64,000 nucleotides of DNA from an uncultured Candidatus Saccharibacteria bacterium. Lineage in GTDB: Bacteria > Patescibacteriota > Minisyncoccia > Portnoybacterales > UBA2143. Shown here one piece after another: positions 1-64,000 of the stretch (positions are counted from its first letter, which is position 1; every line of letters starts with the position of its first letter). The notes beneath the pieces were generated by a model that was not told where the DNA came from, made no database searches, and saw only the letters and a program-made list of their open reading frames with translations. The stretch covers positions 74,415-138,414 of the forward strand of contig CAYPQZ010000006.1 in assembly GCA_964413015.1 (NCBI GenBank), given 5' to 3'. The position numbers and the translations under genes are program-made.

Positions 1-787
1 CAAACTGTTCAGTCCTAGGACTAAAGTTATTTTCACTTTTCATTGCCGGGACTATTTTCATCAAAAATGGAGCGGTTTTGCCCGGTTTTCTTTGAAATTA
101 GGCGAGTTTGTCGGCTGTTATTTAGCCGACGAGGTCATCCCAGTTTCTTCAGAAATCCAGGCGTATGTAGAGCGTAAATATAACCGCCGGGCTAACTTTA
201 TTCCTCATGGGGTCGTTCAGGAAAAATATGTTCCGGCTAAAATTATTAAGCAATGGAGTCTGGCTCAAGGCAATTATCTTTTAGTTGTTAGCCGATTGAT
301 TAAACATAAAGGCATTCATTATTTAATAGACGCTTTTAAAAAAATTAAGACAGATAAAAAGTTGGTAATTGTCGGCCCTTGTTTTTACACTCAGTCCTAT
401 GAACAAAAGCTCAAGGAGATGTCTGAAAAAGATGATCGGATTATCTTCTTGGGCGCTCAACAAGGCAAGGCCCTGAAAGAGCTTTACAGCAATGCATATT
501 TCTTCATTAATCCTTCGGAGCAGGAAGGGCTTCCTTTTACGGTTTTGGAAGCAGCCAGTTTTGGAATAGCGCTTTTGCTTTCAGATATTGCGATTCACCA
601 GAAGATGTTTGGAAAGCTGCCTTTTTTATTTAGGAATAAAAGCATTCGGGACTTAAAAGAAAAAATGGAGTTTCTTTTAGAAAATAGGCAGTTGGTTTCT
701 AAGACTAGCCGGGAATTTAAGAATTATGCTAAAGAAAACTATAACTGGAACAGAGTTGTGGACAGGACAATTTTGAGATACGCTTAG
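1..787 (+). CDS. Glycosyltransferase family 1 (C-terminal part; gene continues upstream of the window)
   Basis: The frame is open from position 2 with no stop codon. The EQEGLPFTVLEAASFG motif is typical of the GT1/GT4 C-terminal domain. Confidence 0.6.
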   Translation, partial: KLFSPRTKVIFTFHCRDYFHQKWSGFARFSLKLGEFVGCYLADEVIPVSSEIQAYVERKYNRRANFIPHGVVQEKYVPAKIIKQWSLAQGNYLLVVSRLIKHKGIHYLIDAFKKIKTDKKLVIVGPCFYTQSYEQKLKEMSEKDDRIIFLGAQQGKALKELYSNAYFFINPSEQEGLPFTVLEAASFGIALLLSDIAIHQKMFGKLPFLFRNKSIRDLKEKMEFLLENRQLVSKTSREFKNYAKENYNWNRVVDRTILRYA

Positions 788-806
788 GTTGTGGTAGAAT
801 TAAAAA

Positions 807-1610
807 ATGCATAGAAATCATATTACCCAGTCAGTCGTCCTGGGGTTGACTACTTTTGTAGCCACTTTGGCTTGGATTGGCCTAAGGAATGTTTTGTTTG
901 AAAAAAGCAATTGGATTCTGCCAAGTATTGGATTTTTAATTCTGCTCACTTTTTTGGGGCTCAGCTGGTTAATTACAAAATCAAGGGCGGTTTTATTAAC
1001 CAACTTGGCAATTGCCTTAATCTGTTTTTTCTTGTCTTTTGGATTTAATTTTGAATATTTAATTATCGTCGTCGTTTCTTTTCTACTTTTCGTTTTCGGG
1101 TCTTGCCAGGCGATTAATGAAAAAAAAGACAGGGTCAAAATTAAAGTTAAGCGGATTTTTAAAAGGGGATTGCCGATGGTTTTAACTGGTTTGTGTTTGT
1201 TAATCGCTGCCGCCTACTATTTTTCGCCCTTAGCTCTGCAAGGAGAAAACGAAATTGAAATTCCCCGTTCTTGGTTTGATAAAATTATTGTCCCGGCGCT
1301 TAATATTTTCGGAGAGCAGACCGACAATTCTTTAATGATGGATAGCCAGCTTAAGAGTCAATTGGAAAACCAGCTTAAGGATGATCTTTATCAGACGGTT
1401 AATCAAGAAATTAACCGGCACAGCCAATCGTATCGGCAGTATTTTTCTCTCGGTTTGGCAATTGGTTTTTTCTTTGCTTTGAGGACCATAGGAATTGTTT
1501 TCGGCTGGCTGGTTATTCTATTAAGCTGGTTAGTCTTCAGGATTTTAGTTTTTTCGGGGGCTGTAAAAATACAAGAAAAAGCGGTTTTAAAAGAGGTTAT
1601 TGAGTTGTAG
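807..1610 (+). CDS. Polytopic membrane protein, hypothetical
   Basis: 267-aa ORF with several hydrophobic helices. No recognisable catalytic motif. Confidence 0.45.
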   Translation: MHRNHITQSVVLGLTTFVATLAWIGLRNVLFEKSNWILPSIGFLILLTFLGLSWLITKSRAVLLTNLAIALICFFLSFGFNFEYLIIVVVSFLLFVFGSCQAINEKKDRVKIKVKRIFKRGLPMVLTGLCLLIAAAYYFSPLALQGENEIEIPRSWFDKIIVPALNIFGEQTDNSLMMDSQLKSQLENQLKDDLYQTVNQEINRHSQSYRQYFSLGLAIGFFFALRTIGIVFGWLVILLSWLVFRILVFSGAVKIQEKAVLKEVIEL

Positions 1611-1616
1611 TTGAAA

Positions 1617-1674
1617 AAGGACAGTCCTTAAAATTACGTCCTTTGCAAAGGACGTAATTTTAAGGACTGTCCTT
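1617..1674. repeat. Family-A hairpin repeat (perfect 58-bp palindrome aaggacagtccttaaaattacgtccttt|gcaaaggacgtaattttaaggactgtcctt)
   Basis: Perfect inverted repeat read directly from the sequence. It is related to more than 10 other copies in the window. Confidence 0.9.
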
Positions 1675-1685
1675 TGATTAATTAT

Positions 1686-2768
1686 ATGAAAGATTACTAC
1701 GAAATTTTAGGCGTTTCTCGGAATGCCACCGAGCAGGAAATAAAGAAGAACTATAGAAAATTAGCCCTTAAATATCATCCTGACCGGGCGCCTCAAGACA
1801 AAAAAAAAGAATACGAAGAGAAATTTAAGGAAGTCAGCCAGGCCTATCGGGCGCTTTCTGACAAAGAAAAAAGAGCTCAGTATGACCAGTTTGGCCAGAC
1901 ATTTGAAAATGGCCAAGGGTCTTCTTTCGGACAGCAGGATTTTCGTTCTTTCCATGAGGCCTTTGGCGGACAGGACATTTTTGAAGATTTAGGTTTTGGC
2001 CGGATTTTTGAAGAAATGTTCGGCTTTGGGCGCGGAACTGAAACTGGTTCAAATGTCCACTATGGCCAGGATATATCTTTGGATATAGAAATTGATTTGG
2101 AAGATTCTTTTCACGGCGCGGAACAGAAGATAGAATTACGCAAGCTAATTATCTGTCCGAAGTGCCAAGGCAAAGGCGGGCAGTCATTGAAAAAATGTCC
2201 GGTCTGTCAGGGGAGCGGTTATGAGCAGATAAACAGCCGGAGTTTGTTCGGTCTTTTTATTCAGCAACGGCCTTGCTCTAATTGCCATGGCCGGGGAGAA
2301 GTTCCGGAAAAGACTTGTCCGGAGTGCCGCGGACAGGGAAGAATTAAACAGGCCCAGAAAATAAAAATAACCGTTCCGTCGGGAATTGACGACGGGCAGG
2401 TTTTAAAACTTTCCGGGTATGGGAATGCCGGTCTTTATGGCGGTCCGGCCGGCGATTTATTCGTTAATATCCATTTGCGGCCGCACAAGCATTTCCAACG
2501 GCAAGGTGATAACTTGCTCCTCAATTTAGAAATTAGCTTTGCTCAAGCAGCTTTAGGTGATAAAATAGAAATACCTTTGTTAGACGGAAAAGCTAATTTG
2601 AAGATTCCGGCTGGCATTCAGCCCGGAGAAATGATAAAATTAAAAGATAAAGGAATGCCTAGTTTGTACGGACGGGGACAGGGCGATTTAATTATTAAGA
2701 TTCAGGTCAAGGTTCCTAAAAAATTATCCCGTAAGCAGAAGAAGATTATTGGGGAATTAAATGGATAG
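1686..2768 (+). CDS. dnaJ: Molecular chaperone DnaJ
   Basis: J-domain YYEILGV...YHPD, a Gly/Phe-rich linker, and four CxxCxGxG zinc-finger repeats. The start is set at MKDYYEIL (ATG at 1686); the track ORF begins at a TTG at 1674. Confidence 0.9.
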
Positions 2769-2836
2769 TCGCAAAAGCTTCGAAAATAAATTTTGACAAG
2801 GGCAACCCAATAAGAACAGTCTTTTAATCTATATAA

Positions 2837-3379
2837 ATGGCGATTCGCGATTTTTTAACTAATTTTCATATTGGCGCGGCTTCGGGATGGGATTTGTTTA
2901 TTGTCCTGATTTTTTTGATTGCCGTTTTAGTTTACGGATTTTTTCTGGGACGCAACCGGATGATAATCCTTCTTTTAAGCAGCTATTTTTCTTTGGCGAT
3001 TGTTGAAGTTCTGCCTTGGGAGAGAATCAGTTCTTTATCCTGGTTGGGAGTCGGTTCCGAACCTTCATCTTCTTTGAAAATTCTTATCTTTGCGGGAATT
3101 ATTCTGTTGTTCTACTTTTTAATCCCTCGCTCTATACTCAGCTCAACCCTGAGAATCAGAAACCGAGGAGAGGCCTCCTGGCTGCAATTATTCATCCTAA
3201 GCATTGTTCAGGTCGGTTTGCTGGCAATGGTTATCTTTTCATTTTTGCCGTCCCAACCATTAGGGAATCTTAGCTATTGGATAAAAAAGGCCTTTGTAGA
3301 TCCGGAAGCCCGTTTCGTCTGGATTGCTCTTCCGATTCTGGTCATGGTTTTGATGCGCCGGAGGAAGAAACCGGAATAG
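2837..3379 (+). CDS. Membrane protein, hypothetical (CvpA-like?)
   Basis: 180 aa with four or more TM helices and a basic C-terminus. Confidence 0.4.
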   Translation: MAIRDFLTNFHIGAASGWDLFIVLIFLIAVLVYGFFLGRNRMIILLLSSYFSLAIVEVLPWERISSLSWLGVGSEPSSSLKILIFAGIILLFYFLIPRSILSSTLRIRNRGEASWLQLFILSIVQVGLLAMVIFSFLPSQPLGNLSYWIKKAFVDPEARFVWIALPILVMVLMRRRKKPE

Positions 3380-3429
3380 TTCGGTCTTTTAGCTTGATTT
3401 TTGCGGTAAATATTGTAGAATAAAAACGC

Positions 3430-3500
3430 GGGGGTATAGCTCAGGGGCAGAGCAGAAGGCTTTTAACCTTTTGACGGGGGTTCGATTCCCTCTACCCCTA
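3430..3500 (+). tRNA. tRNA-Lys (anticodon UUU)
   Basis: Cloverleaf: acceptor GGGGGTA/TACCCCT, D-arm GCTC-AGGGGCA-GAGC, anticodon arm GAAGG-CUUUUAA-CCTTT, T-arm GGGGG-TTCGATT-CCCTC. CCA is not encoded. Confidence 0.75.
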
Positions 3501-3582
3501 CTGGCAAGGCTGGTCTATTAAAGGCCGGTTTTTTTTATTAACAATTGATTGTTTTAGCGGTTTTTGTTAGAATGTTGACAAG

Positions 3583-4998
3583 ATGAAAAGAATTTTATCG
3601 TTTAAAACAATTGAAAAGAAAGGCGAGGAAGTTAAATTAAGCGGCTGGGTTCATTCGCGGCGCGACCACAGCCAGATTATTTTCATTGACTTGCGCGATA
3701 GAGGCGGATTGGTCCAGTTGGTTTTTCTCCCCGATAACCAAGAATGCTATAAATTAGCCGATTCTTTAAGGGGCGAATGGGTAATTGAAGTAATTGGCCA
3801 AGTCAAACAGCGGCCCAGAGGAATGGTTAATGAAAAAATTCCTACCGGAGAAGTAGAGGTGGAAATTAAAACCTTAAAGGTGCTTAATAAGGCCAAAACG
3901 CCGCCTTTTGAAATTGCCGAAGAGCCGGGTAAGGGCAAGAAAGGAGTTAATGAAGAGCTTCGGCTGGAATACCGTTATTTGGATTTAAGGCGGCAGAAAA
4001 TGAGAAGGAATTTATTTGTCCGCCATAAAGTCATTAAGTTAATTAGGGATTTTATGGATAAAAAGGGATTTGTTGAGGTGGAAACGCCTATTTTGACTAA
4101 ATCAACTCCGGAAGGCGCCAGAGACTTCTTAGTCCCCAGCCGTCTGCATTTGGGAGAATTTTACGCTTTGCCGCAAGCCCCCCAGCAATTGAAACAGCTT
4201 TTAATGGTTGCCGGGTTGGAAAAGTATTTTCAGGTTGCCCGCTGTTTCAGGGACGAAGATTTAAGGGGCGACCGCCAGCCGGAATTCACCCAGCTGGATA
4301 TAGAGATGTCTTTTGTCAAACAATCAAATATCTTGAAATTAGTTGAGAAAATGATTATTAAAATCATTAAGGAACTGATTTATGTTGATATAAAATTGTC
4401 AAAAAAGTTTACTTTTAACCCGTTTTTACGACTTGACTACCAGGAAGCCATCAAAAAATATAATACTGATAAGCCGGATTTGCGGAAGAACAAAAAAGAC
4501 CCGAACGAATTAGCATTTGTCTGGGTTTTAAACTGGCCTCTTTTTGAGTGGAACAACGATGAAAAAAGATACGATCCCTGCCACCATGTTTTTACGGCTC
4601 CTCAAGAAAAAGATTTGCCTCTATTGGATAAAAATCCTTTGAAAGTTCGTTCTCGGCAGTATGACTTGGTCCTTAACGGAGGCGAAGTTGGCGGAGGAAG
4701 CATCAGGGTTCACCAGGCGGATATTCAGAAAAAAATATTCAAACTGGTCGGCTTGCAGGAAGAAGAAATCAATGAAAAGTTCGGCCATTTACTGAAGGCC
4801 TTTGCTTATGGAGCGCCGCCTCATGGAGGAATTGCCTTAGGCCTAGATCGTTTTTTAATGACCCTACTTAACGAAAAAAGCATTCGGGAAGTAATTGCTT
4901 TTCCGAAGACAGGCGACGCCCAAGATTTAATCATGAAAGCTCCCAGCAAGGTCAGCCAAGGACAGCTCAAGGAATTAGGCATTAAGTTTGAGTCATAA
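3583..4998 (+). CDS. aspS: Aspartyl-tRNA synthetase, compact bacterial type
   Basis: N-terminal OB-fold, class II motifs FRDEDLRGDRQPEFTQLDIEMSF, the QAPQQLKQLLM (QSPQ-like) motif, and GGGSIRVH / GAPPHGGIALGLDR. Only 471 aa, with a strongly shortened insertion (GAD) domain. Confidence 0.9.
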   Translation: MKRILSFKTIEKKGEEVKLSGWVHSRRDHSQIIFIDLRDRGGLVQLVFLPDNQECYKLADSLRGEWVIEVIGQVKQRPRGMVNEKIPTGEVEVEIKTLKVLNKAKTPPFEIAEEPGKGKKGVNEELRLEYRYLDLRRQKMRRNLFVRHKVIKLIRDFMDKKGFVEVETPILTKSTPEGARDFLVPSRLHLGEFYALPQAPQQLKQLLMVAGLEKYFQVARCFRDEDLRGDRQPEFTQLDIEMSFVKQSNILKLVEKMIIKIIKELIYVDIKLSKKFTFNPFLRLDYQEAIKKYNTDKPDLRKNKKDPNELAFVWVLNWPLFEWNNDEKRYDPCHHVFTAPQEKDLPLLDKNPLKVRSRQYDLVLNGGEVGGGSIRVHQADIQKKIFKLVGLQEEEINEKFGHLLKAFAYGAPPHGGIALGLDRFLMTLLNEKSIREVIAFPKTGDAQDLIMKAPSKVSQGQLKELGIKFES

Positions 4999-5007
4999 GA
5001 GACTAAA

Positions 5008-5934
5008 ATGTTAGTTAAATTTTTAATAACCATTTCGGTCATTTTTAATCCGGTATCTTTTCTTGTCGGGCAATTGTCAGCTCCTAAAATTCCAGTTGAT
5101 TTCTCGGGGGCGTCGTTAATCAATTGCGCTTCTATTACAGCGGCATCTTCTCAAAATAATCCTAATTTTTTGCCCATTCGTAATTGGGATATAGCCGAAC
5201 CGGAAACTGAAACCAAAGCGGCTCTAATTTTCAACAAAAACAAGAATAAGATTCTTTATCAAAAAAACATTCATCAGGTCTTGCCAATTGCCAGCTTGAC
5301 TAAATTAATGACTGCCCTGATAGTTTTGGAGAATTTTGAGATTGACAAGGTGGTTTCTATTTCCAAGGAAGCGGTTGCTGGTTACGGCGACCAGGGAGGC
5401 TTGGAAGTTAAAGAAAAACTTTCTATTGGAGACCTGCTTCATGCTTTGTTGATGGAATCCAGTAATGATGCGGCAATTGCTTTGGCGGAAGCCGTTGAAG
5501 AAAAGAAAAGTGTCAATTTTGTTAGCCTAATGAATCAAAAGACGCAGGAATTAGGCCTGAAAAATACTTATTATGCCGACCCCAGCGGGTACGAGCCAAC
5601 GAACGTTTCAACTGCCGAAGAAATTGTCAAGCTGATTGAATACAGCTTTAATTATCCTTTTATCTGGGAGGTTTTTAAGATACCAAGCATCAGGCTATCA
5701 TCAGTTGACGGTTTAACAAATCATTATTGGGTGAATACCGATAAAATGTTAAACCGTTTGCCGGGAGTTATCGGCGGGAAAACCGGCTATACTGATGAAG
5801 CTCAAGGTTGCCTGTTTTTAGTTATTGAACAGAAAAATTCAGGATATTTAATTAGCGTTGTTCTAGGGGCTCAAGAAAGATTTTTAGAAACAGAAAGATT
5901 AATTAATTGGGTTAAAAAAGCATACATTTGGTAA
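5008..5934 (+). CDS. D-alanyl-D-alanine carboxypeptidase (S11, PBP5/6-like)
   Basis: SxxK (ASLTKLMT), SxN (ESSNDA) and KTG (GGKTGYT) motifs, plus an N-terminal signal/anchor. Confidence 0.8.
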   Translation: MLVKFLITISVIFNPVSFLVGQLSAPKIPVDFSGASLINCASITAASSQNNPNFLPIRNWDIAEPETETKAALIFNKNKNKILYQKNIHQVLPIASLTKLMTALIVLENFEIDKVVSISKEAVAGYGDQGGLEVKEKLSIGDLLHALLMESSNDAAIALAEAVEEKKSVNFVSLMNQKTQELGLKNTYYADPSGYEPTNVSTAEEIVKLIEYSFNYPFIWEVFKIPSIRLSSVDGLTNHYWVNTDKMLNRLPGVIGGKTGYTDEAQGCLFLVIEQKNSGYLISVVLGAQERFLETERLINWVKKAYIW

Positions 5935-5996
5935 AAATCAAAAGTCAAATCGATAAAAGACAGTCTTTTAAAGAAACTAATTTTTTAATTTAAAAC

Positions 5997-7043
5997 ATGC
6001 CTGATATTTTTTACGTCTCTCGGATTTTGGGATTAGGGGCAATTTCATTTATTGTCGCTTTGTTATGGACGCCTGCTCTAACCCATTTTCTTGATAAATA
6101 CCGTTTAGGGAAGCAGATTCGCTCTGAAGGAGCGCCTGTTTTTAATAAATTGCATCATAAAAAAGAAGGCACTCCGACTATGGGAGGCATTTTAATATGG
6201 GTGACCGTGCTTTTCCTGACTTTGCTTTTTTGGTGGCTGGGACAGGCAGGAGAAGGGACTATTTTGGAAAAGCTAAATTTTTTAACTCGTCAAGAAACGC
6301 TTTTGCCTCTGGGTGCCTTAGTGGCTTCTGCCATAGTTGGGCTCGGAGACGACTTGCTCGGCATTTTTAGAAAGGGAGCTAAGGCTGGCGGGTTAAAAGT
6401 AAGACATCGCCTTTTGGTATATACGATTCTTGCCGGATTCGGCGCCTGGTGGTTTTTCTGGAAACTGGAATGGGATTTAATCCATGTTCCTTTTGTCGGA
6501 GATTTTAATATCGGCTGGTGGTACATCGTTATTTTTGTTTTCATCCTGGTAGCTACTGCCCATTCGACTAATTTAACTGACGGATTAGACGGATTGGTTG
6601 GAGGAATCCTTTTAATTGCTTTTGCCGCTTTCGGAACAATCGCTTTTTCCCAAGGCAAAATGGATTTAGCCACTTTTTGCGGAGTGATTATTGGCGCCCT
6701 GCTGGCTTTTCTGTGGTTTAATATTTACCCGGCCCGTTTTTTTATGGGTGATACCGGCGCGATGTCTTTGGGAATCACTTTAGGAATTATTGCTATGCTG
6801 ACCAATACCTTTTTGCTGCTCCCTTTTATTGGCTTTATTCTGGTTATTGAATCAGGTTCAGTAATTATCCAGTTTTTTTCTAAGAGAATTAAAGGAAAGA
6901 AAGTTTTCTTATCTGCTCCGATTCACCATCATTTTGAAGCCAGAGGATGGCCGGAAACAAAAGTAACTATGCGTTTTTGGATTATGGGCGGAGTTATGGC
7001 AGTTATCGGCTTAATTTTAGTTTTTATTGAAAAAATTATCTAA
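5997..7043 (+). CDS. mraY: Phospho-N-acetylmuramoyl-pentapeptide transferase
   Basis: 10-TM protein with the NLTDGLDGL motif and the HHHFE motif. Confidence 0.92.
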   Translation: MPDIFYVSRILGLGAISFIVALLWTPALTHFLDKYRLGKQIRSEGAPVFNKLHHKKEGTPTMGGILIWVTVLFLTLLFWWLGQAGEGTILEKLNFLTRQETLLPLGALVASAIVGLGDDLLGIFRKGAKAGGLKVRHRLLVYTILAGFGAWWFFWKLEWDLIHVPFVGDFNIGWWYIVIFVFILVATAHSTNLTDGLDGLVGGILLIAFAAFGTIAFSQGKMDLATFCGVIIGALLAFLWFNIYPARFFMGDTGAMSLGITLGIIAMLTNTFLLLPFIGFILVIESGSVIIQFFSKRIKGKKVFLSAPIHHHFEARGWPETKVTMRFWIMGGVMAVIGLILVFIEKII

Positions 7044-7045
7044 GT

Positions 7046-8449
7046 ATGAAAATTAAAGATTTTAAAGACAAAAAAGTGACTATTATTGGCTTAGGACTGC
7101 ATGGCGGGGGAGTTGGCGCGGCTAAATTTTTCAGCCGGGCCAAAGCCAAAGTCCTGGTCACTGATTTAAAGACTAAAGATGAACTGGCTGAATCAATAGA
7201 AAAATTAAAGAAAGAACCGATTAAATATGTTTTGGGCCAGCACCGGTCAGAGGACTTTATTAATGCTGATTTAATTATCCAGAATCCGGGAGTTAGAGAT
7301 AAATCTAAATATTTGGAAATAGCCAGAGAAAACAATGTTCCGATTGAAACGGATATCGGTATATTTTTCGAGCTTTGTACGGTTCCGATTATCGGCGTTA
7401 CCGGAAGCCGAGGCAAGTCCACAACGAGCGTTTTAATAGCCAGGTTTCTTAAAAGGAGATATTCAGAAGTAATTTTGGCCGGAAATATACGCAGTTCGGC
7501 GCTGTTAAAGTTAAAGAAAATAGATAAAGACACTAAAGTCGTCTTGGAGCTTTCAAGTTGGCAGTTAGCCGGCTTAAAATCGCACAAAAAAAGTCCGGCT
7601 TACGCCGTGTTGACCAATCTCATGCCTGACCATTTAGACAGGTATAAGGATATGGAACAATATATCAGGGACAAAAGAAAAATTTTCCGGTGGCAGAAAT
7701 CAGATAATTATTTAGTCCTTAACTATGACGATAAACAAGTAAGAGAATTTAGCCAGGAAGCAAAGTCGAAAGTGTTCTATTTCAGCCAGAATAATCAATC
7801 GGCATCTGACTTCCAAGGAAGTTTTGTTAAAGACGATAAAATATATTTCAATTCTGAAGAAATCTGTTCTTTGGAGGAAATCCGGTTAAAAGGCAGGCAT
7901 AATCTTAGTAATGTTCTGGCGGCCGTAACGATGGCCAAAATTCATCGGGTGCCCAACAAATCTATCCAAAAAGTTTTAAGCAAATTTGAAGGCCTGGAAG
8001 GCCGTTTGGAGCTAATAGGCGTTGTTAGAGGAATAGAGTATATCAACGATACTACCTCGACTATTCCCGAGGCTTGTCTGGCCGCTTTAAGGACTTTCCC
8101 AAAGCGCAATATTATCCTGATTGCCGGCGGCAATGATAAAAATCTGGAATTTAAAGAGCTTGCCAGAGGGATTGTAAAAAGAGTTAAGGCCGTTATTTTG
8201 CTCAAAGGGAACGCTACTGACAAAATTAAGAAAGCGCTTGATGAAGAATTAAATTTAAATAACCAGTATCTAGAAATAATCGGACCCTTAGACAGCATGG
8301 AAGAAGCCGTTGCCAAAGCAACTGAACAAGCTGAAGAATTTGAAAGAAGCATTGTTTTACTTTCTCCGGCCAGCTCCAGTTTTAGCATGTTCAGGCATGA
8401 ATTTGAAAGAGGCGAGGCCTTTAATAAAGCAGTGTCTTCGTTAAAATGA
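7046..8449 (+). CDS. murD: UDP-N-acetylmuramoylalanine--D-glutamate ligase
   Basis: Mur ligase P-loop GVTGSRGKSTT and an N-terminal Rossmann GLGLHGGG. It lies between mraY and ftsW. Confidence 0.9.
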   Translation: MKIKDFKDKKVTIIGLGLHGGGVGAAKFFSRAKAKVLVTDLKTKDELAESIEKLKKEPIKYVLGQHRSEDFINADLIIQNPGVRDKSKYLEIARENNVPIETDIGIFFELCTVPIIGVTGSRGKSTTSVLIARFLKRRYSEVILAGNIRSSALLKLKKIDKDTKVVLELSSWQLAGLKSHKKSPAYAVLTNLMPDHLDRYKDMEQYIRDKRKIFRWQKSDNYLVLNYDDKQVREFSQEAKSKVFYFSQNNQSASDFQGSFVKDDKIYFNSEEICSLEEIRLKGRHNLSNVLAAVTMAKIHRVPNKSIQKVLSKFEGLEGRLELIGVVRGIEYINDTTSTIPEACLAALRTFPKRNIILIAGGNDKNLEFKELARGIVKRVKAVILLKGNATDKIKKALDEELNLNNQYLEIIGPLDSMEEAVAKATEQAEEFERSIVLLSPASSSFSMFRHEFERGEAFNKAVSSLK

Positions 8450-9558
8450 AGAACCATCAACCTGATTACATTTTTATCCTTGTTGTTTTTGCTTTAATTG
8501 CTTTCGGGTTGATTATACTTTTCAGCGCCTCGTCAGTTATTTCACATGAAAAGCTTAGCCAAAGCAACTATTTCCTAAAGCATCAGCTGTTTTACAGCCT
8601 GCCTTTGGCGTTGATTTTTTTTATTATCTGCCAGAGAATTAATTACCGATACTGGAAAAAAGTGGCTTTTCCTTTAATGGTCGTCTCGCTGATTTTACTG
8701 GCTTTGGTTTTTGTTCCTGGGATAGGCAGTGAAAGCGGAGCCAAAAGATGGATTTACTTAGGATTTTCAGTTCAGCCCTTTGAAGTTGTCAAACTAACTT
8801 TTATTATTTACTTAGCCGCTTTACTAAGCCGACTCCGGAAGGTTTCTGAAGCGAGTAAAGAAGATAACGCCCAAGCCATTAAAGAAAGTTTAGCCCCTTT
8901 TTTATTGGTTGCCGGGATTATCGGTCTGCTGGTTTCTTTCCAGCCTAATATGAGCGCTTTGGTAATGACCTCTTTAATTGCCGGCCTGCTCTACTTTCTT
9001 GCCGGCGCCAGGTTATCTTACTTAGCAGCTCTTTCAGGCTTGGCTTTAGCCGGATTTTTTGTTTTAATTAAAGTAGCTCCTTACAGGATGAAAAGATTGA
9101 CGGTTTTTCTCCATCCGGAATGGGATCCTCAAGGCATTGGTTATCAGATTAATCAGGCGCTTTTGGCTATTGGTTCAGGAGGACTCTTTGGATTGGGCTT
9201 TGGGCATAGTATCCAAAAATGGAAGTATCTTCCCGAAGTTATCGGCGATTCCATTTTTGCCATTGCCGCAGAAGAATTCGGTTTAATTGGCGCCGGCCTG
9301 ATAGTTTCATTTTTTGTTATTTTAGCTTGGCGAGGATTCAAAGTTGCTAAAAATTCTTCTGATAGATTTGGCTATCTTTTAGCCGGGGGAATTACCGGTT
9401 GGCTTTTTTTCCAGGCCATTATTAATATATCGGCTATTTCCGGATTAATCCCTTTAACTGGAATTCCTTTGCCTTTTATAAGTTATGGTGGAACTGCCCT
9501 GGTAATTTCGTCGGTCGGGGCAGGGATTTTGGTTAACATATCAAAATACACTAAGTAA
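8446..9558 (+). CDS. ftsW: SEDS-family peptidoglycan glycosyltransferase FtsW/RodA
   Basis: 10-TM SEDS architecture. It sits in the dcw cluster between murD and murG. Confidence 0.85.
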   Translation: MKNHQPDYIFILVVFALIAFGLIILFSASSVISHEKLSQSNYFLKHQLFYSLPLALIFFIICQRINYRYWKKVAFPLMVVSLILLALVFVPGIGSESGAKRWIYLGFSVQPFEVVKLTFIIYLAALLSRLRKVSEASKEDNAQAIKESLAPFLLVAGIIGLLVSFQPNMSALVMTSLIAGLLYFLAGARLSYLAALSGLALAGFFVLIKVAPYRMKRLTVFLHPEWDPQGIGYQINQALLAIGSGGLFGLGFGHSIQKWKYLPEVIGDSIFAIAAEEFGLIGAGLIVSFFVILAWRGFKVAKNSSDRFGYLLAGGITGWLFFQAIINISAISGLIPLTGIPLPFISYGGTALVISSVGAGILVNISKYTK

Positions 9559-9625
9559 ATTTTAATTTCTAAGTTTTAATTTTATAAATAAATCTTAAAT
9601 CTTAATTTTTAAACATATTGAAAGT

Positions 9626-10771
9626 ATGCGAATCTTATTCACTGGCGGCGGCACGGGAGGACATATTTTTCCCATAATCGCCGTAGCCAGACAATTGAAA
9701 AAAAATTATCAAGAATCAGTTGAGCCGATTGGACCGGGCAGAGAAACTATCTTAGAAATGTTTTTCTTGGGCTCTAACGGGTTCGCTAAAAATCTTTTGG
9801 AAAAAGAAGGAATTGAAGTCAGGATTATTTTATCCGGAAAATTTAGGCGCTATTTTTCGATTTACAATTTCCTAGACATGTTCAAGATTCCCATAGGCAT
9901 TTTGCAGTGTCTTTGGAGTCTCTATTTCCTAATGCCCGATGTTATTTTCAGCAAGGGTGGATATGGCAGCGTCCCGGTAGTACTAGTTGCCTGGCTTTAC
10001 CGAATTCCCGTTTTAACTCACGAGTCGGACGTTTTGCCAGGATTGGCCAATCGCTTAGCGGCTAGGTTGTCAAAAACAATTGCAGTTTCTTTTGCGGCGG
10101 CTAAAAAACATTTTCCTAATAATAAGACCGTTTTAATAGGTAATCCGATCCGTTCAGAAGTTGTCCAAATTTGCCTTTCTTTGGGCAAAGAAAGTAAAGA
10201 AAAAACCAGAAACATCTTTAAGATAATCAGCCAGAAACCAGTTATTTTGATTCTCGGCGGGAGTCAAGGAGCTGAGAAAATAAATGATTTAGTTATCAGC
10301 AGTTTGTTTAAGCTCCTGGAAAAATATGAGGTTATTCATCAGTGCGGAGAGAAAAATTATGATAGCATCATTAAAAAAATGGATCAATTGCCGGTCAGCT
10401 ATCACGTTTATCCTTTTTTAAGCGAAAAGCAAATATCCTTGGCTTATTACTTGTCAGATTTGATTGTTTCTCGGGCCGGAGCAGGCAGTATTTCCGAAAT
10501 TGCCGCCTGCGGCAAGCCAAGCATTCTAATTCCTTTGCCAAAATCGGCTTCCGGGCATCAAAGGGAGAACGCCTTTAACTATGCTAAGACAGGAGCAACG
10601 GTTATCCTGGAACATCTTAATTTAACCCCTCATCTTTTCATTAATGAAATTAATAAAATTCTGGATAATCCAGAATTGTCTCAGAAAATGTCTAATAACG
10701 CTAAAGAATTTTCCCGTCCGGAAGCGGCCCAGGAAATCGCACGGAAAATAGTGGAGATGGGGAGAATATGA
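9626..10771 (+). CDS. murG: Undecaprenyldiphospho-muramoylpentapeptide beta-N-acetylglucosaminyltransferase
   Basis: ILFTGGGTGGHIFP N-terminal motif and the GT28 fold. Confidence 0.9.
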   Translation: MRILFTGGGTGGHIFPIIAVARQLKKNYQESVEPIGPGRETILEMFFLGSNGFAKNLLEKEGIEVRIILSGKFRRYFSIYNFLDMFKIPIGILQCLWSLYFLMPDVIFSKGGYGSVPVVLVAWLYRIPVLTHESDVLPGLANRLAARLSKTIAVSFAAAKKHFPNNKTVLIGNPIRSEVVQICLSLGKESKEKTRNIFKIISQKPVILILGGSQGAEKINDLVISSLFKLLEKYEVIHQCGEKNYDSIIKKMDQLPVSYHVYPFLSEKQISLAYYLSDLIVSRAGAGSISEIAACGKPSILIPLPKSASGHQRENAFNYAKTGATVILEHLNLTPHLFINEINKILDNPELSQKMSNNAKEFSRPEAAQEIARKIVEMGRI

Positions 10772-12147
10772 ATAATAATAAACCAATCAGAGTTAGAATT
10801 GCGCCCAGTCCGACTGGCTTATTTCATATTGGCACGGCCCGGACTACGCTCTTCAATTATTTATTTGCTAAAAAGAACAATGGCAAATTTATTTTACGCA
10901 TTGAAGACACTGACAAAGAAAGATCAGAGGGAAAATACAAAAAAGACATTCTTGATAATCTAAAATGGCTGGGTCTGGAATGGGATGAAGAATACTGCCA
11001 GAGTGAGCGAATAGCTATTTATGAAAAATATCTTAAAAAACTTTTAGATTCCGGACAAGCATTTTATTGTTACCATACTAAAGAAGAACTGGATAAGGAA
11101 AAAAATAAGCAGATGGCTAATAAGGAAGCCCCGCGTCATATTTGCGATGGCCGGGGAGCTTCTTCAAAAGGGATTATTAGATTTAGATGCCCGGATAAGA
11201 AAATTACTTTTAATGATTTAATCAAAGGAGAATTAACGTTTGACGGAAATTTGCTAGGGGATATAAGCATTGCCAAAGATGAAAAAACGCCGCTTTATAA
11301 TTTTGCCGCTTCGGTGGATGACGCTGAAATGAAAATGAGCCATATCATTAGGGGCGAAGACCATATTTCCAATACGCCTAAACAGATTTTTATTCTTGAG
11401 GCGTTGGGATTAGATTGTCCTGAGTATGCTCATCTCCCTTTAACTCTGGGTCCCGATAAGACGAAATTAAGCAAGCGGCATGGAGTTGTTTCGGTAACCC
11501 GATATAGAAAAGAAGGATATTTGCCGGAGGCGCTGGTTAATTTTATAGCTTTTCTTGGTTGGCATCCGGGCAATGAAAAAGAGATTTTTTCTTTGAAAGA
11601 ATTAGAGCGGGAGTTCTCTATAGAAAGAATAAACAAGTCCAATGCAATCTTTAACATCAATAAGCTTGACTGGTATAATGGCCAATATATTCGGAAAATG
11701 GATTTGGATAAATTGACCGAATTATGCTTGCCTTATCTGTCCCAAGAAACTAATTTTGATTATGCTAAAAAAGTTGTTGCTTTAGAACAAGAAAGGTTAA
11801 AAAAGCTTTCTGAAATAGGGGAGTTAACTAAGTTTTTCTTTTTGGACAAGCTGGACTATCCAAAAGAGCTGCTAATTTGGAAGAAAATGACTTTAAAAGA
11901 GGTTAAAAACAACCTTGACATATTAGGTAAAGCATTGTCTAAAATAGATAAATTTGACCAAAATTCGTTTCAAGGTATTCTGATGCCTCTGGCTGAAAAA
12001 CATGGCTCTGGAGAGCTTCTGTGGCCTCTGAGAGTGGCTTTAACAGGCCAAAAGGCCTCTCCTGGTCCCTTTGAAATAATGGAAGTTTTGGGTAAAAAAA
12101 AGGTTCTTAAAAGAATAGAAGAAGCCATGGAATTAATTGAAATTTAA
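10768..12147 (+). CDS. gltX: Glutamyl-tRNA synthetase
   Basis: HIGH motif (PSPTGLFHIGTART) and KMSKS-like KLSKR. It shares an ATGA overlap with murG. Confidence 0.9.
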   Translation: MNNNKPIRVRIAPSPTGLFHIGTARTTLFNYLFAKKNNGKFILRIEDTDKERSEGKYKKDILDNLKWLGLEWDEEYCQSERIAIYEKYLKKLLDSGQAFYCYHTKEELDKEKNKQMANKEAPRHICDGRGASSKGIIRFRCPDKKITFNDLIKGELTFDGNLLGDISIAKDEKTPLYNFAASVDDAEMKMSHIIRGEDHISNTPKQIFILEALGLDCPEYAHLPLTLGPDKTKLSKRHGVVSVTRYRKEGYLPEALVNFIAFLGWHPGNEKEIFSLKELEREFSIERINKSNAIFNINKLDWYNGQYIRKMDLDKLTELCLPYLSQETNFDYAKKVVALEQERLKKLSEIGELTKFFFLDKLDYPKELLIWKKMTLKEVKNNLDILGKALSKIDKFDQNSFQGILMPLAEKHGSGELLWPLRVALTGQKASPGPFEIMEVLGKKKVLKRIEEAMELIEI

Positions 12148-12276
12148 GGATTTGATAAGAGGAAACAGATAAGGACTGTTTTTAAGGAAATTTAAGGGTT
12201 GTCATTGAGGATCACGTCCCTTTACAGAAGGCAAACTTGACAAGGACTGTCTTTATCATTGGCAATCCTTAACTTT
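12141..12276. repeat. Family-A modular repeat (partial copy)
   Basis: aatttaagga...gggttgtcattgaggatcacgtccc...aacttgacaaggactgtctttatca. The left end overlaps the gltX stop codon. Confidence 0.8.
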
Positions 12277-12278
12277 TT

Positions 12279-13559
12279 ATGAAATTCAGAATATATAAAT
12301 TTTTTTTAGTTATTTTTTTACTTTTCCCCTTAATAACTCAAGGCGGCTTGATTGATGATATTAATAAACAAATTGAAGAGCAAGAAGTCAAAAGAGCTGA
12401 ACTGGAAAGACAAGCTGCTGAATACCAGCAGGTGATTGAACAAAAAAAAGGAGAAATAAAGAGCTTGAGCAACCAAATCGCTATTTTTAACGCTCGGATA
12501 AATAAACTGCAGGTGGAAATAAATATTACTAAAGATGATATTGACCAAACAGAAATGGAAATCATATCTTTAGAATATGGCATAGTTCAGGCAGATAAGG
12601 ATATTCTTGAACAGAAAGATAATTTAGGAACGGTTATCCAGGCAATTGCCGAATTTGACCAGACCAGCCAGATGGAAATGATTTTATTCAGCGATGATTT
12701 TTCTGATTTTTTTAATCAATTGACCTATTTAGACAACCTTCAGAATGGAGTCAAGGAAAAGGTTGAAAGCTTGAGAGCGTTAAAACAATTGTTAAGCAAG
12801 GATAAAGAAAGCAAGGAAGAGAAGAAAGAACATTTACAAGGGCTAAAAGAGCAATTGGACAGCCAGAAATGGTCTTTAGCCAGTCAAAGAAGCTCCAAAG
12901 AAATTCTTTTGAACCAGACCCGAGGAGAGGAAGGCAAATATCAGCAGATGCTGGCTAATATTGAGGCGCAGAAGAAATCATTGTTGGGCGACATTAACCG
13001 GTTGCGCCAACAAAAAGCGGATGAATTGGCCCGTCTGGAGGAGCTTCAGGAGAAGCCGCCTTCAGGTTTCTGGGCCTCTTTGAGTTGGTACTATCGCCAG
13101 GACGATTCTCGGTGGACAGACACAACTATCGGTATCAGCGATTCCCAATTGGGGGATTACGGCTGCGCTATCAGCTCGGTGGCTATGATTTTTACTTATC
13201 ACGGAGAAACGATTACTCCAAAACAATTGGCTAAGGAGTCAATCTATTATTCCAGCCTGATTATTTGGCCAGACCGATGGGGAAGCCTGCGCAAAGTTTT
13301 AGGAACTTACCGAACGGCAGTTGACTGGTTCAGGATTGACCGGGAGCTGGGAGCCGGTTATCCGGTAATCGTCCGGGTTCAGGCGGACGGATACAGCGGA
13401 GCGCATTATGTAGTCGTCCATCATAAAACGGATGATGGCAGATATGTAGTCCATGACCCTTTATTCGGGGCAAATATATATTTATCTTCCAGCCGCGCCT
13501 TTATTGGCGAACTTTACGACACCAGTACCAGCATTAACCAAATGATTGTTTATCATTAA
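12279..13559 (+). CDS. PcsB/EnvC-like coiled-coil protein with C-terminal Peptidase_C39-like/CHAP-like cysteine peptidase domain
   Basis: Signal peptide and a ~230-aa coiled coil. The C-terminal domain has catalytic Cys in GCAISSVAMIF and His in GAHYVVVHH. The N-terminal domain is homologous to that of ORF 45582..46889 (shared FSDFFNQL(T/S)xL(D/E)N(L/V)Q). Confidence 0.6.
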   Translation: MKFRIYKFFLVIFLLFPLITQGGLIDDINKQIEEQEVKRAELERQAAEYQQVIEQKKGEIKSLSNQIAIFNARINKLQVEINITKDDIDQTEMEIISLEYGIVQADKDILEQKDNLGTVIQAIAEFDQTSQMEMILFSDDFSDFFNQLTYLDNLQNGVKEKVESLRALKQLLSKDKESKEEKKEHLQGLKEQLDSQKWSLASQRSSKEILLNQTRGEEGKYQQMLANIEAQKKSLLGDINRLRQQKADELARLEELQEKPPSGFWASLSWYYRQDDSRWTDTTIGISDSQLGDYGCAISSVAMIFTYHGETITPKQLAKESIYYSSLIIWPDRWGSLRKVLGTYRTAVDWFRIDRELGAGYPVIVRVQADGYSGAHYVVVHHKTDDGRYVVHDPLFGANIYLSSSRAFIGELYDTSTSINQMIVYH

Positions 13560-14250
13560 ATCTATGAAAGCGAATCCGGGGAAAAAATTAGTCCTTCAGA
13601 TAAACGGAGAAAAATACGCCCGCTATCCGATTAAGACTGAATTAATTACTCCGAATGACAGAAATTTCCCAAAAGTAATCAAAAAATACCTTGAGGGCAA
13701 ACTTAGAGCGGGGGATATTGTCTTTGTTGGCGAGAAGATTATTGCAATTATGCAGGGGAGAGCTTATCCGGTTAGCGAGATAAAGCCGAGTCCGATGGCT
13801 GCGTGGTTAAGCCGAAAAGTTTACAGGAATCCGGCCGGAATCGGTTTGGCATCTCCGGAAACAATGCAGTTAGCGATTGAGGAAATAGGGCTTTGGCGGA
13901 TTCTTCTGGCAGGTCTGGCCGCTTTAATAACCAAGCCGTTTGGAATTAGGGGAATTTTCTATCTGATTGCCGGCGAAAAAGCGCGCGGTATAGACGGTCC
14001 GGTCTCTTACGCAATTCCTCCTTACAATACTTACGCCAGCAAGATTCCTAAGAAGCCCGGGCAAGCGGCTGAACAAATCAGCCAGAAGATTAATTCGCCG
14101 GTGGCGATTGTTGACGCCAATGATTTAGGCGTCCGGATTCTTGGCGCCAGCCAGGGAATTGACAAAAAACTTTTACTCAAGGCCTTAAAAGACAATCCTT
14201 TGGGGCAGACAGATGAATCAACTCCAATTGGCGTTTTAAGAAAATTATGA
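13546..14250 (+). CDS. CofE-like (F420-0:gamma-glutamyl ligase family) domain protein, function unknown
   Basis: Weak pattern-level resemblance to the F420_ligase/CofE family. Translationally coupled by a 14-bp overlap to the upstream gene. Confidence 0.3.
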   Translation: MFIIKSMKANPGKKLVLQINGEKYARYPIKTELITPNDRNFPKVIKKYLEGKLRAGDIVFVGEKIIAIMQGRAYPVSEIKPSPMAAWLSRKVYRNPAGIGLASPETMQLAIEEIGLWRILLAGLAALITKPFGIRGIFYLIAGEKARGIDGPVSYAIPPYNTYASKIPKKPGQAAEQISQKINSPVAIVDANDLGVRILGASQGIDKKLLLKALKDNPLGQTDESTPIGVLRKL

Positions 14251-14666
14251 CTAAACCGAAAACTTTATTAATCCTGATTTTTATTTTAATAATTGTCGTT
14301 TATGCGTTTTTACAGAACAATGCCGATTTACTTTCTTTTAATAGAACTAGACAAATGATTAATCAGAAATTGATTAATCCGATGAAACAATTCTTAACAG
14401 ACAGAAACATTAAAGAAGAAAGTCAAGAATTTTTAGATAAAGCCGAAGAAACTGTTGAACAGAAACAGGAAGAATTAGTTGATAAAACGCAGGAAAAAGT
14501 TAAGCAAGAGATCAAAGATGGCGCTAAAAATTGGTTAGGCGGCAAATTAGAGCTTGTTAAAAAAGGCTTAACTCCCCTAAAAAACAAGCTTCAAGAGGGG
14601 AGATGCCAGTTAAGAGAACAGGTTAATAAATTAAAAAATTATTTAAGCGGCTGGTGGGAAGAATAA
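14247..14666 (+). CDS. Small membrane-anchored coiled-coil protein, hypothetical
   Basis: N-terminal TM helix followed by a charged coiled-coil region. ATGA overlap with the upstream gene. Confidence 0.4.
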   Translation: MTKPKTLLILIFILIIVVYAFLQNNADLLSFNRTRQMINQKLINPMKQFLTDRNIKEESQEFLDKAEETVEQKQEELVDKTQEKVKQEIKDGAKNWLGGKLELVKKGLTPLKNKLQEGRCQLREQVNKLKNYLSGWWEE

Positions 14667-14797
14667 AATAGACATACTTCTCTTTATAGGGGACAGGGAA
14701 TTATCCACAGGATAAGTTGACGGCTTTTAAGCCGTACCTTAAAATAGATATATAGTCGCATAATATACCTTAATACACATTTAATACATTAAAAAAT

Positions 14798-15739
14798 ATG
14801 GAAAAGAACCAAAAACCACTTCCTCAGCATTTAACTGATTTTCTGGACTGGTTGGACATTGAAAAAGGTTTATCTAATAAATCCCAGGAAAACTATTCCC
14901 GCTTCCTTAAGAAATTCATTGACTGGTTGGCAAAAAATAATCTAAGCGATTTAAAGCCTCACGAACTCTCCCCTGCCCATATTTGGGAATACCGAGTGTA
15001 TCTATCACGGCATTCCGAAAAACCTTTGAAAAAGACAACCCAGAACTATTACTTGATTGCTTTGAGGTCTTTTTTGAATTATTTTGCCAATCGAGATATA
15101 ATTTCCTTGCCTTCGGAGAAAGTCAAACTGGCCAAAAGCAAAGATGAGAAAAAGGTTCATTTCTTAAACCTAGAGCAAATAGAAAAACTTTTAGCGGCGC
15201 CGGATGTAAAGAGAATAAATGGATTAAGGGATCGGGTTATTCTAGAAGTTTTGTTTTCAACCGGATTGAGAATTGCCGAACTGGTTTCCCTTAACCGGGA
15301 CCAAATCAGGATTACTCCTTTGACCAAAGATTTAGAAATTGGTATTATCGGCAAAGGCAATCATAACCGAACAGTCTATTTCTCCGAAAGGACAGTTTAT
15401 TGGTTGAAAAAATATCTTGACCAAAGGGAAGACAAGGATAAAGCTCTGTTCGTTAATTATCAGGGCAGGAAAAACGCTACTCGGCGGCTGACTGACCGTT
15501 CCATTGAAAGGAATATAAAAAAATATTCTTTGCTAGCCGGGTTATCAGGCAACACCACCCCGCATACTCTTAGACATTCTTTTGCCACCGATTTGCTTTC
15601 TCAAGGTGTTGACTTGCGTTTAATTCAGGAATTCTTAGGACATCGGAATATTGCCACTACTCAGATTTACACCCACGTGACTAACAAACGTTTGAAGGAT
15701 ATCCATCGTAAATTTCACGGAGGTAAGAAATTAGAATAA
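14798..15739 (+). CDS. xerC: Tyrosine recombinase XerC/XerD family
   Basis: C-terminal catalytic motif HTLRHSFATDLLSQGVDLRLIQEFLGHRNIATTQIYTHV and an N-terminal core-binding domain. About 310 aa. Confidence 0.8.
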   Translation: MEKNQKPLPQHLTDFLDWLDIEKGLSNKSQENYSRFLKKFIDWLAKNNLSDLKPHELSPAHIWEYRVYLSRHSEKPLKKTTQNYYLIALRSFLNYFANRDIISLPSEKVKLAKSKDEKKVHFLNLEQIEKLLAAPDVKRINGLRDRVILEVLFSTGLRIAELVSLNRDQIRITPLTKDLEIGIIGKGNHNRTVYFSERTVYWLKKYLDQREDKDKALFVNYQGRKNATRRLTDRSIERNIKKYSLLAGLSGNTTPHTLRHSFATDLLSQGVDLRLIQEFLGHRNIATTQIYTHVTNKRLKDIHRKFHGGKKLE

Positions 15740-15743
15740 AAAT

Positions 15744-16883
15744 ATGCGCGTCTCTTATTCCGGGCTGGAAACCTTTGTTAACTGTCCGGCTAAATATAAG
15801 TTTCAATATGTAGAACGGATAAAAGTTCCCAAGTTAAAGGAAGCGATTTTCGGCACTTTAATTCATGAGTGTTTAAAGATGTTCCACGAACCGAGCCAGA
15901 CAGATTATGTCTCTGAGGAGAAATTGCTCAAATATTTTACGGAAAGATGGAACAGCGAGATTTACCAAGATAAACAGGAAGAGGCCTTTGCCTTCCATCA
16001 GGGAATTAAAATTCTTAAGGATTACTACTTACAAAATCAAAGCTCTGAATTTAATATTATTAATTTAGAGACACCTTTTGAAGCTCCTGTTTTGGATGGG
16101 GCGGAACTTCACCAAATTACCGGACGCATAGACCGGATTGACAAATTAGAAGACGGAACCTTTGAAATAATTGACTACAAAACGAGCAAGAAAATGCCTT
16201 CTCAAGAAGACGTTAATCAGAATTTCCAGTTAGCAATTTATTATCTGGGAGTTATTAATCGCTGGCCTTCTTTAAAAAAACAGAATCGTCCGGTTAAACT
16301 GTCTTTGTATTATTTAAGGCATGGGGAAAAGCTTTCCGCTTTTCAGAATGCTGAAAAAGTTAAGGAAACCAGGCAGAAAATTTTATCTATAATCGACCAA
16401 ATTAAAAAAAGCTCTTTTGAGCCAAGAATGAATTCGTTATGCGACTGGTGCTCCTATCAGCCCTACTGCCCTCTTTTTAAGCATAAGCATTTAATCCATC
16501 AGCCAACAGCCAATGATGAACAAATTAAGGACGTAATTAAGGAATATTTTGAAATCAAGGATAAACAAATGACAAATAACCGGCGTTCGGCTGAATTAAA
16601 AGAAATTATTAACCGGTACTGCGATGAGAATGAAATAGACAGAATTTTCGGAGAGATTGGCTATCTGACTCGTCTGCCCCAGCAAAGATTTTCCTATAAC
16701 TTTAACCAAGTTAAAGAAATCTTAGAGCCGCTTGGCAAATGGAATCAGGTTTTAACCATTGATAAAGTAAAATTCAAAAAAGTCATTGATTCGTTGCCGT
16801 ATGATATTAAAAGGCAGATTGACCAGACCAAAACTCTGGAAAAAGAATTCAAGGTTATAACGGTTAAGAAAATTAAGAAATAG
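15744..16883 (+). CDS. PD-(D/E)XK nuclease, Cas4/RecB-like with Fe-S Cys cluster
   Basis: N-terminal LETFVNCPAKYKF, GRIDRID...EIIDYKTSKK, QLAIYYL and C-terminal CDWCSYQPYC. No CRISPR is present in the window. Confidence 0.6.
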   Translation: MRVSYSGLETFVNCPAKYKFQYVERIKVPKLKEAIFGTLIHECLKMFHEPSQTDYVSEEKLLKYFTERWNSEIYQDKQEEAFAFHQGIKILKDYYLQNQSSEFNIINLETPFEAPVLDGAELHQITGRIDRIDKLEDGTFEIIDYKTSKKMPSQEDVNQNFQLAIYYLGVINRWPSLKKQNRPVKLSLYYLRHGEKLSAFQNAEKVKETRQKILSIIDQIKKSSFEPRMNSLCDWCSYQPYCPLFKHKHLIHQPTANDEQIKDVIKEYFEIKDKQMTNNRRSAELKEIINRYCDENEIDRIFGEIGYLTRLPQQRFSYNFNQVKEILEPLGKWNQVLTIDKVKFKKVIDSLPYDIKRQIDQTKTLEKEFKVITVKKIKK

Positions 16884-16912
16884 ATTTGAGACGTCCAACG
16901 TCTCAAATCCCA
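16884..16912. terminator. Bidirectional rho-independent terminator hairpin
   Basis: gatttgagacg-tccaa-cgtctcaaatc is a perfect 11-bp stem followed by a T/A run. It lies between convergent genes. Confidence 0.6.
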
Positions 16913-16915
16913 ATT

Positions 16916-17338
16916 TTAGTTGTTCGGTCTGTATTTTTCAAAATTGCCGCATGGGGCATAGCCGGCCGTCTGGGCTTCAGCTTCCGAATCAAACCAGATT
17001 TGGTTTTGAGGAGCAATTTTCTTAGCCCAAGGGCATTCGGGCCAATGGTATTTACTGCTGTTAACACTGCCAACAAGTTTCCCCTGCTCTTTCGTTGTGT
17101 CTTCAGTCGCATTTTCTCCAGAGTCAAATTTTGAGGCTTGAATAACTGAGGCCGAAGGATTTTGAATAACAATTGGCTTAATGTCTGCTTGAAGCGCGGT
17201 TAACCGGCCGGCGCCGAAACTGATTAAGGCGATTAAAATAATGCCGATGGTCAGAATAATATCCGACTCGTTATCCCCCGCCCATCGTTGAAGTTTTTTG
17301 GCATTTGGGTTGACGATCCTTTTTAAATCGGCTATCAT
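16916..17338 (-). CDS. Membrane-anchored protein with Ada-N-terminal-like Cys-rich (zinc-binding-like) domain
   Basis: One TM helix. The C-terminal [11 protein letters not shown]...[16 protein letters not shown] resembles the Ada Zn-binding fold (FCRPSC...SEALAAGFRPCKRC) but lacks the fourth Cys. Confidence 0.4.
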
Positions 17339-17344
17339 ATCTTT

Positions 17345-17617
17345 ATGAGTAAAACAAAATCGGCCGGATCAACTTCGCTCGGCCGTGATTCTCAACCAAA
17401 ATATCTTGGAGTCAAGTTATTTGGCGGTCAGCTGACCCAACCAGGCAGCATTATTGTTCGCCAACGAGGCACCAGGTTTTTGCCAGGCAAGAACGTCCGC
17501 CGGGGCAAAGACGACACCCTTTACGCTATAACTAAAGGAGTTGTTAAGTTTATTACCAAAAAAATTAAGCGCTTTGACGGTTCTCACAGAACCGCCAAAA
17601 TAGTTAATGTGGAATAA
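17345..17617 (+). CDS. rpmA: 50S ribosomal protein L27
   Basis: [19 protein letters not shown]...GKDDTLYA is the L27 signature. Confidence 0.9.
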
Positions 17618-17645
17618 ATAATTAAAAAGAATCTGAAGTAAGAAA

Positions 17646-17675
17646 AAAAGACCCCAAACGGGTCTTTTTTTTTAT
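17646..17675. terminator. Bidirectional rho-independent terminator
   Basis: aaagaccccaaacgggtcttttttttt lies between convergent rpmA and rplI. Confidence 0.7.
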
Positions 17676-17678
17676 TCC

Positions 17679-18182
17679 CTACTCTTCTTTTATTTCTTTT
17701 CTAGCGGGTTCTGCTTCTTCGATGACAATAATCTTGATTTTGGCTTCTAAATTATGAGGAAATTCCACCGTGGTTTCGTACTCTCCCAACTCTTTAATCG
17801 GCGCGTCTATTTTAATCTGTTCTTTTTTTATCTCAAAATTTTCCGGCAGGCCTTCAATAAAAGATATATTTTCTTTTAATTTTCCGGCAATTTGACCGGC
17901 GCCAACCGTTCCGAAAAGACCACCTTCTTTATTTGTCTTAACTGGTATTTCTATCTCCAGGCCATCTATCTGGCTGGCTATTTTCTGGAAAAGCCCCAGT
18001 TCTTTTTCGGCTTTTCCGGCGTCAATTCTTTCCTGCTCTTTTATTTTACTGATTTCCGATTTAGTTGCCAAAACAGCTATCTGTTTGGGAATCAAAAAGT
18101 TGCGGCCGTACCCGTCAGCCACTTTTTTAACTTCTCCTTTTTTCCCTAAATTTTCCAAGTCTTTAAGTAAAACTACTTGCAT
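17679..18182 (-). CDS. rplI: 50S ribosomal protein L9
   Basis: MQVVLLKDLENLGKKGEVKKVADGYGRNFLIPK. The start is taken at the internal Met of the track ORF. Confidence 0.85.
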   Translation of the reverse strand: MQVVLLKDLENLGKKGEVKKVADGYGRNFLIPKQIAVLATKSEISKIKEQERIDAGKAEKELGLFQKIASQIDGLEIEIPVKTNKEGGLFGTVGAGQIAGKLKENISFIEGLPENFEIKKEQIKIDAPIKELGEYETTVEFPHNLEAKIKIIVIEEAEPARKEIKEE

Positions 18183-18192
18183 ATTGGTAATC

Positions 18193-18468
18193 TTAATATT
18201 TAATAATAAAATTTTCAAATCGGCCGGTTGCTTTTTGCCATTTAATATCTATTTTATCAACCTTAGCTAGGATAGGTCCATTATAACACCATTCAATGAA
18301 TTGATTCAAGTCCTCTTCTTTGCCTTCGGCAACTATCTTAACCGTTCCGTCGTCCTGATTGCTGACCCAGCCGGTTAAACCTATTTTTTTAGCTTGTCTT
18401 CTGGTTGAGTCTCGAAAAAGCACACCCTGAACCCGTCCGTAAGCTTTAAGAGTTAATCTTTTATCCAT
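18193..18468 (-). CDS. acyP: Acylphosphatase
   Basis: VQGVLFR...GWV.N..DGTV motifs in a 91-aa protein. Confidence 0.8.
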   Translation of the reverse strand: MDKRLTLKAYGRVQGVLFRDSTRRQAKKIGLTGWVSNQDDGTVKIVAEGKEEDLNQFIEWCYNGPILAKVDKIDIKWQKATGRFENFIIKY

Positions 18469-19694
18469 TATTTTAACAATTCTACCGCTCTATCTAATTG
18501 GGGGTCGCGCATCTCATCAATGTCTTCTAAAGTCAGTTCCACTTCTTCATCTGGGACTATCCCCTCTTCGTTAATATCGGTTCCAGCCGGAGTCAGCCAT
18601 TTAGCCACTGTGATTTTAGCGCTAGAACCATTCCTTAATTTTTCAAGTTGCTGAACAGAGCCCTTACCAAAGCTGGTTTGCCCTACAATCTTTATCCCTT
18701 TAACATCCCTTAGGGCGCCGGCTAAAATTTCTGAAGCTGAAGCCGAACCTTCATTAATTAAAACAACTGTTGGCATATCTTCTAAGTAGCCATATCCCCG
18801 ACTGCGATGTTCGTTTTTATGGCTGTTGCCGTAATCTTCGGTGACCACCAGTTCTCCTTTATGAAGGAACCAACTGGATATGTCAACCGCTGCTTCCAAA
18901 TATCCTCCAGGGTTGTTACGAACATCTAAAATAATCCCTTTAGGGCTTTCTTGTAAGGCTTGCTGAATAGTTTCAGCAAATTGTTCAGTTGAGTTTTCAG
19001 TGAAATGATAGAATTGAATATAGGCAAGCCATTCATTATTTTTACCCAGCTCAATTTTTTCCATTTTAATAATGGGAATCTGGACAACGTCTCTGATAAT
19101 GGTAATTTCTTTAGCTTCAGCCCATTCGTCTCTGGCAACCAGCAGAGAGACTTCGGTTCCTCCCTCTCCTCTGATGAGCTCAACAGCCTGATCAAGTGTT
19201 AAATCAGCTGTCAAAGTGTCATTCACTTTTAATATTTTGTCTCCTGCTTTGATTCCGGCCTTCTTAGCCGGATTTCCTTCCAAGGGAGAAATGACTGTTA
19301 AAACTCCTTTGCGGATGCCGATTTCAGCGCCAATTCCTTCAAAACTTCCGCTCATGTCATCAAGAAAACGTTTGCTTGTATCCGGTTCCATGAAAATCGT
19401 ATAGGGATCGTCCAATGATTCAAATAATCCTTTAATTGCTCCATAAATCATTTCTTGATAATTAAGCGAAAGCCGATCGACATGTTTTTTCTCAAGAATG
19501 CGCCAGGCGTCCCAGAATAAACTGAAATCAGCTTCAGTCGGCTGTCCAACCTCTTTGTTGCTTAGTCTTTCAATTTTATCAATAGACGGCTGGTTAATCT
19601 GTCCAACAAAAAAACCAAAGCCGAAGACAATCAAAATAAGGATGGCCCAAGTTGGAATAAAAATATACTTTTTTATGTTCATGCTTTTCGCCAT
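18468..19694 (-). CDS. ctpA: Carboxyl-terminal processing protease (S41, CtpA-like)
   Basis: PDZ domain, RNNPGGYL and GSASASE motifs. The start is ATG 19694 or 19682 (an ATGA overlap with the upstream GT2); the track ORF starts at TTG 19700. Confidence 0.85.
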   Translation of the reverse strand: MAKSMNIKKYIFIPTWAILILIVFGFGFFVGQINQPSIDKIERLSNKEVGQPTEADFSLFWDAWRILEKKHVDRLSLNYQEMIYGAIKGLFESLDDPYTIFMEPDTSKRFLDDMSGSFEGIGAEIGIRKGVLTVISPLEGNPAKKAGIKAGDKILKVNDTLTADLTLDQAVELIRGEGGTEVSLLVARDEWAEAKEITIIRDVVQIPIIKMEKIELGKNNEWLAYIQFYHFTENSTEQFAETIQQALQESPKGIILDVRNNPGGYLEAAVDISSWFLHKGELVVTEDYGNSHKNEHRSRGYGYLEDMPTVVLINEGSASASEILAGALRDVKGIKIVGQTSFGKGSVQQLEKLRNGSSAKITVAKWLTPAGTDINEEGIVPDEEVELTLEDIDEMRDPQLDRAVELLK

Positions 19695-20467
19695 TTCCAA
19701 AAATACTTTATAGCGCTAATAATATGTATTCGGGTATATTTATTAAATAAAACATCTAAAGAACCTCCGAATTTCTTACTGATTCTGTAATAATAATGGA
19801 ACATTTTTGCTTTAGGCAGGCAAAAAATCTGATATCCTTTTTCCCAAAAGCGCCGGCACCAATCAGTATCTTCCAAGTACATAAAAAACCTTTCATCTAA
19901 CAGTCCGACTTTTTCCAGGGCTTGCCGGCGGATAAGCATAGACGATCCTTGCATCCAATCAACCGATTTTGGCTCCATTGAATCGCCGTTTTCCATTAAA
20001 AAATCGTTGAGTTTTCTTTTTCCCCAAGTTAATCTTTTTAAAAAAGTACGCCGGGCCAAGATTGCTCCAATGCTGGGAAAACGGAAACAAGAATGCTGGG
20101 GCTGATTGGCAAAAGTCATTAATTGCGGTCCGACAATTCCAGCCTGATTATTTTTCTCCATGAATTCAATTAACTGCTGGACAGAATTTTCAGTAATTAG
20201 GACATCGGCGTTAAGGATTAAAATATATTCTCCTTGCGAATTCTTAATCCCCGCATTAACAATTTTAGCATAGCCGACGTTTTTTGGGAAAGGAATAAGT
20301 TTGGCGCTGGGAAATTCTTCGTTAATCAGATTACTTATTAAGGGCTCTGACTGGCTATCAGCAATAATTACTTCATATTCAACAAGGCCAAGATTATCTC
20401 TAATTGATCTGAGGCAAAGCTTTAGCAGAATTGGGGTTCGGTGGTGAGTTATGATTATAGAAAGCAT
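19679..20467 (-). CDS. Glycosyltransferase family 2
   Basis: GT2 N-terminal fold with DxD-type motifs. About 260 aa. Confidence 0.7.
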   Translation of the reverse strand: MLSIIITHHRTPILLKLCLRSIRDNLGLVEYEVIIADSQSEPLISNLINEEFPSAKLIPFPKNVGYAKIVNAGIKNSQGEYILILNADVLITENSVQQLIEFMEKNNQAGIVGPQLMTFANQPQHSCFRFPSIGAILARRTFLKRLTWGKRKLNDFLMENGDSMEPKSVDWMQGSSMLIRRQALEKVGLLDERFFMYLEDTDWCRRFWEKGYQIFCLPKAKMFHYYYRISKKFGGSLDVLFNKYTRIHIISAIKYFWKWRKA

Positions 20468-20470
20468 TAT

Positions 20471-21502
20471 TTACAAGTCAAATATATTTTTACACGCATC
20501 TTGGATTTTTTCAAAATTGTCTTCTATTGGCAATAAAACGTATTCTTTGTTAATAAAAGTGTAATAAAGTAGTCCTCCGGGGGAAATATCAAAAATTCTC
20601 GTTTGGATGTTATCAATATCTAATTTCAAAGTTAGGCTAACAAGATTTTTAATCTCTCCCAGAGAAGCATCTGTCCTGAAGTGCTTGCCTAAAATATCCA
20701 GAAAATTATATATCTTAACCGGATTAGTCAACATCCCTAAAGAAAGGGCTTTTTCCTTAAGAGCTATTAAAACTTGCTGTTGACGGGACATCCGGTCAAA
20801 ATCATCGGTTGAATATCGGGAACGGACGTAATATAATGCAGTTTGCCCGTCTAGATAATTTTCTCCCTGTGATAAATGGAAAACCCATCTTTCTTCTCCG
20901 TCAATTTCTTTGATAAACCAATTCTCACTCTCTTCCCATCCCTCTTTGGACCATTGGAAGTTTTCCTCAAAAGGTGTGTTCAGATAGATAGAAATTCCGC
21001 CTAAAACGTCAACGGTTTTCTTAAGCGCTTCAAAATCAACTGCTACCGCGTAATCAATGTATAAATCAGTTATATAGGAAATTGTTTTTTTGGCGCATTC
21101 CAATCCTCCTTGGGCATAGGCAAAGTTAATTTTCTTTTTTTCTTCTAAGCACCAAAGACGGGCATAAAGGTCGCGAGGCAACGAAATCAAGGCGACCCGG
21201 CTGTCGCTTTTTCTGACGCTGAATAGGATTATTGCGTCGGAAAGAAGCTTCCCTTCTCCTGGATCATCAGGGCCCCTGATGCCTAAAAGAAGGATATTCA
21301 AGCGGTTATTATCTTTTTCCGGGAGGTCGGGCAGGTCTTCAGCAAGAGGCAAATTTTGGTTCGGGATATCTCTTTGGCCAATAACTTTACTAATCGTAAA
21401 ACCGGTCTTGAGGAAGAAAAGCGAAAATAGCCCGATTAAAAAAAGAGCTGTAATAAATATCCATAATTTTCTTTTCTTTTTCGGTTGAAATTCCTCTTCC
21501 AT
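20471..21502 (-). CDS. LytR-CpsA-Psr (LCP) family cell-wall polymer transferase
   Basis: N-terminal TM. LLLGIRGPDD...SDAIILFSV...LISLPRDLY is the LCP signature. Confidence 0.8.
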   Translation of the reverse strand: MEEEFQPKKKRKLWIFITALFLIGLFSLFFLKTGFTISKVIGQRDIPNQNLPLAEDLPDLPEKDNNRLNILLLGIRGPDDPGEGKLLSDAIILFSVRKSDSRVALISLPRDLYARLWCLEEKKKINFAYAQGGLECAKKTISYITDLYIDYAVAVDFEALKKTVDVLGGISIYLNTPFEENFQWSKEGWEESENWFIKEIDGEERWVFHLSQGENYLDGQTALYYVRSRYSTDDFDRMSRQQQVLIALKEKALSLGMLTNPVKIYNFLDILGKHFRTDASLGEIKNLVSLTLKLDIDNIQTRIFDISPGGLLYYTFINKEYVLLPIEDNFEKIQDACKNIFDL

Positions 21503-21506
21503 ATTT

Positions 21507-21742
21507 TTATTTAAGGATTGTCATTGAGGATTACGTCTCTTCGCCTTTGGCGAAGGGCGTGTCCGCCTGCCCGCCTCTGGAGGGAAAGGACGACTCCTTA
21601 AATTTTGACAAGGATAAACTGATAAGAACAGTCTTTAAAATGACGCCCTTGTGCTCAAGGGACATCATTTTAAGGACTGGCCTTATCATCATCTGTTCTT
21701 ATCGTATGACAATTCTTAAATTTTTAAAAGTCGACTGTTCTT
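21507..21742. repeat. Family-A modular repeat, full-length copy (L-module ... R hairpin)
   Basis: tttaaggattgtcattgaggattacgtc ... ccgcctctggagggaaaggacgactccttaaattttgacaagg ... ataagaacagtctttaaaatgacgcccttgtgctcaagggacatcattttaaggactggcctt. Confidence 0.85.
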
Positions 21743-22785
21743 TGCCCTTGCTTAAACCACCTTGACATTTCCTGAACACTTGCTTTCTTGTTAGCCATAA
21801 TTATTTTTCTCTTTTGCCAGGCCTTAGGCGTTTGTTTAAATAAATCTTTTATGGCTTTCCAAGTGAATCTCTCAAAAAGCAGAACGTAAAACCAAGAAGC
21901 TGTCTCTTTAATTAAAAACCAGGGCAAATGCTTTATTAAAATCCAAGCCTGCTCATTTTTAATCTGCATTAGACGTTGATTTTTAAATGCCAAATATTTG
22001 GCAAATTTGCCTATTTTTATCCTTTCTCGGATTATGGCTAAGTAATTTATAGAAGCGTTTTCTCCGGAACTTCTGTCATGCCAGGCAATTGATTTTGGCT
22101 GATAAATAATTTTCCATCCGTAAAGACGCATTCGCCAAGACAAATCAACATCTTCCTTGTACATAAAAAAATCTTCATCAAAATATTCTCCATTTATTTT
22201 AACATTCTCCAGAGCGGTTTTTCGGTAAAGCGGCGCTGCTCCGTCTGCCCCAAAGACTTTTGTTTTTTCTTCAAATTGACCTTCATCAATTTCTCCCTGC
22301 CCTCGGTTGATAATCCGCCTGTTTTTTAAAATGGCTAATCCGGCGCTATCAATAATATAAAAAATTTCCTGGTTTTTAACGTATCCCAAAGACGAATTAC
22401 CTAAGTTCCAACGAAGCAATTTTCCTTGAACCGCGCCTATCCGATTATCCTTTTCAAGAGCTTCTACCGCTTTTTTAACGAAATGCCTGTCTAAAAAAAC
22501 ATCTTGAGTGAGGCATAAAACATATTTCCCTCGACTAATTCTTATTCCCTGATTCTGGCCTCCGGCATATCCTAAATTCTTCTTGTTAAAAACTATTTTC
22601 AAGTCCGGTCGGTTTTCCTTGGCTAATTTCTCCAGATAGTTTTTTGATTCTCCAATAGAATTATTGTCAATAATAAGGATTTCTAAATCAGGGTATTCTT
22701 GGCTGAAAACCGAATTCAAACATTTATCAAGATATTTTTCTCCATTATGAGTCAGGAGATTTATTGAAACTAATGGGCGAAGCAT
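21724..22785 (-). CDS. Glycosyltransferase family 2
   Basis: INLLTHNGEKYLDKCLNSV...IIDNNS is a GT2 signature. The stop codon lies inside the repeat end. Confidence 0.7.
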   Translation of the reverse strand: MLRPLVSINLLTHNGEKYLDKCLNSVFSQEYPDLEILIIDNNSIGESKNYLEKLAKENRPDLKIVFNKKNLGYAGGQNQGIRISRGKYVLCLTQDVFLDRHFVKKAVEALEKDNRIGAVQGKLLRWNLGNSSLGYVKNQEIFYIIDSAGLAILKNRRIINRGQGEIDEGQFEEKTKVFGADGAAPLYRKTALENVKINGEYFDEDFFMYKEDVDLSWRMRLYGWKIIYQPKSIAWHDRSSGENASINYLAIIRERIKIGKFAKYLAFKNQRLMQIKNEQAWILIKHLPWFLIKETASWFYVLLFERFTWKAIKDLFKQTPKAWQKRKIIMANKKASVQEMSRWFKQGQRTVDF

Positions 22786-24334
22786 AGAGGAGGCCTATAA
22801 TAGCTACAAAAAATAAAAAAACCTTGTCATTAAAAAGCACTACATCAAATAAACTATAGCTAAAAATCCAGACTAAAGCAAGGACTAAAAACCCTGTCCA
22901 GCAGGATGACTTTTGTTTCCAGGCCTCTTTTAAAATCTGCCAGAAAATAACGGTTAGAACAATTAGCGCAAAAATGCCCATTTCAGCGGCAATATCTAGA
23001 TATAAGCTGTGGGCCGAGGAGCCTTTTTTAGCAAAAGATACATCTTCGTTAAGAACTAAAGAGTAGTTGCCGATGCCGACTCCCAATAAAGGTTTCATAA
23101 TTATTGAATCAGCTGTCCTCTGCCAAATTTCCAATCGGCTTTTAACCGATATTTCCAAAAAATCAATCATGCTTCGGGCTCTTTCAAAAAAGGACATATC
23201 AGCCATAGCATCTCTGCCCAGCTCAAGATACTGCGGCGCGAAAAGAATTGCCGAAGCGATTGGCATTAAAAGAAAGAAAATTACCAAAGAGCCAATAATC
23301 AGCTGGGTTTGGCGCCGGCGTTCTTGATTAAATCCGGCAGTAAAAAACGTTGTTCGGGAACGAATAGACGGAGACCAGTAAAAGAAAATGATGAATAAAT
23401 AGGCCGAGAGCGAAATTAAAGCGCTGGCCCAGGCTCCTCTTGAGCCAGAAAAGATTATTGCTGACAAACAGCTAATTAACAAAAGGTAGAAAATGATTGC
23501 TTTCTTCTTGTTCCCCCTAGGCCGCTTGAAAACAGCTGTTAGGATAAAGGGCAAACTTAAAATGCAGAAGAAAGCGAAGGAATGCGAATCAGGAAAAACA
23601 GAAAACATTCTTAAGGTGGGCAGTTGATATGAATAATAGGAAAACCAAGTGTTGGTGTATGATAAAAGATTGCTTAACTCTTGTCCGTAAAATACGTTAA
23701 TTACGTTTCTGTCCCAGAGGTACCAAAATTGGTGGAGGTTGATAAAAAATACCATAGCCAACTGCAAAAAACCGACTCCCAAGGTTATCCCTATAGCTGT
23801 CTTCAAAGCGCTAATAATTTTAGAAATAACTTTTTTGTTTCGGTAGGCCAGATTTCTAATAATAATGAACAAGAAAAGAATATTTACGATAAAGAGGATT
23901 TTCTTGATTCCAATGAATAAATTATCCGCGGCAATAAGAGATATAACTCCAATTAGAAAAAAAATTCCCGTTAAATATTCCATTTGGGAATGCCTGAATT
24001 TTTCTTTAATTTTCCATTTACCGAAACGGCCTTTAGTCAATTTGATTGATAAACCATGCTTAAAAAAAATGACCAAAAGAAGGACAGTTAACAAAATCCG
24101 CCAATTGGCCATTGAGTCAAAACTTTCCGTGATTGGTAAAGCGACAAATAAGGGAATTGAAGCAATAAAAACCCATAGGGAATCTTCCACCTTGCTGAAA
24201 ATAAAGTAAAAAACCATCAGGCCGGTTAAAAACAAACTGGCTTCCAAGGGCGCAACCTTAAAGACCATTAAAAAAATAACCGCTATCTCGGTTAGCAGAA
24301 TGATAAGATTTTTGCTATTTTCTTTTAGGCTCAT
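22745..24334 (-). CDS. O-antigen ligase/polymerase (Wzy/WaaL-like) polytopic membrane protein
   Basis: More than 10 TM helices and the GSRGAWASALISL motif of O-antigen-ligase-type proteins. Confidence 0.55.
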   Translation of the reverse strand: MSLKENSKNLIILLTEIAVIFLMVFKVAPLEASLFLTGLMVFYFIFSKVEDSLWVFIASIPLFVALPITESFDSMANWRILLTVLLLVIFFKHGLSIKLTKGRFGKWKIKEKFRHSQMEYLTGIFFLIGVISLIAADNLFIGIKKILFIVNILFLFIIIRNLAYRNKKVISKIISALKTAIGITLGVGFLQLAMVFFINLHQFWYLWDRNVINVFYGQELSNLLSYTNTWFSYYSYQLPTLRMFSVFPDSHSFAFFCILSLPFILTAVFKRPRGNKKKAIIFYLLLISCLSAIIFSGSRGAWASALISLSAYLFIIFFYWSPSIRSRTTFFTAGFNQERRRQTQLIIGSLVIFFLLMPIASAILFAPQYLELGRDAMADMSFFERARSMIDFLEISVKSRLEIWQRTADSIIMKPLLGVGIGNYSLVLNEDVSFAKKGSSAHSLYLDIAAEMGIFALIVLTVIFWQILKEAWKQKSSCWTGFLVLALVWIFSYSLFDVVLFNDKVFLFFVAIIGLLYASPISFNKSPDS

Positions 24335-24401
24335 TAATTTCTACTTACCCGTCTGAGGCGGGTTAAGCATTTATTAGCCGAATCAAAATTTAGATAAATG
24401 C

Positions 24402-25646
24402 TTAATACCCTTTTAATTTCTTTGACTTTTTATGCTGACGCATCCTTTCTAAGGCCTTGGCCTCAATCTGACGAATGCGTTCTCTTGTAACGCCAAATTC
24501 CTGTCCGACCTCTTCTAAAGTATGGGTTACTCCGTCTTTCAAGCCGAAACGCATTTCTAAAATCTTTTGTTCCCGGGGAGACAGATCAATCAAAATTTCT
24601 TTAAGGCGTTTTCTTAAAAGTTTTCTGGCCGCTATCTGGCTAGGAGAAATACTTTTTTTGTCTTCAACGAATTCTCCTAAAGTACTTTCTTCGTCTTTAT
24701 CGCTTATTGGAGATTCTAAAGAAACCGTGTCTTGGGAAATCTTAATAATTTGCCTTACTTTTTCAACACTTTCTTTCATTTCAACGGCAATTTCCTCAGG
24801 CAAAGGTTCCCGACCCAGATTCTGCGTAAGCAAACGCTTAAACTGGGTGTATTTACTAATAGTTTCTACCATATGAACCGGAATTCGGATAGTCCTGGCT
24901 TGATCAGCCAATGCCCGAGTAATTGCTTGCCTTATCCACCAAGTAGCGTAAGTAGAAAACTTGTATCCTCGATGATAATCAAATTTTTCTACTGCCTTAA
25001 AAAGACCGATATTCCCCTCTTGAATAAGGTCAAGCAAACTGAAGTTCCGGCTGCGGCCAATGTACCTTTTGGCAATGCTGACGACTAATCTTAAATTTGA
25101 TTGAGTCAGTTGCTGTCGGGCTTCCTCGTCGCCCTGCTCTATTTTCTTTGCTAATCTGACTTCGTCCTGAGCGTTTAATAAAGGGATTCGTCCAATTTCC
25201 CGTAAATACATTTGGACATTGTCAAATGATTCCATAGCAAGATTCAATTTCTTATCTTTTTTTCGGCTTCCGTCTTTAGTTAAAGCTTCGTCCAAAAATT
25301 CAGCAGACTCAACTATTTCAATATTGTTTTCTTTTAATTTTTCATAGGCTTCTTCCAATCCATTGATATCATCCTCTATCCGGGGAGCTATTTGGAGAAG
25401 TTCTACTTCAGTAATAAATCCCCTTTCTCTGCCCCGGCTGATTAATTCTTGAATCTTTTTTTTGTCTATTAATTTTCTTTTTCTTCTGGGCGCCTGCTTT
25501 TTTACGGGAGCTTCTTTCTTTCTAGAAACGGGTTTTTTTCGAGAGACCGGTTTTCTTGCTGAAACAGCTCTCTTTCTAGGAGCGGTTTTCCCCTTAGGCG
25601 CAGGTTTTTTTACCGCTTTCTTGGTTGTTATTTTTGATTTAGTCAT
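24402..25646 (-). CDS. rpoD: RNA polymerase sigma factor RpoD (sigma-70)
   Basis: Regions 2-4 are present ([45 protein letters not shown]), with a basic N-terminal extension. Confidence 0.92.
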
Positions 25647-27418
25647 ATTAAACTTATTTGTTTAGTCAATTTATTAAATTCTTTAGTCAGTTTTTTAAGA
25701 GCAGGATTATCCCTTTTCCCTTCGGCTTCTTGAATATCCATGTTCAATTTATTTAATTTTTCCTGGAAGTAGCGTTTTTTAAGTTCCTTGAAACAGAATG
25801 TAATTTCTTTTTTAGGATTAAACTCTTCAATTATTTCTTTCTGGGCTTCAGCGCCAAAAACAAGGGAATCTATTTTATCCGCTAAATCTAAAGGTAAATC
25901 TTTTTTAAAACTGTTTAGATTAATCTTTTTATTCCGGTTTTTTTTCAAGCAGTCGAATATTTTTTCTAAATTCGGATCAGCGAATAAAGAATAAGTTTGT
26001 TTTCGGCATTCTCTCAAAGCTTCCGGACAAGACAGAGCCAGTCCTAATGTATATTCTTCAAGATTTGTTTTTTGTTTCGGCGGTTCACGGTCATTTACTT
26101 GCGAGAAATCATTAAATGCAACCTTTATTTTATCAATATCTTCTATTAGAGCCGCTTCATTAACTCTCAATTTAGCGGCTATTTTTTGCAGCCAGTGAAA
26201 TTGTTCTACTTTGTTAGGGATTTTTTTAATAATTGGTAAAAGAGTTTGAGATATTATTTTCTTTCCTTCAACAGTTGAGGCGTCATTTTTAGAAAATGCG
26301 CTGGTTATATGAAATTCGATTAAATTTTGCGCTTTTTGAATAGCTTTAGGCCAGACAGAAGCATTTTTTTGGAAGCAGTCAGCTGGGTCCTGATTATCGG
26401 CTAAGCTGATAATTTTGAGATTAAAGCCGAATTGAAGGGCTAAACCGGCTCCTCGTTTGGTCGCTATTTCTCCGGCAGCATCCATATCAAAAGCCATAGC
26501 TAAATTGTCTGTATAACGTTTGATTGTTTTAAGCTGTTCTTCAGTTAAGGCGGTGCCTGAAGAAGCGATTAAATTTTTAAAACCGGTCTGGTGTCCCATA
26601 ATAACATCGGTTTGGCCTTCAACTAAAACACAGAGATTGTCTTGCCTGATATTCAACTTGGCCTTTTCCAGACCATACAAGACGCGGCTTTTATCATAAA
26701 TTAAGGTGTTCGGAATATTGACATACTTCCCCATTCGTTCGTCAGGATTCTCGGGATTTTCTCTTCCGGTGAATCCAATAATCATTCCATTAACATCTTT
26801 TATGGGGAAAATAATTCGGTCTCTAAATCTGTCATAGTATTTGTTTTGGCTAGTGTTTTTTTCACTCTTAACAGCTAAGCCGGTTTTAACAATTTCGCTT
26901 TCCGGATAACCCCGCTTGGTTAAGAAATCAATTAAGGAACTCCATTGATTAGGAGCGTAACCAATTTGCCATTCTTCAATTGTTTTTACTTTTAGTCCCC
27001 GCTTGGATAAATACTTCTTTATCCCCCGGCCAGCTTGGCTTTCTAATTGCCTGGCAAAAAAAAGAGCTGCTAAATGACAGATTTCATACAATTCGGCCCG
27101 TTCGGTTTTCAACTTGGCGGAAACAGCCGGGTCAAGTTTTTTTAATTCTACGCCGGCCCGTTGGGCCAAAATACGTAAAGCATCGCCAAATTCCACATTC
27201 TCAATCTCCATAATAAAGTCAAAAATACTGCCGCCTTTGCCACAGCCAAAACAGCGCCACAATTGCCTTTCCGGAGAGACCATAAAAGAGGGTGTCTTTT
27301 CCGAATGAAAAGGACATCTGGCCCGGTAATTCCGGCCGGCTTTTTGAAGCTTAAGGTAGCCCCCAATTAACTCAACAATATCTAATTTAGATTTTATCTC
27401 GTCTACCGGCGATGTCAT
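25643..27418 (-). CDS. dnaG: DNA primase
   Basis: Zinc ribbon [11 protein letters not shown]...CFGCGKGG and a TOPRIM domain. 4-bp overlap with rpoD. Confidence 0.92.
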
Positions 27419-27536
27419 TCTTCTTTTTTATTAAACCTAACCCTATTTTTATTCTGCCCCTTTAATATTTTATCAACCATATCAATTGGCAGAGAGGACA
27501 CTTGCCGTACTGGCAAACGAACCCGCAATAATAATG

Positions 27537-27622
27537 CGGAGAGTGCGAGATTCGAACTCGCGTGGGCTTTTAAACCCGCTTGCTTTCCAAGCAAGTGCCA
27601 TAGGCCTCTAGGCGAACTCTCC
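27537..27622 (-). tRNA. tRNA-Ser (anticodon GGA), long variable arm
   Basis: rc: GGAGAGT...CTTGC-TTGGAAA-GCAAG, variable arm CGGGTTTAAAAGCCCAC, T-arm GCGAG-TTCGAAT-CTCGC, ACTCTCC-G. Confidence 0.85.
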
Positions 27623-27658
27623 ATTATATTTTTTTATTGCTTGAAAATAACCCCATAG

Positions 27659-28591
27659 CTATACCTCCATTCCCCGGAGGGCCTTAACTCGTTCCTCAAC
27701 CGGCGGATGGGTGCTGAATAATTTAGAAACTTTTTTGCCTTTAAACGGACTGTTAATATACAGGTGCGCGGTGGCTTTGTTGGCGATTTTCAAAGGAGTT
27801 TGGTCGGCTGATATTTTTTCCAAAGCCCGGGCTAATCCTTCCGGATAGCGGGTCAACAAGGCGCCGCTGGCGTCAGCCAGAAATTCCCGCTTGCGGGAAA
27901 TGGATAATTGAATTAAAGAAGCGATGAAAGGAGACAAAATTGCCAGAGCAAAGCTGATTAAAATCATAATGCCGGCAAATTGCCCGCCTCCTCGATTATC
28001 GCTTTTGCTTCTCCCAAAAACGCTCCATCGCACAAACCAGTCAGAAAGCAGAACCACCATACCTACTAAAACTACTACCACGGTTTGCAAAAGAATATCT
28101 CGGTTTCCAATATGGCTTAATTCATGAGCTAGGACGCCTTCTAATTCCGAACGGTCCAGTTTTCCCAAAAGTCCGCGAGTTACCGCAATAACCGCGTGTT
28201 CCGGATTCCGGCCGGTGGCAAAAGCATTTGGCGCCATTTCGTCAATAATGTATATTTTGGGCAAAGGCAGGCCGGCAGTAATGCATAAATTTTCTACCAA
28301 ACGGTACAGCTCAGGATTATCTTTTTTTTCAACCTTCTTGGCCTTGCTCATTTTAAGAACAATTTTGTCTGAATACCAATAAGAAATAAAACTCATTAAA
28401 GAGCTGAAAGCCACGGCTATTATTAGAATAAGCGGACTTTCAAATTGATAAGAAAAAACCCAGCCCAGTCCGATAATGAAAATAAGAAAAATAGAAATTA
28501 ACAGCCACGTCTTACGGATATTTGAATCTTTGTGAGTGTATAAAGTAGGCATGCGAGTAAAGGAAGCCCTCAAAAATTTAAGGATTGTCAT
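27659..28591 (-). CDS. htpX: Zinc metalloprotease HtpX (M48)
   Basis: HELSHIGNRD HExxH motif and TM helices. The first 7 codons (MTILKFL) are encoded by the family-A repeat end. An alternative start is M14. Confidence 0.85.
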   Translation of the reverse strand: MTILKFLRASFTRMPTLYTHKDSNIRKTWLLISIFLIFIIGLGWVFSYQFESPLILIIAVAFSSLMSFISYWYSDKIVLKMSKAKKVEKKDNPELYRLVENLCITAGLPLPKIYIIDEMAPNAFATGRNPEHAVIAVTRGLLGKLDRSELEGVLAHELSHIGNRDILLQTVVVVLVGMVVLLSDWFVRWSVFGRSKSDNRGGGQFAGIMILISFALAILSPFIASLIQLSISRKREFLADASGALLTRYPEGLARALEKISADQTPLKIANKATAHLYINSPFKGKKVSKLFSTHPPVEERVKALRGMEV

Positions 28592-28800
28592 TGAGAGCAG
28601 TGAACTTCCGCCGAAGGCGGAAAGTTACGCTCGCCTGTCCGCCTCTGGAGGGAAAGGACGATTCTTAAATTTTGACAAGCTTCCATGATAAGAACAGTCT
28701 TTAAAATGACGCTCTTGTTCAAGGGACATCATTTTAAGAATTGTCCTTATCATCAGCGTATTCCAAGGGACATTATTTTGAGAACTATCCTTATCGTCAA
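28573..28800. repeat. Family-A modular repeat, full-length copy
   Basis: aatttaaggattgtcattgag...ccgcctctggagggaaaggacgattcttaaattttgacaag...ataagaacagtctttaaaatgacgctcttgttcaagggacatcattttaagaattgtcctt. Confidence 0.85.
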
Positions 28801-28832
28801 GGCACATTCTCCTGTAACGAGACCGATTAGAT

Positions 28833-29408
28833 CTAAAACTCCACTTTGATCGGTTCTCGGGCCGCCTCTTCTTCAACCTCAAAGAAATCTTTTTTGTTAA
28901 AACCAAACATTCCAGCGATTAAATTGTTAGGAAAGGTTTCAGTCTTAATATTGAAATCTCTGACATTGCCGTTGTAAAACCGACGGGCCGCTTGAATTTT
29001 GTTTTCCGTATCGCTCAATTCTCTCTGCAATTCCAGAAAATTCTGGTTGGCCTTTAGATCAGGATAATTCTCTGCTACCGCGAAAAGAGACTTTAAGGCG
29101 CCGGACAACATATTTTCGGCTTTGCCATGTTCTTCTACTGTTTGAGCTCCCATAGCCGCAGTTCTGGCTTGAGTAACTTTTTCAAAAAGCTCTCGTTCGT
29201 GCTTAGCATAACCCTTAACTGTTTCAACTAAATTAGGAATCAAATTATAGCGCCTTTTGAGCTGGATATCTATATCTGACCAGGCTTCATCAGTCCGATT
29301 TCTTAATTTAATTAAGCTATTATAAACAGCAATTAGCCAAAAGATTAAAATAGCGGTTACGCCGATTAAAATCCATAAAAAACGCCCCATATTTTTGTCC
29401 TGAAACAA
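28833..29408 (-). CDS. lemA: LemA family protein
   Basis: N-terminal TM and the LemA-like [40 protein letters not shown]. Confidence 0.8.
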
Positions 29409-29518
29409 ATTTTTTAGTTTTTAAATTAAAAACCCAAATAAATTTATTTCAAGTATTATAAAGTTGATTTTCCTTTATTATATCATTCCCGAAACGATTT
29501 TGCAAATACGAAAACAAA

Positions 29519-29580
29519 AAAGGACAGTCCTTAAAATTGTACTCCTTGGAATAAGGATGTAATTTTAAAGACTGTCCTTT
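29519..29580. repeat. Family-A hairpin repeat (imperfect variant)
   Basis: aaggacagtccttaaaattgtactccttggaataaggatgtaattttaaagactgtcctt. Confidence 0.8.
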
Positions 29581-29600
29581 AATTATTTAATTTATTCCAA

Positions 29601-31285
<1,685 letters not shown>

Positions 31286-31317
31286 GTATATTAGCAATTC
31301 ATTTGCATTTTGTAGCC

Positions 31318-31593
31318 TTATTCTAATATTGCCAAGATATCCTCTTCTCGGGCAATTAAATATTCTTTATTGTCTATTTTAATCTCATTGGGCCCGTATT
31401 TGGTAAAAAGCACTTTATCGCCTTTTTTAACGCCCATTGGTTTATTCGGCCGTCCAGGGCCGACTTCAATAACCCGTCCCTGTTCAGGCTTTTCTTTATC
31501 GGCCGTATCAGGCAGAATAATTCCTGATTCGGTCTTGTCTTCAATTGAAATTGGTTCAATAAGAACCCGGTCGGCTAATGGTTTTATATTCAT
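31318..31593 (-). CDS. groS: Co-chaperonin GroES
   Basis: [14 protein letters not shown]...GIILPD. The start is at the internal Met of the track ORF. Confidence 0.9.
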
Positions 31594-31698
31594 AGAATAG
31601 TCAACAAAAAAAGCAATAAAAGCAAACAAGAAATCTGTTTATCATCTATTACTTTCTGTTTCTCTTTTATTTTATCTTAATAAAAATTATTTAAACCG

Positions 31699-31873
31699 TC
31701 AACCCAGTAGAAGAATTTTGAAACAAATTTTAACAAAGTTAAAATTTAAATTAAAAATATTCAAAATTTCTCTACTGGGTCAACCCAGAAGAAGAATTTT
31801 GAAATAAATTTTAACAAAGTTAAAATTTAAATTAAAAATATTCAAAATTTCTCTACTGGGTCAACCCAGAATC
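31699..31873. repeat. Family-B element, tandem 81-bp direct repeat x2.15 (cccagtag variant); each unit is a ~20-bp inverted-repeat hairpin
   Basis: Units 31699..31779 and 31780..31860 plus a partial third, of the form tcaacccagtagaagaattttgaaa...ttcaaaatttctctactggg. Confidence 0.85.
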
Positions 31874-32803
31874 TTTTTCATGGGCCAATTCATCTAATCC
31901 TAACATCTCCATCTTCTGATTATATCTTTCTAAAGTTTCTTTTTCCGGCGAATCTGGATGGAACTCCAATTGCTGGTCATTAAAAATTACCCGTCCGCCA
32001 GCCCGATAAGTCAGCGGATCTTTCCTTATCCGTTGTGCCTGAAACTTCCTTAAAAGAAATTCTACTCCATCTCCTATTTTATTGTCAAGTATAAACTCTC
32101 TGGATTTTCTAAAAAAGGAAAAAAGAAAATGACTTTTGATTGTTTTTAAAAATCCTTTTTGGCCAATTGGATAAAAAGCCAAATAATCTTTAATCCATTG
32201 ATTAGCCCGTTGAAATTTTTTATCTAAATCTGGCTCGGCCTGCCAAACCGGAATTAAATGAGCATAAGTTTGAGCATTATACAGGCTGAAAAGAGGAATC
32301 CCTAAGGATTGGGTGGTGATATAGTGATTTAGGCAGAATCGATTTTCGGTCAGTTGGCCGTGCCTCCGCCGGCCGAGCAAATGGATAAACAAAGTTGTCA
32401 AAGCCCGGCAGGTCCAAATGCGACCGGCGCGGGTAACGATTAACAAATCTATGTCCGATTCTTTCCTTGGATTATTCATAGCCAAAGAGCCGCTTAACAT
32501 GACCAAACGGATAAAAGGAATATTTTGAATCAGCTTTATTGTCCAGCGCGCTTTTTTCCAGCGCTGGTCAGCCAGTTTCTGTCTTTCAATTCTTTGATCA
32601 GCTAAGCGGCTCTGGCCTTTTAAAAAATAGAAGCCGTTTTTTTGCTCTATTCCAGGATGATTTTCTAAAGCATCCAAGATTCTCTTTAATTTTATCGGCT
32701 GACATCTGGTTAGATATCTAAAAACCTCCCAGCCAGTCAAAGGCCGTTCCAAAACATCATAATAAGCCAAAGTAGCTAAAATTGATTTTTCCAAGTCAGC
32801 CAT
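31853..32803 (-). CDS. Nucleotidyltransferase-fold protein, hypothetical
   Basis: GS-x10-DIDLLIV is a minimal nucleotidyltransferase motif. The last 6 codons and the stop are supplied by the tandem repeat. Confidence 0.45.
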   Translation of the reverse strand: MADLEKSILATLAYYDVLERPLTGWEVFRYLTRCQPIKLKRILDALENHPGIEQKNGFYFLKGQSRLADQRIERQKLADQRWKKARWTIKLIQNIPFIRLVMLSGSLAMNNPRKESDIDLLIVTRAGRIWTCRALTTLFIHLLGRRRHGQLTENRFCLNHYITTQSLGIPLFSLYNAQTYAHLIPVWQAEPDLDKKFQRANQWIKDYLAFYPIGQKGFLKTIKSHFLFSFFRKSREFILDNKIGDGVEFLLRKFQAQRIRKDPLTYRAGGRVIFNDQQLEFHPDSPEKETLERYNQKMEMLGLDELAHEKDSGLTQ

Positions 32804-32839
32804 ATTATAAAAATTTAAGAATTGTTATTAAAGCCATTA

Positions 32840-32900
32840 AAGGACAGTCCTTAAAATGATGTTCCTTAAGCACAAAGACGTCATTTTAAAGACTGTTCTT
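32840..32900. repeat. Family-A hairpin repeat
   Basis: aaaggacagtccttaaaatgatgttccttaagcacaaagacgtcattttaaagactgttctt. Confidence 0.8.
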
Positions 32901-32980
32901 CAATCAATTATACTCCATTCCCTCCAAATAAAAAAGGACGCTGGTCCTTTTGATTCAGAACTAACGCCCTATTACTTTTT

Positions 32981-33223
32981 TTAATCAGTTTTAACGATAT
33001 TTTCGATATTGTCTACTGTCCAAATTTCAAGCCTTTCTCGATTTTTCCCTCCAGAATATTCTCCAGGTAAAATTACGATCAATTCTACAGTATCGCTTGC
33101 TGCAGAAACCCGGCCGATTACTGCCAAAAATCCATCCTGCGTTTTATCTTTAGGATGGACAAACTTCGTTTCGCCTAATGACTTTTCAAGTTTCTTTCTA
33201 ATATCCATGCGTACCCTCCTCAT
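32981..33223 (-). CDS. Hypothetical small protein
   Basis: 80-aa ORF in an operon position. No recognisable motif. Confidence 0.3.
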   Translation of the reverse strand: MRRVRMDIRKKLEKSLGETKFVHPKDKTQDGFLAVIGRVSAASDTVELIVILPGEYSGGKNRERLEIWTVDNIENIVKTD

Positions 33224-33239
33224 CCTTAATATTTAAAAT

Positions 33240-33497
33240 TTAAAGTTCTGTTCTTAACCCCAGAGCAATGGCTTTGGCGATTCGGGTGCTGACCATTGAT
33301 TCTTTGCTGGGAATTACTTTTATGCCTTTCAAGTCAGTCAATTTAATTTTACCCTTTTTAAAGAATTTGTCAATCTCTGGAATCAAAGTTTCGCTTAATT
33401 GATAAAGGCCGGACCATTGGTGGCTGGCTATCTTTTTATTGCCCTGTTTTAGAATCAAACAAGGCTGTCTTTTTGATAAGTTAATAGTTAGGATCAT
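33240..33497 (-). CDS. TsaB/YeaZ-like N-terminal fragment-sized protein (85 aa)
   Basis: MILTIN...IKVIPSKESMVSTRIAKAIALGL resembles the TsaB N-terminal half. Confidence 0.35.
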   Translation of the reverse strand: MILTINLSKRQPCLILKQGNKKIASHQWSGLYQLSETLIPEIDKFFKKGKIKLTDLKGIKVIPSKESMVSTRIAKAIALGLRTEL

Positions 33498-33504
33498 TTT
33501 AACA

Positions 33505-33605
33505 AATACGGTTCTTAAATTTTGATAAGGATAAGCAGATAAGGACAGTCTTTAAAATGATATCCCTTGAGCACAAGGGCGTCATTTTAAAGACTGTCCT
33601 TTAAC
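33505..33605. repeat. Family-A repeat (R-hairpin with partial spacer)
   Basis: cttaaattttgataagg...ataaggacagtctttaaaatgatatcccttgagcacaagggcgtcattttaaagactgtcctt. Confidence 0.85.
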
Positions 33606-33884
33606 CATTGCCTCAAAAACTTTATTTCTCTGTTTGAATCCTTTTACTAACTTAATATTTCCAACAGGGATTTTGAAATATTCAGCCAAAACCTTTGCAA
33701 CCGCCCGGTTGGCCTGTCCTTGGATCGGCCTTTCCTTGACCCAAACCTCAAAACTGTTTTCGCCTTTTTTTATTATTTGCTCCTGACCTGCTTGAGGGAA
33801 AACTTTTACTTTTATCAGCATAGTGTTTTCGTGCCTTAAAATTAGACGGCGTTCGGTAACTAGGCCGTCCCTTGCGTCCGCCAA
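33582..33884 (-). CDS. DUF167/YggU family protein
   Basis: The KVKV.P.A....I...G...EVWV...P..G.AN.A........F family pattern is present. The last 8 codons and the stop are encoded inside the family-A hairpin. Confidence 0.55.
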   Translation of the reverse strand: MADARDGLVTERRLILRHENTMLIKVKVFPQAGQEQIIKKGENSFEVWVKERPIQGQANRAVAKVLAEYFKIPVGNIKLVKGFKQRNKVFEAMVKGQSLK

Positions 33885-33886
33885 TT

Positions 33887-35077
33887 TTAGCGTAATTCTT
33901 CATTTGCCTTCTCTAAGAAATAGCTCCTTTTTTTGAAAAAATATTTAGCCCGTTTTATAATCGTTTGTTCAACTTCAGGATGAGTCAAATGCCCATTATC
34001 AATAAAAAACTGGGAAACTCGGCCGAAATAAAGGCATCCTAAAGCATCAATCAAAAGAGATTTCTTATTAAATTCTGGATAAGCGTAAATAAAATCATAG
34101 ACGATTTCAGTCCAGAGCTTTAAGCCAATTTCATTTTTTTTGACCCGACGGATTTTTCTTAATCTTTTAATCACTGGCTGGCTGGCGACCTGTTTAATTA
34201 TCGGCCAGAAACGGTCCAAATTGCTCCAGAAGATTTTTCTGTATGATTCGTTATTAAGTGAAGCGCTGGACAGAACTGGCAACTGAGCATCTCCTTTTAT
34301 CTCAACATTATTAATTTTAGCGCCTTCTTTAATTCGGTCAACATTTTTAGAAAGCATCTTAAAAAGAGTTCCGGCCACTTGAGAAAACATTGGTCCTAAT
34401 TTAGGATTGGACAAATTATGGATTTTAGAGCCCAAATTAACCTGGCAAACCTTGGAATTACTGAAAAAAGCCGTTAAGCTCATAAAAATATCTATACCGA
34501 ATTGATAAGTAGTTCGGCTCCATTTTTTCTTAAGCCAGATTTCAGACATTTTGGAGGAAAAAGCAAAATCGCCGCCGATGGGCTGACGAATATCCCATCC
34601 TAAAAGTCCATAGATTAAAGGATAAACCAAGTGATTAGTTATGGTTGCGTCAGTTTTATGACGTGAATAATAAGGAGCAATGAAATCATATCCTTCAAAA
34701 ACCGGCTTAGCCATTTTATTAACCCAGTCCGGCCGAATGCTTTTTAAGTCAGCGTCCAATACCAAACCTGTCTTGGCGCCAAGTTTCTCCATCATAAAAA
34801 AAAGGTTATGAAAATTATAACCTTTTCCTTTAATGTTTTTATCGGTACTGATATAAATTCTGGGCGTATTCACTTTAGCTTCAAAAAATGCCTGCTTAGT
34901 CCCATCAGGAGAATTGTTGTCTACATTGATAATAACTCTTTTTTTATCAGGGAAATATTTTTCTAATCCTTGGCTCGCCTGCTCCGCTACAAAACCGATA
35001 GTTTCTGCTTCGTTATATGAGGGGATCCCAACTATTATTTCCGCTTGTTTAATTTTTTTTGGATTGTCGATTATCAT
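33887..35077 (-). CDS. Glycosyltransferase family 2-like protein
   Basis: N-terminal IVGIPSYNEAETI and a DxD-type region. About 390 aa. Confidence 0.55.
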   Translation of the reverse strand: MIIDNPKKIKQAEIIVGIPSYNEAETIGFVAEQASQGLEKYFPDKKRVIINVDNNSPDGTKQAFFEAKVNTPRIYISTDKNIKGKGYNFHNLFFMMEKLGAKTGLVLDADLKSIRPDWVNKMAKPVFEGYDFIAPYYSRHKTDATITNHLVYPLIYGLLGWDIRQPIGGDFAFSSKMSEIWLKKKWSRTTYQFGIDIFMSLTAFFSNSKVCQVNLGSKIHNLSNPKLGPMFSQVAGTLFKMLSKNVDRIKEGAKINNVEIKGDAQLPVLSSASLNNESYRKIFWSNLDRFWPIIKQVASQPVIKRLRKIRRVKKNEIGLKLWTEIVYDFIYAYPEFNKKSLLIDALGCLYFGRVSQFFIDNGHLTHPEVEQTIIKRAKYFFKKRSYFLEKANEELR

Positions 35078-35279
35078 TTAGGTTATTCTGAGGTTCTTTG
35101 GGAATAATGATTGCAGCCGTAAGATACGCAATCACTCCAGGGAAAAATCCCGTAAAAACAGTAAGTAAAACTAAAAGCAAACGCAAGATGACTGGATCAA
35201 CGCCAGTGTAATCACCTAATCCGCCCATCACACCTGCTAAAATTTTGTTTTGCTCACTGCGATAAAGTTTTTTATCCAT
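35049..35279 (-). CDS. PspC-domain membrane protein
   Basis: KILAGVMGGLGDYTGVDPVILRLLLVLLTVF is a PspC domain. Confidence 0.6.
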   Translation of the reverse strand: MDKKLYRSEQNKILAGVMGGLGDYTGVDPVILRLLLVLLTVFTGFFPGVIAYLTAAIIIPKEPQNNLNDNRQSKKN

Positions 35280-35385
35280 AATGGTTAATTAAGTAATCAT
35301 CCTTAAACCGATATAGAACAGTCCTTAAATTTCCTTAAGGACTATTCTTATTTGTTTATGGCAATCCTTAAATTTTTCAAAGATT

Positions 35386-35715
35386 TTATTTATGAAATCC
35401 TTCTGTATTTATTTCTGCCCAACTGTCTTCGGCTTCGCTCCATTTATAGGCGTTGAGTTTGTAACTTTTTTCATCCTGGCTGTAAATGTATTCTACTTTT
35501 GTTTCAGAACCAATTCTTCCCGAATAAATGGTTTTTTTGTCTAAGACAACTGGCCGGGTAATAAATTCAAGTTTGGTCTTGCCTAAGGGCCCTTTAAATA
35601 CAATGGTTTCCGTGTCCGTTCCACCCTGCTCGTCAGAATGTTCTTTTTGATGTTCTCTCACTTCAAAATTATCCTTAATATCGCCTACTAAATTTTCCCA
35701 TTTTTCCGGTAGCAT
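35386..35715 (-). CDS. Hypothetical protein
   Basis: 109-aa ORF with no recognisable motif. Confidence 0.3.
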   Translation of the reverse strand: MLPEKWENLVGDIKDNFEVREHQKEHSDEQGGTDTETIVFKGPLGKTKLEFITRPVVLDKKTIYSGRIGSETKVEYIYSQDEKSYKLNAYKWSEAEDSWAEINTEGFHK

Positions 35716-35725
35716 AAATCTATAA

Positions 35726-36493
35726 TTAATATTTGGAATCCGAATTTAAGACTGAACTACGTTCTTTAGAATAATTACAATAATCGCAATCCGGATTAGG
35801 AGCAGGAATTTTACTGCTCATTAAACACTCGTGCGCCTTAATAATCGTATCTTCTACCCAGGAATCATTTCCCTGATAAGGTAATATTTCAACATCAAAT
35901 TCTAGTTTTCCATCAAAGGCCCCTTTGTCTGTTTTGCCATTCGCGTAGACAAAATAGCCAGTATTGGAAACTTTAAAGTTGTTTTTACGAAAAAGCCATT
36001 GATAAATTTCCATCTGCCTTTTATACCCTTTTTGCCAGTCGGCGTCAATGCTTATCTGGGCGTTTTTAGCCGTTGATTTGTAATCAACGATGATTAACTC
36101 CTTGTTCGGATTAATCCAAATATCATCAATCGCTCCAAAAATAAGCAGATTGGTTGGTTCATGTAAAAATTGAATACCGACAAAAGTATTCCGCCAATCA
36201 TTTATTTTTTCGTGTTGAAAAGGAATAGCGTCAATTTTATAATGTTTCATCATCGGATGGGTTTCGCCTTTAGCGCGATGGATATCAAATTCTTTTTTAA
36301 ACAGAGTGTCAACCGCTGAATTAAGCGTATAAGGAAACATTGGCGGTCGGTCAATTCCCAGCCGGCGGTCTAAATAAAAACAGCGCGGACAATTCAAAAA
36401 CAAGTCAATTCTAGAACGGCTTAATTTAAAAATCTCTTTGGAGTTTGGATTAAAAATACCGTAGGCGCGTCTTGGTTTGTAATAGTCAGACAT
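35726..36493 (-). CDS. PD-(D/E)XK nuclease, Cas4-like with 4-Cys cluster
   Basis: CPRCFYL at the N-terminus, IIVDYKST, QMEIYQWL and C-terminal CDYCNY. Confidence 0.55.
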   Translation of the reverse strand: MSDYYKPRRAYGIFNPNSKEIFKLSRSRIDLFLNCPRCFYLDRRLGIDRPPMFPYTLNSAVDTLFKKEFDIHRAKGETHPMMKHYKIDAIPFQHEKINDWRNTFVGIQFLHEPTNLLIFGAIDDIWINPNKELIIVDYKSTAKNAQISIDADWQKGYKRQMEIYQWLFRKNNFKVSNTGYFVYANGKTDKGAFDGKLEFDVEILPYQGNDSWVEDTIIKAHECLMSSKIPAPNPDCDYCNYSKERSSVLNSDSKY

Positions 36494-36495
36494 AA

Positions 36496-37089
36496 TTAAT
36501 TTTCAAAGATTTTATTTAAAAGTTTGTTCCGGCCCTGCTTTGTCTTGGCAGAGTAAGGAAGAACATCTTTACTGTCTGTTTTGTCTTGAATCATCTTCAA
36601 CTGCTTGCTTAATTCTCTGTTTTTAAGCTTGTCAAATTTATTTGCTATTATTATAACCGGATGCTGATTTTTTTTCAATAAATCCAGCATTTCCATATCA
36701 AACTCGGTCGGTCCGACTTTAGCATCAATAATTAGGATTACTTTTTTAAACTTAACTCCTGAACGGAATAAATACCAGATTATCAGTTTTCTGATTTTTT
36801 CTTTTCTTTTAAAATCAACTTTAACAAATCCGTAACCGGGCAAATCAACAAAATACAACTTCTTATTTATTAAAAAGAAGTTTATCTGTTTTGTTTTCCC
36901 CGGCACGGAACCGGTCTTGACTAATTTTTCCCTTTTGACCAGTGAATTTATCACACTTGACTTGCCGACATTAGAACGGCCGACAAAAACAATCTGTGCT
37001 TTAGTATCTTCCAATATTTTATCAGTTCCAATGATTCCTTTAACAAACTCTGCCGATTTAATTTCAGTCTCAGTTTCTCTTTTTCCCAT
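36496..37089 (-). CDS. engB: Ribosome biogenesis GTP-binding protein YihA/EngB
   Basis: GRSNVGKSS P-loop with G2-G4 motifs. The start is taken at MGKRETE, with ATG at 37089. Confidence 0.85.
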   Translation of the reverse strand: MGKRETETEIKSAEFVKGIIGTDKILEDTKAQIVFVGRSNVGKSSVINSLVKREKLVKTGSVPGKTKQINFFLINKKLYFVDLPGYGFVKVDFKRKEKIRKLIIWYLFRSGVKFKKVILIIDAKVGPTEFDMEMLDLLKKNQHPVIIIANKFDKLKNRELSKQLKMIQDKTDSKDVLPYSAKTKQGRNKLLNKIFEN

Positions 37090-37149
37090 GCTTCTATTAT
37101 AACGACAAGCTCTTATCTTGGCAATCATTTAAAAATATCAATCTGGAAA

Positions 37150-37208
37150 TAAAAAACCCCTGCGGTATGCGATTAACAGTCACATTTATATAATTAAATC
37201 CGCAGGGG
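37150..37208 (-). terminator. Putative terminator for the small minus-strand gene
   Basis: A 9-bp stem cccctgcgg/ccgcagggg is followed on the minus strand by UUUUUUAUUU. The loop is large. Confidence 0.4.
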
Positions 37209-37316
37209 TTAAGTTATGATGGAGGAGGTTTCGTTAGCGCTAAAATAAGCTCGGAGAAAAGGGTTTGCCTATTTATGGCGGCTAGACGAATCTCCCCCAT
37301 CAGTTAAGTTGTGTCT

Positions 37317-37487
37317 TTATTTTATAACAAGGCCTTGGGTCTTGTCAAGGATTTTATCACGGCGGCCTGAATTTGAAAATAGACCGCTTCTTGCCAAGGA
37401 TTTCATTAATCTTCCTTTTTTTTGCCTCCTTGCAAGCATTAAAGTGTATCCCCTAAGTTTTCCCTTCGGATGCCCTTTCGATCTCAT
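37317..37487 (-). CDS. Unannotated small basic protein (56 aa), possibly ribosomal-like
   Basis: A perfect SD GGAGG lies 5 nt upstream of the ATG (minus: tagggaggatatcATG). Translation: MRSKGHPKGKLRGYTLMLARRQKKGRLMKSLARSGLFSNSGRRDKILDKTQGLVIK. It is below the 60-aa ORF cutoff. Confidence 0.45.
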   Translation of the reverse strand: MRSKGHPKGKLRGYTLMLARRQKKGRLMKSLARSGLFSNSGRRDKILDKTQGLVIK

Positions 37488-37575
37488 GATATCCTCCCTA
37501 TCTTAAATTAAAAGAATAAAATAAAAATAACATTTATATTTAAGAATGTCAAGGTTCTGCGTTTTGTTTATTAAA

Positions 37576-38400
37576 TTATCTATTCAATCCGATAAAAGGG
37601 CTGGCTTGTCCCCAGTATTCCGGAACCTGTCCGTTCCATTTCTCTATCCAGCGCAATTCAACCACCTGCGCGTTAGCCCGCAAGGCTTGCGCTTCAATCT
37701 GAATGGCCTGCGCTTTGCCCCGGGCTTCGGCAATTCTCTGCTCTGCTTCAATTTTTATTCTTTGCAAGTCTCTATCTGCTTTAAGCTTTAACTGTTCCGC
37801 CTTAACTTTTGCTTCAATAGCTTCATTAAAAGTTGCTGAAAAATCAAAATCAATAATGTTGAATTCGTCAACTACAATAAAATTTTCTAATAATCTTTTT
37901 GCAAGATTTGATTTAATCTGATCTTTAACGGTTTCTCTTTTGGTAATTAACTCTTCAGCAGTAAATTTGGCTGTTTCCGCTTTAACTGATTCCTGAATAG
38001 CAGGAGCAATAATTCTGGCATTATAATTCTTTCCTACTTCCTGCCAAACCTTATTAACTGACTCGGGATCTAAATGATAATTCAGGGCAATTTTTGAAGT
38101 AACTATCTGTAAATCCTTGGAAGAAGCGCTAGCCGGAATTTCGTCTTTTTGAATTTTAACATCCATTTTAACAACTTTTTGGACAAAAGGAATTTTCATA
38201 TAGAGGCCTTCACTAAAAACTTTGTCTTTAACTGCTCCGAATTGAAGCAAAACTCCGCGTTCTCCTGCACCAACAGTTCCAAAAGCGCCTAAAAGAAGTA
38301 TTAAAACGAAAAAACCAATAATTATGCGAGAAAAAAGCTTTTTTCCTTCAACCCCTTTTATATTTTTTATTTTCTCATTTATTTCAACAATTCTGTTCAT
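37576..38400 (-). CDS. SPFH/band-7 (prohibitin/HflC-like) protein
   Basis: N-terminal TM, an SPFH domain and a C-terminal coiled coil. Confidence 0.8.
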   Translation of the reverse strand: MNRIVEINEKIKNIKGVEGKKLFSRIIIGFFVLILLLGAFGTVGAGERGVLLQFGAVKDKVFSEGLYMKIPFVQKVVKMDVKIQKDEIPASASSKDLQIVTSKIALNYHLDPESVNKVWQEVGKNYNARIIAPAIQESVKAETAKFTAEELITKRETVKDQIKSNLAKRLLENFIVVDEFNIIDFDFSATFNEAIEAKVKAEQLKLKADRDLQRIKIEAEQRIAEARGKAQAIQIEAQALRANAQVVELRWIEKWNGQVPEYWGQASPFIGLNR

Positions 38401-38414
38401 ATTTATTTCTCTTT

Positions 38415-38987
38415 TTAACTTTTACTTTTATCGACCTTTTGTTTTATTCTACCAATAAAAGCTTTCTTTGGGAACCTCTTTTTAATAAAAAACCTCCAGG
38501 GTAAATTAGCCGACTGGCCGGCATAGTCCACGCCAATTCTTTTGCCTGAAAGTATTTTCGGTTTAAATCCCTTGTCCTCCACCCATAAAGTATCTCTGGT
38601 TAAATCAATCCCGTTGTGTTTTTGCTTAGCAATCTTGAATTCCCGACAAAGTTTTCCTGGCCCGTCGGCCAGCGGATAATCCAGCGCTCTGATAAGAACT
38701 GCCGACGGATAACCTTTATAACCGGTCACTATATTCAAGCAATGGTAAATTCCGTAAATAAGGTAAACGTAAGCGTGGCCGCCCAGTTCAAACATAACCC
38801 TGTTTCTTTCGGTCATGCCCTTAGCCGCATGGCAGGCCAAATCGTCAAATCCTTCATAGGCCTCAGTTTCAATAATCGAAGCCCGGTAAATTTTGCCTTG
38901 ATAGCGATGAACTAAATCCTTGCCAATTAAGTCACGAGCCACCTTTAGGGTTGGCCTTAAATAAAAATCGCGTTTAACTTTCATCAC
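38415..38987 (-). CDS. mpg: DNA-3-methyladenine glycosylase (AAG/Mpg family)
   Basis: RPTLKVARDLIGKDLV...IIETEAYEG...HA..G.T.RN..MF..GGHAYVYL.YG is the Mpg signature. Confidence 0.85.
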   Translation of the reverse strand: MMKVKRDFYLRPTLKVARDLIGKDLVHRYQGKIYRASIIETEAYEGFDDLACHAAKGMTERNRVMFELGGHAYVYLIYGIYHCLNIVTGYKGYPSAVLIRALDYPLADGPGKLCREFKIAKQKHNGIDLTRDTLWVEDKGFKPKILSGKRIGVDYAGQSANLPWRFFIKKRFPKKAFIGRIKQKVDKSKS

Positions 38988-39050
38988 ATTATTATAACAG
39001 ATATCAAAAAAATTACTAAAAATTCCTTCTGGTTTTTATCCCCGAAGATA

Positions 39051-39060
39051 TGCTATAATT
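39051..39060 (+). promoter_or_regulatory. Extended -10 promoter element TGcTATAAT
   Basis: tgctataat lies 5 nt upstream of the ATG at 39066, which implies a leaderless transcript. Confidence 0.4.
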
Positions 39061-39065
39061 AAAAC

Positions 39066-39209
39066 ATGAAGGATAATTTGGAACAAATCGAAGAGAAAAT
39101 AAACAAAAAGTCAAAAAAACGGGAAAAAAAGAAAAAGCCCAAAATGAAAGTTTCAGGCAAGAGTGTTTTTAAATTAAGAGATGCGATGAGGAAACCAAAA
39201 AGGAGATAG
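39066..39209 (+). CDS. Small lysine-rich protein (47 aa), hypothetical, likely leaderless
   Basis: MKDNLEQIEEKINKKSKKREKKKKPKMKVSGKSVFKLRDAMRKPKRR. It follows the extended -10 directly and is the first gene of the plus-strand block. Confidence 0.35.
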   Translation: MKDNLEQIEEKINKKSKKREKKKKPKMKVSGKSVFKLRDAMRKPKRR

Positions 39210-39318
39210 TTGAAGAACGGCCTTCAAAAATTTAAGGACTGTCCTTTAACGGCTTTAATAGCAATCCTTAAATTTTTAATGCTTGACTGGGTTTTAGTTA
39301 TGTGATAACCTTTAAGCA

Positions 39319-39672
39319 ATGATGAAATTTATCGTCCAGATTTTTGTAAATGCCGTGGCTATTTTTTTAGCTAATTATTTAGTCCCCGGCTTTGTTTTTA
39401 AAGGCGATATTTTAACTCTATTTGTCGCCGGACTAATTTTAGGTCTGATTAACGTTATTCTAAGGCCTGTCCTGCGCTTTATTTCAACTCCTTTTATTAT
39501 TTTCAGCTTAGGTCTTTTCTTAATTATCATCAATATAGGACTTCTGTGGTTGCTGGAATATTTAGTTGATGAATTGACTATTACCGGAGCTTGGTCATAT
39601 TTTTGGGGAGTTATGATAATTAGCGTTGTTAATCTGGTCTTCGGCACCGGCCGGAAAAAGAGGAAGGACTAA
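39319..39672 (+). CDS. Phage-holin-4_2/DUF360 family membrane protein
   Basis: Four TM helices with a pattern typical of PF04020. Confidence 0.5.
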   Translation: MMKFIVQIFVNAVAIFLANYLVPGFVFKGDILTLFVAGLILGLINVILRPVLRFISTPFIIFSLGLFLIIINIGLLWLLEYLVDELTITGAWSYFWGVMIISVVNLVFGTGRKKRKD

Positions 39673-39890
39673 TGCAGTATTTTCTAACTATCTTTCAAAT
39701 TTTTATTTCTATAGGCCTGATTGTCGTCATCTTGCTTCAACGACGTGGAGCCGGCGGCTCAGGCATTTTTGGCGCTGGCGGAGAAAGCAGTTATTACACC
39801 AAGAGAGGCTTTGAAAAAATTCTTTTTATTAGCAGCATCGTGCTGGCCGGTTTATTTATTGTAACCGCCTTTTTAAATCTTTTAATTTAA
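39672..39890 (+). CDS. secG: Preprotein translocase subunit SecG
   Basis: Two TM helices, with LLQ..GAGG..FGAG in the first helix region. Confidence 0.8.
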   Translation: MQYFLTIFQIFISIGLIVVILLQRRGAGGSGIFGAGGESSYYTKRGFEKILFISSIVLAGLFIVTAFLNLLI

Positions 39891-39935
39891 TCTTCTATTC
39901 GTACTCAAATAGACAAATTAATATCCTTTTTTAAG

Positions 39936-41642
39936 GTGGGAAAATGGCCGACTGGCAAACAATGGACACGTTTTTTTAAAATTCTCACTTTTCGGGAACG
40001 CTGGATAGTCAGAAGCTTGATTTTTATCATTCTTGGCTCCTGTTTAACGTTGCTGATTCTCTTTTATCTTGAGAACACAATTATTGAACCTAGGATAGGC
40101 GGCGAATATCGGGAAGGCATTTTTGGTCAGCCAAGATATATTAACCCAGTCTTATCCCAGACGAACGATACTGACCGCGATCTGGTCCAGCTGATTTACT
40201 CAAGTTTGTTCAAATACGACAACCAAGGCAACCTTATCACCGACTTGGCCGAAAGATATGAAATCGGAGAAGAAGGTCTAGTTTACACTGTTTTTTTGAA
40301 AGAAAACGTTTATTGGCATAACGGAGAAAAATTTTCAGCTGATGATGTCATTTTTACCATTAAAACCATTCAGGACCCCGAATACAACAGTCCGCTAAGA
40401 AATATTTGGTTAGGAGTGGAAATTGAAAAAATTGATGAATTTACTGTTTCTTTTAAATTAAGCAGTATTTACGCTAATTTTCTCCACAATTTAACTGTTG
40501 GAATTTTGCCTAAGCATCTTTGGGCCGGTATTTCCGGACAGAATTTTCCTTTAGCGGTCTACAACCTCAAACCCATCGGTTCTGGTCCCTACAAATTCGA
40601 GGAATTTGCTAAAAATGAAGAAGGGCAAATTGAATCAATGGAATTAACTTACAACGAAAACTTTTATCTGTTATTTAAAGACAGGATCCAAGGCCCGTTT
40701 ATTAAAAAAATTATCTTTAAATTTTACAACAGTCAAGAATCGTTAACTAAAGCTTATCAACAAAGACAAATTGATGGATTGAGTTCTTTATCAACGTCCA
40801 ATCAGTCAAAAATCAGAAATAACCTTACCATTTACGAAATTAAGATGCCCATCTACTATGCTGTTTTCTTCAATCAGAATAAAAGCAAAGCTCTGGCTGA
40901 CAAGACTGTTCGAATGGCTTTAGCTTATGCAATTAATAAGGAAAAAATAATTGACGAAGTTCTTAACGGCAAAGGAACTCGGGTTGATTCACCTTTGCTG
41001 CCAAACTGGCCTAATTGCGCTTTGGAAACAAATATTTACGAGTTTGCCTTAGAGCACGCCCAGAATATTTTAGAAGCTGAGGGCTGGGTGGATTCGGACA
41101 ACGATAATATCAGAGAAAAGGAAGAAACCAAGCTTGAAATAGAAATGTTGGTTACTGATTGGTCTGAAATAAGAAGGACCGCTGAATTAATCAGAGAACA
41201 ATGGGAGAAAATCGGGGTTAAAATCAATTTAAAAATAGTTGAAGCGTCCGTTATTCAAAAGGATTATATCCGGCCTCGGGAATACCAAGCTCTTCTTTTC
41301 GGAGAAATTCTCGGCGCTGACCCGGACCCGTTCGCCTTTTGGCATTCCTCGCAAAAAAAAGACCCGGGCCTAAATCTATCCCTCTATCAAAACAAAGAAG
41401 TTGACAAACTGCTCCAAGATGCCCGGCAAACACTTGACCAGACCGTCCGCCAGGAAAAATACGCCGAATTTCAGAAGCTGTTGATTGAAGATATTCCCTG
41501 CATTTTTCTCTACAGCCCTAGCTACATTTACCCGGTTAATAAAAAAGTAAAAGGGATTTCCATAGAAAAAATGACTGAACCATCCCAAAGATTTTCTCAA
41601 GTAGAAAATTGGTACATCAAAACAAAAAGAATCTGGAAATAA
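39936..41642 (+). CDS. ABC transporter substrate-binding protein, family 5 (peptide/nickel)
   Basis: N-terminal anchor and an SBP_bac_5 fold with OppA/DppA-like patterns. Confidence 0.8.
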   Translation: MGKWPTGKQWTRFFKILTFRERWIVRSLIFIILGSCLTLLILFYLENTIIEPRIGGEYREGIFGQPRYINPVLSQTNDTDRDLVQLIYSSLFKYDNQGNLITDLAERYEIGEEGLVYTVFLKENVYWHNGEKFSADDVIFTIKTIQDPEYNSPLRNIWLGVEIEKIDEFTVSFKLSSIYANFLHNLTVGILPKHLWAGISGQNFPLAVYNLKPIGSGPYKFEEFAKNEEGQIESMELTYNENFYLLFKDRIQGPFIKKIIFKFYNSQESLTKAYQQRQIDGLSSLSTSNQSKIRNNLTIYEIKMPIYYAVFFNQNKSKALADKTVRMALAYAINKEKIIDEVLNGKGTRVDSPLLPNWPNCALETNIYEFALEHAQNILEAEGWVDSDNDNIREKEETKLEIEMLVTDWSEIRRTAELIREQWEKIGVKINLKIVEASVIQKDYIRPREYQALLFGEILGADPDPFAFWHSSQKKDPGLNLSLYQNKEVDKLLQDARQTLDQTVRQEKYAEFQKLLIEDIPCIFLYSPSYIYPVNKKVKGISIEKMTEPSQRFSQVENWYIKTKRIWK

Positions 41643-41644
41643 TT

Positions 41645-42361
41645 ATGAATCTAGAAAAAATTAAGCCGAATATCCGTTATCTGCTGGATATGAAAAAACT
41701 TCTTTTTGACCAGCCTTGGGCTGAAACAGCCCCCGATTTAGAGCTTTACTATATGTACCGTGACTTAGCAGAGAACGAGAAAGACAGAGAAGTCATAGCT
41801 AAAAATGGATTAAGATATGACATTACAGTAATGCCCTTTATTATGTTGGGCCGGGAATACAACAAAACAGCCGGTCATGATCATCCGTTGGTTCCTAAAA
41901 CCAATTTAACCTATCCAGAAATTTATGAAATTTTAGAAGGAGAAGCTGTTTTCCTTTTTCAGGATTCTCATGGAGACGAAATCAAGGATGTTTACGCGAT
42001 TCAGGCTAAAAAAAACGACAAAGTCATTGTTCCGCCTAATTACGAACATTTGATGATAAACATTTCCGTAGAAAAGCTAAAAACCGCCAATTGGGTTTGT
42101 CGGGAATTTGAATTCAATATTTACAAACCCTTCAGACAAAAACACGGATTTTGTTATTTTGCCCTTAAGAATGGCTCGCAGGAAATAGAATGGGTTAAAA
42201 ACAAAAATTATAGCTCAATTCCTGATTTAAGATTTTTAGAGCCGAATCAATGGTTGGAAAGGTTCAATATAGATGCCAAGAAAGACCTCTACTCCCTAAT
42301 TGAGAACTTAAAAAAACTGGATTTTCTTAAGAATCCGGAAATGCTCAAGGATTTAAAATAA
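41645..42361 (+). CDS. Cupin-type glucose-6-phosphate isomerase (cPGI-like)
   Basis: Cupin with TAGHDHP...PEIYEILEGEA..L.Q as in archaeal cPGI. The start is taken at MNLEKIKP, right after the upstream stop. Confidence 0.5.
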   Translation: MNLEKIKPNIRYLLDMKKLLFDQPWAETAPDLELYYMYRDLAENEKDREVIAKNGLRYDITVMPFIMLGREYNKTAGHDHPLVPKTNLTYPEIYEILEGEAVFLFQDSHGDEIKDVYAIQAKKNDKVIVPPNYEHLMINISVEKLKTANWVCREFEFNIYKPFRQKHGFCYFALKNGSQEIEWVKNKNYSSIPDLRFLEPNQWLERFNIDAKKDLYSLIENLKKLDFLKNPEMLKDLK

Positions 42362-42402
42362 AAAAGCCCTTAGATTTACTCCAAATAGGGCTTTAATGAA
42401 AA

Positions 42403-42651
42403 TTATTCTTTAGCATCGCCGCCTATATTTATAGGCTCATAGGCGACTATTTTATATGCTCCTTTATCCTTGTCGGTAACTGCAAATATCTTTGGTATTG
42501 TTTTTCGGTTGGCTCCCTTAATATTATACAACCTTATTTCTGCAGTCGGGCTATCTTTGCGAAGAAGCATAAAAGAAGAATCAAGCTCTTCAATTTCTCC
42601 TTCCTGGAAATAAATATTATTGATCTTAAGTTCAGTAATTGGATTTTTCAT
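42403..42651 (-). CDS. Hypothetical small protein
   Basis: 82-aa ORF with no recognisable motif. Confidence 0.3.
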   Translation of the reverse strand: MKNPITELKINNIYFQEGEIEELDSSFMLLRKDSPTAEIRLYNIKGANRKTIPKIFAVTDKDKGAYKIVAYEPINIGGDAKE

Positions 42652-42728
42652 TTTTCTTCTCCTCTAAGATTTAAATTTAAAGAACTAAATATAATCTACT
42701 CTATAATTTTTAATTAATCAAGGGCGAG

Positions 42729-42856
42729 CCCCGTAGAGAAATTTTGAAACATTCGCCTAGGCGAATAATAAACGGGGTAAAAAATAAGTACACGAATAAA
42801 AAGAGTTCCGAATAATTAAAAATTAGTGAATTTAAATTCAAAATTCTTCTACGGGG
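42729..42856. repeat. Family-B element (TIR ccccgtagagaaattttgaa ... ttcaaaattcttctacgggg)
   Basis: About 128 bp. The right TIR overlaps the first 3 nt of tRNA-Leu. gggcgag is found on both flanks. Confidence 0.8.
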
Positions 42857-42936
42857 CGAGTGGTGAAATGGCAAACACGCTAGCTTCAGGAGCTAGTGGA
42901 GGCAACTCCTTGCGGGTTCAAATCCCGCCTCGCCCA
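42854..42936 (+). tRNA. tRNA-Leu (anticodon CAG), long variable arm
   Basis: Acceptor GGGCGAG/CTCGCCC, anticodon arm CTAGC-TTCAGGA-GCTAG, variable arm TGGAGGCAACTCCTT, T-arm GCGGG-TTCAAAT-CCCGC. Confidence 0.85.
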
Positions 42937-43011
42937 CGCGTTTTTTATCCAAAACTTGTTTTGGGTATAAAAAACAGTGTCCGCCTCTGTCGGACTATAA
43001 ACAGCAACTTT

Positions 43012-44685
43012 ATGACAACAACACAAAATCTAAAAATTATCCCCTTGGGAGGTTTGGAAGAAGTCGGCCGGAATATGACAGTTTTTGAATATGGCCAGGA
43101 CATCATCATTGTTGATATGGGCCTACAGTTTCCCGGAGAAGCTATGCCCGGCATTGACTACATTATTCCCAATACCGCCTATCTTAAGGATAAGAAAGAT
43201 AAAATCCGCGGGGTAATTATTACCCACGGGCACTATGACCACATCGGAGCGATCCCCCATTCTATAGGACGTTTAGGCAATCCGCCTATTTACGCAACTG
43301 CCTTAACCAAAGGGATAATTCTCAAAAGACAGGACGATTTCCCTGACGCGCCGAAATTAGATATCCACCAAATTGAAAAGACTGACAAAATAAAGCTGGG
43401 TTGTTTTAACATTGAATTTTTTCATGTTAATCATAATATCCCCGGCGGAGTTGGCTTGGTTATTGGAACTCCAATCGGGAAAATTGTCCATACTGGAGAT
43501 TTTAAATTTGACCACAGTCCGATTGGCGATGAACCGGCTGACATTTCGCGCATTAGCGAAATATCTAATAGCGGTATCTTGGCTTTAATGTCTGACAGCT
43601 GTAATGCTGAAAAACCAGGCCATTCTATTTCCGAGAAAGATATTCAGGATAATCTGGAAAAAATATTCAAAGAATCATCCGGCCGAATTATTATCGCTAC
43701 CTTTGCTTCTTTAATAAGCCGAATTCAGGAAGTAATCAATCTGGCTGAGAAATACGGCCGGAAAGTAGCCATTGATGGATACAGTATGAAAATGAACACC
43801 CAGATCGCCAAAAAATTGGGATATATTAAAACTGAAAAAGGAACTTTGATAAAAATAAGCCAAGTAGACAATTACCCTAACAAGGAAATAGTCATTCTGT
43901 GCACCGGCGCTCAAGGCGAAGGAAACGCCGTACTAATGAGAATCGTTAATAAAGAGCACCGTCATGTTCAAATTAAGAAAGGCGATGTAGCAGTTTTCTC
44001 ATCATCAGTTGTTCCAGGCAACGAAAGGACGGTCCAAAATCTTAAAGATATTATCTGGAGGCAGGGCGCCCGGGTTTATCATTATCAAATGATGGACATT
44101 CATGCCGGTGGACATGCCCAGGCGGAAGACCTTAAAATGATGATTAACCTAGTCAGGCCTAAATTCTTCATTCCGGTCCACGGCAGCTACTATATGCTTA
44201 AACTGCACGGAGAAATAGCTGAAAGCGTAGGTATTAGCGAAAAGAATATTATTATTGCCGGCAATGGCAACGTTATTTCCGCCAATAAGGATACGCTTAA
44301 GTTGACTGACGAAAAAGTTCCGGCTAACTATGTTATGGTTGACGGATTAGGAGTCGGCGACGTCGGCCAAGTTGTTTTGCGCGACCGGCAGACAATGGCC
44401 GAAGAAGGCATGTTTGTGATTATTGCCACTATTGACAGCAAAACCGGCAAAGTCCAAGGAGAACCCGATATTATTTCCCGCGGCTTTGTCTATTTAAGAG
44501 AATCGAAAGAGCTTCTTTATCAAACAAGAGAAAAAGTCAAAAAGATTGTTGAACAGGCGTCTTCAGACGAGCATACGGTAAACTGGAGTTATGTTAAGGA
44601 TAATATACGTGACAAAATTGGACAATTCCTTTATACTAAAACACAGAGAAGGCCTATGGTCTTACCGGTAGTAATTGAAATTTAG
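43012..44685 (+). CDS. rnj: Ribonuclease J
   Basis: Metallo-beta-lactamase HGHYDH, beta-CASP and C-terminal domains. The start is taken at MTTTQNLKIIPLGG. The track ORF N-terminal extension overlaps the tRNA and is rejected. Confidence 0.9.
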   Translation: MTTTQNLKIIPLGGLEEVGRNMTVFEYGQDIIIVDMGLQFPGEAMPGIDYIIPNTAYLKDKKDKIRGVIITHGHYDHIGAIPHSIGRLGNPPIYATALTKGIILKRQDDFPDAPKLDIHQIEKTDKIKLGCFNIEFFHVNHNIPGGVGLVIGTPIGKIVHTGDFKFDHSPIGDEPADISRISEISNSGILALMSDSCNAEKPGHSISEKDIQDNLEKIFKESSGRIIIATFASLISRIQEVINLAEKYGRKVAIDGYSMKMNTQIAKKLGYIKTEKGTLIKISQVDNYPNKEIVILCTGAQGEGNAVLMRIVNKEHRHVQIKKGDVAVFSSSVVPGNERTVQNLKDIIWRQGARVYHYQMMDIHAGGHAQAEDLKMMINLVRPKFFIPVHGSYYMLKLHGEIAESVGISEKNIIIAGNGNVISANKDTLKLTDEKVPANYVMVDGLGVGDVGQVVLRDRQTMAEEGMFVIIATIDSKTGKVQGEPDIISRGFVYLRESKELLYQTREKVKKIVEQASSDEHTVNWSYVKDNIRDKIGQFLYTKTQRRPMVLPVVIEI

Positions 44686-44706
44686 TTCTTTATTAAAACT
44701 GAATAT

Positions 44707-45387
44707 ATGGAGGGAAAGGTCGAAAATAATCCACAAAGAAAGGAAATATCTATGTTAGACAAAAAAGAAAAAGGTGGAGAATCCCCATTAGACAGCGGCC
44801 CCCAATTTAGCTTTGAGGATAAAAATAGCAAAGGATGGATTAAGCGATACGGCAGTTCAGTTATTCTACCAGTAATCGCCCTTTTAATTTTAGCCGGCGG
44901 CATATATTTGTACGCTAATCAGAAAAGCCGGGACGAGTCGTTTTTACCGTCATCAGAACAAGAGCTTACGGCTGACCTGCAGGGGGAAATAGACGCTTTG
45001 AATCAAGAGATGGAACAGAATGGGCAAATTACCCAATTAGAATCAGAAGAAGAGTTAGATAACCAAGTTATTGAAATTATTCCGGCCGGACGTAAAGAAA
45101 ACGATTCAATTGTGGAAAAAGCGGTTGCCGGAAACGGGGTAACTCATTTAGCCCGTCGAGCACTTAAAGATTACCTTAATGATAAACCTCAAGAGATGAC
45201 CAATGAGCATAAGATCTATATTGAGGATTATCTTAAAGACGAGATTGGTTCTCATCCGCTGAATATTGGAGATGAAATCGCCTTTTCCGAAGATTTGATA
45301 AAAGAAGCCATTGACGCTTCTATGCAATTAACTCCGGAACAACTAAAGAATCTTGAAAAATACAGCGCTTTAGTTGTCTCTTGGTAA
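44707..45387 (+). CDS. Hypothetical membrane-anchored protein
   Basis: Single TM helix followed by an acidic region. A rho-independent terminator lies at 45424..45452. Confidence 0.35.
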   Translation: MEGKVENNPQRKEISMLDKKEKGGESPLDSGPQFSFEDKNSKGWIKRYGSSVILPVIALLILAGGIYLYANQKSRDESFLPSSEQELTADLQGEIDALNQEMEQNGQITQLESEEELDNQVIEIIPAGRKENDSIVEKAVAGNGVTHLARRALKDYLNDKPQEMTNEHKIYIEDYLKDEIGSHPLNIGDEIAFSEDLIKEAIDASMQLTPEQLKNLEKYSALVVSW

Positions 45388-45462
45388 AATCTCAGTTCTT
45401 TATTTTAATTAATCTAAAAATCATAAAAGTCCCGGACGAACGGGGCTTTTATGATTAAAAAA

Positions 45463-45580
45463 AAGACAGTCCTTAAAATGATGTCCCTTGAGCACAAAGG
45501 CGTCATTTTAAAGACTGTCCTTATCAGTTTCCCCTTGTCAAAATTTAAATCCTTAAATTTTTAAACTGTCCTTTAACTAA
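45463..45580. repeat. Family-A repeat (R-hairpin plus spacer and short end module)
   Basis: gacagtccttaaaatgatgtcccttgagcacaaaggcgtcattttaaagactgtcctt...ccccttgtcaaaatttaaatccttaaatttttaaactgtccttt. Confidence 0.85.
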
Positions 45581-45581
45581 C

Positions 45582-46889
45582 TTAATCGAAGTACTGCTCT
45601 TGGAAATTGGCGGTTAATTGGATTACGTAATCAGTCACCTTGCTGTATACCCAGCGGCTGTAATATCCGCCGCCTAAGTATTTAGCATAAGCAGTTCTTT
45701 CTCCTATTTCATTCTTCTGGGTAGCTCCGCCATTAGCTAATTTAATAGCCGCCGCCATAAAAGCATCCTGATGATTCCAAGGGCTAGGAGGATTATGCCC
45801 GGTTAAAGAAGCTACTTGGTCTCGATAGGCTAACCAGGTAGTCGGCATAAATTGGGCTATTCCCATGGCTCCGCCGCAACCATACCAAGGTTCAGCCGAA
45901 ACTGGCTGTGAGTCAGGATTAATCCCCAATTCATGGCAAATCTGCAAAAAAGCGGTTTTTTCCTTCTCGGCCCTAGTAAGATAGCCTAGGCTCTGGTAAC
46001 ACTGGTACATATCTTTCTTCCAATTGCCAGTCCCAACATTAAGGCCTAAACGCGATTCAGCCTCTAAAACTCCCAATAGAAAAGCCGGCCTAATGCCGGT
46101 TTTAGATGCAGCCAAAACAGCATACTGGATGGCTTCATCTTTATCAGCTAAAAATGAAATCTGTTCGGCGATATTCAGAATTGCGCTTTCAGCATTTTTA
46201 ATTAATTGCTGGAATCGATACTCTTCACCTTTGGTCTGTTCTAATAAATCTTCTTTTTGCCATTGTTTGTTTTCGACGGTTCTTTTTTGAATTAATTGAA
46301 GCGATTTTAGACGATTTTGCTCTTCTCTTTCGCTTTCCAGTTCGTCTCTTTTATCTTTAAATTCACTTTTTAACTCATGGACATAAACTAAAATGCCCTG
46401 GGTTTGCTCTTGGACGTTTTCCAAAGCGCTGAGCTGGTTAAAAAAATCAGAAAATTTATCGTTTCTTAAAGCCATTTCTAAAAGAGTATACTGGTCGTAC
46501 AAAGCGACCATCCGGATATATTCAGCTAAAAGATCTTTTTTTTGGTCTATCTGCTTGTTTAATTCATTAATCTCAACATCTATTTCTTGAATATTAAAAG
46601 TGCTTTGCTGAATAACCAAATCTAGCTGCCTGGCCTCAATCTGAATTTGGCTAATTTGGTCCTCCAAAATCTCAATTTCATTTGAAAGAGTCCTTTCTTT
46701 ATGTTTGTTTTCCTGAATTTTCTGCTGGTACTGATTAATTTCCTGTTGTTTTTGCTTAATTTGATTTTCTAAATCCTCCTTAATTTCATCAAAATTAGCA
46801 GCTTGGGTGATAAAAGGAGCTGAGAGAAGAATTAATAGTAAAATAGTTATTGAACAAAGATTATAGCCAGTTTTTATCTTCTGGTTCAT
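45582..46889 (-). CDS. PcsB/EnvC-like coiled-coil protein with C-terminal lytic transglycosylase (SLT) domain
   Basis: Signal peptide and a coiled coil homologous to that of 12279..13559. The SLT motifs are LEAESRLG and MGIAQFMPTTW. Confidence 0.65.
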   Translation of the reverse strand: MNQKIKTGYNLCSITILLLILLSAPFITQAANFDEIKEDLENQIKQKQQEINQYQQKIQENKHKERTLSNEIEILEDQISQIQIEARQLDLVIQQSTFNIQEIDVEINELNKQIDQKKDLLAEYIRMVALYDQYTLLEMALRNDKFSDFFNQLSALENVQEQTQGILVYVHELKSEFKDKRDELESEREEQNRLKSLQLIQKRTVENKQWQKEDLLEQTKGEEYRFQQLIKNAESAILNIAEQISFLADKDEAIQYAVLAASKTGIRPAFLLGVLEAESRLGLNVGTGNWKKDMYQCYQSLGYLTRAEKEKTAFLQICHELGINPDSQPVSAEPWYGCGGAMGIAQFMPTTWLAYRDQVASLTGHNPPSPWNHQDAFMAAAIKLANGGATQKNEIGERTAYAKYLGGGYYSRWVYSKVTDYVIQLTANFQEQYFD

Positions 46890-46894
46890 TTTTT

Positions 46895-47608
46895 TTATTC
46901 TTCTTTCCCGATGCCTTCAGGTTGGGGCCTCGATTTTAGATCGGGGCTTTCTTCGTCTCTGGCCTCTTCCCTCTTTTCCTCCTCAACCTGTTCAATTTCT
47001 TCAACCGGCGCCTCTTCAAGTTCTTCCAATTCAGCCTTGGTTCTAGGCGGAACAACCGAAGCAACTACTTCTTTATCTTCGGCTGTTATTTCTGCTCTTG
47101 CCGGAATCTTTAAATCTTTAACATAGATGTTGTCGTCAAAGGTTTTTAAACAAGAAATATCCACTTCAATTTCTCGAGGCAAATCCAGCGGCAAGGCTTT
47201 TACTTCAATTGAGTTAAAGTTCTTAATCAACACGCCGCCTTCACGGTCAACTGCCAACGATTTACCATTAAAAACTAGAGGAACTTCCGTAGTAATCGGT
47301 TCATCCATTTTAACCTGGTAAAAATCAACGTGGATAATTTTGTCGCTAACCGGATCTTTATCAAGGCTGTGAATTAAAACTATCCTTTCTTTTTTGCCTG
47401 CTGTAGATTCTCCTCTCTCCAGATCAAGCTTGATTAAAGCGCTTTCCCCGGCTTTTTGATAAACTTTTTTAAAATCTTTTTGTTTTATCGATAAAAGCAA
47501 GTTTTTCACTTTATGCCCATACAAAATAGCCGGAATTATGCCTTGCTTCCGAATTTGCTTATTCTGACGGCCGGTCGCTGACCGCAACTGAGCTAATAGT
47601 TCTAACAT
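46895..47608 (-). CDS. rplY: 50S ribosomal protein L25 / general stress protein Ctc
   Basis: LRSATGRQNKQIRKQGIIPAILYG, with an acidic C-terminal extension. Confidence 0.85.
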   Translation of the reverse strand: MLELLAQLRSATGRQNKQIRKQGIIPAILYGHKVKNLLLSIKQKDFKKVYQKAGESALIKLDLERGESTAGKKERIVLIHSLDKDPVSDKIIHVDFYQVKMDEPITTEVPLVFNGKSLAVDREGGVLIKNFNSIEVKALPLDLPREIEVDISCLKTFDDNIYVKDLKIPARAEITAEDKEVVASVVPPRTKAELEELEEAPVEEIEQVEEEKREEARDEESPDLKSRPQPEGIGKEE

Positions 47609-47659
47609 ATTGACTATTCTAACTAAAAAACCACCTCGGGTCAAGGATTCAGCATAATT

Positions 47660-47826
47660 AAAGGACAGTCCTTAAAATGATGTCCCTTGAGCACAAGGGC
47701 GTCATTTTAAAGACTGTCCTTATCTGCTCCCCTTTGTCAAAATTTAAGGAGTCGTCCTTTCAAACACGCCCTTCGCAATTCTGCAAAGGGACGTGACTCT
47801 CAATGACAATCCTTAAATTTTTTAAT
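47660..47826. repeat. Family-A modular repeat, full copy in inverted orientation (R hairpin ... L-module)
   Basis: aaggacagtccttaaaatgatgtcccttgagcacaagggcgtcattttaaagactgtcctt...tcaaaatttaaggagtcgtcctttc...gacgtgactctcaatgacaatccttaaatttt. Confidence 0.85.
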
Positions 47827-47831
47827 GAACC

Positions 47832-48020
47832 TTACTCTTCCTTCTCAATCGCCTGAACTGGACAGATGTCTATAGCTTCTTGGACGCATTGGTCGTCTGC
47901 ATCTTCTTTCCCCTCTTTAATATGCGCTTTATTTTCGTTATCCATTTCAAAAACATCCGGGCAAACAGCTGTACAGCTGCCACAACCAAGACATTTTTCT
48001 TTGTCTATTTTTATACTCAT
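47832..48020 (-). CDS. 4Fe-4S ferredoxin (single-cluster type)
   Basis: CLGCGSCTAVCP...C pattern in a 62-aa protein. Confidence 0.7.
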   Translation of the reverse strand: MSIKIDKEKCLGCGSCTAVCPDVFEMDNENKAHIKEGKEDADDQCVQEAIDICPVQAIEKEE

Positions 48021-48022
48021 AC

Positions 48023-48158
48023 ACCGTAGAAGAATTTTGAATTTTAATCAATAACATTGATTAATAATCTAAGATTCTTCCTTATTTAATTATTCCTATA
48101 TACCCCGTTTTATTAAATTAAATATTTAATTTAATTATTTCAAAATTTCTCTACGGGG
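48023..48158. repeat. Family-B element (TIR caccgtagaagaattttgaa ... ttcaaaatttctctacgggg) with TCATA direct repeats on both flanks
   Basis: It fills the entire fdx-fba intergenic region. The left TCATA (48017..48021) carries the fdx start codon and the right TCATA (48159..48163) carries the fba stop codon. Confidence 0.85.
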
Positions 48159-49025
48159 TCATAATCTGTTATTGCTTTTAAATAATTTAATTTTTTCTTC
48201 AACGACCTTTTGGACCGTTTCGACTACCGACGGCATTATTTTATAAGGAGTAGTCTGTTTGGGATTCTCCTTTAGAAATTTCCTGAGCGCCTTGGCATAA
48301 GCAAGACGCAATTCCGTATTTACATTAATTTTAACGATTCCCGATTCAACAGCTTTCTGAATATCGTCTTCCGGAGTACCAGAGCCTCCATGAAGAACTA
48401 AAAAGACTTCTTTGCCTAAAACGCTATTGATTTCTTTTAGACGGTCTATGAAAAGATGAGGGTTGCCGGAAATATCATTCTTCTTAATAATTCCATGGAT
48501 ATTGCCAATAGCTATTGCTAAGCTTGTCACTCCTGTATTTTTAATAAATTCCTTGGCCTGCTTCGGCTTTGTCAAATCCTCTTCTTTGATTTCCATTGAT
48601 TCTTGCAAAGACGAACTGCCCCTTAAATAACCAATTTCACCTTCAACGTTTTGAATCCCTTTCCCCTTAGCTAAATTAACCACTTTCTTGGTCATCTTTA
48701 TGTTTTCCTCAAAGCTTAATTCTGAGCCGTCAAACTGGACAGAATCGTATCCGCTTTCAACCGCTTTTTGAATAATCTCCCATGACTTGCCGTGATCCAG
48801 ATGTAAAAAGATTGGCAAGCCGGTTTCTTTTTTGTAAACATTAATTAAAGCTCTAATCTGTCTTACTCCAATAAAATTACTTTCCCCTTGGGAAGTAGCG
48901 ACAATAACCGGACTTTCTAATTTTTGAGCAGCCTGAACAATCGCTTTCACTTGCTCTAAATTAGAGACATTAAAAGCCCCGATGGCATAATGATTAGTTT
49001 GCGCTTTTTTGAATACGTCTAACAT
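48159..49025 (-). CDS. fba: Fructose-bisphosphate aldolase class II
   Basis: Class II FBA pattern with HLDHG and VLHGGSG. Confidence 0.9.
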   Translation of the reverse strand: MLDVFKKAQTNHYAIGAFNVSNLEQVKAIVQAAQKLESPVIVATSQGESNFIGVRQIRALINVYKKETGLPIFLHLDHGKSWEIIQKAVESGYDSVQFDGSELSFEENIKMTKKVVNLAKGKGIQNVEGEIGYLRGSSSLQESMEIKEEDLTKPKQAKEFIKNTGVTSLAIAIGNIHGIIKKNDISGNPHLFIDRLKEINSVLGKEVFLVLHGGSGTPEDDIQKAVESGIVKINVNTELRLAYAKALRKFLKENPKQTTPYKIMPSVVETVQKVVEEKIKLFKSNNRL

Positions 49026-49033
49026 ATTTTTGA

Positions 49034-50299
49034 CTATTTGGGGACTGTTCCCAAAGTAACATAACCTTTATCTAAATTTTCCATCAGAGTTTTATCCAAC
49101 ATTTTTTCTCCCGCATATTCAATAAAAATTTTATTCCAAAGCGCTTCCGGCTGATGGTAAAGATACCTGTAATTAAAGTCCTTTTGATGAAGAAGTGAAA
49201 TCCCGTTATCAAATAAATCGAAACTGATTAAAGACTCTTGCCCGGAAGCATCAGAAAAATATTCGGCCAGAACATCTGAACCACGCCAAAAATCAAATCC
49301 CGAGTCAGGAAACTTTTGACTGAATTTATCAATACAGACAGCCGCTCTAGTATAATGCCAGGCCTCCGGACTGATATGGGGTTCGGCCAGCCTGGGATCG
49401 TCAGGATTCTTTTTGTCTAAATAGGCCGGCATCATCCGCCAACTCATTTTATTGCTATTAGGCAAGGGCATGTCGCTAACTTGGACTTTCAAAGCTTCGG
49501 TCATTTTATGAACAAAATCCCTTTCCTGGCTGTATTTTTCAAAAAGACGAGCGTGCCAGTCAACTTCGTAAGTATAGTGAAGTGTCATAAAAAAGTAATA
49601 TAGAGATTCATTAGGACGATCTTTAATCACCGGAATAATAAAAACAACGCCGACTTCCTTCAAATGGCTCATGTGATGGAATTTCTTTTCTAAAAATTCT
49701 TGCCCTTTGCCTGACCATCTTTTTGGCAAAACCATTATTCTAATCGGCCTTTTTTCAAAATCATCCTTTGTTAAATAAGTGTAGGCCTTAAAAAAAACCT
49801 TGTTCAGCCAATCGCCGTCTTCAACAAAACGCAAGGCGCAAAAAAGTTCAAAAACATCTTCTTTGTCTAGCATTTCATCAATCTTGTCTTCGTATCCCAG
49901 AATTCCCATAATTTTTTTAGGCGGGTTCAATCTGAACAATTCTTTAAGTTTCTCTTCTTTAATAAAAAAATCCGATAGATTACCAGTTAAATCTTTTATG
50001 GCGCTGATAAAATCCCGACAATCATCCGGATCGGAAAGATTAAACTGATTAAAATGGTTAAAAAGAAACTGGTTATTTTGCTTAGCTTTCTCAATTAAAG
50101 ATTGATAAATATCTTCAGCTTTTGAATTCCTGTCTAATCCTAAAATGGCCAATTTCTGGTCAATTTTAGAGTCATTCTCCTGAACAATTTTTTCAATTAT
50201 ATCCCTTTTGCCGAAAATTTCAGACATTTTATTTTCCAGATTCAAAATAACTTCTTCAGGAGCCCCCAATATTTTAGCTAATTTAGTAACTGGATTCAT
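49034..50299 (-). CDS. Hypothetical protein (421 aa) embedded in the glycolysis/PPP operon
   Basis: No motif I can assign. It is conserved-looking and sits between the pfkB kinase and fba. The start is taken at MNPVTK, directly after the pfkB stop. Confidence 0.4.
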   Translation of the reverse strand: MNPVTKLAKILGAPEEVILNLENKMSEIFGKRDIIEKIVQENDSKIDQKLAILGLDRNSKAEDIYQSLIEKAKQNNQFLFNHFNQFNLSDPDDCRDFISAIKDLTGNLSDFFIKEEKLKELFRLNPPKKIMGILGYEDKIDEMLDKEDVFELFCALRFVEDGDWLNKVFFKAYTYLTKDDFEKRPIRIMVLPKRWSGKGQEFLEKKFHHMSHLKEVGVVFIIPVIKDRPNESLYYFFMTLHYTYEVDWHARLFEKYSQERDFVHKMTEALKVQVSDMPLPNSNKMSWRMMPAYLDKKNPDDPRLAEPHISPEAWHYTRAAVCIDKFSQKFPDSGFDFWRGSDVLAEYFSDASGQESLISFDLFDNGISLLHQKDFNYRYLYHQPEALWNKIFIEYAGEKMLDKTLMENLDKGYVTLGTVPK

Positions 50300-51279
50300 A
50301 ATATTTCCACTTCCACCTTCTCCCATTCTCCCCATTCGCCTTTTTTAAGCAATCCGTTAGTCGCTCCCATTTTTTGTAAACAGGCAGTGGCATTAGCGGT
50401 GCCTAATTGGATAGCATGAGTAATATCGCCTTTGTCAATATATCCGGAGACAAAAGCGGCGCCGAAAGAATCACCGGCGCCAGTCCGATCGACCAGACCG
50501 GATTCCGGAATCCCGGCCGAATATAAGTTTTTACCGTCCGAAACGGTCACTCCGAGAGGGCCTTTATTCATAACCACAATTCCCTCAACCCATTCATCTA
50601 ATTTCTGAAAAATTTCTTTTTCTTTTTTAAAATCAATTCCAGTTAATTTAGACGATTCTTCCTGGTTAAGGATTAAAATATCAAGCTTATTAAGCACCGA
50701 CTTAAGGATTTCAGTATGCTCCGGCGTTTTAACGCTTCCTGCTGGATTAGAGGCTATTTTAATCCCGTTTTTCTTGCCAAAATCAACTAAAGGAACTAAC
50801 ATTTGATGGCTTTTATTAGATAAGGAAGAAACATAAAACCAGTCAGCTTTAAGTTCATCAAAAGGGATATCTTTCTCGGTTAATTCATGGCAAGCTCCAT
50901 ATTTTTCCAAGATGCTCCGGCCTTGGTCAGGCGCTGAGAGAATTACTGAAAAAGCGGTCGGAAACTTGTCTGATTCGACTAACAAATCAAGGCAAACTTG
51001 GTGTTGTCCCAATTCTTTTTTTACTTCCTGACCAAAAACATCCCGGCCAATCATGCCGTAATAGGCAGTTTTTAATCCCTGCTCGGCAAAACTGACCGCG
51101 CTGTTGGTCCCGCAGCCTCCCATAGTAAAAAGCACATCATCCATGTGCATTTTTGAGCCTAAAGGGATACAAAGTCCTTTCTTAGTGAAAAATTTTTCAT
51201 CCTCAACTATTTCTAACTTCCGGCTGCTCATGAAAATATCCAGAGTTGCCGAACCGAAAGTGATGATGTCGTAATTCAT
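50296..51279 (-). CDS. PfkB-family carbohydrate kinase (ribokinase/minor PFK-like)
   Basis: N-terminal GG di-glycine region and C-terminal GAGDSFGAAF. Confidence 0.75.
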   Translation of the reverse strand: MNYDIITFGSATLDIFMSSRKLEIVEDEKFFTKKGLCIPLGSKMHMDDVLFTMGGCGTNSAVSFAEQGLKTAYYGMIGRDVFGQEVKKELGQHQVCLDLLVESDKFPTAFSVILSAPDQGRSILEKYGACHELTEKDIPFDELKADWFYVSSLSNKSHQMLVPLVDFGKKNGIKIASNPAGSVKTPEHTEILKSVLNKLDILILNQEESSKLTGIDFKKEKEIFQKLDEWVEGIVVMNKGPLGVTVSDGKNLYSAGIPESGLVDRTGAGDSFGAAFVSGYIDKGDITHAIQLGTANATACLQKMGATNGLLKKGEWGEWEKVEVEIL

Positions 51280-51342
51280 AGCTTACACGAATCTTAAAAA
51301 TTTAAGGATTGTTATTAAAAACCATTAAGGGACTGTCCTTTA

Positions 51343-52311
51343 TCATTTCCTCTTGATGACTTTTAGAACTGCTTCTTTAATATCTTTTGCCACTAAACCG
51401 AATTCTTTCATTAGCTCATCCGGCTCGCCGGATTCGCCAAAGCGGTTCTGAATGCCAATCATTTCAATAGGCACCGGTTCATTTTTAGCTAAAACTTCCG
51501 CTACTGCGCTGCCTAAGCCACCCATTACCTGATGGTCTTCGCCAGTGACAATTGCTCCGGTCTGTTCAGCCGCTTTAATAATTTCCTCTTCGTCAATCGG
51601 CTTAATCGTATGATTGTTAATCACCCGCACATCAATTCCTTGTTTAGACAAACTCTCAGCGGCTAACAAAGCTTCATAGACAATCGGTCCACAGGCAATT
51701 ATGCTGACATCTCGCCCTTTTCGTAAAACTTCTGCCTGCCCGATTTTAAAAGGTGTCTTAGAAGTAGTAAAAATAGGCGTGGCTTCCCTAGCAAATCTTA
51801 AATAAACCGGTCCCTCTATTTTGCCTGCGGCCACAGTTGCTTTCTGCGTTTCAACAGCATCACAGGGAGCCAATACAGTCATATTCGGCAAACAGCGAGT
51901 AATCGCTATATCCTCTAATCCCTGATGAGTGGCTCCATCTGCGCCAACTGAAACCCCGGCATGGGCGCCGGTCATTTTCACATTGACGTTGTTATAGGCA
52001 ACAGATATTCTGATTTGGTCCCAGTTGCGTCCGGGGCAAAAAACGGAATAAGTTGAAACAAAAGGAATTTTGCCGGTGAGCGCTAATCCGGCCGCTACGC
52101 CAATCATATTTTGCTCGGCAATCCCACATTGAACAAATCTTTCCGGGAATTCATCACGGAACCAGTTACAGCGGGTTGAACCAGTTAAATCAGCTCCTAA
52201 AACAATTATGTTTTTATTCTCTTTAGCCAGTTCAACCAACCCTAAACCATAGCCGTCACGAGTCGGCTTTTTTTCTAACTTGCTTTTATTGTATAAATTT
52301 TTTGCTAGCAT
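51343..52311 (-). CDS. tktB: Transketolase, C-terminal subunit (pyrimidine-binding plus C-terminal domains)
   Basis: Pyrimidine-binding and C-terminal domain patterns. Split-gene arrangement. Confidence 0.85.
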   Translation of the reverse strand: MLAKNLYNKSKLEKKPTRDGYGLGLVELAKENKNIIVLGADLTGSTRCNWFRDEFPERFVQCGIAEQNMIGVAAGLALTGKIPFVSTYSVFCPGRNWDQIRISVAYNNVNVKMTGAHAGVSVGADGATHQGLEDIAITRCLPNMTVLAPCDAVETQKATVAAGKIEGPVYLRFAREATPIFTTSKTPFKIGQAEVLRKGRDVSIIACGPIVYEALLAAESLSKQGIDVRVINNHTIKPIDEEEIIKAAEQTGAIVTGEDHQVMGGLGSAVAEVLAKNEPVPIEMIGIQNRFGESGEPDELMKEFGLVAKDIKEAVLKVIKRK

Positions 52312-52335
52312 GTTTTAAAATGATATCTTTTAACG

Positions 52336-52505
52336 ATAAGGACATTCCTTAAAATGATGTCCCTTGAGCACAAGGGCGTCATTTTAAAGACTGTTCTTAT
52401 CAGTTTGTCTTATCTGTTTCCCCTTGTCAAAATTTAAGGAGTCGTCCTTTCCCTCCGGAGGCAGACATATGACAATCCTTAAATTTTTCAAAACTGTCCT
52501 TTAAC
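52336..52505. repeat. Family-A modular repeat, full copy (inverted orientation) between the two tkt halves
   Basis: aaggacattccttaaaatgatgtcccttgagcacaagggcgtcattttaaagactgttctt...ccccttgtcaaaatttaaggagtcgtcctttccctccggagg...atgacaatccttaaatttttcaaaactgtccttt. Confidence 0.85.
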
Positions 52506-52518
52506 TCAAAAAGCAAAA

Positions 52519-53367
52519 TCACTCGCTTTCGCTTTCAATCCGTCCACCCAATGTTCTTAATTCACTTAAGGCCTCCTGGGCCTGCTTTTTGTCAGGCACC
52601 TTGCCATGCCAGGAATACTGCCATTTAATGAAATCAACTCCCTTGCCGGGTATAGTATGGGCAATAATTAAACTTGGTTTTTCAAAAATCGCTTTTGACT
52701 TATGACAGGCATCAATAATCTCTTCTATATTGTGTCCGTCCACATCCATAACGTGCCAGCCAAAAGCTTCGTATTTTTCCTTTAATGGCTCCAAAGGCAT
52801 AACATCTTCGGTATAACCGTCAATCTGAATATTGTTTCGGTCCATAATCTGAGTGATGTTAAAAAGTTTGTATTTACCGGCAAACATAGCTGCCTCCCAC
52901 ATTGAACCCTCGTCATGCTCTCCATCTGAAGTCAAGGCCCAAACCCAATTATCTTTCTTATCAAGTTTAGCAAAGTTATAGGCCATACCGCAGGCAATTT
53001 GCAATCCCTGGGCCAAGGAGCCTCCGGAAGTTTCTATACCGGGCACGCCCTGCCGACAAGGATGGCCCTGCAGAATGCTGCCCAGTTTGCGCAGGGTTTT
53101 AAGCTCTTTTTTATCAAAATAACCAGCATGTGCCAGAACAGCATACCAAACTGGACAAATATGGGCATTAGAAATCACCACGTAATCACGCTCCGACCAA
53201 TTCGGTTTTTTAGAATTGTATTTAATTACTCCTCCGAAATACAAGGCAGTCAGAACATCAGCCATGCCTAAAGAGCCGGCTGAATGACCCGACTTGGCTT
53301 CAGTCAGCATATCAATCAAATCTTTTCTAATATCGTTGGCTTTTTTTTCTAATTCTTTAGTATCCAT
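52519..53367 (-). CDS. tktA: Transketolase, N-terminal subunit (TPP-binding)
   Basis: GH.G..LG and the TPP-binding GDG...EG motifs. Confidence 0.85.
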   Translation of the reverse strand: MDTKELEKKANDIRKDLIDMLTEAKSGHSAGSLGMADVLTALYFGGVIKYNSKKPNWSERDYVVISNAHICPVWYAVLAHAGYFDKKELKTLRKLGSILQGHPCRQGVPGIETSGGSLAQGLQIACGMAYNFAKLDKKDNWVWALTSDGEHDEGSMWEAAMFAGKYKLFNITQIMDRNNIQIDGYTEDVMPLEPLKEKYEAFGWHVMDVDGHNIEEIIDACHKSKAIFEKPSLIIAHTIPGKGVDFIKWQYSWHGKVPDKKQAQEALSELRTLGGRIESESE

Positions 53368-53417
53368 ATATTAAAATGGCTAAATCGTCAAAAGTTGTTT
53401 TCTTGATATTTTTTTGT

Positions 53418-54050
53418 TTAATGACATATTTTTAAATCTTCAATTGCTTTTCTAGGATTGTCGCTTTTAAAAATTGCGCTGCCGCTAGCTAAAAGATTGG
53501 CCCCGGCCCGGATAACCAACGGAGCGGTTTTTGGGTTTATGCCCCCATCCACTTCTATATTAACATCTTTATACTTCTTTCGCAATTGCTTAATTTTCCC
53601 CAGAGTTTCTTCTATCAAATCTTGGCCTCCCTGGCCGGGATTGACTGTCATAACTAAAACCAAATCAAGGTCTTGGATAAAGTTATCCACTGTTTCTATC
53701 GGCGTTTCTGGACTAATCGCCAAGCCGAATTCCAGGCCGGCTTGTTTAATCTTTTTTATTATTTCTTTGTGCTGGTTCGTTGATTCATAATGGATAATAA
53801 TTCGCTCAACTCCAGAATCAATCCACTGGTCAACTTCTTCTTCAGGATTCCGGACCATTAAATGAACCTCTATATTCAAATCGGTTTCCAAATCTTTTAA
53901 CTCAATCGGATCGCCCCAAGTTTGATTATTTACAAAATGACCGTCCATTACGTCTAACTGTACCCAATCAACATATGGCTCTACTTTCTTTATTCTGGAC
54001 TTCAACTCCTCAAAGCTTTCAACCATGATAACAGGGATAATCTGAATCAT
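53418..54050 (-). CDS. rpe: Ribulose-phosphate 3-epimerase
   Basis: LDVMDGHFV, MTVNPGQGGQ and VDGGIN. Confidence 0.9.
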   Translation of the reverse strand: MIQIIPVIMVESFEELKSRIKKVEPYVDWVQLDVMDGHFVNNQTWGDPIELKDLETDLNIEVHLMVRNPEEEVDQWIDSGVERIIIHYESTNQHKEIIKKIKQAGLEFGLAISPETPIETVDNFIQDLDLVLVMTVNPGQGGQDLIEETLGKIKQLRKKYKDVNIEVDGGINPKTAPLVIRAGANLLASGSAIFKSDNPRKAIEDLKICH

Positions 54051-54484
54051 TGTTCCATTTCCTCTATTTTATTTAATCTTCTAACATGTCTTTCATCGCC
54101 GCTAAATTCTGTTTTTATCCAGATCCGGACAATTTTCTTGGCAGTCTCTGAATCCACTATTTTACTCCCCAGACAAAGTACATTGGCATTATTATGTTCC
54201 CTTGACTGTAAAGCGGTAAAATCATCCCAGCAAACGGCTGCCCGGACTCCTTTCATTTTATTAGCCGCCATGGCCATGCCAAATCCAGTAGCGCAAATTA
54301 AAATCCCTTGCCCGTTATTTTCAACTGTTTTTTCAGCTACTGCTGAAGCAAAATCAGGATAGTCATCCTCCAATTCCAACTTTTTATTCCCTAAATCTTC
54401 ATATTCATGCCCTAATTCCTCAAGATATTTCTTGAGTTCTTCCTTTAGATTAAAACCGGCATGGTCAGCGCCTAAATAAATCAT
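54047..54484 (-). CDS. rpiB: Ribose-5-phosphate isomerase B
   Basis: MIYLGADHAGF..K and CATGFGMAMAANK. Confidence 0.9.
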   Translation of the reverse strand: MIYLGADHAGFNLKEELKKYLEELGHEYEDLGNKKLELEDDYPDFASAVAEKTVENNGQGILICATGFGMAMAANKMKGVRAAVCWDDFTALQSREHNNANVLCLGSKIVDSETAKKIVRIWIKTEFSGDERHVRRLNKIEEMEQ

Positions 54485-54485
54485 A

Positions 54486-54621
54486 CCCCGTAGAAGAATT
54501 TTGAATTCTAATCAATTTTATCGATTAGCAATCTAAAAAATTTTCACTTAATTATTTATAGAACGCCCCGTTTTATTAAATTAAATCAAAGATTTAATTG
54601 TTTCAAAATTTCTCTACGGGG
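54486..54621. repeat. Family-B element (TIR ccccgtagaagaattttgaa ... ttcaaaatttctctacgggg) with TCATA direct repeats on both flanks
   Basis: It fills the rpiB-gap intergenic region. The left TCATA (54481..54485) contains the rpiB start and the right TCATA (54622..54626) contains the gap stop. Confidence 0.85.
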
Positions 54622-55602
54622 TCATAGTTTTTTCCCAATAAACTCTGCAAATTCAGCCAAGCGGCAGGCGTATCCATATTCATTATCATACCAGGCCAAA
54701 ACCTTAACCAATTTTTTCTCTTGAACCATGGTTGAAGCCGCATCAACAATTGCGGAGAAAGAACTCCCTTTGTAATCAACCGAAACTAATGGACTTTCTT
54801 CAACTCTTAAAATCCCTTTTAAATTATCCTGTTCTGAGGCCTTTTTAAAAGCAATGTTAATTCCTTCAACATCCGTTTCTTTTTTAACTTTAGCTACAAA
54901 ATCAACCAACGAAACAACCGGGGTAGGAACCCTTATGGCCAAACCGTGAATTTTGCCTTTTAGTTCAGGGATTGTTTTTATTACAGCAATTGCTGCTCCA
55001 GTAGTCGTCGGGACCATTGACAGGGCCGCTGAACGAGCCCGGCGCAAATCCTTTCGATGAGGAGAATCCAAAAGCTTCTGGTCATTGGTATAACTATGGA
55101 TCGCAGTCATTAAACCGGACTCTATCTCGAATTCCTGATGAAGAATATTGGCTATAGGAGCCAGACAATTAGTCGTACATGACGCCATAGAGACAATATT
55201 ATCTTTTTCAGGGTTATAATTTTCTTGGTTAACGCCTAAAACAAAATGAGGCATAGCCTCACTTTTAGAAGGAGCTGAAATAATAACTTTTTTAGCTCCA
55301 GCTGATAAATGTTTTTGGGCATCTTCTATTTTGGTAAACAGGCCGGTGCATTCCAGGACCACATCCACTTCCATTTTCCCCCACGGCAGCTTAGCCGGAT
55401 CTTTTTCAGCTAAAACTTTATCTTCCGGTAAAGGATTCTCATATTTTCCGTAAACCGAATCATATTTTAATAGATGAGCCAAAGTTTTGGCGTCGGTTAA
55501 ATCATTAATCGCGACTATCTCTAAATTCGGATGTTTGTCCAGAATCCTACGAAAAACTGGCCGGCCAATTCGGCCAAACCCATTAATTGCGATTTTAATC
55601 AT
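54622..55602 (-). CDS. gap: Glyceraldehyde-3-phosphate dehydrogenase
   Basis: INGFGRIGR and ASCTTNCLAP. Confidence 0.95.
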   Translation of the reverse strand: MIKIAINGFGRIGRPVFRRILDKHPNLEIVAINDLTDAKTLAHLLKYDSVYGKYENPLPEDKVLAEKDPAKLPWGKMEVDVVLECTGLFTKIEDAQKHLSAGAKKVIISAPSKSEAMPHFVLGVNQENYNPEKDNIVSMASCTTNCLAPIANILHQEFEIESGLMTAIHSYTNDQKLLDSPHRKDLRRARSAALSMVPTTTGAAIAVIKTIPELKGKIHGLAIRVPTPVVSLVDFVAKVKKETDVEGINIAFKKASEQDNLKGILRVEESPLVSVDYKGSSFSAIVDAASTMVQEKKLVKVLAWYDNEYGYACRLAEFAEFIGKKL

Positions 55603-55606
55603 AAAT

Positions 55607-55645
55607 TTCTACGAATTACGAATTTATTACGAATATACGAATTTT
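55607..55645 (-). promoter_or_regulatory. 39-bp ATTCGTA-heptad array immediately 5' of gap (identical to the groEL copy)
   Basis: Identical 39-mer to 31247..31285. More degenerate tacgaat/gcgaata motifs lie further upstream (55646..55720). Confidence 0.6.
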
Positions 55646-55721
55646 ATTTTAATATATTCGCAACCCATTTATATTTCATAGCCATTTTGGTATATCCGCA
55701 AGTCATTCGTATTCCCTAGTT

Positions 55722-55982
55722 TTATTCTTTAATATTTAAAAGTTGACAGATTCTTGCCCGGTCAAAACCAACAATAATTTCTCCGTTTATTTCAATAACC
55801 GGAACGCCCATCTGGCCGGACCGCTGGACCATTTCTTCACCCGCCCTGATGTCCTCGGCTACATTAATATCCTCATACTGTAAACCGTGTTCATCTAGGA
55901 AGGCCTTTAAAGTATAGCAATAAGCGCAGGAGGGCGCTGAAAAGACACGGATATAGTGATTTGTTTTTCCTTCTTGAGCCAT
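55722..55982 (-). CDS. Glutaredoxin-like (NrdH/Grx) thioredoxin-fold protein
   Basis: CAYC active site in an 86-aa protein. Confidence 0.6.
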   Translation of the reverse strand: MAQEGKTNHYIRVFSAPSCAYCYTLKAFLDEHGLQYEDINVAEDIRAGEEMVQRSGQMGVPVIEINGEIIVGFDRARICQLLNIKE

Positions 55983-55988
55983 TCTTAA

Positions 55989-56897
55989 TTAAGATAAATA
56001 TTCAGAAGCGCTTATAGCCGCTTTAGCTCCTTCGCCGGCTGCAATAATAATTTGTTTATGGAAAACATCGGTGACATCACCGGCTGCGAAAATTCCCGGA
56101 CAGGAAGTCATGTTTCTAAAATCTGTTTTAATTTCTCCTTCTTTATTTAATTCTACCACACTTTTAACAAAATTAGAAATAGGGACTGAGCCGATTTCTA
56201 TATAAACTCCTTCAACGGACATTTTTTTCTCTTCTTGAGAAATCTTATCACGATAGACTAAGCCGGTTACAAACTTATTCCCCTGAATTTTTTCAACCTG
56301 AACATTAAATAATATTTTAATATTTGAAGCGGCTTTAATTTTTTCCTGTTCAACTTTATCAATCCTTAGTTTTGGATTCAAAGCCAAAAGATAAATTTCC
56401 GAAGCGTATTCAGAAGTTTCCAAAGCTGCTTCAGCTGCGGCGTTGCCGCCGCCAATTACAGCTACTTTTTTATTAGCAAAAAGAGGCGCGTCGCAGGTAG
56501 CACAAAAGCTGACCCCTTTGCCAATAAACTCTTCTTCACCCGGCACACCCAATTTTTTGGGGCCCTTGCCGCTGGCAATAATTAAAGATTTTCCCTGATG
56601 CTTGTCCCCGTTAACAGATATAACCTCAAATTCTAAGCCTGCCTTTTTAACTTCCTTGATTTCTTGGTTCTCTTTAATCTCTAAATCAAATTTTTTCAGG
56701 TGGGTAATAAATTTATGGACTAATTCCGCGCCCGAGATAGAATTAAAACCCAAATAATTTTCTATTCGGGCCGCTTCGTTCATCTGGCCTCCCCATTCCT
56801 TGACCAGTAAAAGGAGATTTAATTTTTTTCGGGCTGCGTAGATGCCGGCGCTTAAAGCCGCCGGTCCGCCGCCGATAATGATAATATCGTAAATCAC
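55989..56897 (-). CDS. trxB: Thioredoxin-disulfide reductase
   Basis: GGGPA FAD motif, CATC redox-active disulfide, and NAD(P)-binding GGGNAA. Confidence 0.9.
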   Translation of the reverse strand: MIYDIIIIGGGPAALSAGIYAARKKLNLLLLVKEWGGQMNEAARIENYLGFNSISGAELVHKFITHLKKFDLEIKENQEIKEVKKAGLEFEVISVNGDKHQGKSLIIASGKGPKKLGVPGEEEFIGKGVSFCATCDAPLFANKKVAVIGGGNAAAEAALETSEYASEIYLLALNPKLRIDKVEQEKIKAASNIKILFNVQVEKIQGNKFVTGLVYRDKISQEEKKMSVEGVYIEIGSVPISNFVKSVVELNKEGEIKTDFRNMTSCPGIFAAGDVTDVFHKQIIIAAGEGAKAAISASEYLS

Positions 56898-58264
56898 TTT
56901 TCTAATTTTAACAGGGCGTCTTGGGCCGCCGCGATTAAGGGATAAACCGTCGGGGCTGAAGTCAGCAACGGATGACTGGCTATCTGCCAGGTATTAAAAT
57001 CATAAAGTGTCGCCTGGTGCTGAATTGCCATGGCTACTGCATTAATCATTTCACCAACGCTAACTGGCCCCATAATTTCTCCTCCAAGCAGCAATCCTTC
57101 TGAAGATTTGGAAAAAATTAATTTAACCCCTATTAACTCAGCGCCGGGCAATTTTCCAGGATGACGATTGAGCGCTTTGGCTTCGCCAATCACATATTCA
57201 AACTTCTCTTCTTTAGCTCTAGTTTCAGTTAAGCCGGCAGCCGCCAAAGTTAAGCCGTTAAGATAGGTTGAAAAAACTCCCAAAGTTCCTTTGTTTTCCC
57301 GAATTAATTTTATATGGTACAAGTTGCTGGCGGCAATTCTGGCTTCACTGGCCGCCACCGAAGCCAGCATGACTGGAATATTCTTGCCAGTTATGAAATC
57401 CCTGGTTTGAGCGCAATCGCCGATAGCCAGAATATCCGGCTGACTGGTTTTCATATATTCATCAACCCAAATGCCTCCTTTTTCTTCAACTTTTATTCCG
57501 GCTTCTTGGGCTAGCTTAATATTCGGCCGGGCGCCAATTGATAAAATTACTAAATCAGCCGGGATTTTCTTGCCGTCAGCCAATTCTAAATATTCTACTT
57601 TGTCCTGTCCGCTAACTTCTTTTATTTTTACGCCGGCATATATATCAATGCTTTTGTCTTTTAGCCTTTCTTCGGCTGCCTTTGCGAATTCCTCGTCAAA
57701 ATTAGTCAGCAGACAATGTTCCATCATTTCAAAAATACTAACTTTCAAGTTTTTTAGGCTGCTCAATTCTTCGGCCAATTCCACCCCGATAAAACCGCCA
57801 CCGATAATAGCAATGTTTTTTGCATTTTTAGCCGCTTCTCTTAATTTCTCTAAATACTCGTGATCCTTTTTTACCTGCCAAACGCCCGACTTATCTAATC
57901 CGGGGATAGGGACTAAATGCGATTCAGAGCCCAAGGCCAAAACCAGTTTATCATATTGGTAAACATTTTTATCTTTCAGAATGACCGTTTTCTTTTCCGA
58001 ATCAAGCTTAATCGCTTCGCCCGTAATTAAATCAACCTGATTGTCAATCAAGGACTGGCTGGACATTATATTATCCTCAACTGAATTTAACCGGTCAAAA
58101 ATATATGGGATGCCGCAGGGAATTACCTCTTTCTCTTCTTTCCTAACTAAACTGACCTTTTTGTCAGGATAATTTTTTCTGGTTGTCACAGCAGCCACTA
58201 TACCGGCTGGCCCGCCGCCAATAATTAAAATATCTGTTTTATTCATATAGCTATATATTATCAC
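56894..58264 (-). CDS. FAD-dependent pyridine nucleotide-disulfide oxidoreductase, NADH oxidase/CoA-disulfide reductase family
   Basis: A single redox Cys in VIPCGIPYIF (Nox/CoADR-type), two Rossmann motifs and a dimerisation domain. ATGA overlap with trxB. Confidence 0.7.
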   Translation of the reverse strand: MIIYSYMNKTDILIIGGGPAGIVAAVTTRKNYPDKKVSLVRKEEKEVIPCGIPYIFDRLNSVEDNIMSSQSLIDNQVDLITGEAIKLDSEKKTVILKDKNVYQYDKLVLALGSESHLVPIPGLDKSGVWQVKKDHEYLEKLREAAKNAKNIAIIGGGFIGVELAEELSSLKNLKVSIFEMMEHCLLTNFDEEFAKAAEERLKDKSIDIYAGVKIKEVSGQDKVEYLELADGKKIPADLVILSIGARPNIKLAQEAGIKVEEKGGIWVDEYMKTSQPDILAIGDCAQTRDFITGKNIPVMLASVAASEARIAASNLYHIKLIRENKGTLGVFSTYLNGLTLAAAGLTETRAKEEKFEYVIGEAKALNRHPGKLPGAELIGVKLIFSKSSEGLLLGGEIMGPVSVGEMINAVAMAIQHQATLYDFNTWQIASHPLLTSAPTVYPLIAAAQDALLKLEK

Positions 58265-58319
58265 AAAAATTTAAAAAAACAAAAAATCCTGACTGTTATT
58301 ATTTTTTTAAATCTTACAA

Positions 58320-58628
58320 TCAGGATTCTTTTAACCGCTGGGTTAATTCTTCTTCGGTTTTGTTGTTTATTTTCGCTAATTTGACATCGCGCTTATCTTT
58401 CCCTTTTTCTATTTCTATATACAAGAGACCATGCAGTTTTTTATAACTGGCTTCTGGCAAAAAGCCTATTATTTTGCCTTTGTTTTCAAGCTTTCGGAGA
58501 AGACGCTTAATTTTCTCTTCCGTAATTATTTTTTTTACAGGAAGAAATTCTGTTTCTGACCCAAAAAATTCTTCTATTGCTTTCACAATTATTTTTTTAT
58601 CCTGATCTTTCAGCAAACCGTTGCCCAC
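58320..58628 (-). CDS. Hypothetical protein
   Basis: 102-aa ORF with no recognisable motif. Confidence 0.3.
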   Translation of the reverse strand: MGNGLLKDQDKKIIVKAIEEFFGSETEFLPVKKIITEEKIKRLLRKLENKGKIIGFLPEASYKKLHGLLYIEIEKGKDKRDVKLAKINNKTEEELTQRLKES

Positions 58629-58662
58629 AATGCATCACCCCCTTTATTGTTATATAAAAGGA

Positions 58663-59343
58663 CTAATTGTTAAGCTTTTCTTCGATGATTTTTTCAAAGC
58701 TGTCATACGTCAGAGCGCCAACAACTTTCTGTCCGTTAATTAAGAAAGTTGGCGTTCCCTCAACACCATCTTCATTGGATTTCAAAAACCATCCTCTGAC
58801 AACTTCTTCGTGCTCGCCTGAATCAAAACACTGATTAAATTTATCCTGATTTAGCTCCAAATCCCCAGCTGCTTTTTTTAACGAATCAACTACCATAGTT
58901 TCCGCTTCTTCAGCAGAGCTTGCTTGGTTTATTTGCTCAAGAATTTCGTTAATATGCTCAAAAAGATATTCATCAAATTCCCAAAAACCCTTTTGATCTC
59001 CGGCGCAAAGAACCGCTATGCCCAGAATTGAAGGAGAAACGATCCGATGAACAAACTTAACTTGCCCTTCTTTAACGTACTTATCAATAATCAAAGGTAG
59101 AGTTTCTGAATGGAATTTAGCGCAGTATCCACACAAATGACTGGAGTATTCAATAATATCTACTGGCGCGTCTTTGTCGCCTAAAATAAATTCGTCGGTT
59201 AATTCAACCGGAGAATCGCTGGTAGCGTCAGTAATTGAAGCTGTCTGGTTATCAACTGGTTGTTTTCCCCAATTGGCATACCAAACAATACCCGCTAAAA
59301 CTAAAATTGCTCCAAAACCTAAAATGTATGTTTTTTTATTCAT
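58663..59343 (-). CDS. DsbA-like thiol:disulfide oxidoreductase, membrane-anchored
   Basis: CGYC active site in a thioredoxin fold with an N-terminal anchor. The start is taken at MNKKTYI. Confidence 0.65.
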   Translation of the reverse strand: MNKKTYILGFGAILVLAGIVWYANWGKQPVDNQTASITDATSDSPVELTDEFILGDKDAPVDIIEYSSHLCGYCAKFHSETLPLIIDKYVKEGQVKFVHRIVSPSILGIAVLCAGDQKGFWEFDEYLFEHINEILEQINQASSAEEAETMVVDSLKKAAGDLELNQDKFNQCFDSGEHEEVVRGWFLKSNEDGVEGTPTFLINGQKVVGALTYDSFEKIIEEKLNN

Positions 59344-59478
59344 GCCCCGTAGAAGAACTTTGACATTCACCTTAAATATCAAAATCTTAATTAATGTTTT
59401 TAATTTATTCTGTGTTTATACACCCCGTATGTCTATTTATTCGCCTTGGGCGAATGAGTCAAAGTTTCTCTACGGGGC
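59344..59478. repeat. Family-B element (TIR gccccgtagaagaactttga ... tcaaagtttctctacggggc)
   Basis: Lies between the dsbA-like start and the mtaD-like stop. The internal palindrome ttcgccttgggcgaa is shared with the 42729 copy. Confidence 0.8.
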
Positions 59479-59502
59479 AGGCACTTTAACCTAACATCTT
59501 TT

Positions 59503-60795
59503 TTAAAAAATAGCAAACTTTTTAGCTTGGTCTAAAACTTTATCCTGATTGACTCTTTCTATTTCCCTGTTTTCCATAAACACTCGGCCGTTAATAATCG
59601 CTGTTTCTACATCACTGCCTTTAGCTGAATAAACTAAATGAGAAATGACATTATGGCAAGGTGCCAAATGCGGATTTTTAAAATCAAGAACAATTAAATC
59701 AGCCTGTTTGCCCTTTTCTAAAGAGCCGATTTCTTTTTCTAAATTCAAGGCTCTGGCTCCATTAATGGTCGCCATATCTAAAACTGTTTGTGCATCAGCT
59801 ACTGTCGGATTTAACTGATTAACTTTGTGCAATAAGGCGGCGGTTTTCATTTCTTCAAACATATCCAAGCTATTATTGGAACAGGCGCTATCGGTGCCTA
59901 AGCTGATATTGATTCCGGCCTTAAGCATTTCCGTCAAAGGCATAGTTCCGGAAGCCAGCTTCATATTGGAAATCGGACAATGAGCCACCGAGGCGCCGGA
60001 CTGGGCTAAAATTTTAATTTCCTTTTTATTCAGCCAGCAGCAATGGACTAATAAGGTTTTATCATCCAGAATTCCTGCCTTAAATAAAACTTCAATTGGC
60101 CGCTTTTTGTATTTTTTCAGACAATAATCCACTTCCCCTTTAGTTTCAGACAAATGAGTCATTAAAAGCAAATTGTTTCCTTTAGAGATTTCTTTGCACT
60201 GTTGATAAGTTTTTAAAGAGGTTGTCTGAAACATATGCGGCGCTAAAGCAACACTAAGAATATCCCCTTTAGTGGACCGGATCATTTTTTTAGCCTGTTC
60301 CAGCGCTTCCAAAGGGCTTTTGAAAGCAAAAGTCGGCAAATCAAGTGCCGCGCATCCCAAAATTCCCCGCATGCCAATTTCGCGAACTGCTTTAGCTACT
60401 TGATCCTCATAGTAATAAAAATCAGTGAAGCAAGTCGTTCCTGATTTAATCATTTCCAGTATAGCCAGTAAAGAACCTACATAAACATGATGGGGCGTAA
60501 ATTGTGATTCAGCCGGATAAATATGCTTAAGCCACCATTTTTCCAAAGATAAGTCGTCAGCATATCCCCTCAATAAAGTCATTGCCAGATGGCCATGGGT
60601 ATTAATCAGACCAGGCATAACTATTTTCCCTTGACCATCAATTACTTTTTTGGCCTGTCTGGCATATTTTTTTTCTATGGTTTTACTCTGGCCAATATCT
60701 TTAATTTTATCGCGCTCAATAAAAAGCCCAGCATTTTCAACAATCCGCCGTTTATTATCTTGAGTAACTAAAGTGGCATTTTTAATCAAAATCAT
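59503..60795 (-). CDS. Amidohydrolase, MTA/SAH deaminase (MtaD)-like
   Basis: PGLINTHGHLAMTLLRG metal-binding HxH and the fold pattern of the SsnA/MtaD/guanine deaminase family. Confidence 0.7.
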   Translation of the reverse strand: MILIKNATLVTQDNKRRIVENAGLFIERDKIKDIGQSKTIEKKYARQAKKVIDGQGKIVMPGLINTHGHLAMTLLRGYADDLSLEKWWLKHIYPAESQFTPHHVYVGSLLAILEMIKSGTTCFTDFYYYEDQVAKAVREIGMRGILGCAALDLPTFAFKSPLEALEQAKKMIRSTKGDILSVALAPHMFQTTSLKTYQQCKEISKGNNLLLMTHLSETKGEVDYCLKKYKKRPIEVLFKAGILDDKTLLVHCCWLNKKEIKILAQSGASVAHCPISNMKLASGTMPLTEMLKAGINISLGTDSACSNNSLDMFEEMKTAALLHKVNQLNPTVADAQTVLDMATINGARALNLEKEIGSLEKGKQADLIVLDFKNPHLAPCHNVISHLVYSAKGSDVETAIINGRVFMENREIERVNQDKVLDQAKKFAIF

Positions 60796-61409
60796 ATTTT
60801 ACAAATTGGTCTAAAACTTTTGCGATGGATTTCTGAAGGACCGAATTTTTTTAATTTTTCAAAATGAAGCTTGGTCCCATATCCTTTATGTTCCATAAAT
60901 CCATACTGGGGATATTTCTTATTCAGCCGGCACATTAACTTGTCTCGGCTTACTTTAGCAATTATAGAAGCCAGAGAAACAGTCATAATTTTTTCATCGC
61001 CTTTAACTATTGACTGCTGTTCAATATTTAGATTACTTAAAGTTCTGTTGCCATCTAAAAAAAGAAAATCCGGAGAGCAATTTAGCTTTTTAATACAGCG
61101 CCGCCAGGTTAATTCGGTCGCTTTCAAAATATTAATCCGGTCAATTGTTTTTGGCCAAACAAAGCTGACTTTCCATTTAATACCCGATTCCTGTTTAATT
61201 GCCTCAAATATTTCTTCTCTCTGTTTTTCAGAAAGCTGTTTGGAATCTTTAATTTTTAATCCCCTAAAACTAGGCAAATCATCTTTATCAATTAAAACAG
61301 CCGCCCCGGCTACCGGACCGGCTAAAGGCCCCCTCCCGGCTTCGTCAACTCCGGCAATTAACCGGTAGCCCTGCTTGAAAAGAGATTTTTCTTGAAATGA
61401 AAAAGCCAC
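60792..61409 (-). CDS. rnhB: Ribonuclease HII
   Basis: IAGVDEAGRGPLAGPV. Confidence 0.9.
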   Translation of the reverse strand: MAFSFQEKSLFKQGYRLIAGVDEAGRGPLAGPVAGAAVLIDKDDLPSFRGLKIKDSKQLSEKQREEIFEAIKQESGIKWKVSFVWPKTIDRINILKATELTWRRCIKKLNCSPDFLFLDGNRTLSNLNIEQQSIVKGDEKIMTVSLASIIAKVSRDKLMCRLNKKYPQYGFMEHKGYGTKLHFEKLKKFGPSEIHRKSFRPICKI

Positions 61410-61439
61410 AAAATTAAGATGATTAAAGGATAGCCAATT

Positions 61440-61665
61440 AAAGGACAGTCCTTAAAATGATGTCCCTTGGGATAAGGACTATGATAAGGACAGTCCTTAA
61501 AATGATGTCCCTTGAGCACAAGGGCGTCATTTTAAAGACTGTTCTTATCAGTTTCCCTTTATCAAAATTTAAGGAGTCGTCCTTTCCCTCCAGAGACGGG
61601 CAGGCGGACACGCCCTTTGCCTTCTGTAAAGGGCGTGATCCTCAATGACAATCCTTAAATTTTTC
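61440..61665. repeat. Family-A modular repeat, full copy with duplicated half-hairpin (inverted orientation)
   Basis: aaggacagtccttaaaatgatgtcccttgg... then a full hairpin, then ...tcaaaatttaaggagtcgtcctttccctccagagacggg...gggcgtgatcctcaatgacaatccttaaattttt. Confidence 0.85.
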
Positions 61666-61692
61666 GTCTTCAAGCAAAAGGCCTATACATTT

Positions 61693-62652
61693 CTACTTAA
61701 CTAAATTAGGCGGGGTTTGGCTTTCTAAAGCTGCAATAACATTATTGGCAGCCATTTCAGCCATTTTGTCTCTAGTCCCTAAAGTTGCTGAAGCTATATG
61801 AGGCGTTAAAACAACATTTTCTAAATCGGTTAAACCAGGCGCCAATTCCGGCTCATTCTCAAAAACATCTAAAGCCGCTCCGGCAATTTTCTTTTCTTTT
61901 AATACTTCTACCAAAGCCACTTCATCAATAATTGGACCACGGGAAGTATTGATTAAATAGGCGCTCGGTTTCATTAGAGCTAACTTTTCCGCGCTGATTA
62001 AATGGCGAGTTTCGTCTGTCAAAGCGGTATGCAAACTCACAAAATCTGATTCTTTTAATAAATCGTCTAATTCCCGGTATTTCATGCCAAATTTTTCTTC
62101 TAATTCCTGATTGCGTTTAAGGTCGTAATAAATAATTTTAACATTGAAACCATTCTGCATCCGTTGAGCCACCGCTGAACCAATTCTCCCTAATCCAATA
62201 ATTCCCAGCGTTTTCCCTTGAATATCAGCTCCTAAAAGCATTTTAGGACCCCAAGCTTTATATTTGCCAGCCCTGACAAACTGATCTGCTTCAACGATTC
62301 TTTCGGCAATAGAAAAAAGAAAAGCAATTGTATGTTCAGCCACCGCTTCAGTTAAAACGCCCGGCGTATTAGTTACCAGAATCTCTCTCTTTTTAGCTTC
62401 AGCCACATCAATATTGTTATAACCAACCGCGTAATTGGCAATAATTTTTAACTGTTCCCCAGCCGCTTCCATAACTTCTCCATCTATCTTTTCAGTTAAA
62501 ACCGACAAAATCGCCTCAACTCCTTTAACTTTTTCCAATAATTCTTCTCTGGAGATTTCCCCTTCCGGGCCAACTTCAACTTCCCAGTTTTTATCTTTTA
62601 ACATTTTGATTCCTTTTTCAGGAATTTGACGAGTAATAAATACTTTTGGCAT
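61693..62652 (-). CDS. D-isomer-specific 2-hydroxyacid dehydrogenase (glyoxylate/hydroxypyruvate reductase-like)
   Basis: GIIGLGRIGSAVAQRM Rossmann motif and a catalytic R..E..H pattern. Confidence 0.8.
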   Translation of the reverse strand: MPKVFITRQIPEKGIKMLKDKNWEVEVGPEGEISREELLEKVKGVEAILSVLTEKIDGEVMEAAGEQLKIIANYAVGYNNIDVAEAKKREILVTNTPGVLTEAVAEHTIAFLFSIAERIVEADQFVRAGKYKAWGPKMLLGADIQGKTLGIIGLGRIGSAVAQRMQNGFNVKIIYYDLKRNQELEEKFGMKYRELDDLLKESDFVSLHTALTDETRHLISAEKLALMKPSAYLINTSRGPIIDEVALVEVLKEKKIAGAALDVFENEPELAPGLTDLENVVLTPHIASATLGTRDKMAEMAANNVIAALESQTPPNLVK

Positions 62653-62677
62653 AAATCTCCTTTCTTTTAATTATTAA

Positions 62678-64000
62678 TTATTTTTTGCTTCTTATAGGCA
62701 GTTTAAAATAGAAAGCACTGCCTTTGTTTTTACCTTCGGACTCAACCCAAATTTTCCCTTTATGCGCGTCAATTAGTTTGGCGGCTAAATACAGACCCAA
62801 GCCAACGCCTTCAGTATTCATCTTGCCGACTTCTTTGCCACGGGAAAACCTTTCAAAAAGAGTAACTTTTTCTTCTTCAGAAACGCCAATTCCCGTATCT
62901 TGAACACTGAAAACAAGTTTGCCTTTTTTCTCCTTAACTCTGACAGTTATTCCTCCTTTTTTAGTATAATGAATCGCGTTATCAATCAAATTCTGGATTA
63001 TCTGCCTGATTTTCAATGAATCAACCTTAACTTTAGGCAACGACTTTTTAGGTTTTAAATATTTTAGATAGAGTCCTTTCTTGTCGGCCAGTTGACTGAA
63101 TTCCTTAACCACGCTTTCGGCTAAATCGCCTAAATCCAACTTTTTCAAATCAAATTCCAAACGGCCTGATTCAATTCGGGAAACAGTCAGCAAATCCTCA
63201 ACTAATTTAATCAGCCGTTCATTACTTAGATATATTTTTTCTAATTGCTTTTCCTGTTCCTGATTAACTTTTCCCCAATCGCCTTCGAGCATCATGGAAA
63301 CATATCCCTTAATAATGCTTAAGGGAGTCCTTAATTGGTGAGAAGCTAGGGAAATAAATTCTGATTTGGCTTTGTCTAACTGTTCTAAGCGAATATTTGC
63401 TTCTCTTAAGTTTTTGGTCTGGCGATCAACTTCTTTTTGAAGCGTTTTGGAAAAATCCTTCATTTCTTCATAAAGCCGGGCGTTTTCCACCGCAATCGCC
63501 GCCTGAGCAGCGATTGTTTCCAAAACTTTGATATCTTCATTGGTAAACATGTCCCCTGATTTCTTGGGCTGCAAAAGAAACAAACCAACCAATCTTTCTT
63601 TAAGCAATAAAGGAATGGCTAAAGCTGTTTCCAGCTTTTCCATTTCTTTGATTAAAGAAACGCCTTGGACAATTCTATTTTCTTCGGCTTTTCTTCTTTT
63701 CAATTCTTCTAAGACCAAGGATTCCTTATTAATTCTGAAATATCCGATTAACTTTGATAAGGGGTTTTTCTCTGACTCTATTTTCAAATCGCCTTTATTT
63801 AAAGAAACTCCTTTAATCGCTTTCTGGGCTTTTTGCAAGGTTTTAACCTGCCGCAAGGGCTCGTCTAAAACGATGACTTCCATTTTACTGACTCTTAAGG
63901 ACTGGACAATTCGCTTTTTCAAGAAATCAATAACCTTGTTTAAATCAAGGGTCTGCGACAGGAAATCAGAAACATCGGCTACTAATTCCTGGGGACGGTA
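62678..64000 (-). CDS. Sensor histidine kinase with GAF domain (N-terminus beyond window end)
   Basis: H-box LASHQLRTPL, HATPase_c N/G1/G2 motifs. The reading frame stays open upstream to position 64000 (..LVADVSDFLSQTLDLNKVIDFLKK..). Confidence 0.8.
   Translation of the reverse strand, partial: YRPQELVADVSDFLSQTLDLNKVIDFLKKRIVQSLRVSKMEVIVLDEPLRQVKTLQKAQKAIKGVSLNKGDLKIESEKNPLSKLIGYFRINKESLVLEELKRRKAEENRIVQGVSLIKEMEKLETALAIPLLLKERLVGLFLLQPKKSGDMFTNEDIKVLETIAAQAAIAVENARLYEEMKDFSKTLQKEVDRQTKNLREANIRLEQLDKAKSEFISLASHQLRTPLSIIKGYVSMMLEGDWGKVNQEQEKQLEKIYLSNERLIKLVEDLLTVSRIESGRLEFDLKKLDLGDLAESVVKEFSQLADKKGLYLKYLKPKKSLPKVKVDSLKIRQIIQNLIDNAIHYTKKGGITVRVKEKKGKLVFSVQDTGIGVSEEEKVTLFERFSRGKEVGKMNTEGVGLGLYLAAKLIDAHKGKIWVESEGKNKGSAFYFKLPIRSKK

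Follow-up and report, generated by a model that had tools for sequence, protein, structure and literature searches.

A MITE-like hairpin element that probably inserted within a tRNA-Leu(CAG) gene and rescued the tRNA with its own terminus

Among the described palindromic repeats of bacteria, REP sequences carry GTAG at the foot of an imperfect palindrome with a variable stem and a conserved structure, and their doublets (REPINs) form long hairpins. REPINs are mobilised by RAYT transposases (Y1 HUH) without target duplication, and REPs are mostly located at the 3' ends of genes. Integrative elements that regenerate tRNA genes follow another route: they encode an integrase, and their att site consists of tens of bases from the 3' part of the tRNA. 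Correia elements (CREE/NEMIS) of Neisseria are co-transcribed, duplicate TA and possess 26-bp repeats and an IHF site. Their stems are RNase III substrates and their ends can create promoters (PMC2649163). Rickettsia palindromic elements (RPE) were found inside the genes for tmRNA and RNase P RNA (PMC2229807), and also in frame inside protein genes (PMC10969869). Neither tRNA genes nor start codons are mentioned in a 2024 review of prokaryotic MITEs (PMC10969869), and a literature search on MITEs of CPR/Parcubacteria and on tRNA genes interrupted by MITEs brought up no relevant work.

We have identified, in a 64-kb stretch of DNA from an uncultured member of the Patescibacteria (candidate phyla radiation, CPR) (the window; 38.7% G+C, with motif counts covering 128 kb on both strands), a 128-bp non-coding sequence at the 5' end of a tRNA-Leu(CAG) gene. 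With good confidence, we consider it to be a MITE-like, non-autonomous hairpin element that inserted within the tRNA gene, the tRNA being rescued by the element's own terminus. Insertion of a MITE is a known kind of event, and the present case is best read as an unusual variant of it, with the tRNA rebuilt by the element terminus. The family to which the element belongs has the generic MITE traits: terminal repeats, a duplication of fixed length (CGAG here), small size, absence of coding sequence, multiple copies and polymorphism between related genomes, with orthologous empty sites for three window copies.

In function and shape the nearest analogues would be the Correia elements and RPE. Like the former, members of the family are non-coding units of 100–160 bp with long terminal inverted repeats and a long stem, present in many copies beside genes and presumably co-transcribed; unlike them, they duplicate 4–5 bp, have CCCNGTAG... 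ends and are located in −35/−10 hexamers or precisely at start codons. They showed no sequence relation to Correia elements, and neither the TA duplication nor the Correia 26-bp repeat was encountered. RPE are likewise palindromic mobile elements tolerated within genes (compare the in-frame member in locus L087 described below), but an RPE adds a segment to the RNA, whereas here the sequence of the mature tRNA is unchanged; host clade and sequence differ as well. The GTAG head and the palindrome are shared with REP/REPIN sequences, in contrast to which the family makes 4–5-bp target duplications and sits at gene starts; no RAYT (Y1_Tnp) gene is present among the precomputed Pfam hits of the 64-kb window. 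As with tRNA-regenerating integrative elements, a complete tRNA is kept, since the displaced bases are matched by identical ones in the inserted DNA. Here, however, the identity amounts to three bases at the 5' end, the duplicated segment also belongs to the 5' and not the 3' part of the tRNA, and tRNA targeting is no property of the family. There is no integrase next to the 128-bp element, the only one in the window (14798–15739) lying about 27 kb away. The mini members of the family resemble insertion sequences with outward −35 boxes in that their repeat TTGAAA/TTGAGA pairs with a flanking TATAAT, and a few family insertions in hairpin apices resemble those of the hairpin-loop-seeking IS1397/ISKpn1, loop targeting not being general; the family elements differ from both kinds of insertion sequence in being devoid of a transposase. 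The IS1380/piggyBac-like elements, which we take to combine ends starting with CC(C), a 4–5-bp duplication and a DDE transposase, presumably also resemble the family.

The tRNA-Leu(CAG) gene (42854–42936, plus strand) encodes a class II tRNA with an intact cloverleaf, as recognised by ARAGORN and by a full-length match to Rfam RF00005 (61.3 bits, model positions 1–71); all seven pairs of its acceptor stem GGGCGAG/CTCGCCC are formed. The element occupies 42729–42856 on the minus strand and was assigned to the long class of the family, here called Family B, by its inverted-repeat pattern and by the nhmmer family profile (E = 4e-18). Its distal terminal inverted repeat CCCCGTAGAGAAATTTTGAA (42729–42748) and gene-proximal repeat TTCAAAATTCTTCTACGGGG (42837–42856) are 20 nt each, with complementarity at 18 of 20 positions. 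It is the GTAGAAGAA-type end, at 42856, that abuts the tRNA. This tRNA-side terminus reads ...CTACGGGG, and its last three G (42854–42856) are also tRNA nucleotides 1–3, so the end of the right repeat is located where the sequence-only reading had placed it. Comparison of copies revealed two internal features: a hairpin ATTCGCC-TA-GGCGAAT (42751–42766), predicted by DNA and RNA folds and retained in other copies with varying stem letters, and a further, third occurrence of the terminal motif (42772–42777; plus strand ACGGGG, in family orientation CCCCGT), typical of the long class.

The heptamer GGGCGAG stands on both flanks of the element on the plus strand, at 42722–42728 and 42854–42860, direct reading and pattern search being in agreement on what the sequence-only reading had noticed. 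Only four occurrences exist on both window strands; the other two are the tRNA's own 3' acceptor strand (42929–42935, minus strand) and an unrelated site at 51711. Outside the complete inverted repeats, the flanks match exactly over four nucleotides, CGAG at 42725–42728 and at 42857–42860, the latter being tRNA nucleotides 4–7; this length is also that of the family's target-site duplication. Upstream of the left heptamer we delimited, by sequence and by alignment with five orthologous loci, the AT-rich ancestral 5' flank of the tRNA (42677–42721, plus strand), which contains TATAAT hexamers at 42690–42695 and 42702–42707, a TTAAAG block common to the orthologous loci and, at its end, an invariant TCAA (42718–42721).

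A stretch of about 340 bases around the site is identical in GCA_002030005.1 (contig LQBG01000056.1), one JGI metagenome and three Logan assemblies. All five assemblies with the neighbouring 82-aa gene are identical at the tRNA site and have the insert, and no empty allele from this species turned up when metagenomes were scanned for exact matches; the insertion at the tRNA site is thus inferred from other species. Uncultured Patescibacteria/Parcubacteria-type genomes are the closest relatives found by way of the adjacent RNase J gene. We removed 42729–42860 (the element and one CGAG) from the window and aligned the edited sequence to orthologous tRNA-Leu/RNase J loci. The block TCAAGGGCGAGTG is invariant across six sequences, the edited window and L019, L021, L014, L009 and L007, and the empty junction of the tRNA site would read AATCAAGGGCGAGTGGTGAAATGG. 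In the five orthologous loci, TCAA is followed without interruption by GGGCGAGTG, the outcome of the comparison that had been proposed as a check. Since TCAA directly precedes GGGCGAG in the orthologues, the left copy, which follows AATCAA, is the ancestral 5' end of the tRNA and marks the original position of its nucleotides 1–7, now apart from the tRNA body.

Overall, the window contains 13 occurrences of the inverted-repeat pattern where 2.1 are expected (0/100 shuffles reach 13), and the nhmmer family profile recovered six window copies, four long and two short, and no others. Besides the tRNA copy, one long copy (48022–48158, plus strand) lies in the ATGA stop/start overlap of the fructose-bisphosphate aldolase and ferredoxin genes and another (54486–54621, plus strand) in the ATGA overlap of the GAPDH and rpiB genes, the gene context being taken from Pfam. 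Both have TCATA/TCATA flanks and both are inside an operon of glycolysis and the pentose-phosphate pathway. The fourth (59345–59477, plus strand) adjoins the ATG of a DsbA-like gene with an imperfect duplication, CATG vs CAGG. In all four long window copies, that at the tRNA included, the GTAGAAGAA-type end adjoins a gene start. The two short-class relatives of 77 bp, with ends CCCAGTAGA..., form a tandem pair (31703–31860, plus strand; starts at 31703 and 31784), each with TCAA/TCAA flanks, located in the −35 hexamer of a promoter-like site of groES, TTGACG-17-TAAGAT.

The junctions of two further window copies are uninterrupted in orthologous loci: GAPDH-rpiB reads aaaaaacTATGAtttatttagg in L006, L019, L012 and L027, and aldolase-ferredoxin reads ...aataaattATGAaaat in L048, L010 and L020, with L014 and others likewise uninterrupted. 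The elements therefore did insert in this lineage. Moreover, the flanks differ from copy to copy, so that the flanking repeat is duplicated target and not part of the element. These results uphold the earlier proposal that a small non-coding mobile element had inserted with duplication of its target, and they exclude the 7-mer as a mere consensus end of the element, other copies being flanked by TCATA, TCAA, CATA and other sequences.

The family is widespread in Patescibacteria/CPR genomes (Patescibacteria-type contigs) and appears undescribed. A pattern scan of metagenomes gave at least 120 matching stretches, mostly from groundwater and sediment samples, and a set of 94 unique complete elements was assembled from the metagenome matches listed and related loci. 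They range from 37 to 360 bp and fall into size classes of about 37 nt, 60–85 nt and 115–155 nt, with a few of 285–360 nt. None of the elements has an ORF. Their ends consist of CCCN-GTAG followed by a palindrome, complete copies reading CCCN...N'GGG, and the fourth terminal base covaries with its partner (C:G 32, G:C 18, T:A 7 and A:T 6 of 91). The asymmetry of the ends, GTAG-W-AGAA vs GTAG-W-GAAA, is invariant and sets the orientation. Single strands fold into the terminal stem and internal hairpins with variable sequence and retained pairing, and the 37-nt mini members are single hairpins. In 21 short members the 19-bp terminal stem is conserved, with 94% of cells paired and 74 double-sided changes vs 22 in shuffles (0/500 shuffles reach the observed values). 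Rfam gave no match for the element at gathering and E-value thresholds (best 18–19 bits vs gathering scores of 75–141), only tRNA being matched.

Among the 94 elements from the matches listed, the flanks are duplicated over 4 bp in 47 and over 5 bp in nine, and in none over more than 5 bp; random re-pairing of flanks predicts 9.0 and 0.6, respectively. CATA, TCAA, CTTG and CGAG are among the duplications seen. No transposase was seen among the precomputed Pfam hits of the 64-kb window, and no repeat-bounded element of 400–4000 bp with an ORF, as expected of an autonomous partner, is present in 222 loci (2.27 Mb).

The positions taken by family members deserve special attention. tRNA-Leu(CAG) is the only tRNA contacted among about 100 members in these 222 loci, and tRNA-proximal insertion, which the sequence-only reading had invoked as a hallmark of mobile DNA, is not a habit of this family. 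Instead, in 48 of the 94 elements (from the matches listed) the GTAG-W-AGAA end is followed, after 0–1 nt, by the start of an ORF of at least 60 codons that points away from the element, vs 2/94 at the opposite end. These start-codon elements, long-class for the most part but including some short ones, adjoin about 50 different housekeeping genes, including those for L6, S20, S15, UvrB, TrpRS, DnaJ, SecA and LigA. The duplication is typically CATA, that is TATG in gene direction. A Shine-Dalgarno-like core lies upstream in 3 of 31 start-codon sites, and about half of the sites have a −10-like hexamer 5–8 nt before the ATG, as in leaderless genes.

A second class of sites, used mostly by short elements, is the −35 hexamer, with TTGA or CTTG duplicated. 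A −10-like hexamer follows at 16–18 nt in 16 of 18 such sites vs 11.6% of all TTGA in the same loci (p = 1e-13); as this control includes coding DNA, the true enrichment is smaller, yet still large. The 37-nt mini elements occupy −10 hexamers and duplicate TATA(A) or TAAGA. Their repeat TTGAAA/TTGAGA lies 16–17 nt from the far terminus and pairs with the duplicated flanking TATAAT, the TTGAAA standing 16–17 nt from the regenerated hexamer, and in four of them an ATG is found 6–7 nt after the regenerated −10 hexamer. In every class of site, the tRNA included, the gene side regains the interrupted signal through the duplication.

The family may prefer three landmarks for insertion, or persist only at these: the −35 hexamer at its upstream edge, the −10 hexamer, and the start of transcription or the first codon. 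The 4-bp duplication together with the G-rich terminus may rebuild TTGA(CA), TATA(AT), (T)ATG, the G+TG start codons of one subfamily and G1–G3 of the tRNA. Target choice could underlie this pattern, as could survival in genomes where nearly all intergenic DNA is promoter. Hairpin loops as a general target were rejected, the duplication falling in a predicted loop in 4 of 59 empty sites vs 12% of shifted controls; a few nested insertions are located in hairpin apices.

A fixed orientation relative to gene starts would be explained if the element were a co-opted leader or promoter module, giving the tRNA and the protein genes that it abuts either a site to start transcription or a signal for processing. 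This idea is compatible with insertion, and we hold it to be rather unlikely. It draws on the same end facing the gene in 48 and the opposite end in 2 of the 94 elements from the matches listed, with all four long window copies in compliance, and on the conservation of internal blocks and hairpin structure. Additionally, promoter-like hexamer pairs in gene direction occur inside three window copies, and the misfold predicted below would be avoided if transcription began within the element. Such pairs, however, do not stand out from the AT-rich background (43 found vs 29 expected), and a −10 at 16–18 nt from the repeat's TTGAC is not enriched (4/44, 5/43, 11/45 and 4/42 vs 9–17% in shuffles), so that a complete internal promoter anchored on this TTGAC was discarded. 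At the gene-proximal end there is no Shine-Dalgarno sequence and no −10 at the distance typical of leaderless genes, and the promoter scan found nothing in the tRNA copy. A terminator acting in one orientation was likewise dropped as a cause of the orientation bias, since none of the window copies has a terminator-like site on either strand.

Insertion inside the tRNA gene would have proceeded by a staggered cut spanning tRNA nucleotides 4–7, by which CGAG was duplicated at the usual family length of 4 bp. The last three G of the element would then have landed exactly in the place of tRNA G1–G3 and restored a complete gene (GGG+CGAG...) on the right, the original G1–G7 being stranded on the left, right after the ancestral upstream region. 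The right-hand gene would accordingly be a chimera of element GGG and tRNA nucleotides 4–83, and the tRNA sequence is intact only because the G-rich end of the element stands in for the three displaced bases. The insertion most likely survived through this coincidence of GGG, as at any other position of the tRNA the gene would have been destroyed. Hence the earlier view of the heptamer as the duplicated target holds for CGAG, in accordance with the 4–5 bp of the family, and fails for GGG, which is the element terminus in all full copies. As the duplicated target is CGAG only, the insertion lies inside the tRNA gene, and the 5' boundary proposed by the sequence-only reading has to be moved: the cut falls across nucleotides 4–7.

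The repeat looks 7 bp long because tRNA G1–G3 and the element terminus are both GGG, and a true 7-bp duplication deserves consideration. The element would then be 42729–42853, its right repeat shorter by the last three G, and would have inserted immediately 5' of an untouched tRNA. The two heptamers are identical and the reconstructed empty site is the same under the 4-bp and 7-bp models; the sequence alone fits both, and the family rule of a 4–5-bp duplication with complete ends led us to the reading of 4+3. Since none of the 94 family members (elements from the matches listed) has a duplication above 5 bp and every complete copy ends CCCN...N'GGG with a covarying fourth base, the 7-bp model would require two exceptions, an unprecedented duplication length and a truncated end, and is improbable.

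Even less probable is that the left GGGCGAG is the relic of an older or tandem tRNA-Leu gene, with the element placed between the relic and the complete tRNA and nothing duplicated. Such arrangements do exist among the orthologous loci: 5' remnants of a GGGCGAG-type tRNA precede a complete tRNA-Leu(CAG) in L008, L012, L020, L028 and perhaps L010, and L032 has two tandem tRNA-Leu genes. Those remnants, however, measure 18–27 nt and the complete tRNA beside them is of another sequence type (GCCGNNG), whereas the left piece here is exactly 7 nt long, identical to the start of tRNA-Leu(CAG) itself and stops precisely where a known mobile element begins, the overlap being supplied by the opposite end of that element. 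Moreover, the sequence minus the element equals the uninterrupted orthologous sequence. Chance by composition, for which the shortness of the motif speaks and nothing else, is negligible, given p = 1.3e-5 for GGGCGAG at one fixed position, its mere four occurrences on both window strands and the orthologous empty sites.

For the insertion inside the tRNA gene, the fate of the transcript is of interest. The sequence-only reading had the tRNA promoter region either inside or beyond the element; of the two, 'beyond' applies to the ancestral upstream region, which lies upstream of the left copy. A consensus scan flagged no promoter upstream of or inside the tRNA copy, so a promoter in the ancestral 5' flank is an assumption. 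The tRNA would most likely be transcribed from this region, with the whole element becoming a 5' leader of about 140 nt.

We folded the read-through precursor 42715–42936. At the minimum free energy of −76.2 kcal/mol, the 3' strand of the tRNA pairs with the left GGGCGAG, and this helix stacks on the entire terminal stem of the element. An acceptor stem formed via the left copy gives −74.8 vs −66.4 kcal/mol via the right copy; the canonical tRNA costs 8–10 kcal/mol, and the left copy is predicted to pair with a probability of about 1.0, the right one with about 0. The prediction is thus that, in the precursor, the left GGGCGAG captures the 3' strand of the tRNA at the expense of the right copy. 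For a transcript beginning inside the element, the canonical cloverleaf is predicted.

Because the modelled precursor pairs with the left copy, the duplication would not be innocuous nor maturation trivial, and the tRNA gene could be impaired by the predicted misfold. Maturation probably needs either a cut of the 20-bp terminal stem by RNase III, which would free the right-hand part for RNase P, followed by RNase P itself, or a transcription start inside the element. The former route is borrowed from Correia elements, the stems of which are RNase III substrates (PMC2649163); rnc, the gene for RNase III, is retained in CPR genomes (PMC12641178). If the precursor truly folds with the left copy, it may mature by cleavage of the element stem or may give a tRNA with an extra arm of 132 nt between nucleotides 7 and 8.

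The locus presents a clean natural case of a transposon entering the gene of an essential structured RNA, the mature sequence being unchanged because the transposon end mimics the gene start. It also has a built-in competitor for acceptor-stem pairing, which poses a testable question on pre-tRNA folding and on RNase P/RNase III processing in Patescibacteria. In our view, its most interesting aspects are the competition predicted between the left and right GGGCGAG and the precision with which the whole family is placed at gene-start signals. We tentatively entertain, at well below even chances, the broader picture of a gene-start-seeking mobile hairpin of ultra-compact CPR genomes, with the tRNA precursor folding with the left copy. 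The family is placed with single-base precision at the −35 and −10 hexamers and the start codons of housekeeping genes in genomes that have hardly any intergenic DNA to spare. It could reveal how streamlined genomes come to keep mobile DNA and may help to map promoters and leaderless genes in unculturable organisms. Should the targeting be mechanistic, for example if promoter DNA that RNA polymerase keeps open or bent were recognised, it would add a new mode to the ways in which bacterial transposons choose their targets.

Two observations concern sequences outside these sites. Viral contigs were rejected as carriers of the family, all 13 matches being chance pattern matches without a partner repeat; for eight of the 13, the sequence was found inside the reverse-transcriptase ORF of a diversity-generating retroelement in L144. 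The family member in L087 forms an in-frame, stop-free insertion of 84 nt in a DinB-like ORF.

The sites occupied by family B, the non-coding, MITE-like hairpin elements with terminal inverted repeats, coincide with landmarks of promoters and gene starts, both in the metagenome loci compared with the window (L086-L205) and in the window itself (31703-31860, 48022-48158, 54486-54621 and 59345-59477). Among the matches listed, the site varied with size class. Short-class members (60-85 nt; loci L086-L205 and window) were found mainly at -35 hexamers, and a -10 hexamer followed at 16-18 nt in 16 of the 18 TTGA-type sites listed, two of the 18 carrying longer elements that do not belong to the short class. 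The 37-nt mini-class occupied -10 hexamers, in four listed cases with an ATG 6-7 nt downstream of the hexamer. Long-class members (115-155 nt) mostly adjoined start codons in a single fixed orientation; over all size classes this held for 48 of the 94 unique complete elements among the matches listed, vs. two in the opposite one.

Two window copies lie within an operon, exactly in ATGA stop/start overlaps, one between the genes for aldolase and ferredoxin (48022-48158) and another between those for GAPDH and rpiB (54486-54621); the stop and start codons are now 140 nt apart, one at each foot of the stem. A composite subfamily (L086, L128, L129, L141, L142, L147, L151, L153, L158, L164, L178, L184, L185, L201 and others) combines a unit of ~140 nt with a second, short hairpin unit that follows it after TAG, and in most members checked it adjoins a GTG start codon. 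No long ORF was found next to the composite elements of L141 and L178. In at least L141, the terminal G of the element is the G of GTG, which parallels the window copy at 42729-42856, whose terminal GGG supplies the start of tRNA-Leu(CAG) (42854-42936).

Sequence comparison of the orthologous tRNA-Leu/RNase J loci of relatives (L008, L010, L012, L020, L028 and L026) marks the tRNA-Leu(CAG) locus as a hotspot of rearrangement. The complete tRNA-Leu(CAG) is preceded in L008, L012, L020 and L028 by 18-27-nt 5′ remnants of a tRNA of the GGGCGAG type, the acceptor strand of the window tRNA, and in L010 perhaps by 6-8 nt of one; the complete tRNA downstream of such remnants belongs to another type, GCCGNNG. 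L028 also keeps a 3′ remnant of the old tRNA downstream of the new one, so the complete new tRNA, bounded by CCCCGCGCCAAA...TTTGGTACGGGG, lies inside the old. The D-loop of a tRNA-like fragment in L026 holds a 35-nt palindrome with the ends CCCCG...CGGGG.

Read on the minus strand, the invariant TCAA before the tRNA gives the TTGA of a putative divergent promoter, TTGATT-17-TAGATT (42693-42721), which would serve an 82-aa gene (42403-42651) and is located a few nucleotides beyond the distal end of the tRNA copy.

At 31853-31872, a 316-aa ORF (31853-32803, minus strand; C-terminus ...DSGLTQ*) takes its final codons and its TAG stop from the second short element, from that element's TTGA duplication and its inverted repeat; this segment is preceded by CCCAGAAT, which resembles a stub left by a third copy. 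In L087 (1195-1273, family orientation), a 79-nt member interrupts a DinB-like ORF at a GCGAAGC motif and preserves the reading frame, adding with its 5-bp duplication 84 nt free of stop codons; this resembles the RPE insertions of Rickettsia. L094, L183, L102, L168 and L165 provide several insertions that are nested or occupy the apex of a hairpin, with triple nesting at L094. The site in some nested cases is the CGCGAAGCG mini-hairpin of another member, with the duplication CGAAG; others interrupt a palindrome at its centre (CCCG) or a terminator-like hairpin in its loop (CTTTG).

Candidates from L090, L144, L162, L207-L209, L212 and L216 were rejected as chance matches of the search pattern to a conserved sequence; in L144 this sequence falls within the reverse transcriptase ORF of a diversity-generating retroelement, adjoining phage-like genes. 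A second repeat family, AAGGACAGTCCTTAAAATGA...GTCATTTTAAAGACTGTCCTT, of up to 141 nt and in both orientations, is more abundant in the window than family B (e.g., 21549-21689, 32836-32900, 33537-33601, 45458-45562, 47657-47761, 52334-52438 and 61437-61621), and in L010 a related sequence separates the tRNA remnant from the new tRNA.

Follow-up and report, generated by a model that had tools for sequence, protein, structure and literature searches.

A miniature inverted-repeat element at the fba/fdx junction of a Patescibacteria genome and its putative GIY-YIG nuclease partner

We analyzed a 64-kb stretch of DNA (the window) and found that the space between the genes fba and fdx is occupied by a 137-bp miniature inverted-repeat element, designated copy B. 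With a probability of about 0.7, we consider copy B to be non-autonomous and derived from a GIY-YIG-associated element that has not been described before; its mobilization by the nuclease and the way in which the downstream gene is translated are what we infer. The genomes of Patescibacteria are tiny and densely packed, and the group is usually regarded as transposon-poor. The niche of this mobile family is precisely at start codons and stop/start overlaps, about the sole place where such a genome can take up 140 extra bp without gene loss. If the GIY-YIG nuclease does mobilize the element, it would represent a new catalytic class in bacterial transposition and would give a role to the widespread 'GIY-YIG nuclease family protein' genes of Patescibacteria. 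In dozens of genes, those for ribosomal protein L25 and ruvA among them, the element has parted the start codon from its promoter or ribosome-binding site, and it thereby offers a natural test of translation start in uncultured hosts. It also misleads gene callers, as several ORFs of the window run extended into the arms. A full-text literature search of incomplete coverage on MITEs, GIY-YIG, UPF0213/YhbQ and Patescibacteria, including PMC12455944, found no description of the element.

Copy B and the empty fba/fdx junctions

On the plus strand, copy B and its flanks consist of TCATA (48017-48021), the 137-bp element (48022-48158) and a second TCATA (48159-48163). Copy B occupies the whole 138-nt space between the ORFs of the upstream gene fba (48159-49025, minus strand), encoding a 288-aa class II fructose-bisphosphate aldolase (PF01116), and of the downstream ferredoxin gene fdx (47832-48020, minus strand), encoding a 62-aa 4Fe-4S protein. 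An inverted-repeat element filling this intergenic space had been reported in the initial annotation, and our coordinates agreed with it exactly. The annotation was also right about the flanks, since the start codon of the ferredoxin gene (CAT, 48018-48020) lies in the left TCATA (TATGA in the gene sense) and the fba stop codon (TCA, 48159-48161, for TGA) in the right one. The sense orientation of copy B, with the GAGAAA-type 5' arm first, is the minus strand, from which fba and fdx are also read. The terminal inverted repeats are 20 bp long, with CACCGTAGAAGAATTTTGAA and TTCAAAATTTCTCTACGGGG as the arms; in the gene sense the 5' arm is CCCCGTAGAGAAATTTTGAA (48139-48158, minus strand) and the 3' arm is TTCAAAATTCTTCTACGGTG (48022-48041, minus strand). 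Pairing of the two arms extends over the 20 bp with two interruptions, namely the G·T plus A·C mismatch of positions 10-11, which is conserved throughout the family, and an extra C·T mismatch at position 2 that belongs to copy B. A repeat search returned 21-nt arms with 86% complementarity and 97 nt separating them. Two reading frames are stopped within the 5' arm, by a TAG at +5 and a TGA at +16. Just inside this arm we found a perfect subterminal hairpin of 12+12 nt (48112-48135, minus strand), and beside the 3' arm a second local hairpin with 17-nt arms that are 82% complementary (48036-48072, minus strand). An internal ACGGGGT motif (sense; 48102-48108, minus strand) is conserved in long copies; it is similar to the 3' end of the element plus its flank (ACGGGG/T).

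The window ORF list contained no ORF of at least 40 aa within copy B (48022-48158). When the sense strand was folded as RNA, a check that the initial annotation had suggested, the terminal stem formed and closed beside the UGA and the AUG, with a free energy of -30.6 kcal/mol (z = -3.5). Scans of positions 47800-48400 gave three promoter-like sites, where 1.8 would be expected by chance, and detected no terminator inside copy B; an internal promoter or terminator is therefore unsupported. No Shine-Dalgarno sequence was found near the displaced fdx AUG. By eye, we noted a TTGAAN-17-TAATAA arrangement that overlaps the 5' arm and the hairpin and is inconsistent across copies. When the whole window was searched against Rfam 15, only tRNAs reached the gathering threshold; with E up to 10 on copy B the best hit was mir-3047, at 14.8 bits versus the 53 required, and there was no family match.

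The fba/fdx junction was found without the insert in three relatives. In L142, whose Fba is 84% identical, the junction is ..aaatatTTATGAagatt.. (fba 1316-2185, fdx 2182-2370), and in L145 and L146 (Fba 75% identical) it is ..aataaaTTATGAaaatt... In all three, fba and fdx overlap by 4 nt (ATGA) within a single TTATGA, so that the TATGA found on both sides of copy B is present only once, and the arm motif occurred nowhere in their fba/fdx loci. The element was absent from L093, L105 and L120 as well. A second filled/empty pair, at least as clean as the first, was provided by copy C, where the empty site of L144 is ggaaaaaaacTATGAtttatttaggagctgaccatgc and the window has gggaaaaaacTATGA, 136 bp of element and TATGAtttatttaggcgctgaccatgc. 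A third pair, at the L25 gene, involves TATG; here the window carries the empty site, TAGAATagtcaaTATGTTAGAA, and JAHJUH01 the filled one, TAGAATaagagTATG followed by 141 bp and TATGTTAGAA. The flanks of empty and filled sites were near-identical both at fba/fdx (L142, L145 and L146) and at gap/rpiB (L144). These junctions show that copy B is an insertion into the ATGA at which fba stops and fdx starts and that it duplicated the 5-bp TATGA, as the initial annotation had predicted. Because the duplicated TATGA lay at the overlap, both the stop codon of fba (TGA) and the start codon of fdx (ATG) were regenerated, one per side. A conserved, structured intercistronic RNA in relatives had been named as the finding that would speak against insertion, and the sequence was absent from the relatives' junctions.

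Copies, target site and arm structure of the family

A search with the arm core CCGTAGAGAAATTTTGAA (at most 3 mismatches) gave 11 matches in the window versus 0.21 expected, a number reached by 0 of 100 shuffles. The 11 matches correspond to five loci in the 64 kb, one of them a tandem dimer. Copy A (42729-42856; 128 bp), whose sense is on the plus strand, is flanked by (GGG)CGAG repeats, and its final three G double as positions 1-3 of tRNA-Leu(CAG) (42854-42937). Copy C (54486-54621, minus strand; 136 bp) lies between gap (54622-55602) and rpiB (54047-54484) and is flanked by TCATA at 54481-54485 and at 54622-54626. Copy D (59345-59477, minus strand; 133 bp) is diverged and directly upstream of an ATG (59341-59343), with CATG on one side and CAGG on the other (plus strand). 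Copy E (31703-31860, minus strand) is the tandem dimer, made of two units of a short, 77-bp form (31703-31779 and 31784-31860) with the ends CCCAG..CTGGG; its units are flanked and separated by TCAA repeats, and an ORF at 31853-32803 on the minus strand terminates at a TAG within its arm. Flanking repeats, whose absence from other copies the initial annotation had considered a counterargument, were thus present at other copies as well, and at copy D alone were they imperfect. The TCATA duplication described at copy B was real, but TCATA is no arbitrary target, since copy C is flanked by the identical pair.

A scan of GTDB genomes yielded 88 loci, with both-arm matches from 18 assemblies. Nearly all of the both-arm assemblies were labelled Patescibacteria or lineages thereof, and clearly non-CPR genomes gave lone arms. 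The arm pattern had 0 matches in IMG/VR and blastn of the element had no match in PLSDB, on which grounds a phage or plasmid origin was rejected. We assembled a set of 76 oriented copies from 18 Patescibacteria assemblies and the window. TATG, the T-ATG of a gene, lay directly downstream of 42 of the 76 copies and in the opposite orientation in 3, counts that are neither independent nor unbiased since 37 of the 76 came from retrieved parts of a single MAG (JAHJUH01) and retrieval demanded an exact 3'-arm match. Where the flanking TATG could be evaluated it opened an ORF of at least 100 codons in 35 of 39 cases, against a background of 7.8% among the 2856 TATG sites that this DNA contains in total. 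The long form (~120-145 bp) was almost always found immediately 5' of a gene's T-ATG, with TATG or TATGA on both sides; upstream genes ended at the TGA of ATGA or, within the arm, at the TAG (+5) or TGA (+16). The flanking repeats were 3-6 bp long and those of the short form varied in sequence (TTGA, CTTTG, TTTTA, CAAG and others). TATG(A) is a near-universal, orientation-specific site at start codons generally and not only at ATGA overlaps, which the initial annotation had missed. The bias in start codon and orientation could reflect purifying selection instead of the insertion mechanism. With terminal inverted repeats, a target duplication proven by empty sites and a small, non-coding, multi-copy form, the element has three features by which a MITE is recognized. 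A longer element with these ends also exists, but the only ORF in it encodes a GIY-YIG nuclease, which is not a known transposase. Two other arrangements were considered and rejected. A read-through fusion, with an upstream ATG in frame through the element, is contradicted by lengths that vary modulo 3 and by early AT-rich stops, and for coupling by a uORF the short ORF from the upstream ATG stops far from the downstream AUG (in L010, for example, this ORF has 12 codons).

Alignment of 69 copies gave a terminal stem of 20 pairs with 93.6% of cells paired and position 21 unpaired. Compensatory changes were detected at 7 pairs and in 83 cells, which was matched by 0 of 500 shuffles. Positions 10-11 always formed G·T plus A·C, with a single polarity in 68 of the 69 copies. 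This covariation does not prove a hairpin, as a single protein contacting the two ends in duplex form would be expected to produce it too. The use of C·A versus U·G at stem position 4 as an indicator of the strand under selection was confounded by the common ancestry of copies from one MAG. In 35 of 37 long copies a local fold was present immediately interior to the 5' arm (z < -2 in 26), and the long copies yielded 32 different core-hairpin strings; the structure of the subterminal hairpin is kept across the family and its sequence is not.

The GIY-YIG partner and the proposed mechanism

The 20-bp arms and (T)ATG flanks of the family also bracketed an element of ~300-360 bp whose sole ORF is a GIY-YIG nuclease. 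This ORF lay between the arms in 8 of 8 cases examined (L017, L049, L069, L084, L124, L133, L136 and L141), each time in the sense orientation and with the ATG of the next gene 0-1 nt past the 3' arm. All eight ORFs were intact, 86-92 aa long and UPF0213/SLX1-like. The match to Pfam PF01541 had E = 2.6e-17 (cut-off 22.6 bits) and Y3, Y5, Y16, G18, R26, N31 and E50 were invariant in 40 homologues; on this evidence the partner ORF belongs to the GIY-YIG nuclease superfamily, with its catalytic domain of Tyr, Tyr, Arg, Glu and Asn. More than 2400 homologues were found, the best 120 of which were 71-100% identical and came from several CPR lineages; none was located within the 64-kb window. The AlphaFold model of the protein had a pLDDT of 90 and its top folds were UPF0213 BH0048 and the Slx1 nuclease domain, followed by I-TevI, with 1ywl and 1zg2 as PDB sequence matches. 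The protein comprises the catalytic core only, with no further DNA-binding domain. The signal linking arm variant and protein was weak: L136 and L141, which have their arms in common, show 80% identity, but the other pairs show 66-81%. In one genome, the miniature copies L071, L056 and L013 consist of the 5' arm plus the last ~65 nt of the GIY-YIG element L049 and, by this sequence match, are internal-deletion derivatives of it. A parent transposase was also sought, as a larger ORF enclosed by arm pairs, and in the loci examined only the GIY-YIG ORF turned up.

The family may alternatively be an ordinary MITE of an unsampled conventional transposase (e.g. a DDE enzyme with 4-5-bp duplications) in which the GIY-YIG gene is cargo or an invading homing gene, a reading that we consider unlikely. 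Terminal inverted repeats with a target duplication are a hallmark of DDE transposition, duplications of 5 bp suit several IS and Tn3-type families, and L084 and L081 contain two more distant GIY-YIG paralogues that are not flanked by these arms. However, the paired arms of the loci examined enclosed no ORF other than GIY-YIG, the eight bracketed ORFs belong to one GIY-YIG clade and hold the same position and orientation in different CPR lineages, and miniature copies derive from the GIY-YIG element by deletion. Strict orientation (42:3) to an asymmetric target would also be unusual for DDE elements, whose ends are equivalent. We regard it as quite improbable that the element spreads by homing or double-strand-break repair and not by transposition, the nuclease cutting empty T-ATG sites into which the element is copied from a filled one by microhomology-primed repair, with TATG as the microhomology and not a staggered-cut duplication. 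GIY-YIG enzymes are classic homing endonucleases and I-TevI is among the fold matches; the variable repeat length (3-6 bp) and repeats that look subfamily-specific, with TATG at long copies and often TTGA at short ones, would agree with this as well. Yet homing needs extended two-sided homology, which unrelated target genes do not offer, and the protein has no DNA-binding domain beyond its 87-aa catalytic core and is structurally closer to SLX1 and UPF0213 than to I-TevI. Least probable of all is a host-functional intercistronic RNA (an RNase III site, an mRNA stabilizer or a coupling/attenuation device) with the border repeats as part of the unit: although the element is always co-oriented with the flanking genes, its stem and subterminal hairpin covary, the 5' CCCCGU could serve the internal ACGGGG as an alternative pairing partner and the sense RNA folds better than shuffles, the junctions of the nearest relatives keep a plain ATGA overlap with the element absent, copies stand before unrelated genes, beside a tRNA, in tandem or nested, no Rfam match was found and the long form carries a nuclease gene. 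A secondary, exapted host role may exist.

For mobilization by the GIY-YIG nuclease, we propose that the miniature copies are non-autonomous and would be moved in trans by this enzyme, a relative of structure-specific nucleases. The nuclease would recognize a hairpin or cruciform made by the arms, the polarity of which would be marked by the conserved G·T plus A·C mismatch, and integration at TATG(A) would occur via a 4-5-nt staggered break or microhomology. GIY-YIG nucleases hydrolyze DNA, and we know of none that carries out strand transfer; the overhangs of known members are 1-2 nt, as against 4-5 here. At start codons the element would be tolerated because the ATG is restored by the duplication, stops are provided in the 5' arm and the stem re-joins the initiation signals. 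The TAG (+5) and TGA (+16) of the 5' arm would serve upstream genes that formerly overlapped the start. Once element and genes are transcribed together, the 20-bp stem of the mRNA would return the old stop codon or ribosome-binding signals to within a few nt of the AUG that the insertion displaced. On reaching the fba UGA, a terminating ribosome would then melt the 5' arm and free the fdx start region, so that translational coupling may largely survive. More tentatively, and at somewhat less than even odds, the family may be a new class of prokaryotic transposable element in which an 87-aa SLX1/UPF0213-type nuclease, encoded by the sole gene, acts on a hairpin or cruciform formed by the mismatch-bearing 20-bp ends, with orientation-specific insertion at the T/ATG of start codons, tolerance through an RNA hairpin that brings the displaced initiation or coupling signals back to the AUG, and the fba/fdx copy as one of its non-autonomous offspring.

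Comparison with known systems

The Correia/NEMIS elements of Neisseria, the pneumococcal RUP and the enterobacterial ERIC are bacterial MITEs. Like the element described here, they are ~100-150 bp long and multi-copy, with terminal inverted repeats and a target duplication; they are intergenic and co-transcribed, can form a long hairpin in the mRNA and are deletion derivatives of a longer element sharing their ends. They differ in depending on DDE transposases (IS630- or IS5-like), whereas the partner here is a GIY-YIG nuclease, and insertion here is orientation-specific and essentially at start codons. The duplication of Correia elements is TA, as opposed to TATG(A) or other 3-6-mers here, which sets our element apart from the IS630/Tc1-mariner type. 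Tn3-derived TIMEs have a 5-bp duplication, as do copies B and C, but their repeats are ~38 bp and start from GGGG, while those of our element span 20 bp, with CCCCG as the outermost bases and pairing that ends at position 20.

IS200/IS605 miniatures and REP/RAYT resemble the element in their hairpin ends, strict 4-5-nt target motif, strand and orientation specificity, very small size and abundant non-autonomous copies. In contrast, they rely on an HUH Y1 transposase, insert 3' of a fixed tetra- or pentanucleotide, lack terminal inverted repeats, have a subterminal hairpin at each end instead of ends that pair with one another, and make no target duplication; here, terminal inverted repeats and a duplication are present and no HUH ORF was seen between the arms. 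Integron attC sites are likewise imperfect inverted repeats at ORF boundaries, in which conserved unpaired bases of the folded single strand set the polarity of recombination. The RYYYAAC/GTTRRRY cores, integrase and cassette array of integrons are all lacking here, the element ends being CCCCGTAG...CTACGGGG, and the duplication seen when empty and filled sites are compared is of the transposon type, unlike attC.

The free-standing GIY-YIG homing genes (T4 seg/mob; I-TevI of the td intron) are also selfish, GIY-YIG-only units between host genes, but they lack both terminal inverted repeats and a target duplication, possess a separate DNA-binding domain and enter homologous alleles only. Our partner protein is a catalytic core only, and the element duplicates its target and inserts at unrelated genes. 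By sequence and by fold, the ORF was matched best by SLX1/UPF0213 (YhbQ-like) proteins (1ywl, 1zg2 and Slx1 6sei/7cq2/7cq3), with a distant similarity (E about 1e-3; 25-36% identical in the fold alignment). The substrates of Slx1 are branched and stem-loop DNA, in keeping with an element that has hairpin ends; SLX1 and UPF0213 proteins differ in being housekeeping repair proteins that are not known to be multi-copy or bracketed by inverted repeats. Finally, in split ribosome-binding sites and structure melting, as in T4 gene 38 and the MS2 coat-replicase pair, a hairpin keeps the signals adjacent or is opened by the upstream ribosome, and by analogy we propose coupling of this type as the reason why the insertion would be tolerated.

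Insertion of copy B at the fba/fdx junction

A repeat search recovered the inverted-repeat element between fba (48159..49025, minus strand, 288 aa) and the 4Fe-4S ferredoxin gene fdx (47832..48020, minus strand, 62 aa) at the coordinates of the initial annotation, with TCATA at both flanks. This element, copy B, lies at 48022-48158 with minus-strand sense and reads CACCGTAGAAGAATTTTGAA ... TTCAAAATTTCTCTACGGGG on the plus strand; its arms are 21 nt long and 86% complementary. The ORF listing and the sequence of 47700-48500 place the two genes 138 nt apart. On the plus strand the left TCATA (48017-48021) holds CAT, the ferredoxin start codon, and the right TCATA (48159-48163) holds TCA, the fba stop codon, as had been proposed. 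With 11 occurrences of the arm core in the window, where chance predicts 0.21, the earlier description is accurate and the palindrome is not accidental. We considered a host-functional RNA element. The sense RNA of copy B folded at -30.6 kcal/mol (z = -3.5) with its terminal stem closing beside the UGA and AUG; Rfam gave no match for the element, and a promoter/terminator scan found none above chance within it.

Three other assemblies encode an Fba identical to that of the window, and the insert was present in all three. In locus L142 (Fba 84% identical), fba (1316-2185) and fdx (2182-2370) meet at the junction aaatatTTATGAagatt, while loci L145 and L146 (Fba 75% identical) have aataaaTTATGAaaatt. 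In the window the junction is aacagaTTATGA-element-TATGAgtataaaa, and removal of the element and one TATGA, the gene-sense form of TCATA, restores an ATGA overlap; the single TATGA with ATGA overlap expected at junctions lacking the insert was found in all three loci. Similarly, for copy C in the gap/rpiB spacer (54486-54621, minus sense), where the same TCATA pair contains the TGA of the upstream gene and the ATG of the downstream one, locus L144 has ggaaaaaaacTATGAtttatttaggagctgaccatgc where the window has gggaaaaaacTATGA-136 bp-TATGAtttatttaggcgctgaccatgc. More distant loci (L093, L105 and L120, Fba 45-65% identical) were likewise free of any element at these junctions. The relatives that supplied the empty sites are not conspecific with the window but stand at 75-84% protein identity. 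Filled and empty sites pair up in textbook fashion, with a 5-bp duplication, indicating that the element is a lineage-specific insertion and not a conserved intercistronic RNA. Junction comparison shows copy B to be an insertion with TATGA duplication into an ATGA overlap, as suggested initially. The same junction in JAHJUH010000013.1 (L087, about 610-705, minus strand) holds a different inverted-repeat element, AAGGTCCGACCTTAAAAACCCTAACC...GGTTAGGGGTTTTAAGGTCGGACCTT; two element families have hit it independently, one in the window and one in this related MAG.

Other copies and features of the window

Apart from copies B and C, the window contains copy A (42729-42856, plus sense), which adjoins tRNA-Leu, copy D (59345-59477, minus sense), immediately 5' of an ATG, and copy E (31703-31860, minus sense), which consists of two 77-bp short-form units in tandem. 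Each copy has GTAGAGAAA as one arm and, when reverse-complemented, GTAGAAGAA as the other. Since the arms differ, orientation can be defined, and element sense followed the direction of the flanking genes at 5/5 loci. The last three G of copy A (42854-42856) are the first three of tRNA-Leu(CAG), which extends to 42937, and GGGCGAG at 42722-42728 forms a repeat on the left side; apparently the element went in where the acceptor stem begins and regenerated that start. Copy E has compensated ends (CCCAG/CTGGG), TCAA between its units and a stray CCCAGAA after the last one, and its arm supplies the TAG stop of ORF 31853..32803(-). Mechanical ORF calling ran into the copy D arm from a TTG start (58663-59382), beyond the likely true ATG, and overran the likely true ATG at 47608 by 36 nt (46895-47644). 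Automatic annotation of such genomes will misplace starts adjoining these elements.

A second, unrelated family of palindromes (AAGGACAGTCCTT ... AAAGACTGTCCTT), each unit about 60 nt long, is dispersed over intergenic spacers, with 38 hits against 2.6 expected (1617-1674, 29520-29579, 32840-32900, 33541-33601, 45462-45522, 47661-47721, 61441-61546 and others); two units fill much of the spacer between fdx and the ribosomal protein gene L25. Genes lie on the plus strand until about 16.9 kb and on the minus strand beyond, and at about 16000-17500 gene convergence coincides with a switch in GC-skew sign, which looks like a replication terminus. In the plus-strand block at 39.3-45.4 kb the skew is close to zero or positive, as would suit a local inversion. 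The window Fba (P0121) exactly matched a hypothetical protein of 'Firmicutes bacterium ML8_F2' at NCBI; its relatives and gene context are all Patescibacteria, and that record probably stems from a MAG or contig assigned to the wrong taxon. The 433-aa ORF in the pfkB/fba interval (49034-50335) had no Pfam hit. It is conserved, with 37-57% identity in L093 and L101, the only relatives in which a counterpart was detected, is syntenic in relatives, and is an uncharacterised member of the sugar-phosphate operon with fba.

Placement and distribution of the family

We scanned one genome per GTDB species for exact matches to the right arm and obtained 88 loci. Clearly non-CPR genomes gave lone-arm hits only, as chance predicts. 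Both arms were present in hits from 18 assemblies, almost all of them carrying the label of Patescibacteria or of one of its lineages (Parcubacteria, Paceibacterales, Magasanikiibacteriota, Nealsonbacteria, Minisyncoccales, and TPA MAGs labelled Saccharibacteria); one MAG, JAHJUH01, supplied 37 copies, about half of all. An arm search of IMG/VR and an element search of plasmids returned 0 hits. When 76 unique copies were oriented by arm asymmetry, 42 had TATG directly downstream, and the upstream flank of these was TATG (29), ATGA (8), CATG (2) or a near variant. The opposite orientation was seen in just 3 copies, all of which have a variant arm pair; among the nuclease-bearing elements, too, the polarity of this pair differs (L124 versus L136). 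The downstream ATG opened an ORF of at least 100 codons in 35 of 39 evaluable copies, against 7.8% of the 2856 TATG sites that this DNA contains in total. The family is shown to be CPR-wide, with start-codon placement and fixed orientation. The short form (about 72-83 bp) had no clear orientation bias, and its flanking repeats varied (TTGA, TCAA, CTTTG, TTTTA, CAAG, TCCA). Nested and head-to-tail copies also occurred: a variant short element within the hairpin of a main-type element (L025, about 1720-1861), two elements with TA alone between them (L081, 2030-2315) and adjacent or overlapping units (L018, 3116-3339).

The upstream gene stops at the TGA of ATGA or at an in-arm TAG (+5) or TGA (+16), so that the arm closes two of the three reading frames. 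The upstream TATG was often preceded by GGAG or by a -10-like box 5-8 nt away, marking it as the original start-codon context, and the element thus parts the gene from its initiation signals. In the window, L25 carries no element and reads TTGACC-17-TAGAAT-agtcaa-TATGTTAGAA; in JAHJUH01 the same promoter is followed by TATG, a 141-bp element and TATGTTAGAA. For many genes the start looks to be of leaderless type, a -10-like box preceding the ATG by 5-8 nt, as at L25 (47608-47650, minus strand, TTGACC-17-TAGAAT-6-TATG); at filled sites the entire element becomes 5' leader. We infer that mechanism accounts for at least part of the preference for site and orientation.

The GIY-YIG-encoding long form and possible mobilisation

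In four loci (L017, L049, L069, L084) the arms lay about 300-355 bp apart and enclosed one sense ORF, starting 2-8 nt 3' of the 5' arm, with a GIY-YIG domain (PF01541, E = 2.6e-17). L049, from JAHJUH01, had the TATG|...|TATG flanks of miniature copies. A protein search gave >2400 homologues; the best 120 were 71-100% identical, 82-152 aa long (most 86-100 aa), came from Moranbacteria, Buchananbacteria, Doudnabacteria and Paceibacterota, and were named 'GIY-YIG nuclease family protein' or, once, 'excinuclease ABC subunit C'. Arm variants and (T)ATG repeats bracketed the ORF in 4/4 homologue contexts fetched, with the ATG of the next gene 0-1 nt past the 3' arm; these genes included one after aspartyl-tRNA synthetase, gvpG and ruvA. 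All 8 of 8 GIY-YIG ORFs were intact (mutual identity 66-81%), and the 64-kb window held no homologue. Miniature copies L071, L056 and L013 had the 5' arm and roughly the last 65 nt, non-arm sequence included, in common with L049 of the same genome, which marks them as internal-deletion derivatives of an L049-type element. The family is thereby shown to have a GIY-YIG-encoding long form from which miniature copies derive.

In a comparison of 69 distinct arm pairs, pairing of the ends extended over exactly 20 positions (93.6% of cells paired), with compensatory changes at 7 stem pairs (83 cells; reached by 0/500 shuffles). Position 20 uses all four Watson-Crick pair types and position 21 is unpaired. 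Positions 10-11 carry G·T plus A·C in 68/69 copies, with reversed polarity in the remaining one. A local fold lay a few nt inside the 5' arm in 35/37 long copies (z < -2 in 26), mostly a perfect 6-12-bp stem, with 32 different core-hairpin strings. The conserved mismatch and a hairpin kept without its sequence point, short of proof, to a folded single strand of DNA or RNA; end covariation would also arise from one protein binding both ends as duplex DNA.

We infer that the elements are moved by the GIY-YIG nuclease, possibly through action on a hairpin or cruciform in which the mismatch would define polarity. Alternatively, an unsampled conventional transposase could move them with the nuclease as cargo, or copying could be of a homing type; both were considered. 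With lower confidence, insertions might be tolerated through restoration of the ATG by duplication, the stop codons in the arm, and an mRNA stem that brings the old signals and the AUG near again. At fba/fdx, a ribosome terminating at the UGA would have to open about 12-13 nt at the beginning of the 5' arm, an approximation based on the ribosome footprint on mRNA, and so release the stretch immediately 5' of the fdx start codon.

A non-exhaustive literature search found no description of the partner enzyme, of TATG/start-codon specificity with fixed orientation, or of this host range. The AlphaFold model of the GIY-YIG protein (pLDDT 90) best matched UPF0213 BH0048 and the Slx1 nuclease domain, then I-TevI, and a PDB sequence search gave the same families. 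As a MITE with inverted repeats and target duplication, the element is of a known kind.

Follow-up and report, generated by a model that had tools for sequence, protein, structure and literature searches.

An uncharacterised CPR-wide protein family encoded in a sugar-phosphate operon is a candidate for an undiscovered metabolic enzyme

The operon and its surroundings

Within the window, the whole stretch of 64,000 nucleotides analysed here, nine co-directional genes, gap, rpiB, rpe, tktN, tktC, pfkB, X, fba and fdx, occupy positions 47832 to 55602 of the minus strand. All nine open reading frames lie where the original prediction had placed them, and eight could be assigned to families. The sugar-phosphate block opens with gap (54622..55602), encoding a type I glyceraldehyde-3-phosphate dehydrogenase (GAPDH; PF00044 and PF02800; 411.5 bits against TIGR01534, cutoff 367). 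It is followed by rpiB for ribose-5-phosphate isomerase B (54047..54484; PF02502; TIGR01120 161.6 bits, cutoff 138.7) and rpe for ribulose-phosphate 3-epimerase (53418..54050; PF00834; NF004076 201.9 bits, cutoff 165), the start of rpe overlapping the rpiB stop by 4 nt. Transketolase is split into an N-terminal, ThDP-binding half encoded by tktN (52519..53367; PF00456, E = 2e-48) and a C-terminal half comprising the pyrimidine-binding and C-terminal domains encoded by tktC (51343..52311; PF02779 and PF02780). Further downstream lie pfkB for a PfkB-family sugar kinase (50296..51279; PF00294, E = 7e-37), the gene termed X here (49034..50299), fba for a class II fructose/ketose-bisphosphate aldolase (48159..49025; PF01116, E = 1e-89; 284 bits against TIGR00167, cbbA subfamily, cutoff 216), whose closest matches among solved structures are those of AgaY and class II FBAs, and fdx for a single-cluster [4Fe-4S]/[3Fe-4S] ferredoxin (47832..48020; PF13370, E = 1e-15). 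The block had been described as lower glycolysis plus the non-oxidative pentose phosphate pathway (PPP); among its glycolytic genes this fits GAPDH only, whereas PfkB and FBA belong to upper glycolysis.

The operon is interrupted only by repeat elements, as had been noticed before, and these form two intergenic families with two copies each in or at the operon. Element A, of about 165 nt and with the hairpin core AAAATGATGTCCCTTGAGCACAAGGGCGTCATTTT, lies between tktN and tktC (52335..52506) and again between fdx and an L25 gene (47658..47825); these copies are 93–97 % identical, and the window holds 6 core matches against about 0 expected. Element B, of about 150 nt and carrying the inverted termini CCCCGTAGAAGAATTTTGAA, is found between gap and rpiB (54481..54633) and again between fba and fdx (48017..48170). 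Its copies are 86–87 % identical, and its arms match the window 11 times where 0.02 matches would be expected; both elements recur elsewhere in the window.

Gene X encodes a 421-aa protein, a member of an uncharacterised CPR-wide family. The 421-aa start is favoured over a longer ORF of 433 aa, because the homologues begin at MNPVTKLAK. Its ATG overlaps the TGA of pfkB (ATGA) with a Shine-Dalgarno-like GGTGGA motif upstream, and 8 nt separate its stop from the start of fba. Scanning those ORFs in the window that are 110 aa or longer detected no PfkA-type phosphofructokinase (PFK), in agreement with the reported absence of a classical PFK, and no FBPase, transaldolase or TPI. A cupin-type glucose-6-phosphate isomerase (PGI) is encoded 6 kb from the operon (41609..42361, plus strand; PF06560, E = 6e-39), which argues against X being a PGI; the same family also occurs near X in 17 related loci. 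A D-2-hydroxyacid dehydrogenase gene lies at 61693..62652 on the minus strand (PF02826 and PF00389).

The kinase encoded next to X reached none of the NCBIfam equivalog cutoffs (104 bits versus 300 for ribokinase) and matched R1P-kinase models weakly with 66–67 bits. The ribokinase residues N14, K43 and E143 are lost, and the invariant Lys43 of PfkB aligns with Lys27 of E. coli Pfk-2. Judging from its sequence, this PfkB is more likely to be a 1-kinase of phosphosugars (F6P/S7P) than a ribokinase. In TM7x, an orthologous-looking pfkB gene is a predicted PFK and glucose-induced (PMC12815258).

Fold and conserved residues of X

The protein had been singled out for lacking any assignable motif, and none of the libraries searched yielded a relative by sequence or by fold. 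Neither Pfam, NCBIfam, PHROGs, PADLOC nor PDB sequences gave a match, and the suggested structure prediction yielded a confident AlphaFold (AF2) model (pLDDT 93.4, pTM 0.92) for which Foldseek returned no match in PDB or BFVD. Combined HMM and Foldseek searches revealed no similarity to FBPase, IMPase or histidine-phosphatase folds, the latter including Shb17; neither was there an HMM match to PF00316, PF03320, PF06874, PF00459 or PF01950, a Foldseek match to solved FBPases, or sequence or fold similarity to GlpX and class I FBPase.

We collected 1067 homologues, forming about 744 clusters at 50 % identity, and all named members are Patescibacteria (Parcubacteria lineages, Kerfeldbacteria and Saccharimonadales). 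With a median identity of 51 % across 24 complete operons, compared to 58–73 % for the flanking enzymes, X is a real protein under constraint. E182 and D364 are invariant in sequences down to 19 % identity, E160, D180, R184 and E215 are 96–98 % conserved and E245 90 %, followed by E147, E312, H308, K114, H208, H241, R157, K214, H212 and H382 with 71–88 %. These best-conserved positions form a carboxylate/histidine/arginine cluster in the C-terminal core, a pattern that looks like that of an active site, and carboxylates together with basic residues are the typical make-up of multi-metal sugar-phosphate phosphatases. About a dozen aromatic residues are conserved as well, while the family contains no invariant lysine.

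The N-terminal region of about 105 residues is helical and less conserved, and confident modelling around D364 requires it. This region, the tight translational coupling to pfkB and the lack of a recognisable catalytic fold would suit a non-catalytic protein that regulates, scaffolds or helps to assemble PfkB or the aldolase, or one that senses sugar phosphates and regulates the operon. We regard such a role, including the regulator considered in the original prediction, as very unlikely, as its near-invariant positions are occupied by carboxylates, histidines and an arginine of the buried type, as in active sites, and the length of 415–430 aa across homologues goes along with a conservation near that of the neighbouring enzymes. 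The N-terminal helices, spanning 9–22 residues, are mostly too long for a helix-turn-helix, to which no match was found, and at least 13 loci with good flanks carry X but lack pfkB, so X cannot simply be an obligate PfkB subunit.

X might instead be the true or an additional F6P/S7P 1-kinase beside PfkB, ATP- or PPi-dependent and possibly reversible. Transaldolase-less pentose catabolism requires F6P and S7P 1-kinase activities and E. coli PfkA is poor on S7P (PMC7029132), which makes two kinases conceivable. X adjoins the PfkB, aldolase and transketolase genes, its basic residues K114, R157, R184 and K214 could, along with the acidic ones, bind two phosphates and Mg, and reversibility would benefit PfkB-type and FBPase-type operons alike. 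Kinase activity is nonetheless unlikely given that few glycines are conserved, that no nucleotide-binding motif, glycine-rich or otherwise, can be recognised and that the fold resembles no PDB kinase. The PPi-dependent variant is further disfavoured by a soluble inorganic pyrophosphatase gene just upstream of the Saccharimonadales operon, as such an enzyme argues against PPi-dependent glycolysis.

Genomic neighbourhood of X across CPR

The context of X is very well conserved across 172 loci, whose X proteins share as little as about 20 % identity, and X did not match any family from outside carbohydrate metabolism. The immediate upstream neighbour is pfkB in 124 of 153 loci (median gap 33 nt), and the immediate downstream neighbour is an FBP aldolase gene in 96 of the 153. 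The aldolase of the operon belongs to one of three classes that are not homologous to one another, namely class II (PF01116), DhnA-type class Ia (PF01791) and classical class I (PF00274), and this swapping suggests that what is conserved is the cleavage of FBP/SBP. Most arrangements include rpiB, rpe and tkt, with both tktN-X and tktC-X adjacencies. Where X is detached from the PPP genes (25 loci), pfkB is kept in 20 and the aldolase in 12. Ten pfkB-X loci have no aldolase nearby, and in four loci X directly follows tktN alone. The fdx gene comes after the aldolase in most Parcubacteria-type loci and is syntenic in that arrangement only, so the redox link once suggested for the ferredoxin looks like synteny.

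Several loci deviate in an informative manner. Kerfeldbacteria show the order FBPase-aldolase-rpiB-rpe-tktN-tktC-X, with neither kinase nor transaldolase, and this operon is a complete Calvin-type rearrangement only with a separate SBPase. At locus L093, X shares the operon with a canonical class I FBPase, and X can therefore not simply be the sole FBPase. Loci L092 and L102 combine X with a PF00923 transaldolase/FSA and an IMPase-family phosphatase, whose gene abuts the X start in the usual place of pfkB.

The latter two loci bear directly on whether X is a non-homologous transaldolase that would transfer a C3 unit between S7P/G3P and E4P/F6P. A transaldolase gene is present in only 2 of the 172 loci, X travels with transketolase genes in both adjacencies, and the enzyme is reported to be missing from most Saccharibacteria genomes, with a single exception among the complete ones analysed (PMC6031116). 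However, a bona fide transaldolase/FSA shares the operon in L092 and L102, so X cannot simply be its substitute; the missing invariant lysine makes a Schiff-base mechanism unlikely, and PPP-detached X stays with pfkB rather than tkt. We consider a transaldolase function highly improbable.

A 2-Hacid_dh gene is found in 27 of the 172 loci, within the operon in other CPR lineages, and directly adjoins X in L091–L093, L102, L147, L169 and L173. In L092 and L102 it forms a compact IMPase-X-dehydrogenase unit, four unrelated genes away from the PPP genes, and the L092 copy has its nearest relatives among the glyoxylate reductases of Pyrococcus (E = 8e-83). The reaction of X could thus be tied to this glyoxylate/hydroxypyruvate-reductase-type dehydrogenase, for instance if X phosphorylates glycerate or a triose, acts as an isomerase or repairs metabolites in a triose/C2 branch. 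We find this quite unlikely, as the dehydrogenase is missing from most X loci, may just serve fermentative NAD regeneration within a central-carbon operon, and is joined by no known pathway to PfkB, aldolase and transketolase.

Candidate reactions of X

We consider it likely that X is a previously unclassified, CPR-specific and probably metal-dependent enzyme acting on a phosphorylated sugar at the transketolase/PfkB/FBP aldolase network, whereby catalysis, metal binding, substrate and flux direction are what we infer. At this node the ultra-small CPR bacteria appear to lack PfkA-type PFK, transaldolase, the oxidative PPP branch and usually FBPase/SBPase, which makes X a promising candidate for a metabolic enzyme yet to be discovered; PFK, transaldolase and FBPase have been reported missing from a Microgenomates genome (PMC7143001) and SBPase from CPR (PMC6389311). 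A missing or alternative step, as originally proposed, is still the most economical reading beside PfkB and FBA. The accompanying idea of a step feeding FBA did not hold up, as PFK to FBA requires no intervening chemical step and position alone is therefore no argument for it.

Our preferred, though tentative, specific reading, drawn from context, is that X may be a sedoheptulose-1,7-bisphosphate (SBP), possibly also fructose-1,6-bisphosphate (FBP), 1-phosphatase of a new structural class. PfkB would phosphorylate F6P (and S7P), the aldolase would interconvert FBP with DHAP and G3P as well as SBP with DHAP and E4P, X would hydrolyse SBP to S7P, and transketolase, Rpe and RpiB would perform the remaining interconversions, the whole forming a transaldolase-independent shunt linking hexose, triose and pentose phosphates. 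In clostridia, a PFK and FBA route via SBP stands in for transaldolase (PMC7029132). The scarcity of transaldolase genes among the X loci, the pfkB and aldolase neighbours, the metal-site-like conserved residues and the Kerfeldbacteria operon with its need for a separate SBPase all speak for this reading. Several loci count against an SBP phosphatase: an additional SBPase looks dispensable where FBPase (L093) or transaldolase plus IMPase (L092, L102) is present, and the four tktN-X loci and ten aldolase-less pfkB-X loci do not favour it either. Coupling a PfkB kinase to an X phosphatase would also risk a futile cycle unless X were SBP-specific.

The phosphatase reading furthermore leaves the situation in Saccharimonadales unexplained, where a LOG nucleotide phosphoribohydrolase gene adjoins X in all seven loci examined and X is stably fused to the canonical LOG domain (PF03641) in three divergent clusters (P0174, P0447 and P0464, 53–65 % identical), with the LOG motifs GGGxGxM and PGGxGTxxE and all conserved X residues intact. 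The operon includes NUDIX genes in L002 and is flanked by them elsewhere; together with LOG they suggest flux from nucleotide ribose to trioses, a direction without need for a phosphatase. A close rival to the SBP phosphatase, possible yet doubtful, is an N-ribohydrolase or related enzyme that would break down scavenged nucleos(t)ides to supply RpiB, Rpe and transketolase with ribose-5-phosphate or ribose, in parallel to or in sequence with LOG, whose product ribose-5-phosphate is consumed by the operon. The pyrophosphatase gene beside the Saccharimonadales operon, the widespread rpiB, rpe and tkt companions, and the retention of X whichever F6P/FBP/S7P enzyme is present (PfkB, FBPase, or transaldolase plus IMPase) fit this role, as does the IMPase-family gene at the X start in L092 and L102, where both enzymes could yield 5'-NMP. 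E182, D364 and the conserved aromatics would suit a glycosidase-like site, X is paired with a PfkB-family kinase like PsuG with PsuK, and the CPR-limited distribution suits the reliance of CPR on nucleoside scavenging (PMC5113843). On the other hand, the LOG association is restricted to Saccharimonadales and may be frozen synteny, the LOG gene being convergent in some loci, and the most widespread partners, also in PPP-detached loci, are pfkB and aldolase. X is unlike the LOG, IU-NH (IU-nucleoside hydrolase), PsuG and DNPH1 families, the missing ribokinase substrate residues in PfkB weaken a hydrolase-then-ribokinase version, and the Kerfeldbacteria operon can only run towards pentoses, where a ribose supplier would be odd.

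FBPase activity is notorious for emerging in unrelated folds and is found in five unrelated classes (Fbp, GlpX, YydE-type, IMPase/FBPase and FBP aldolase/phosphatase), making a sixth plausible. X resembles classes I–V in residue make-up, with carboxylates plus Arg, Lys and His, and its company of aldolase, transketolase, Rpe and GAPDH genes recalls that of FBPases in cbb and RuMP clusters; it differs in giving no HMM or Foldseek match to them and in coexisting with a class I FBPase or an IMPase-family gene in some operons. The known cluster of PFK-type kinase, FBP/SBP aldolase, transketolase, Rpe and Rpi has a comparable gene set, likewise without transaldolase, and like the CPR operon offers a slot for one more bisphosphate-acting enzyme. 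In contrast to that cluster with its PfkA/PPi-PFK, the CPR operon has a divergent PfkB-family kinase and keeps X even beside FBPase or transaldolase.

Halophilic archaea possess a non-carboxylating pentose bisphosphate pathway of nucleoside phosphorylase, PfkB-type ribose-1-phosphate kinase, R15P isomerase, RuBP phosphatase, Ru1P aldolase and a reductase, and CPR with a bisphosphate route use an eIF2B-like R15P isomerase, to which X is unrelated. The cast of the CPR operon is similar, with its PfkB-family kinase, middle enzyme, aldolase, phosphatases in some lineages and nearby reductase-type dehydrogenase, but its complete RpiB/Rpe/transketolase set already handles ribose and its aldolases are of the FBP type.

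Gene order of the operon

Nine genes running in the same direction on the minus strand lie within 47832–55602 in the ORF listing of the window, and Pfam and NCBIfam confirm eight of them: gap (54622–55602), rpiB (54047–54484), rpe (53418–54050), the two halves of a split transketolase, tktN (52519–53367) and tktC (51343–52311), a PfkB-family kinase gene (50296–51279), a class II ketose-bisphosphate aldolase gene, fba (48159–49025), and a single-cluster ferredoxin gene (47832–48020). The ninth ORF, at 49034–50299 on the same strand, encodes a protein without family match, here called X. The ORF listing and the profile searches thus agree with the original prediction of a nine-gene co-directional operon containing an unassigned 421-aa ORF. 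The 421-aa start of X is backed by the N-termini of its homologues; it overlaps the pfkB stop (ATGA) and is preceded by a Shine-Dalgarno-like GGTGGA, while only 8 nt separate the stop of X from the start of fba. The fba product scores as a class II ketose-bisphosphate aldolase (PF01116, 300.8 bits; TIGR00167, 284.4 vs a cutoff of 215.6) and falls under the FBA equivalog cutoff (TIGR01859, 293.7 vs 343).

Among the window ORFs of at least 110 aa, essentially all of which were scanned with Pfam, no PfkA-type PFK, FBPase, transaldolase or TPI was found, in line with the earlier observation that a classical PFK is absent from the window. The same scan located a cupin-type PGI at 41609–42361 and a D-2-hydroxyacid dehydrogenase at 61693–62652. 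Immediately upstream of gap, 55722–58264 carries a glutaredoxin/NrdH-like gene, a thioredoxin-reductase-like flavoprotein gene and a gene for a second, 456-aa pyridine-nucleotide-disulfide oxidoreductase; in most Parcubacteria loci the trxR-grx pair is likewise found in synteny with the operon.

Sequence, predicted structure and distribution of the X family

X matches nothing in Pfam or NCBIfam, and no Pfam family recurs among X and 51 homologues even at E <= 10. Searches of PDB sequences gave nothing meaningful, either for X by phmmer or for a 36-sequence profile. In a confident AlphaFold2 model of X built on 36 homologues (pLDDT 93.4, pTM 0.92), about 105 N-terminal residues form a helical region, and the core behind it consists mainly of helices plus a small sheet. 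With the full model, Foldseek returned no match at E <= 0.001 in the PDB (best E = 0.2, TM < 0.2) or among the viral models of BFVD, and the core-only model (residues 106–421) returned nothing either. The confidence of the core-only model drops around D364, which argues that the fold includes the N-terminal helices. That X has no assignable family, as had been stated from the sequence, therefore also holds after structure prediction and Foldseek searches of PDB and BFVD. A literature search by locus tags of the strain TM7x found nothing on X; the members of X clusters are all named 'hypothetical protein', and no cluster could be attributed to TM7x by name.

Individual families were rejected as well. 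As FBPase, SBPase or IMPase, X shows no match to PF00316, PF03320 (GlpX), PF06874, PF00459 or PF01950, and its fold has no similarity to solved FBPases, IMPases or histidine phosphatases. For a LOG-type nucleotide phosphoribohydrolase or N-ribohydrolase (PF03641, PF01156, PF04227) the X domain gives no HMM match; the LOG motifs GGGxGxM and PGGxGTxxE occur only in the C-terminal LOG domain fused to X in the clusters P0174, P0447 and P0464. A phage or defence-system protein is not indicated, since X and two distant homologues match nothing in PHROGs or PADLOC.

Conservation within the family is nevertheless pronounced. E182, D364, P127, F181 and P223 are invariant in sequences down to 19% identity; E160, D180, R184 and E215 are kept at 96–98%, E245 at 90%, and E147, E312, H308, K114, H208, H241, R157, K214, H212 and H382 at 71–88%, together with about a dozen aromatic residues. 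The alignment holds neither an invariant lysine nor a glycine-rich motif. We infer from this pattern a putative active-site signature, the simplest reading being a metal site of several carboxylates together with basic residues that bind phosphate. Both the AlphaFold2 model and the conserved residues make a (transcription) regulator, one of the roles originally suggested for X, unlikely.

The family comprises 1067 matches among 90%-identity clusters, and a profile search of 1.84 billion representatives retrieved 744 X clusters at E <= 1e-3, 202 of them at E <= 1e-30. All taxon-named members are Patescibacteria (CPR), namely Parcubacteria lineages (Portnoy-, Yanofsky-, Taga-, Wolfe-, Lipton- and Sungbacteria, Spechtbacterales) as well as Kerfeldbacteria and Saccharimonadales. 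Across 24 complete operons the median identity to the X of the window is 51%, vs 58–73% for the flanking enzymes. One predicted protein of 1799 aa (cluster P0251) joins an X-like segment (X residues 60–276) to a methyltransferase domain and an HTH, and may be a stop-codon read-through or gene-calling artefact or a genuine multidomain protein.

Under the name 'Firmicutes bacterium ML8_F2', a bin from Mahoney Lake with 46.6% G+C (PMC4846661), a protein identical to X has been deposited, annotated as hypothetical. Because the window has a G+C content of about 38% and all named relatives of X are Patescibacteria, the contig deposited under ML8_F2 probably belongs to Parcubacteria and was mis-binned; the gene content, with a split transketolase, a cupin PGI and, in relatives, pilin-like inserts, points to the same origin.

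Gene neighbourhood and candidate functions of X

We assembled 172 loci carrying X from species-representative genomes, metagenomes and exact look-ups, with flanks of 8–10 kb, and annotated them with profiles from the window's own proteins. The Parcubacteria arrangement is (trxR-grx)-gap-rpiB-rpe-tktN-tktC-pfkB-X-aldolase-fdx-L25, and that of Saccharimonadales is (PPase-NUDIX)-gap-rpiB-rpe-tktN-tktC-aldolase-pfkB-X-LOG. In 124 of the 153 loci having an upstream neighbour, pfkB lies directly upstream of X (median gap 33 nt), and an aldolase gene follows directly downstream in 96 of 153. Where X is detached from the pentose phosphate pathway (PPP) genes, as in 25 loci, pfkB is kept in 20 and the aldolase gene in 12. 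The operon aldolase alternates among three non-homologous types, class II (PF01116), DhnA-type class Ia (PF01791; 13–16 X loci) and classical class I (PF00274), and their interchange indicates that the conserved activity is FBP/SBP-type cleavage. Such non-orthologous displacement was seen in the slot after X in loci L009–L012, L014, L018, L019, L025, L029, L038 and others, and also at L088 7249–8295 and L089 4205–5248, the types alternating between related CPR genomes. Small N_methyl (type IV pilin-like) genes are repeatedly inserted between the sugar-phosphate operon genes, including directly on either side of X, for instance in L002 (6955–8017 and 9241–9768); many further loci of Parcubacteria show the same (family F7, 42 copies in 25 loci). 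We consider X likely to be a CPR-wide, so far unclassified enzyme of this transketolase/PfkB/aldolase sugar-phosphate node.

The partner PfkB kinase of the window stays under every NCBIfam equivalog cutoff, and its best solved relatives are ribokinases at only E = 1e-14. As a ribokinase it was rejected: TIGR02152 gives 103.9 bits vs a cutoff of 299.65, and when 71 CPR orthologues are aligned to RbsK and Pfk-2 of E. coli, RbsK N14 is replaced by T, K43 by G, C or T, and E143 lies within a deletion. The Pfk-2/hexose-phosphate kinase model TIGR03168 gives 55.6 bits vs a cutoff of 216.4, with only the C-terminal half covered. All 71 orthologues retain the lysine aligned with Pfk-2 Lys27, a residue that contacts the 6-phosphate of F6P; Pfk-2 Arg90 is lost, and an invariant lid Arg121 lies near Pfk-2 Arg105. 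With the ribokinase residues lost and the Lys27 equivalent and Arg121 invariant, the alignment favours a phosphosugar kinase. In TM7x, a ribokinase-annotated gene beside the aldolase gene is likewise predicted to encode a PfkB-type PFK and is glucose-induced (PMC12815258).

The reading of X that we rank first, though only tentatively, is that X would be a bisphosphatase of a new class with a preference for SBP. It accounts for the two commonest neighbours as well as for the scarcity of transaldolase, no gene for which occurs in 170 of the 172 X loci within their 8–10 kb flanks. It also suits the acidic cluster among the conserved residues, a set that appears compatible with metal-dependent C1-phosphate hydrolysis of FBP/SBP, and it has precedent in that FBPase-type activity exists in many unrelated folds. 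The Kerfeldbacteria locus L093 combines class I FBPase, a DeoC-family aldolase, rpiB, rpe, tktN, tktC, X and a 2-hydroxyacid dehydrogenase, with no pfkB at the locus; the bisphosphatase reading suits this operon too, since it makes a complete Calvin-type rearrangement only given a separate SBPase. As the canonical class I FBPase coexists there, X as the sole FBPase was rejected. The bisphosphatase reading is awkward where transaldolase is present and leaves the LOG fusions unexplained.

A PF00923 transaldolase/FSA gene is found in loci L092 and L102, which carry rpiB, rpe, this gene, tktN, tktC, four unrelated genes, an IMPase-family phosphatase gene, X and a dehydrogenase gene, the stop of the phosphatase gene abutting the start of X. 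This coexistence and the lack of an invariant lysine argue against X as a transaldolase substitute. Membership in the transaldolase/F6P aldolase family (PF00923) fails on the missing Pfam match and again on the lysines, K214 being kept in 41 of 52 X-family sequences, and we give a non-homologous transaldolase a very small chance.

Second in rank, and doubtful, is that X would act on scavenged nucleos(t)ides to free ribose or ribose-5-phosphate. A LOG-family phosphoribohydrolase gene flanks X in all seven Saccharimonadales loci, and three Saccharimonadales-type clusters, mutually 53–65% identical, are X::LOG fusions (P0174, at 8001–9977 of L084; P0447; P0464) with a canonical LOG at the C-terminus and both domains intact. 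In sister genomes X and LOG are adjacent genes, co-directional or convergent. Ribose release accounts for this adjacency and fusion, for the NUDIX and PPase neighbours, for the indifference of X to the F6P/FBP-node enzyme and for the restriction of the family to CPR. It offers no reason, however, for pfkB and aldolase, rather than rpiB, staying with X, and it is at odds with operons that form pentoses, such as that of Kerfeldbacteria. SBP hydrolysis and ribose release lead the other readings of X.

As a phosphofructokinase (PfkA PF00365, PfkB PF00294, ADP-PFK PF04587), X shows no Pfam, NCBIfam or PDB match and no kinase fold; a second kinase or PPi-dependent phosphotransferase is unlikely. A 2-hydroxyacid dehydrogenase gene, closest to archaeal glyoxylate/hydroxypyruvate reductases, is present in 27 of the 172 loci, and a reaction of X linked to this glyoxylate-reductase-type dehydrogenase is unlikelier still. 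X occurs without pfkB in L093, in L092 and L102, and in four loci (L126, L131, L132, L172) where it follows tktN with no tktC, pfkB or aldolase gene within 8 kb, which excludes an obligate PfkB subunit; a non-catalytic partner has a slight chance, and the rest of the probability goes to functions outside those considered here. The tktN-X adjacency in these four loci, which belong to one lineage, led us to consider a possible link of X to ThDP/transketolase as well; there the tktN-X pair is flanked by genes for a conserved membrane protein, a PrsW-like membrane protease and Hsp20. PGI was rejected as a function since the window itself encodes a cupin PGI and 17 loci have one near X, and TPI since tpiA is annotated in TM7x (PMC12815258), a strain that may carry X.

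Operons of this kind are known; no test applied here places X in a known family. CPR make up a large share of bacterial diversity, and their reconstructions repeatedly show a broken upper glycolysis and PPP, with no PFK, transaldolase, FBPase/SBPase or oxidative branch, usually patched by a stoichiometrically unbalanced 'PPP bypass'. Many CPR genomes reportedly lack PFK, and a complete Microgenomates genome yielded no PFK, transaldolase or FBPase (PMC7143001); among the Saccharibacteria genomes analysed, only one has transaldolase (PMC6031116), and no SBPase was found in CPR (PMC6389311). In clostridia, PFK and aldolase stand in for transaldolase by a route via SBP (PMC7029132), and Bacillus methanolicus uses an SBPase variant in which GlpX acts as the SBPase and FBA as the aldolase for SBP (PMC7092467). 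Given this gap and these SBP routes, PfkB, aldolase, transketolase, Rpe and RpiB look like a putative transaldolase-free shunt.

X is most probably a non-homologous enzyme for a known reaction type, with a substantial chance of a categorically new fold or activity. The balance tips slightly towards X founding a new enzyme fold that runs a central-carbon reaction by a route unseen outside CPR, possibly a new class of sugar-bisphosphate phosphatase or phosphotransferase or a new N-ribosyl-cleaving enzyme. The latter would couple scavenged nucleotides directly to a transaldolase-free PPP, and either would close the long-standing 'missing PFK / transaldolase / FBPase' gap in CPR reconstructions. 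A new-fold enzyme would furthermore represent another non-orthologous displacement in core metabolism and change models of CPR energy and ribose metabolism. About as widespread and nearly as conserved as transketolase and aldolase, embedded in their operon and without known relative, X is thus an obvious unexamined piece of the CPR metabolic puzzle. Since the family extends to Saccharimonadales, an order that includes cultured and genetically tractable members, a direct test of its function may be feasible.

Repeats and a recombinase locus in the window

The operon had been described as interrupted only by repeat elements, and its larger intergenic gaps indeed contain two repeat families, each with two copies in the operon and further copies elsewhere in the window. 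An intergenic repeat of about 165 nt lies at 47658–47825 and at 52335–52506, where it separates tktN from tktC, with core copies also at 21637, 33554, 45475 and 61499. Its core is a perfect hairpin (AAAATGATGTCCCTTGAGCACAAGGGCGTCATTTT), and six near-identical cores occur in the 64 kb vs none expected; the repeat resembles a REP/MITE-like element or a shared structure for regulation or termination. The second intergenic element, of about 150 nt, lies at 48017–48170 and 54481–54633 and also at 31703–31860 (two tandem units) and 42729–42856, with a lone arm at 59345. Its architecture is MITE-like, with an AT-rich centre between the inverted arms CCCCGTAGAAGAATTTTGAA and TTCAAAATTTCTCTACGGGG, which have 11 matches in the window vs 0.02 expected.

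At 14798–16883, a tyrosine recombinase gene of the phage-integrase family is followed by a gene for a PD-(D/E)XK/Cas4-like nuclease. The pair sits where gene orientation and GC skew flip sign (about 16–17 kb) and may be what is left of a mobile element or a landmark related to replication.
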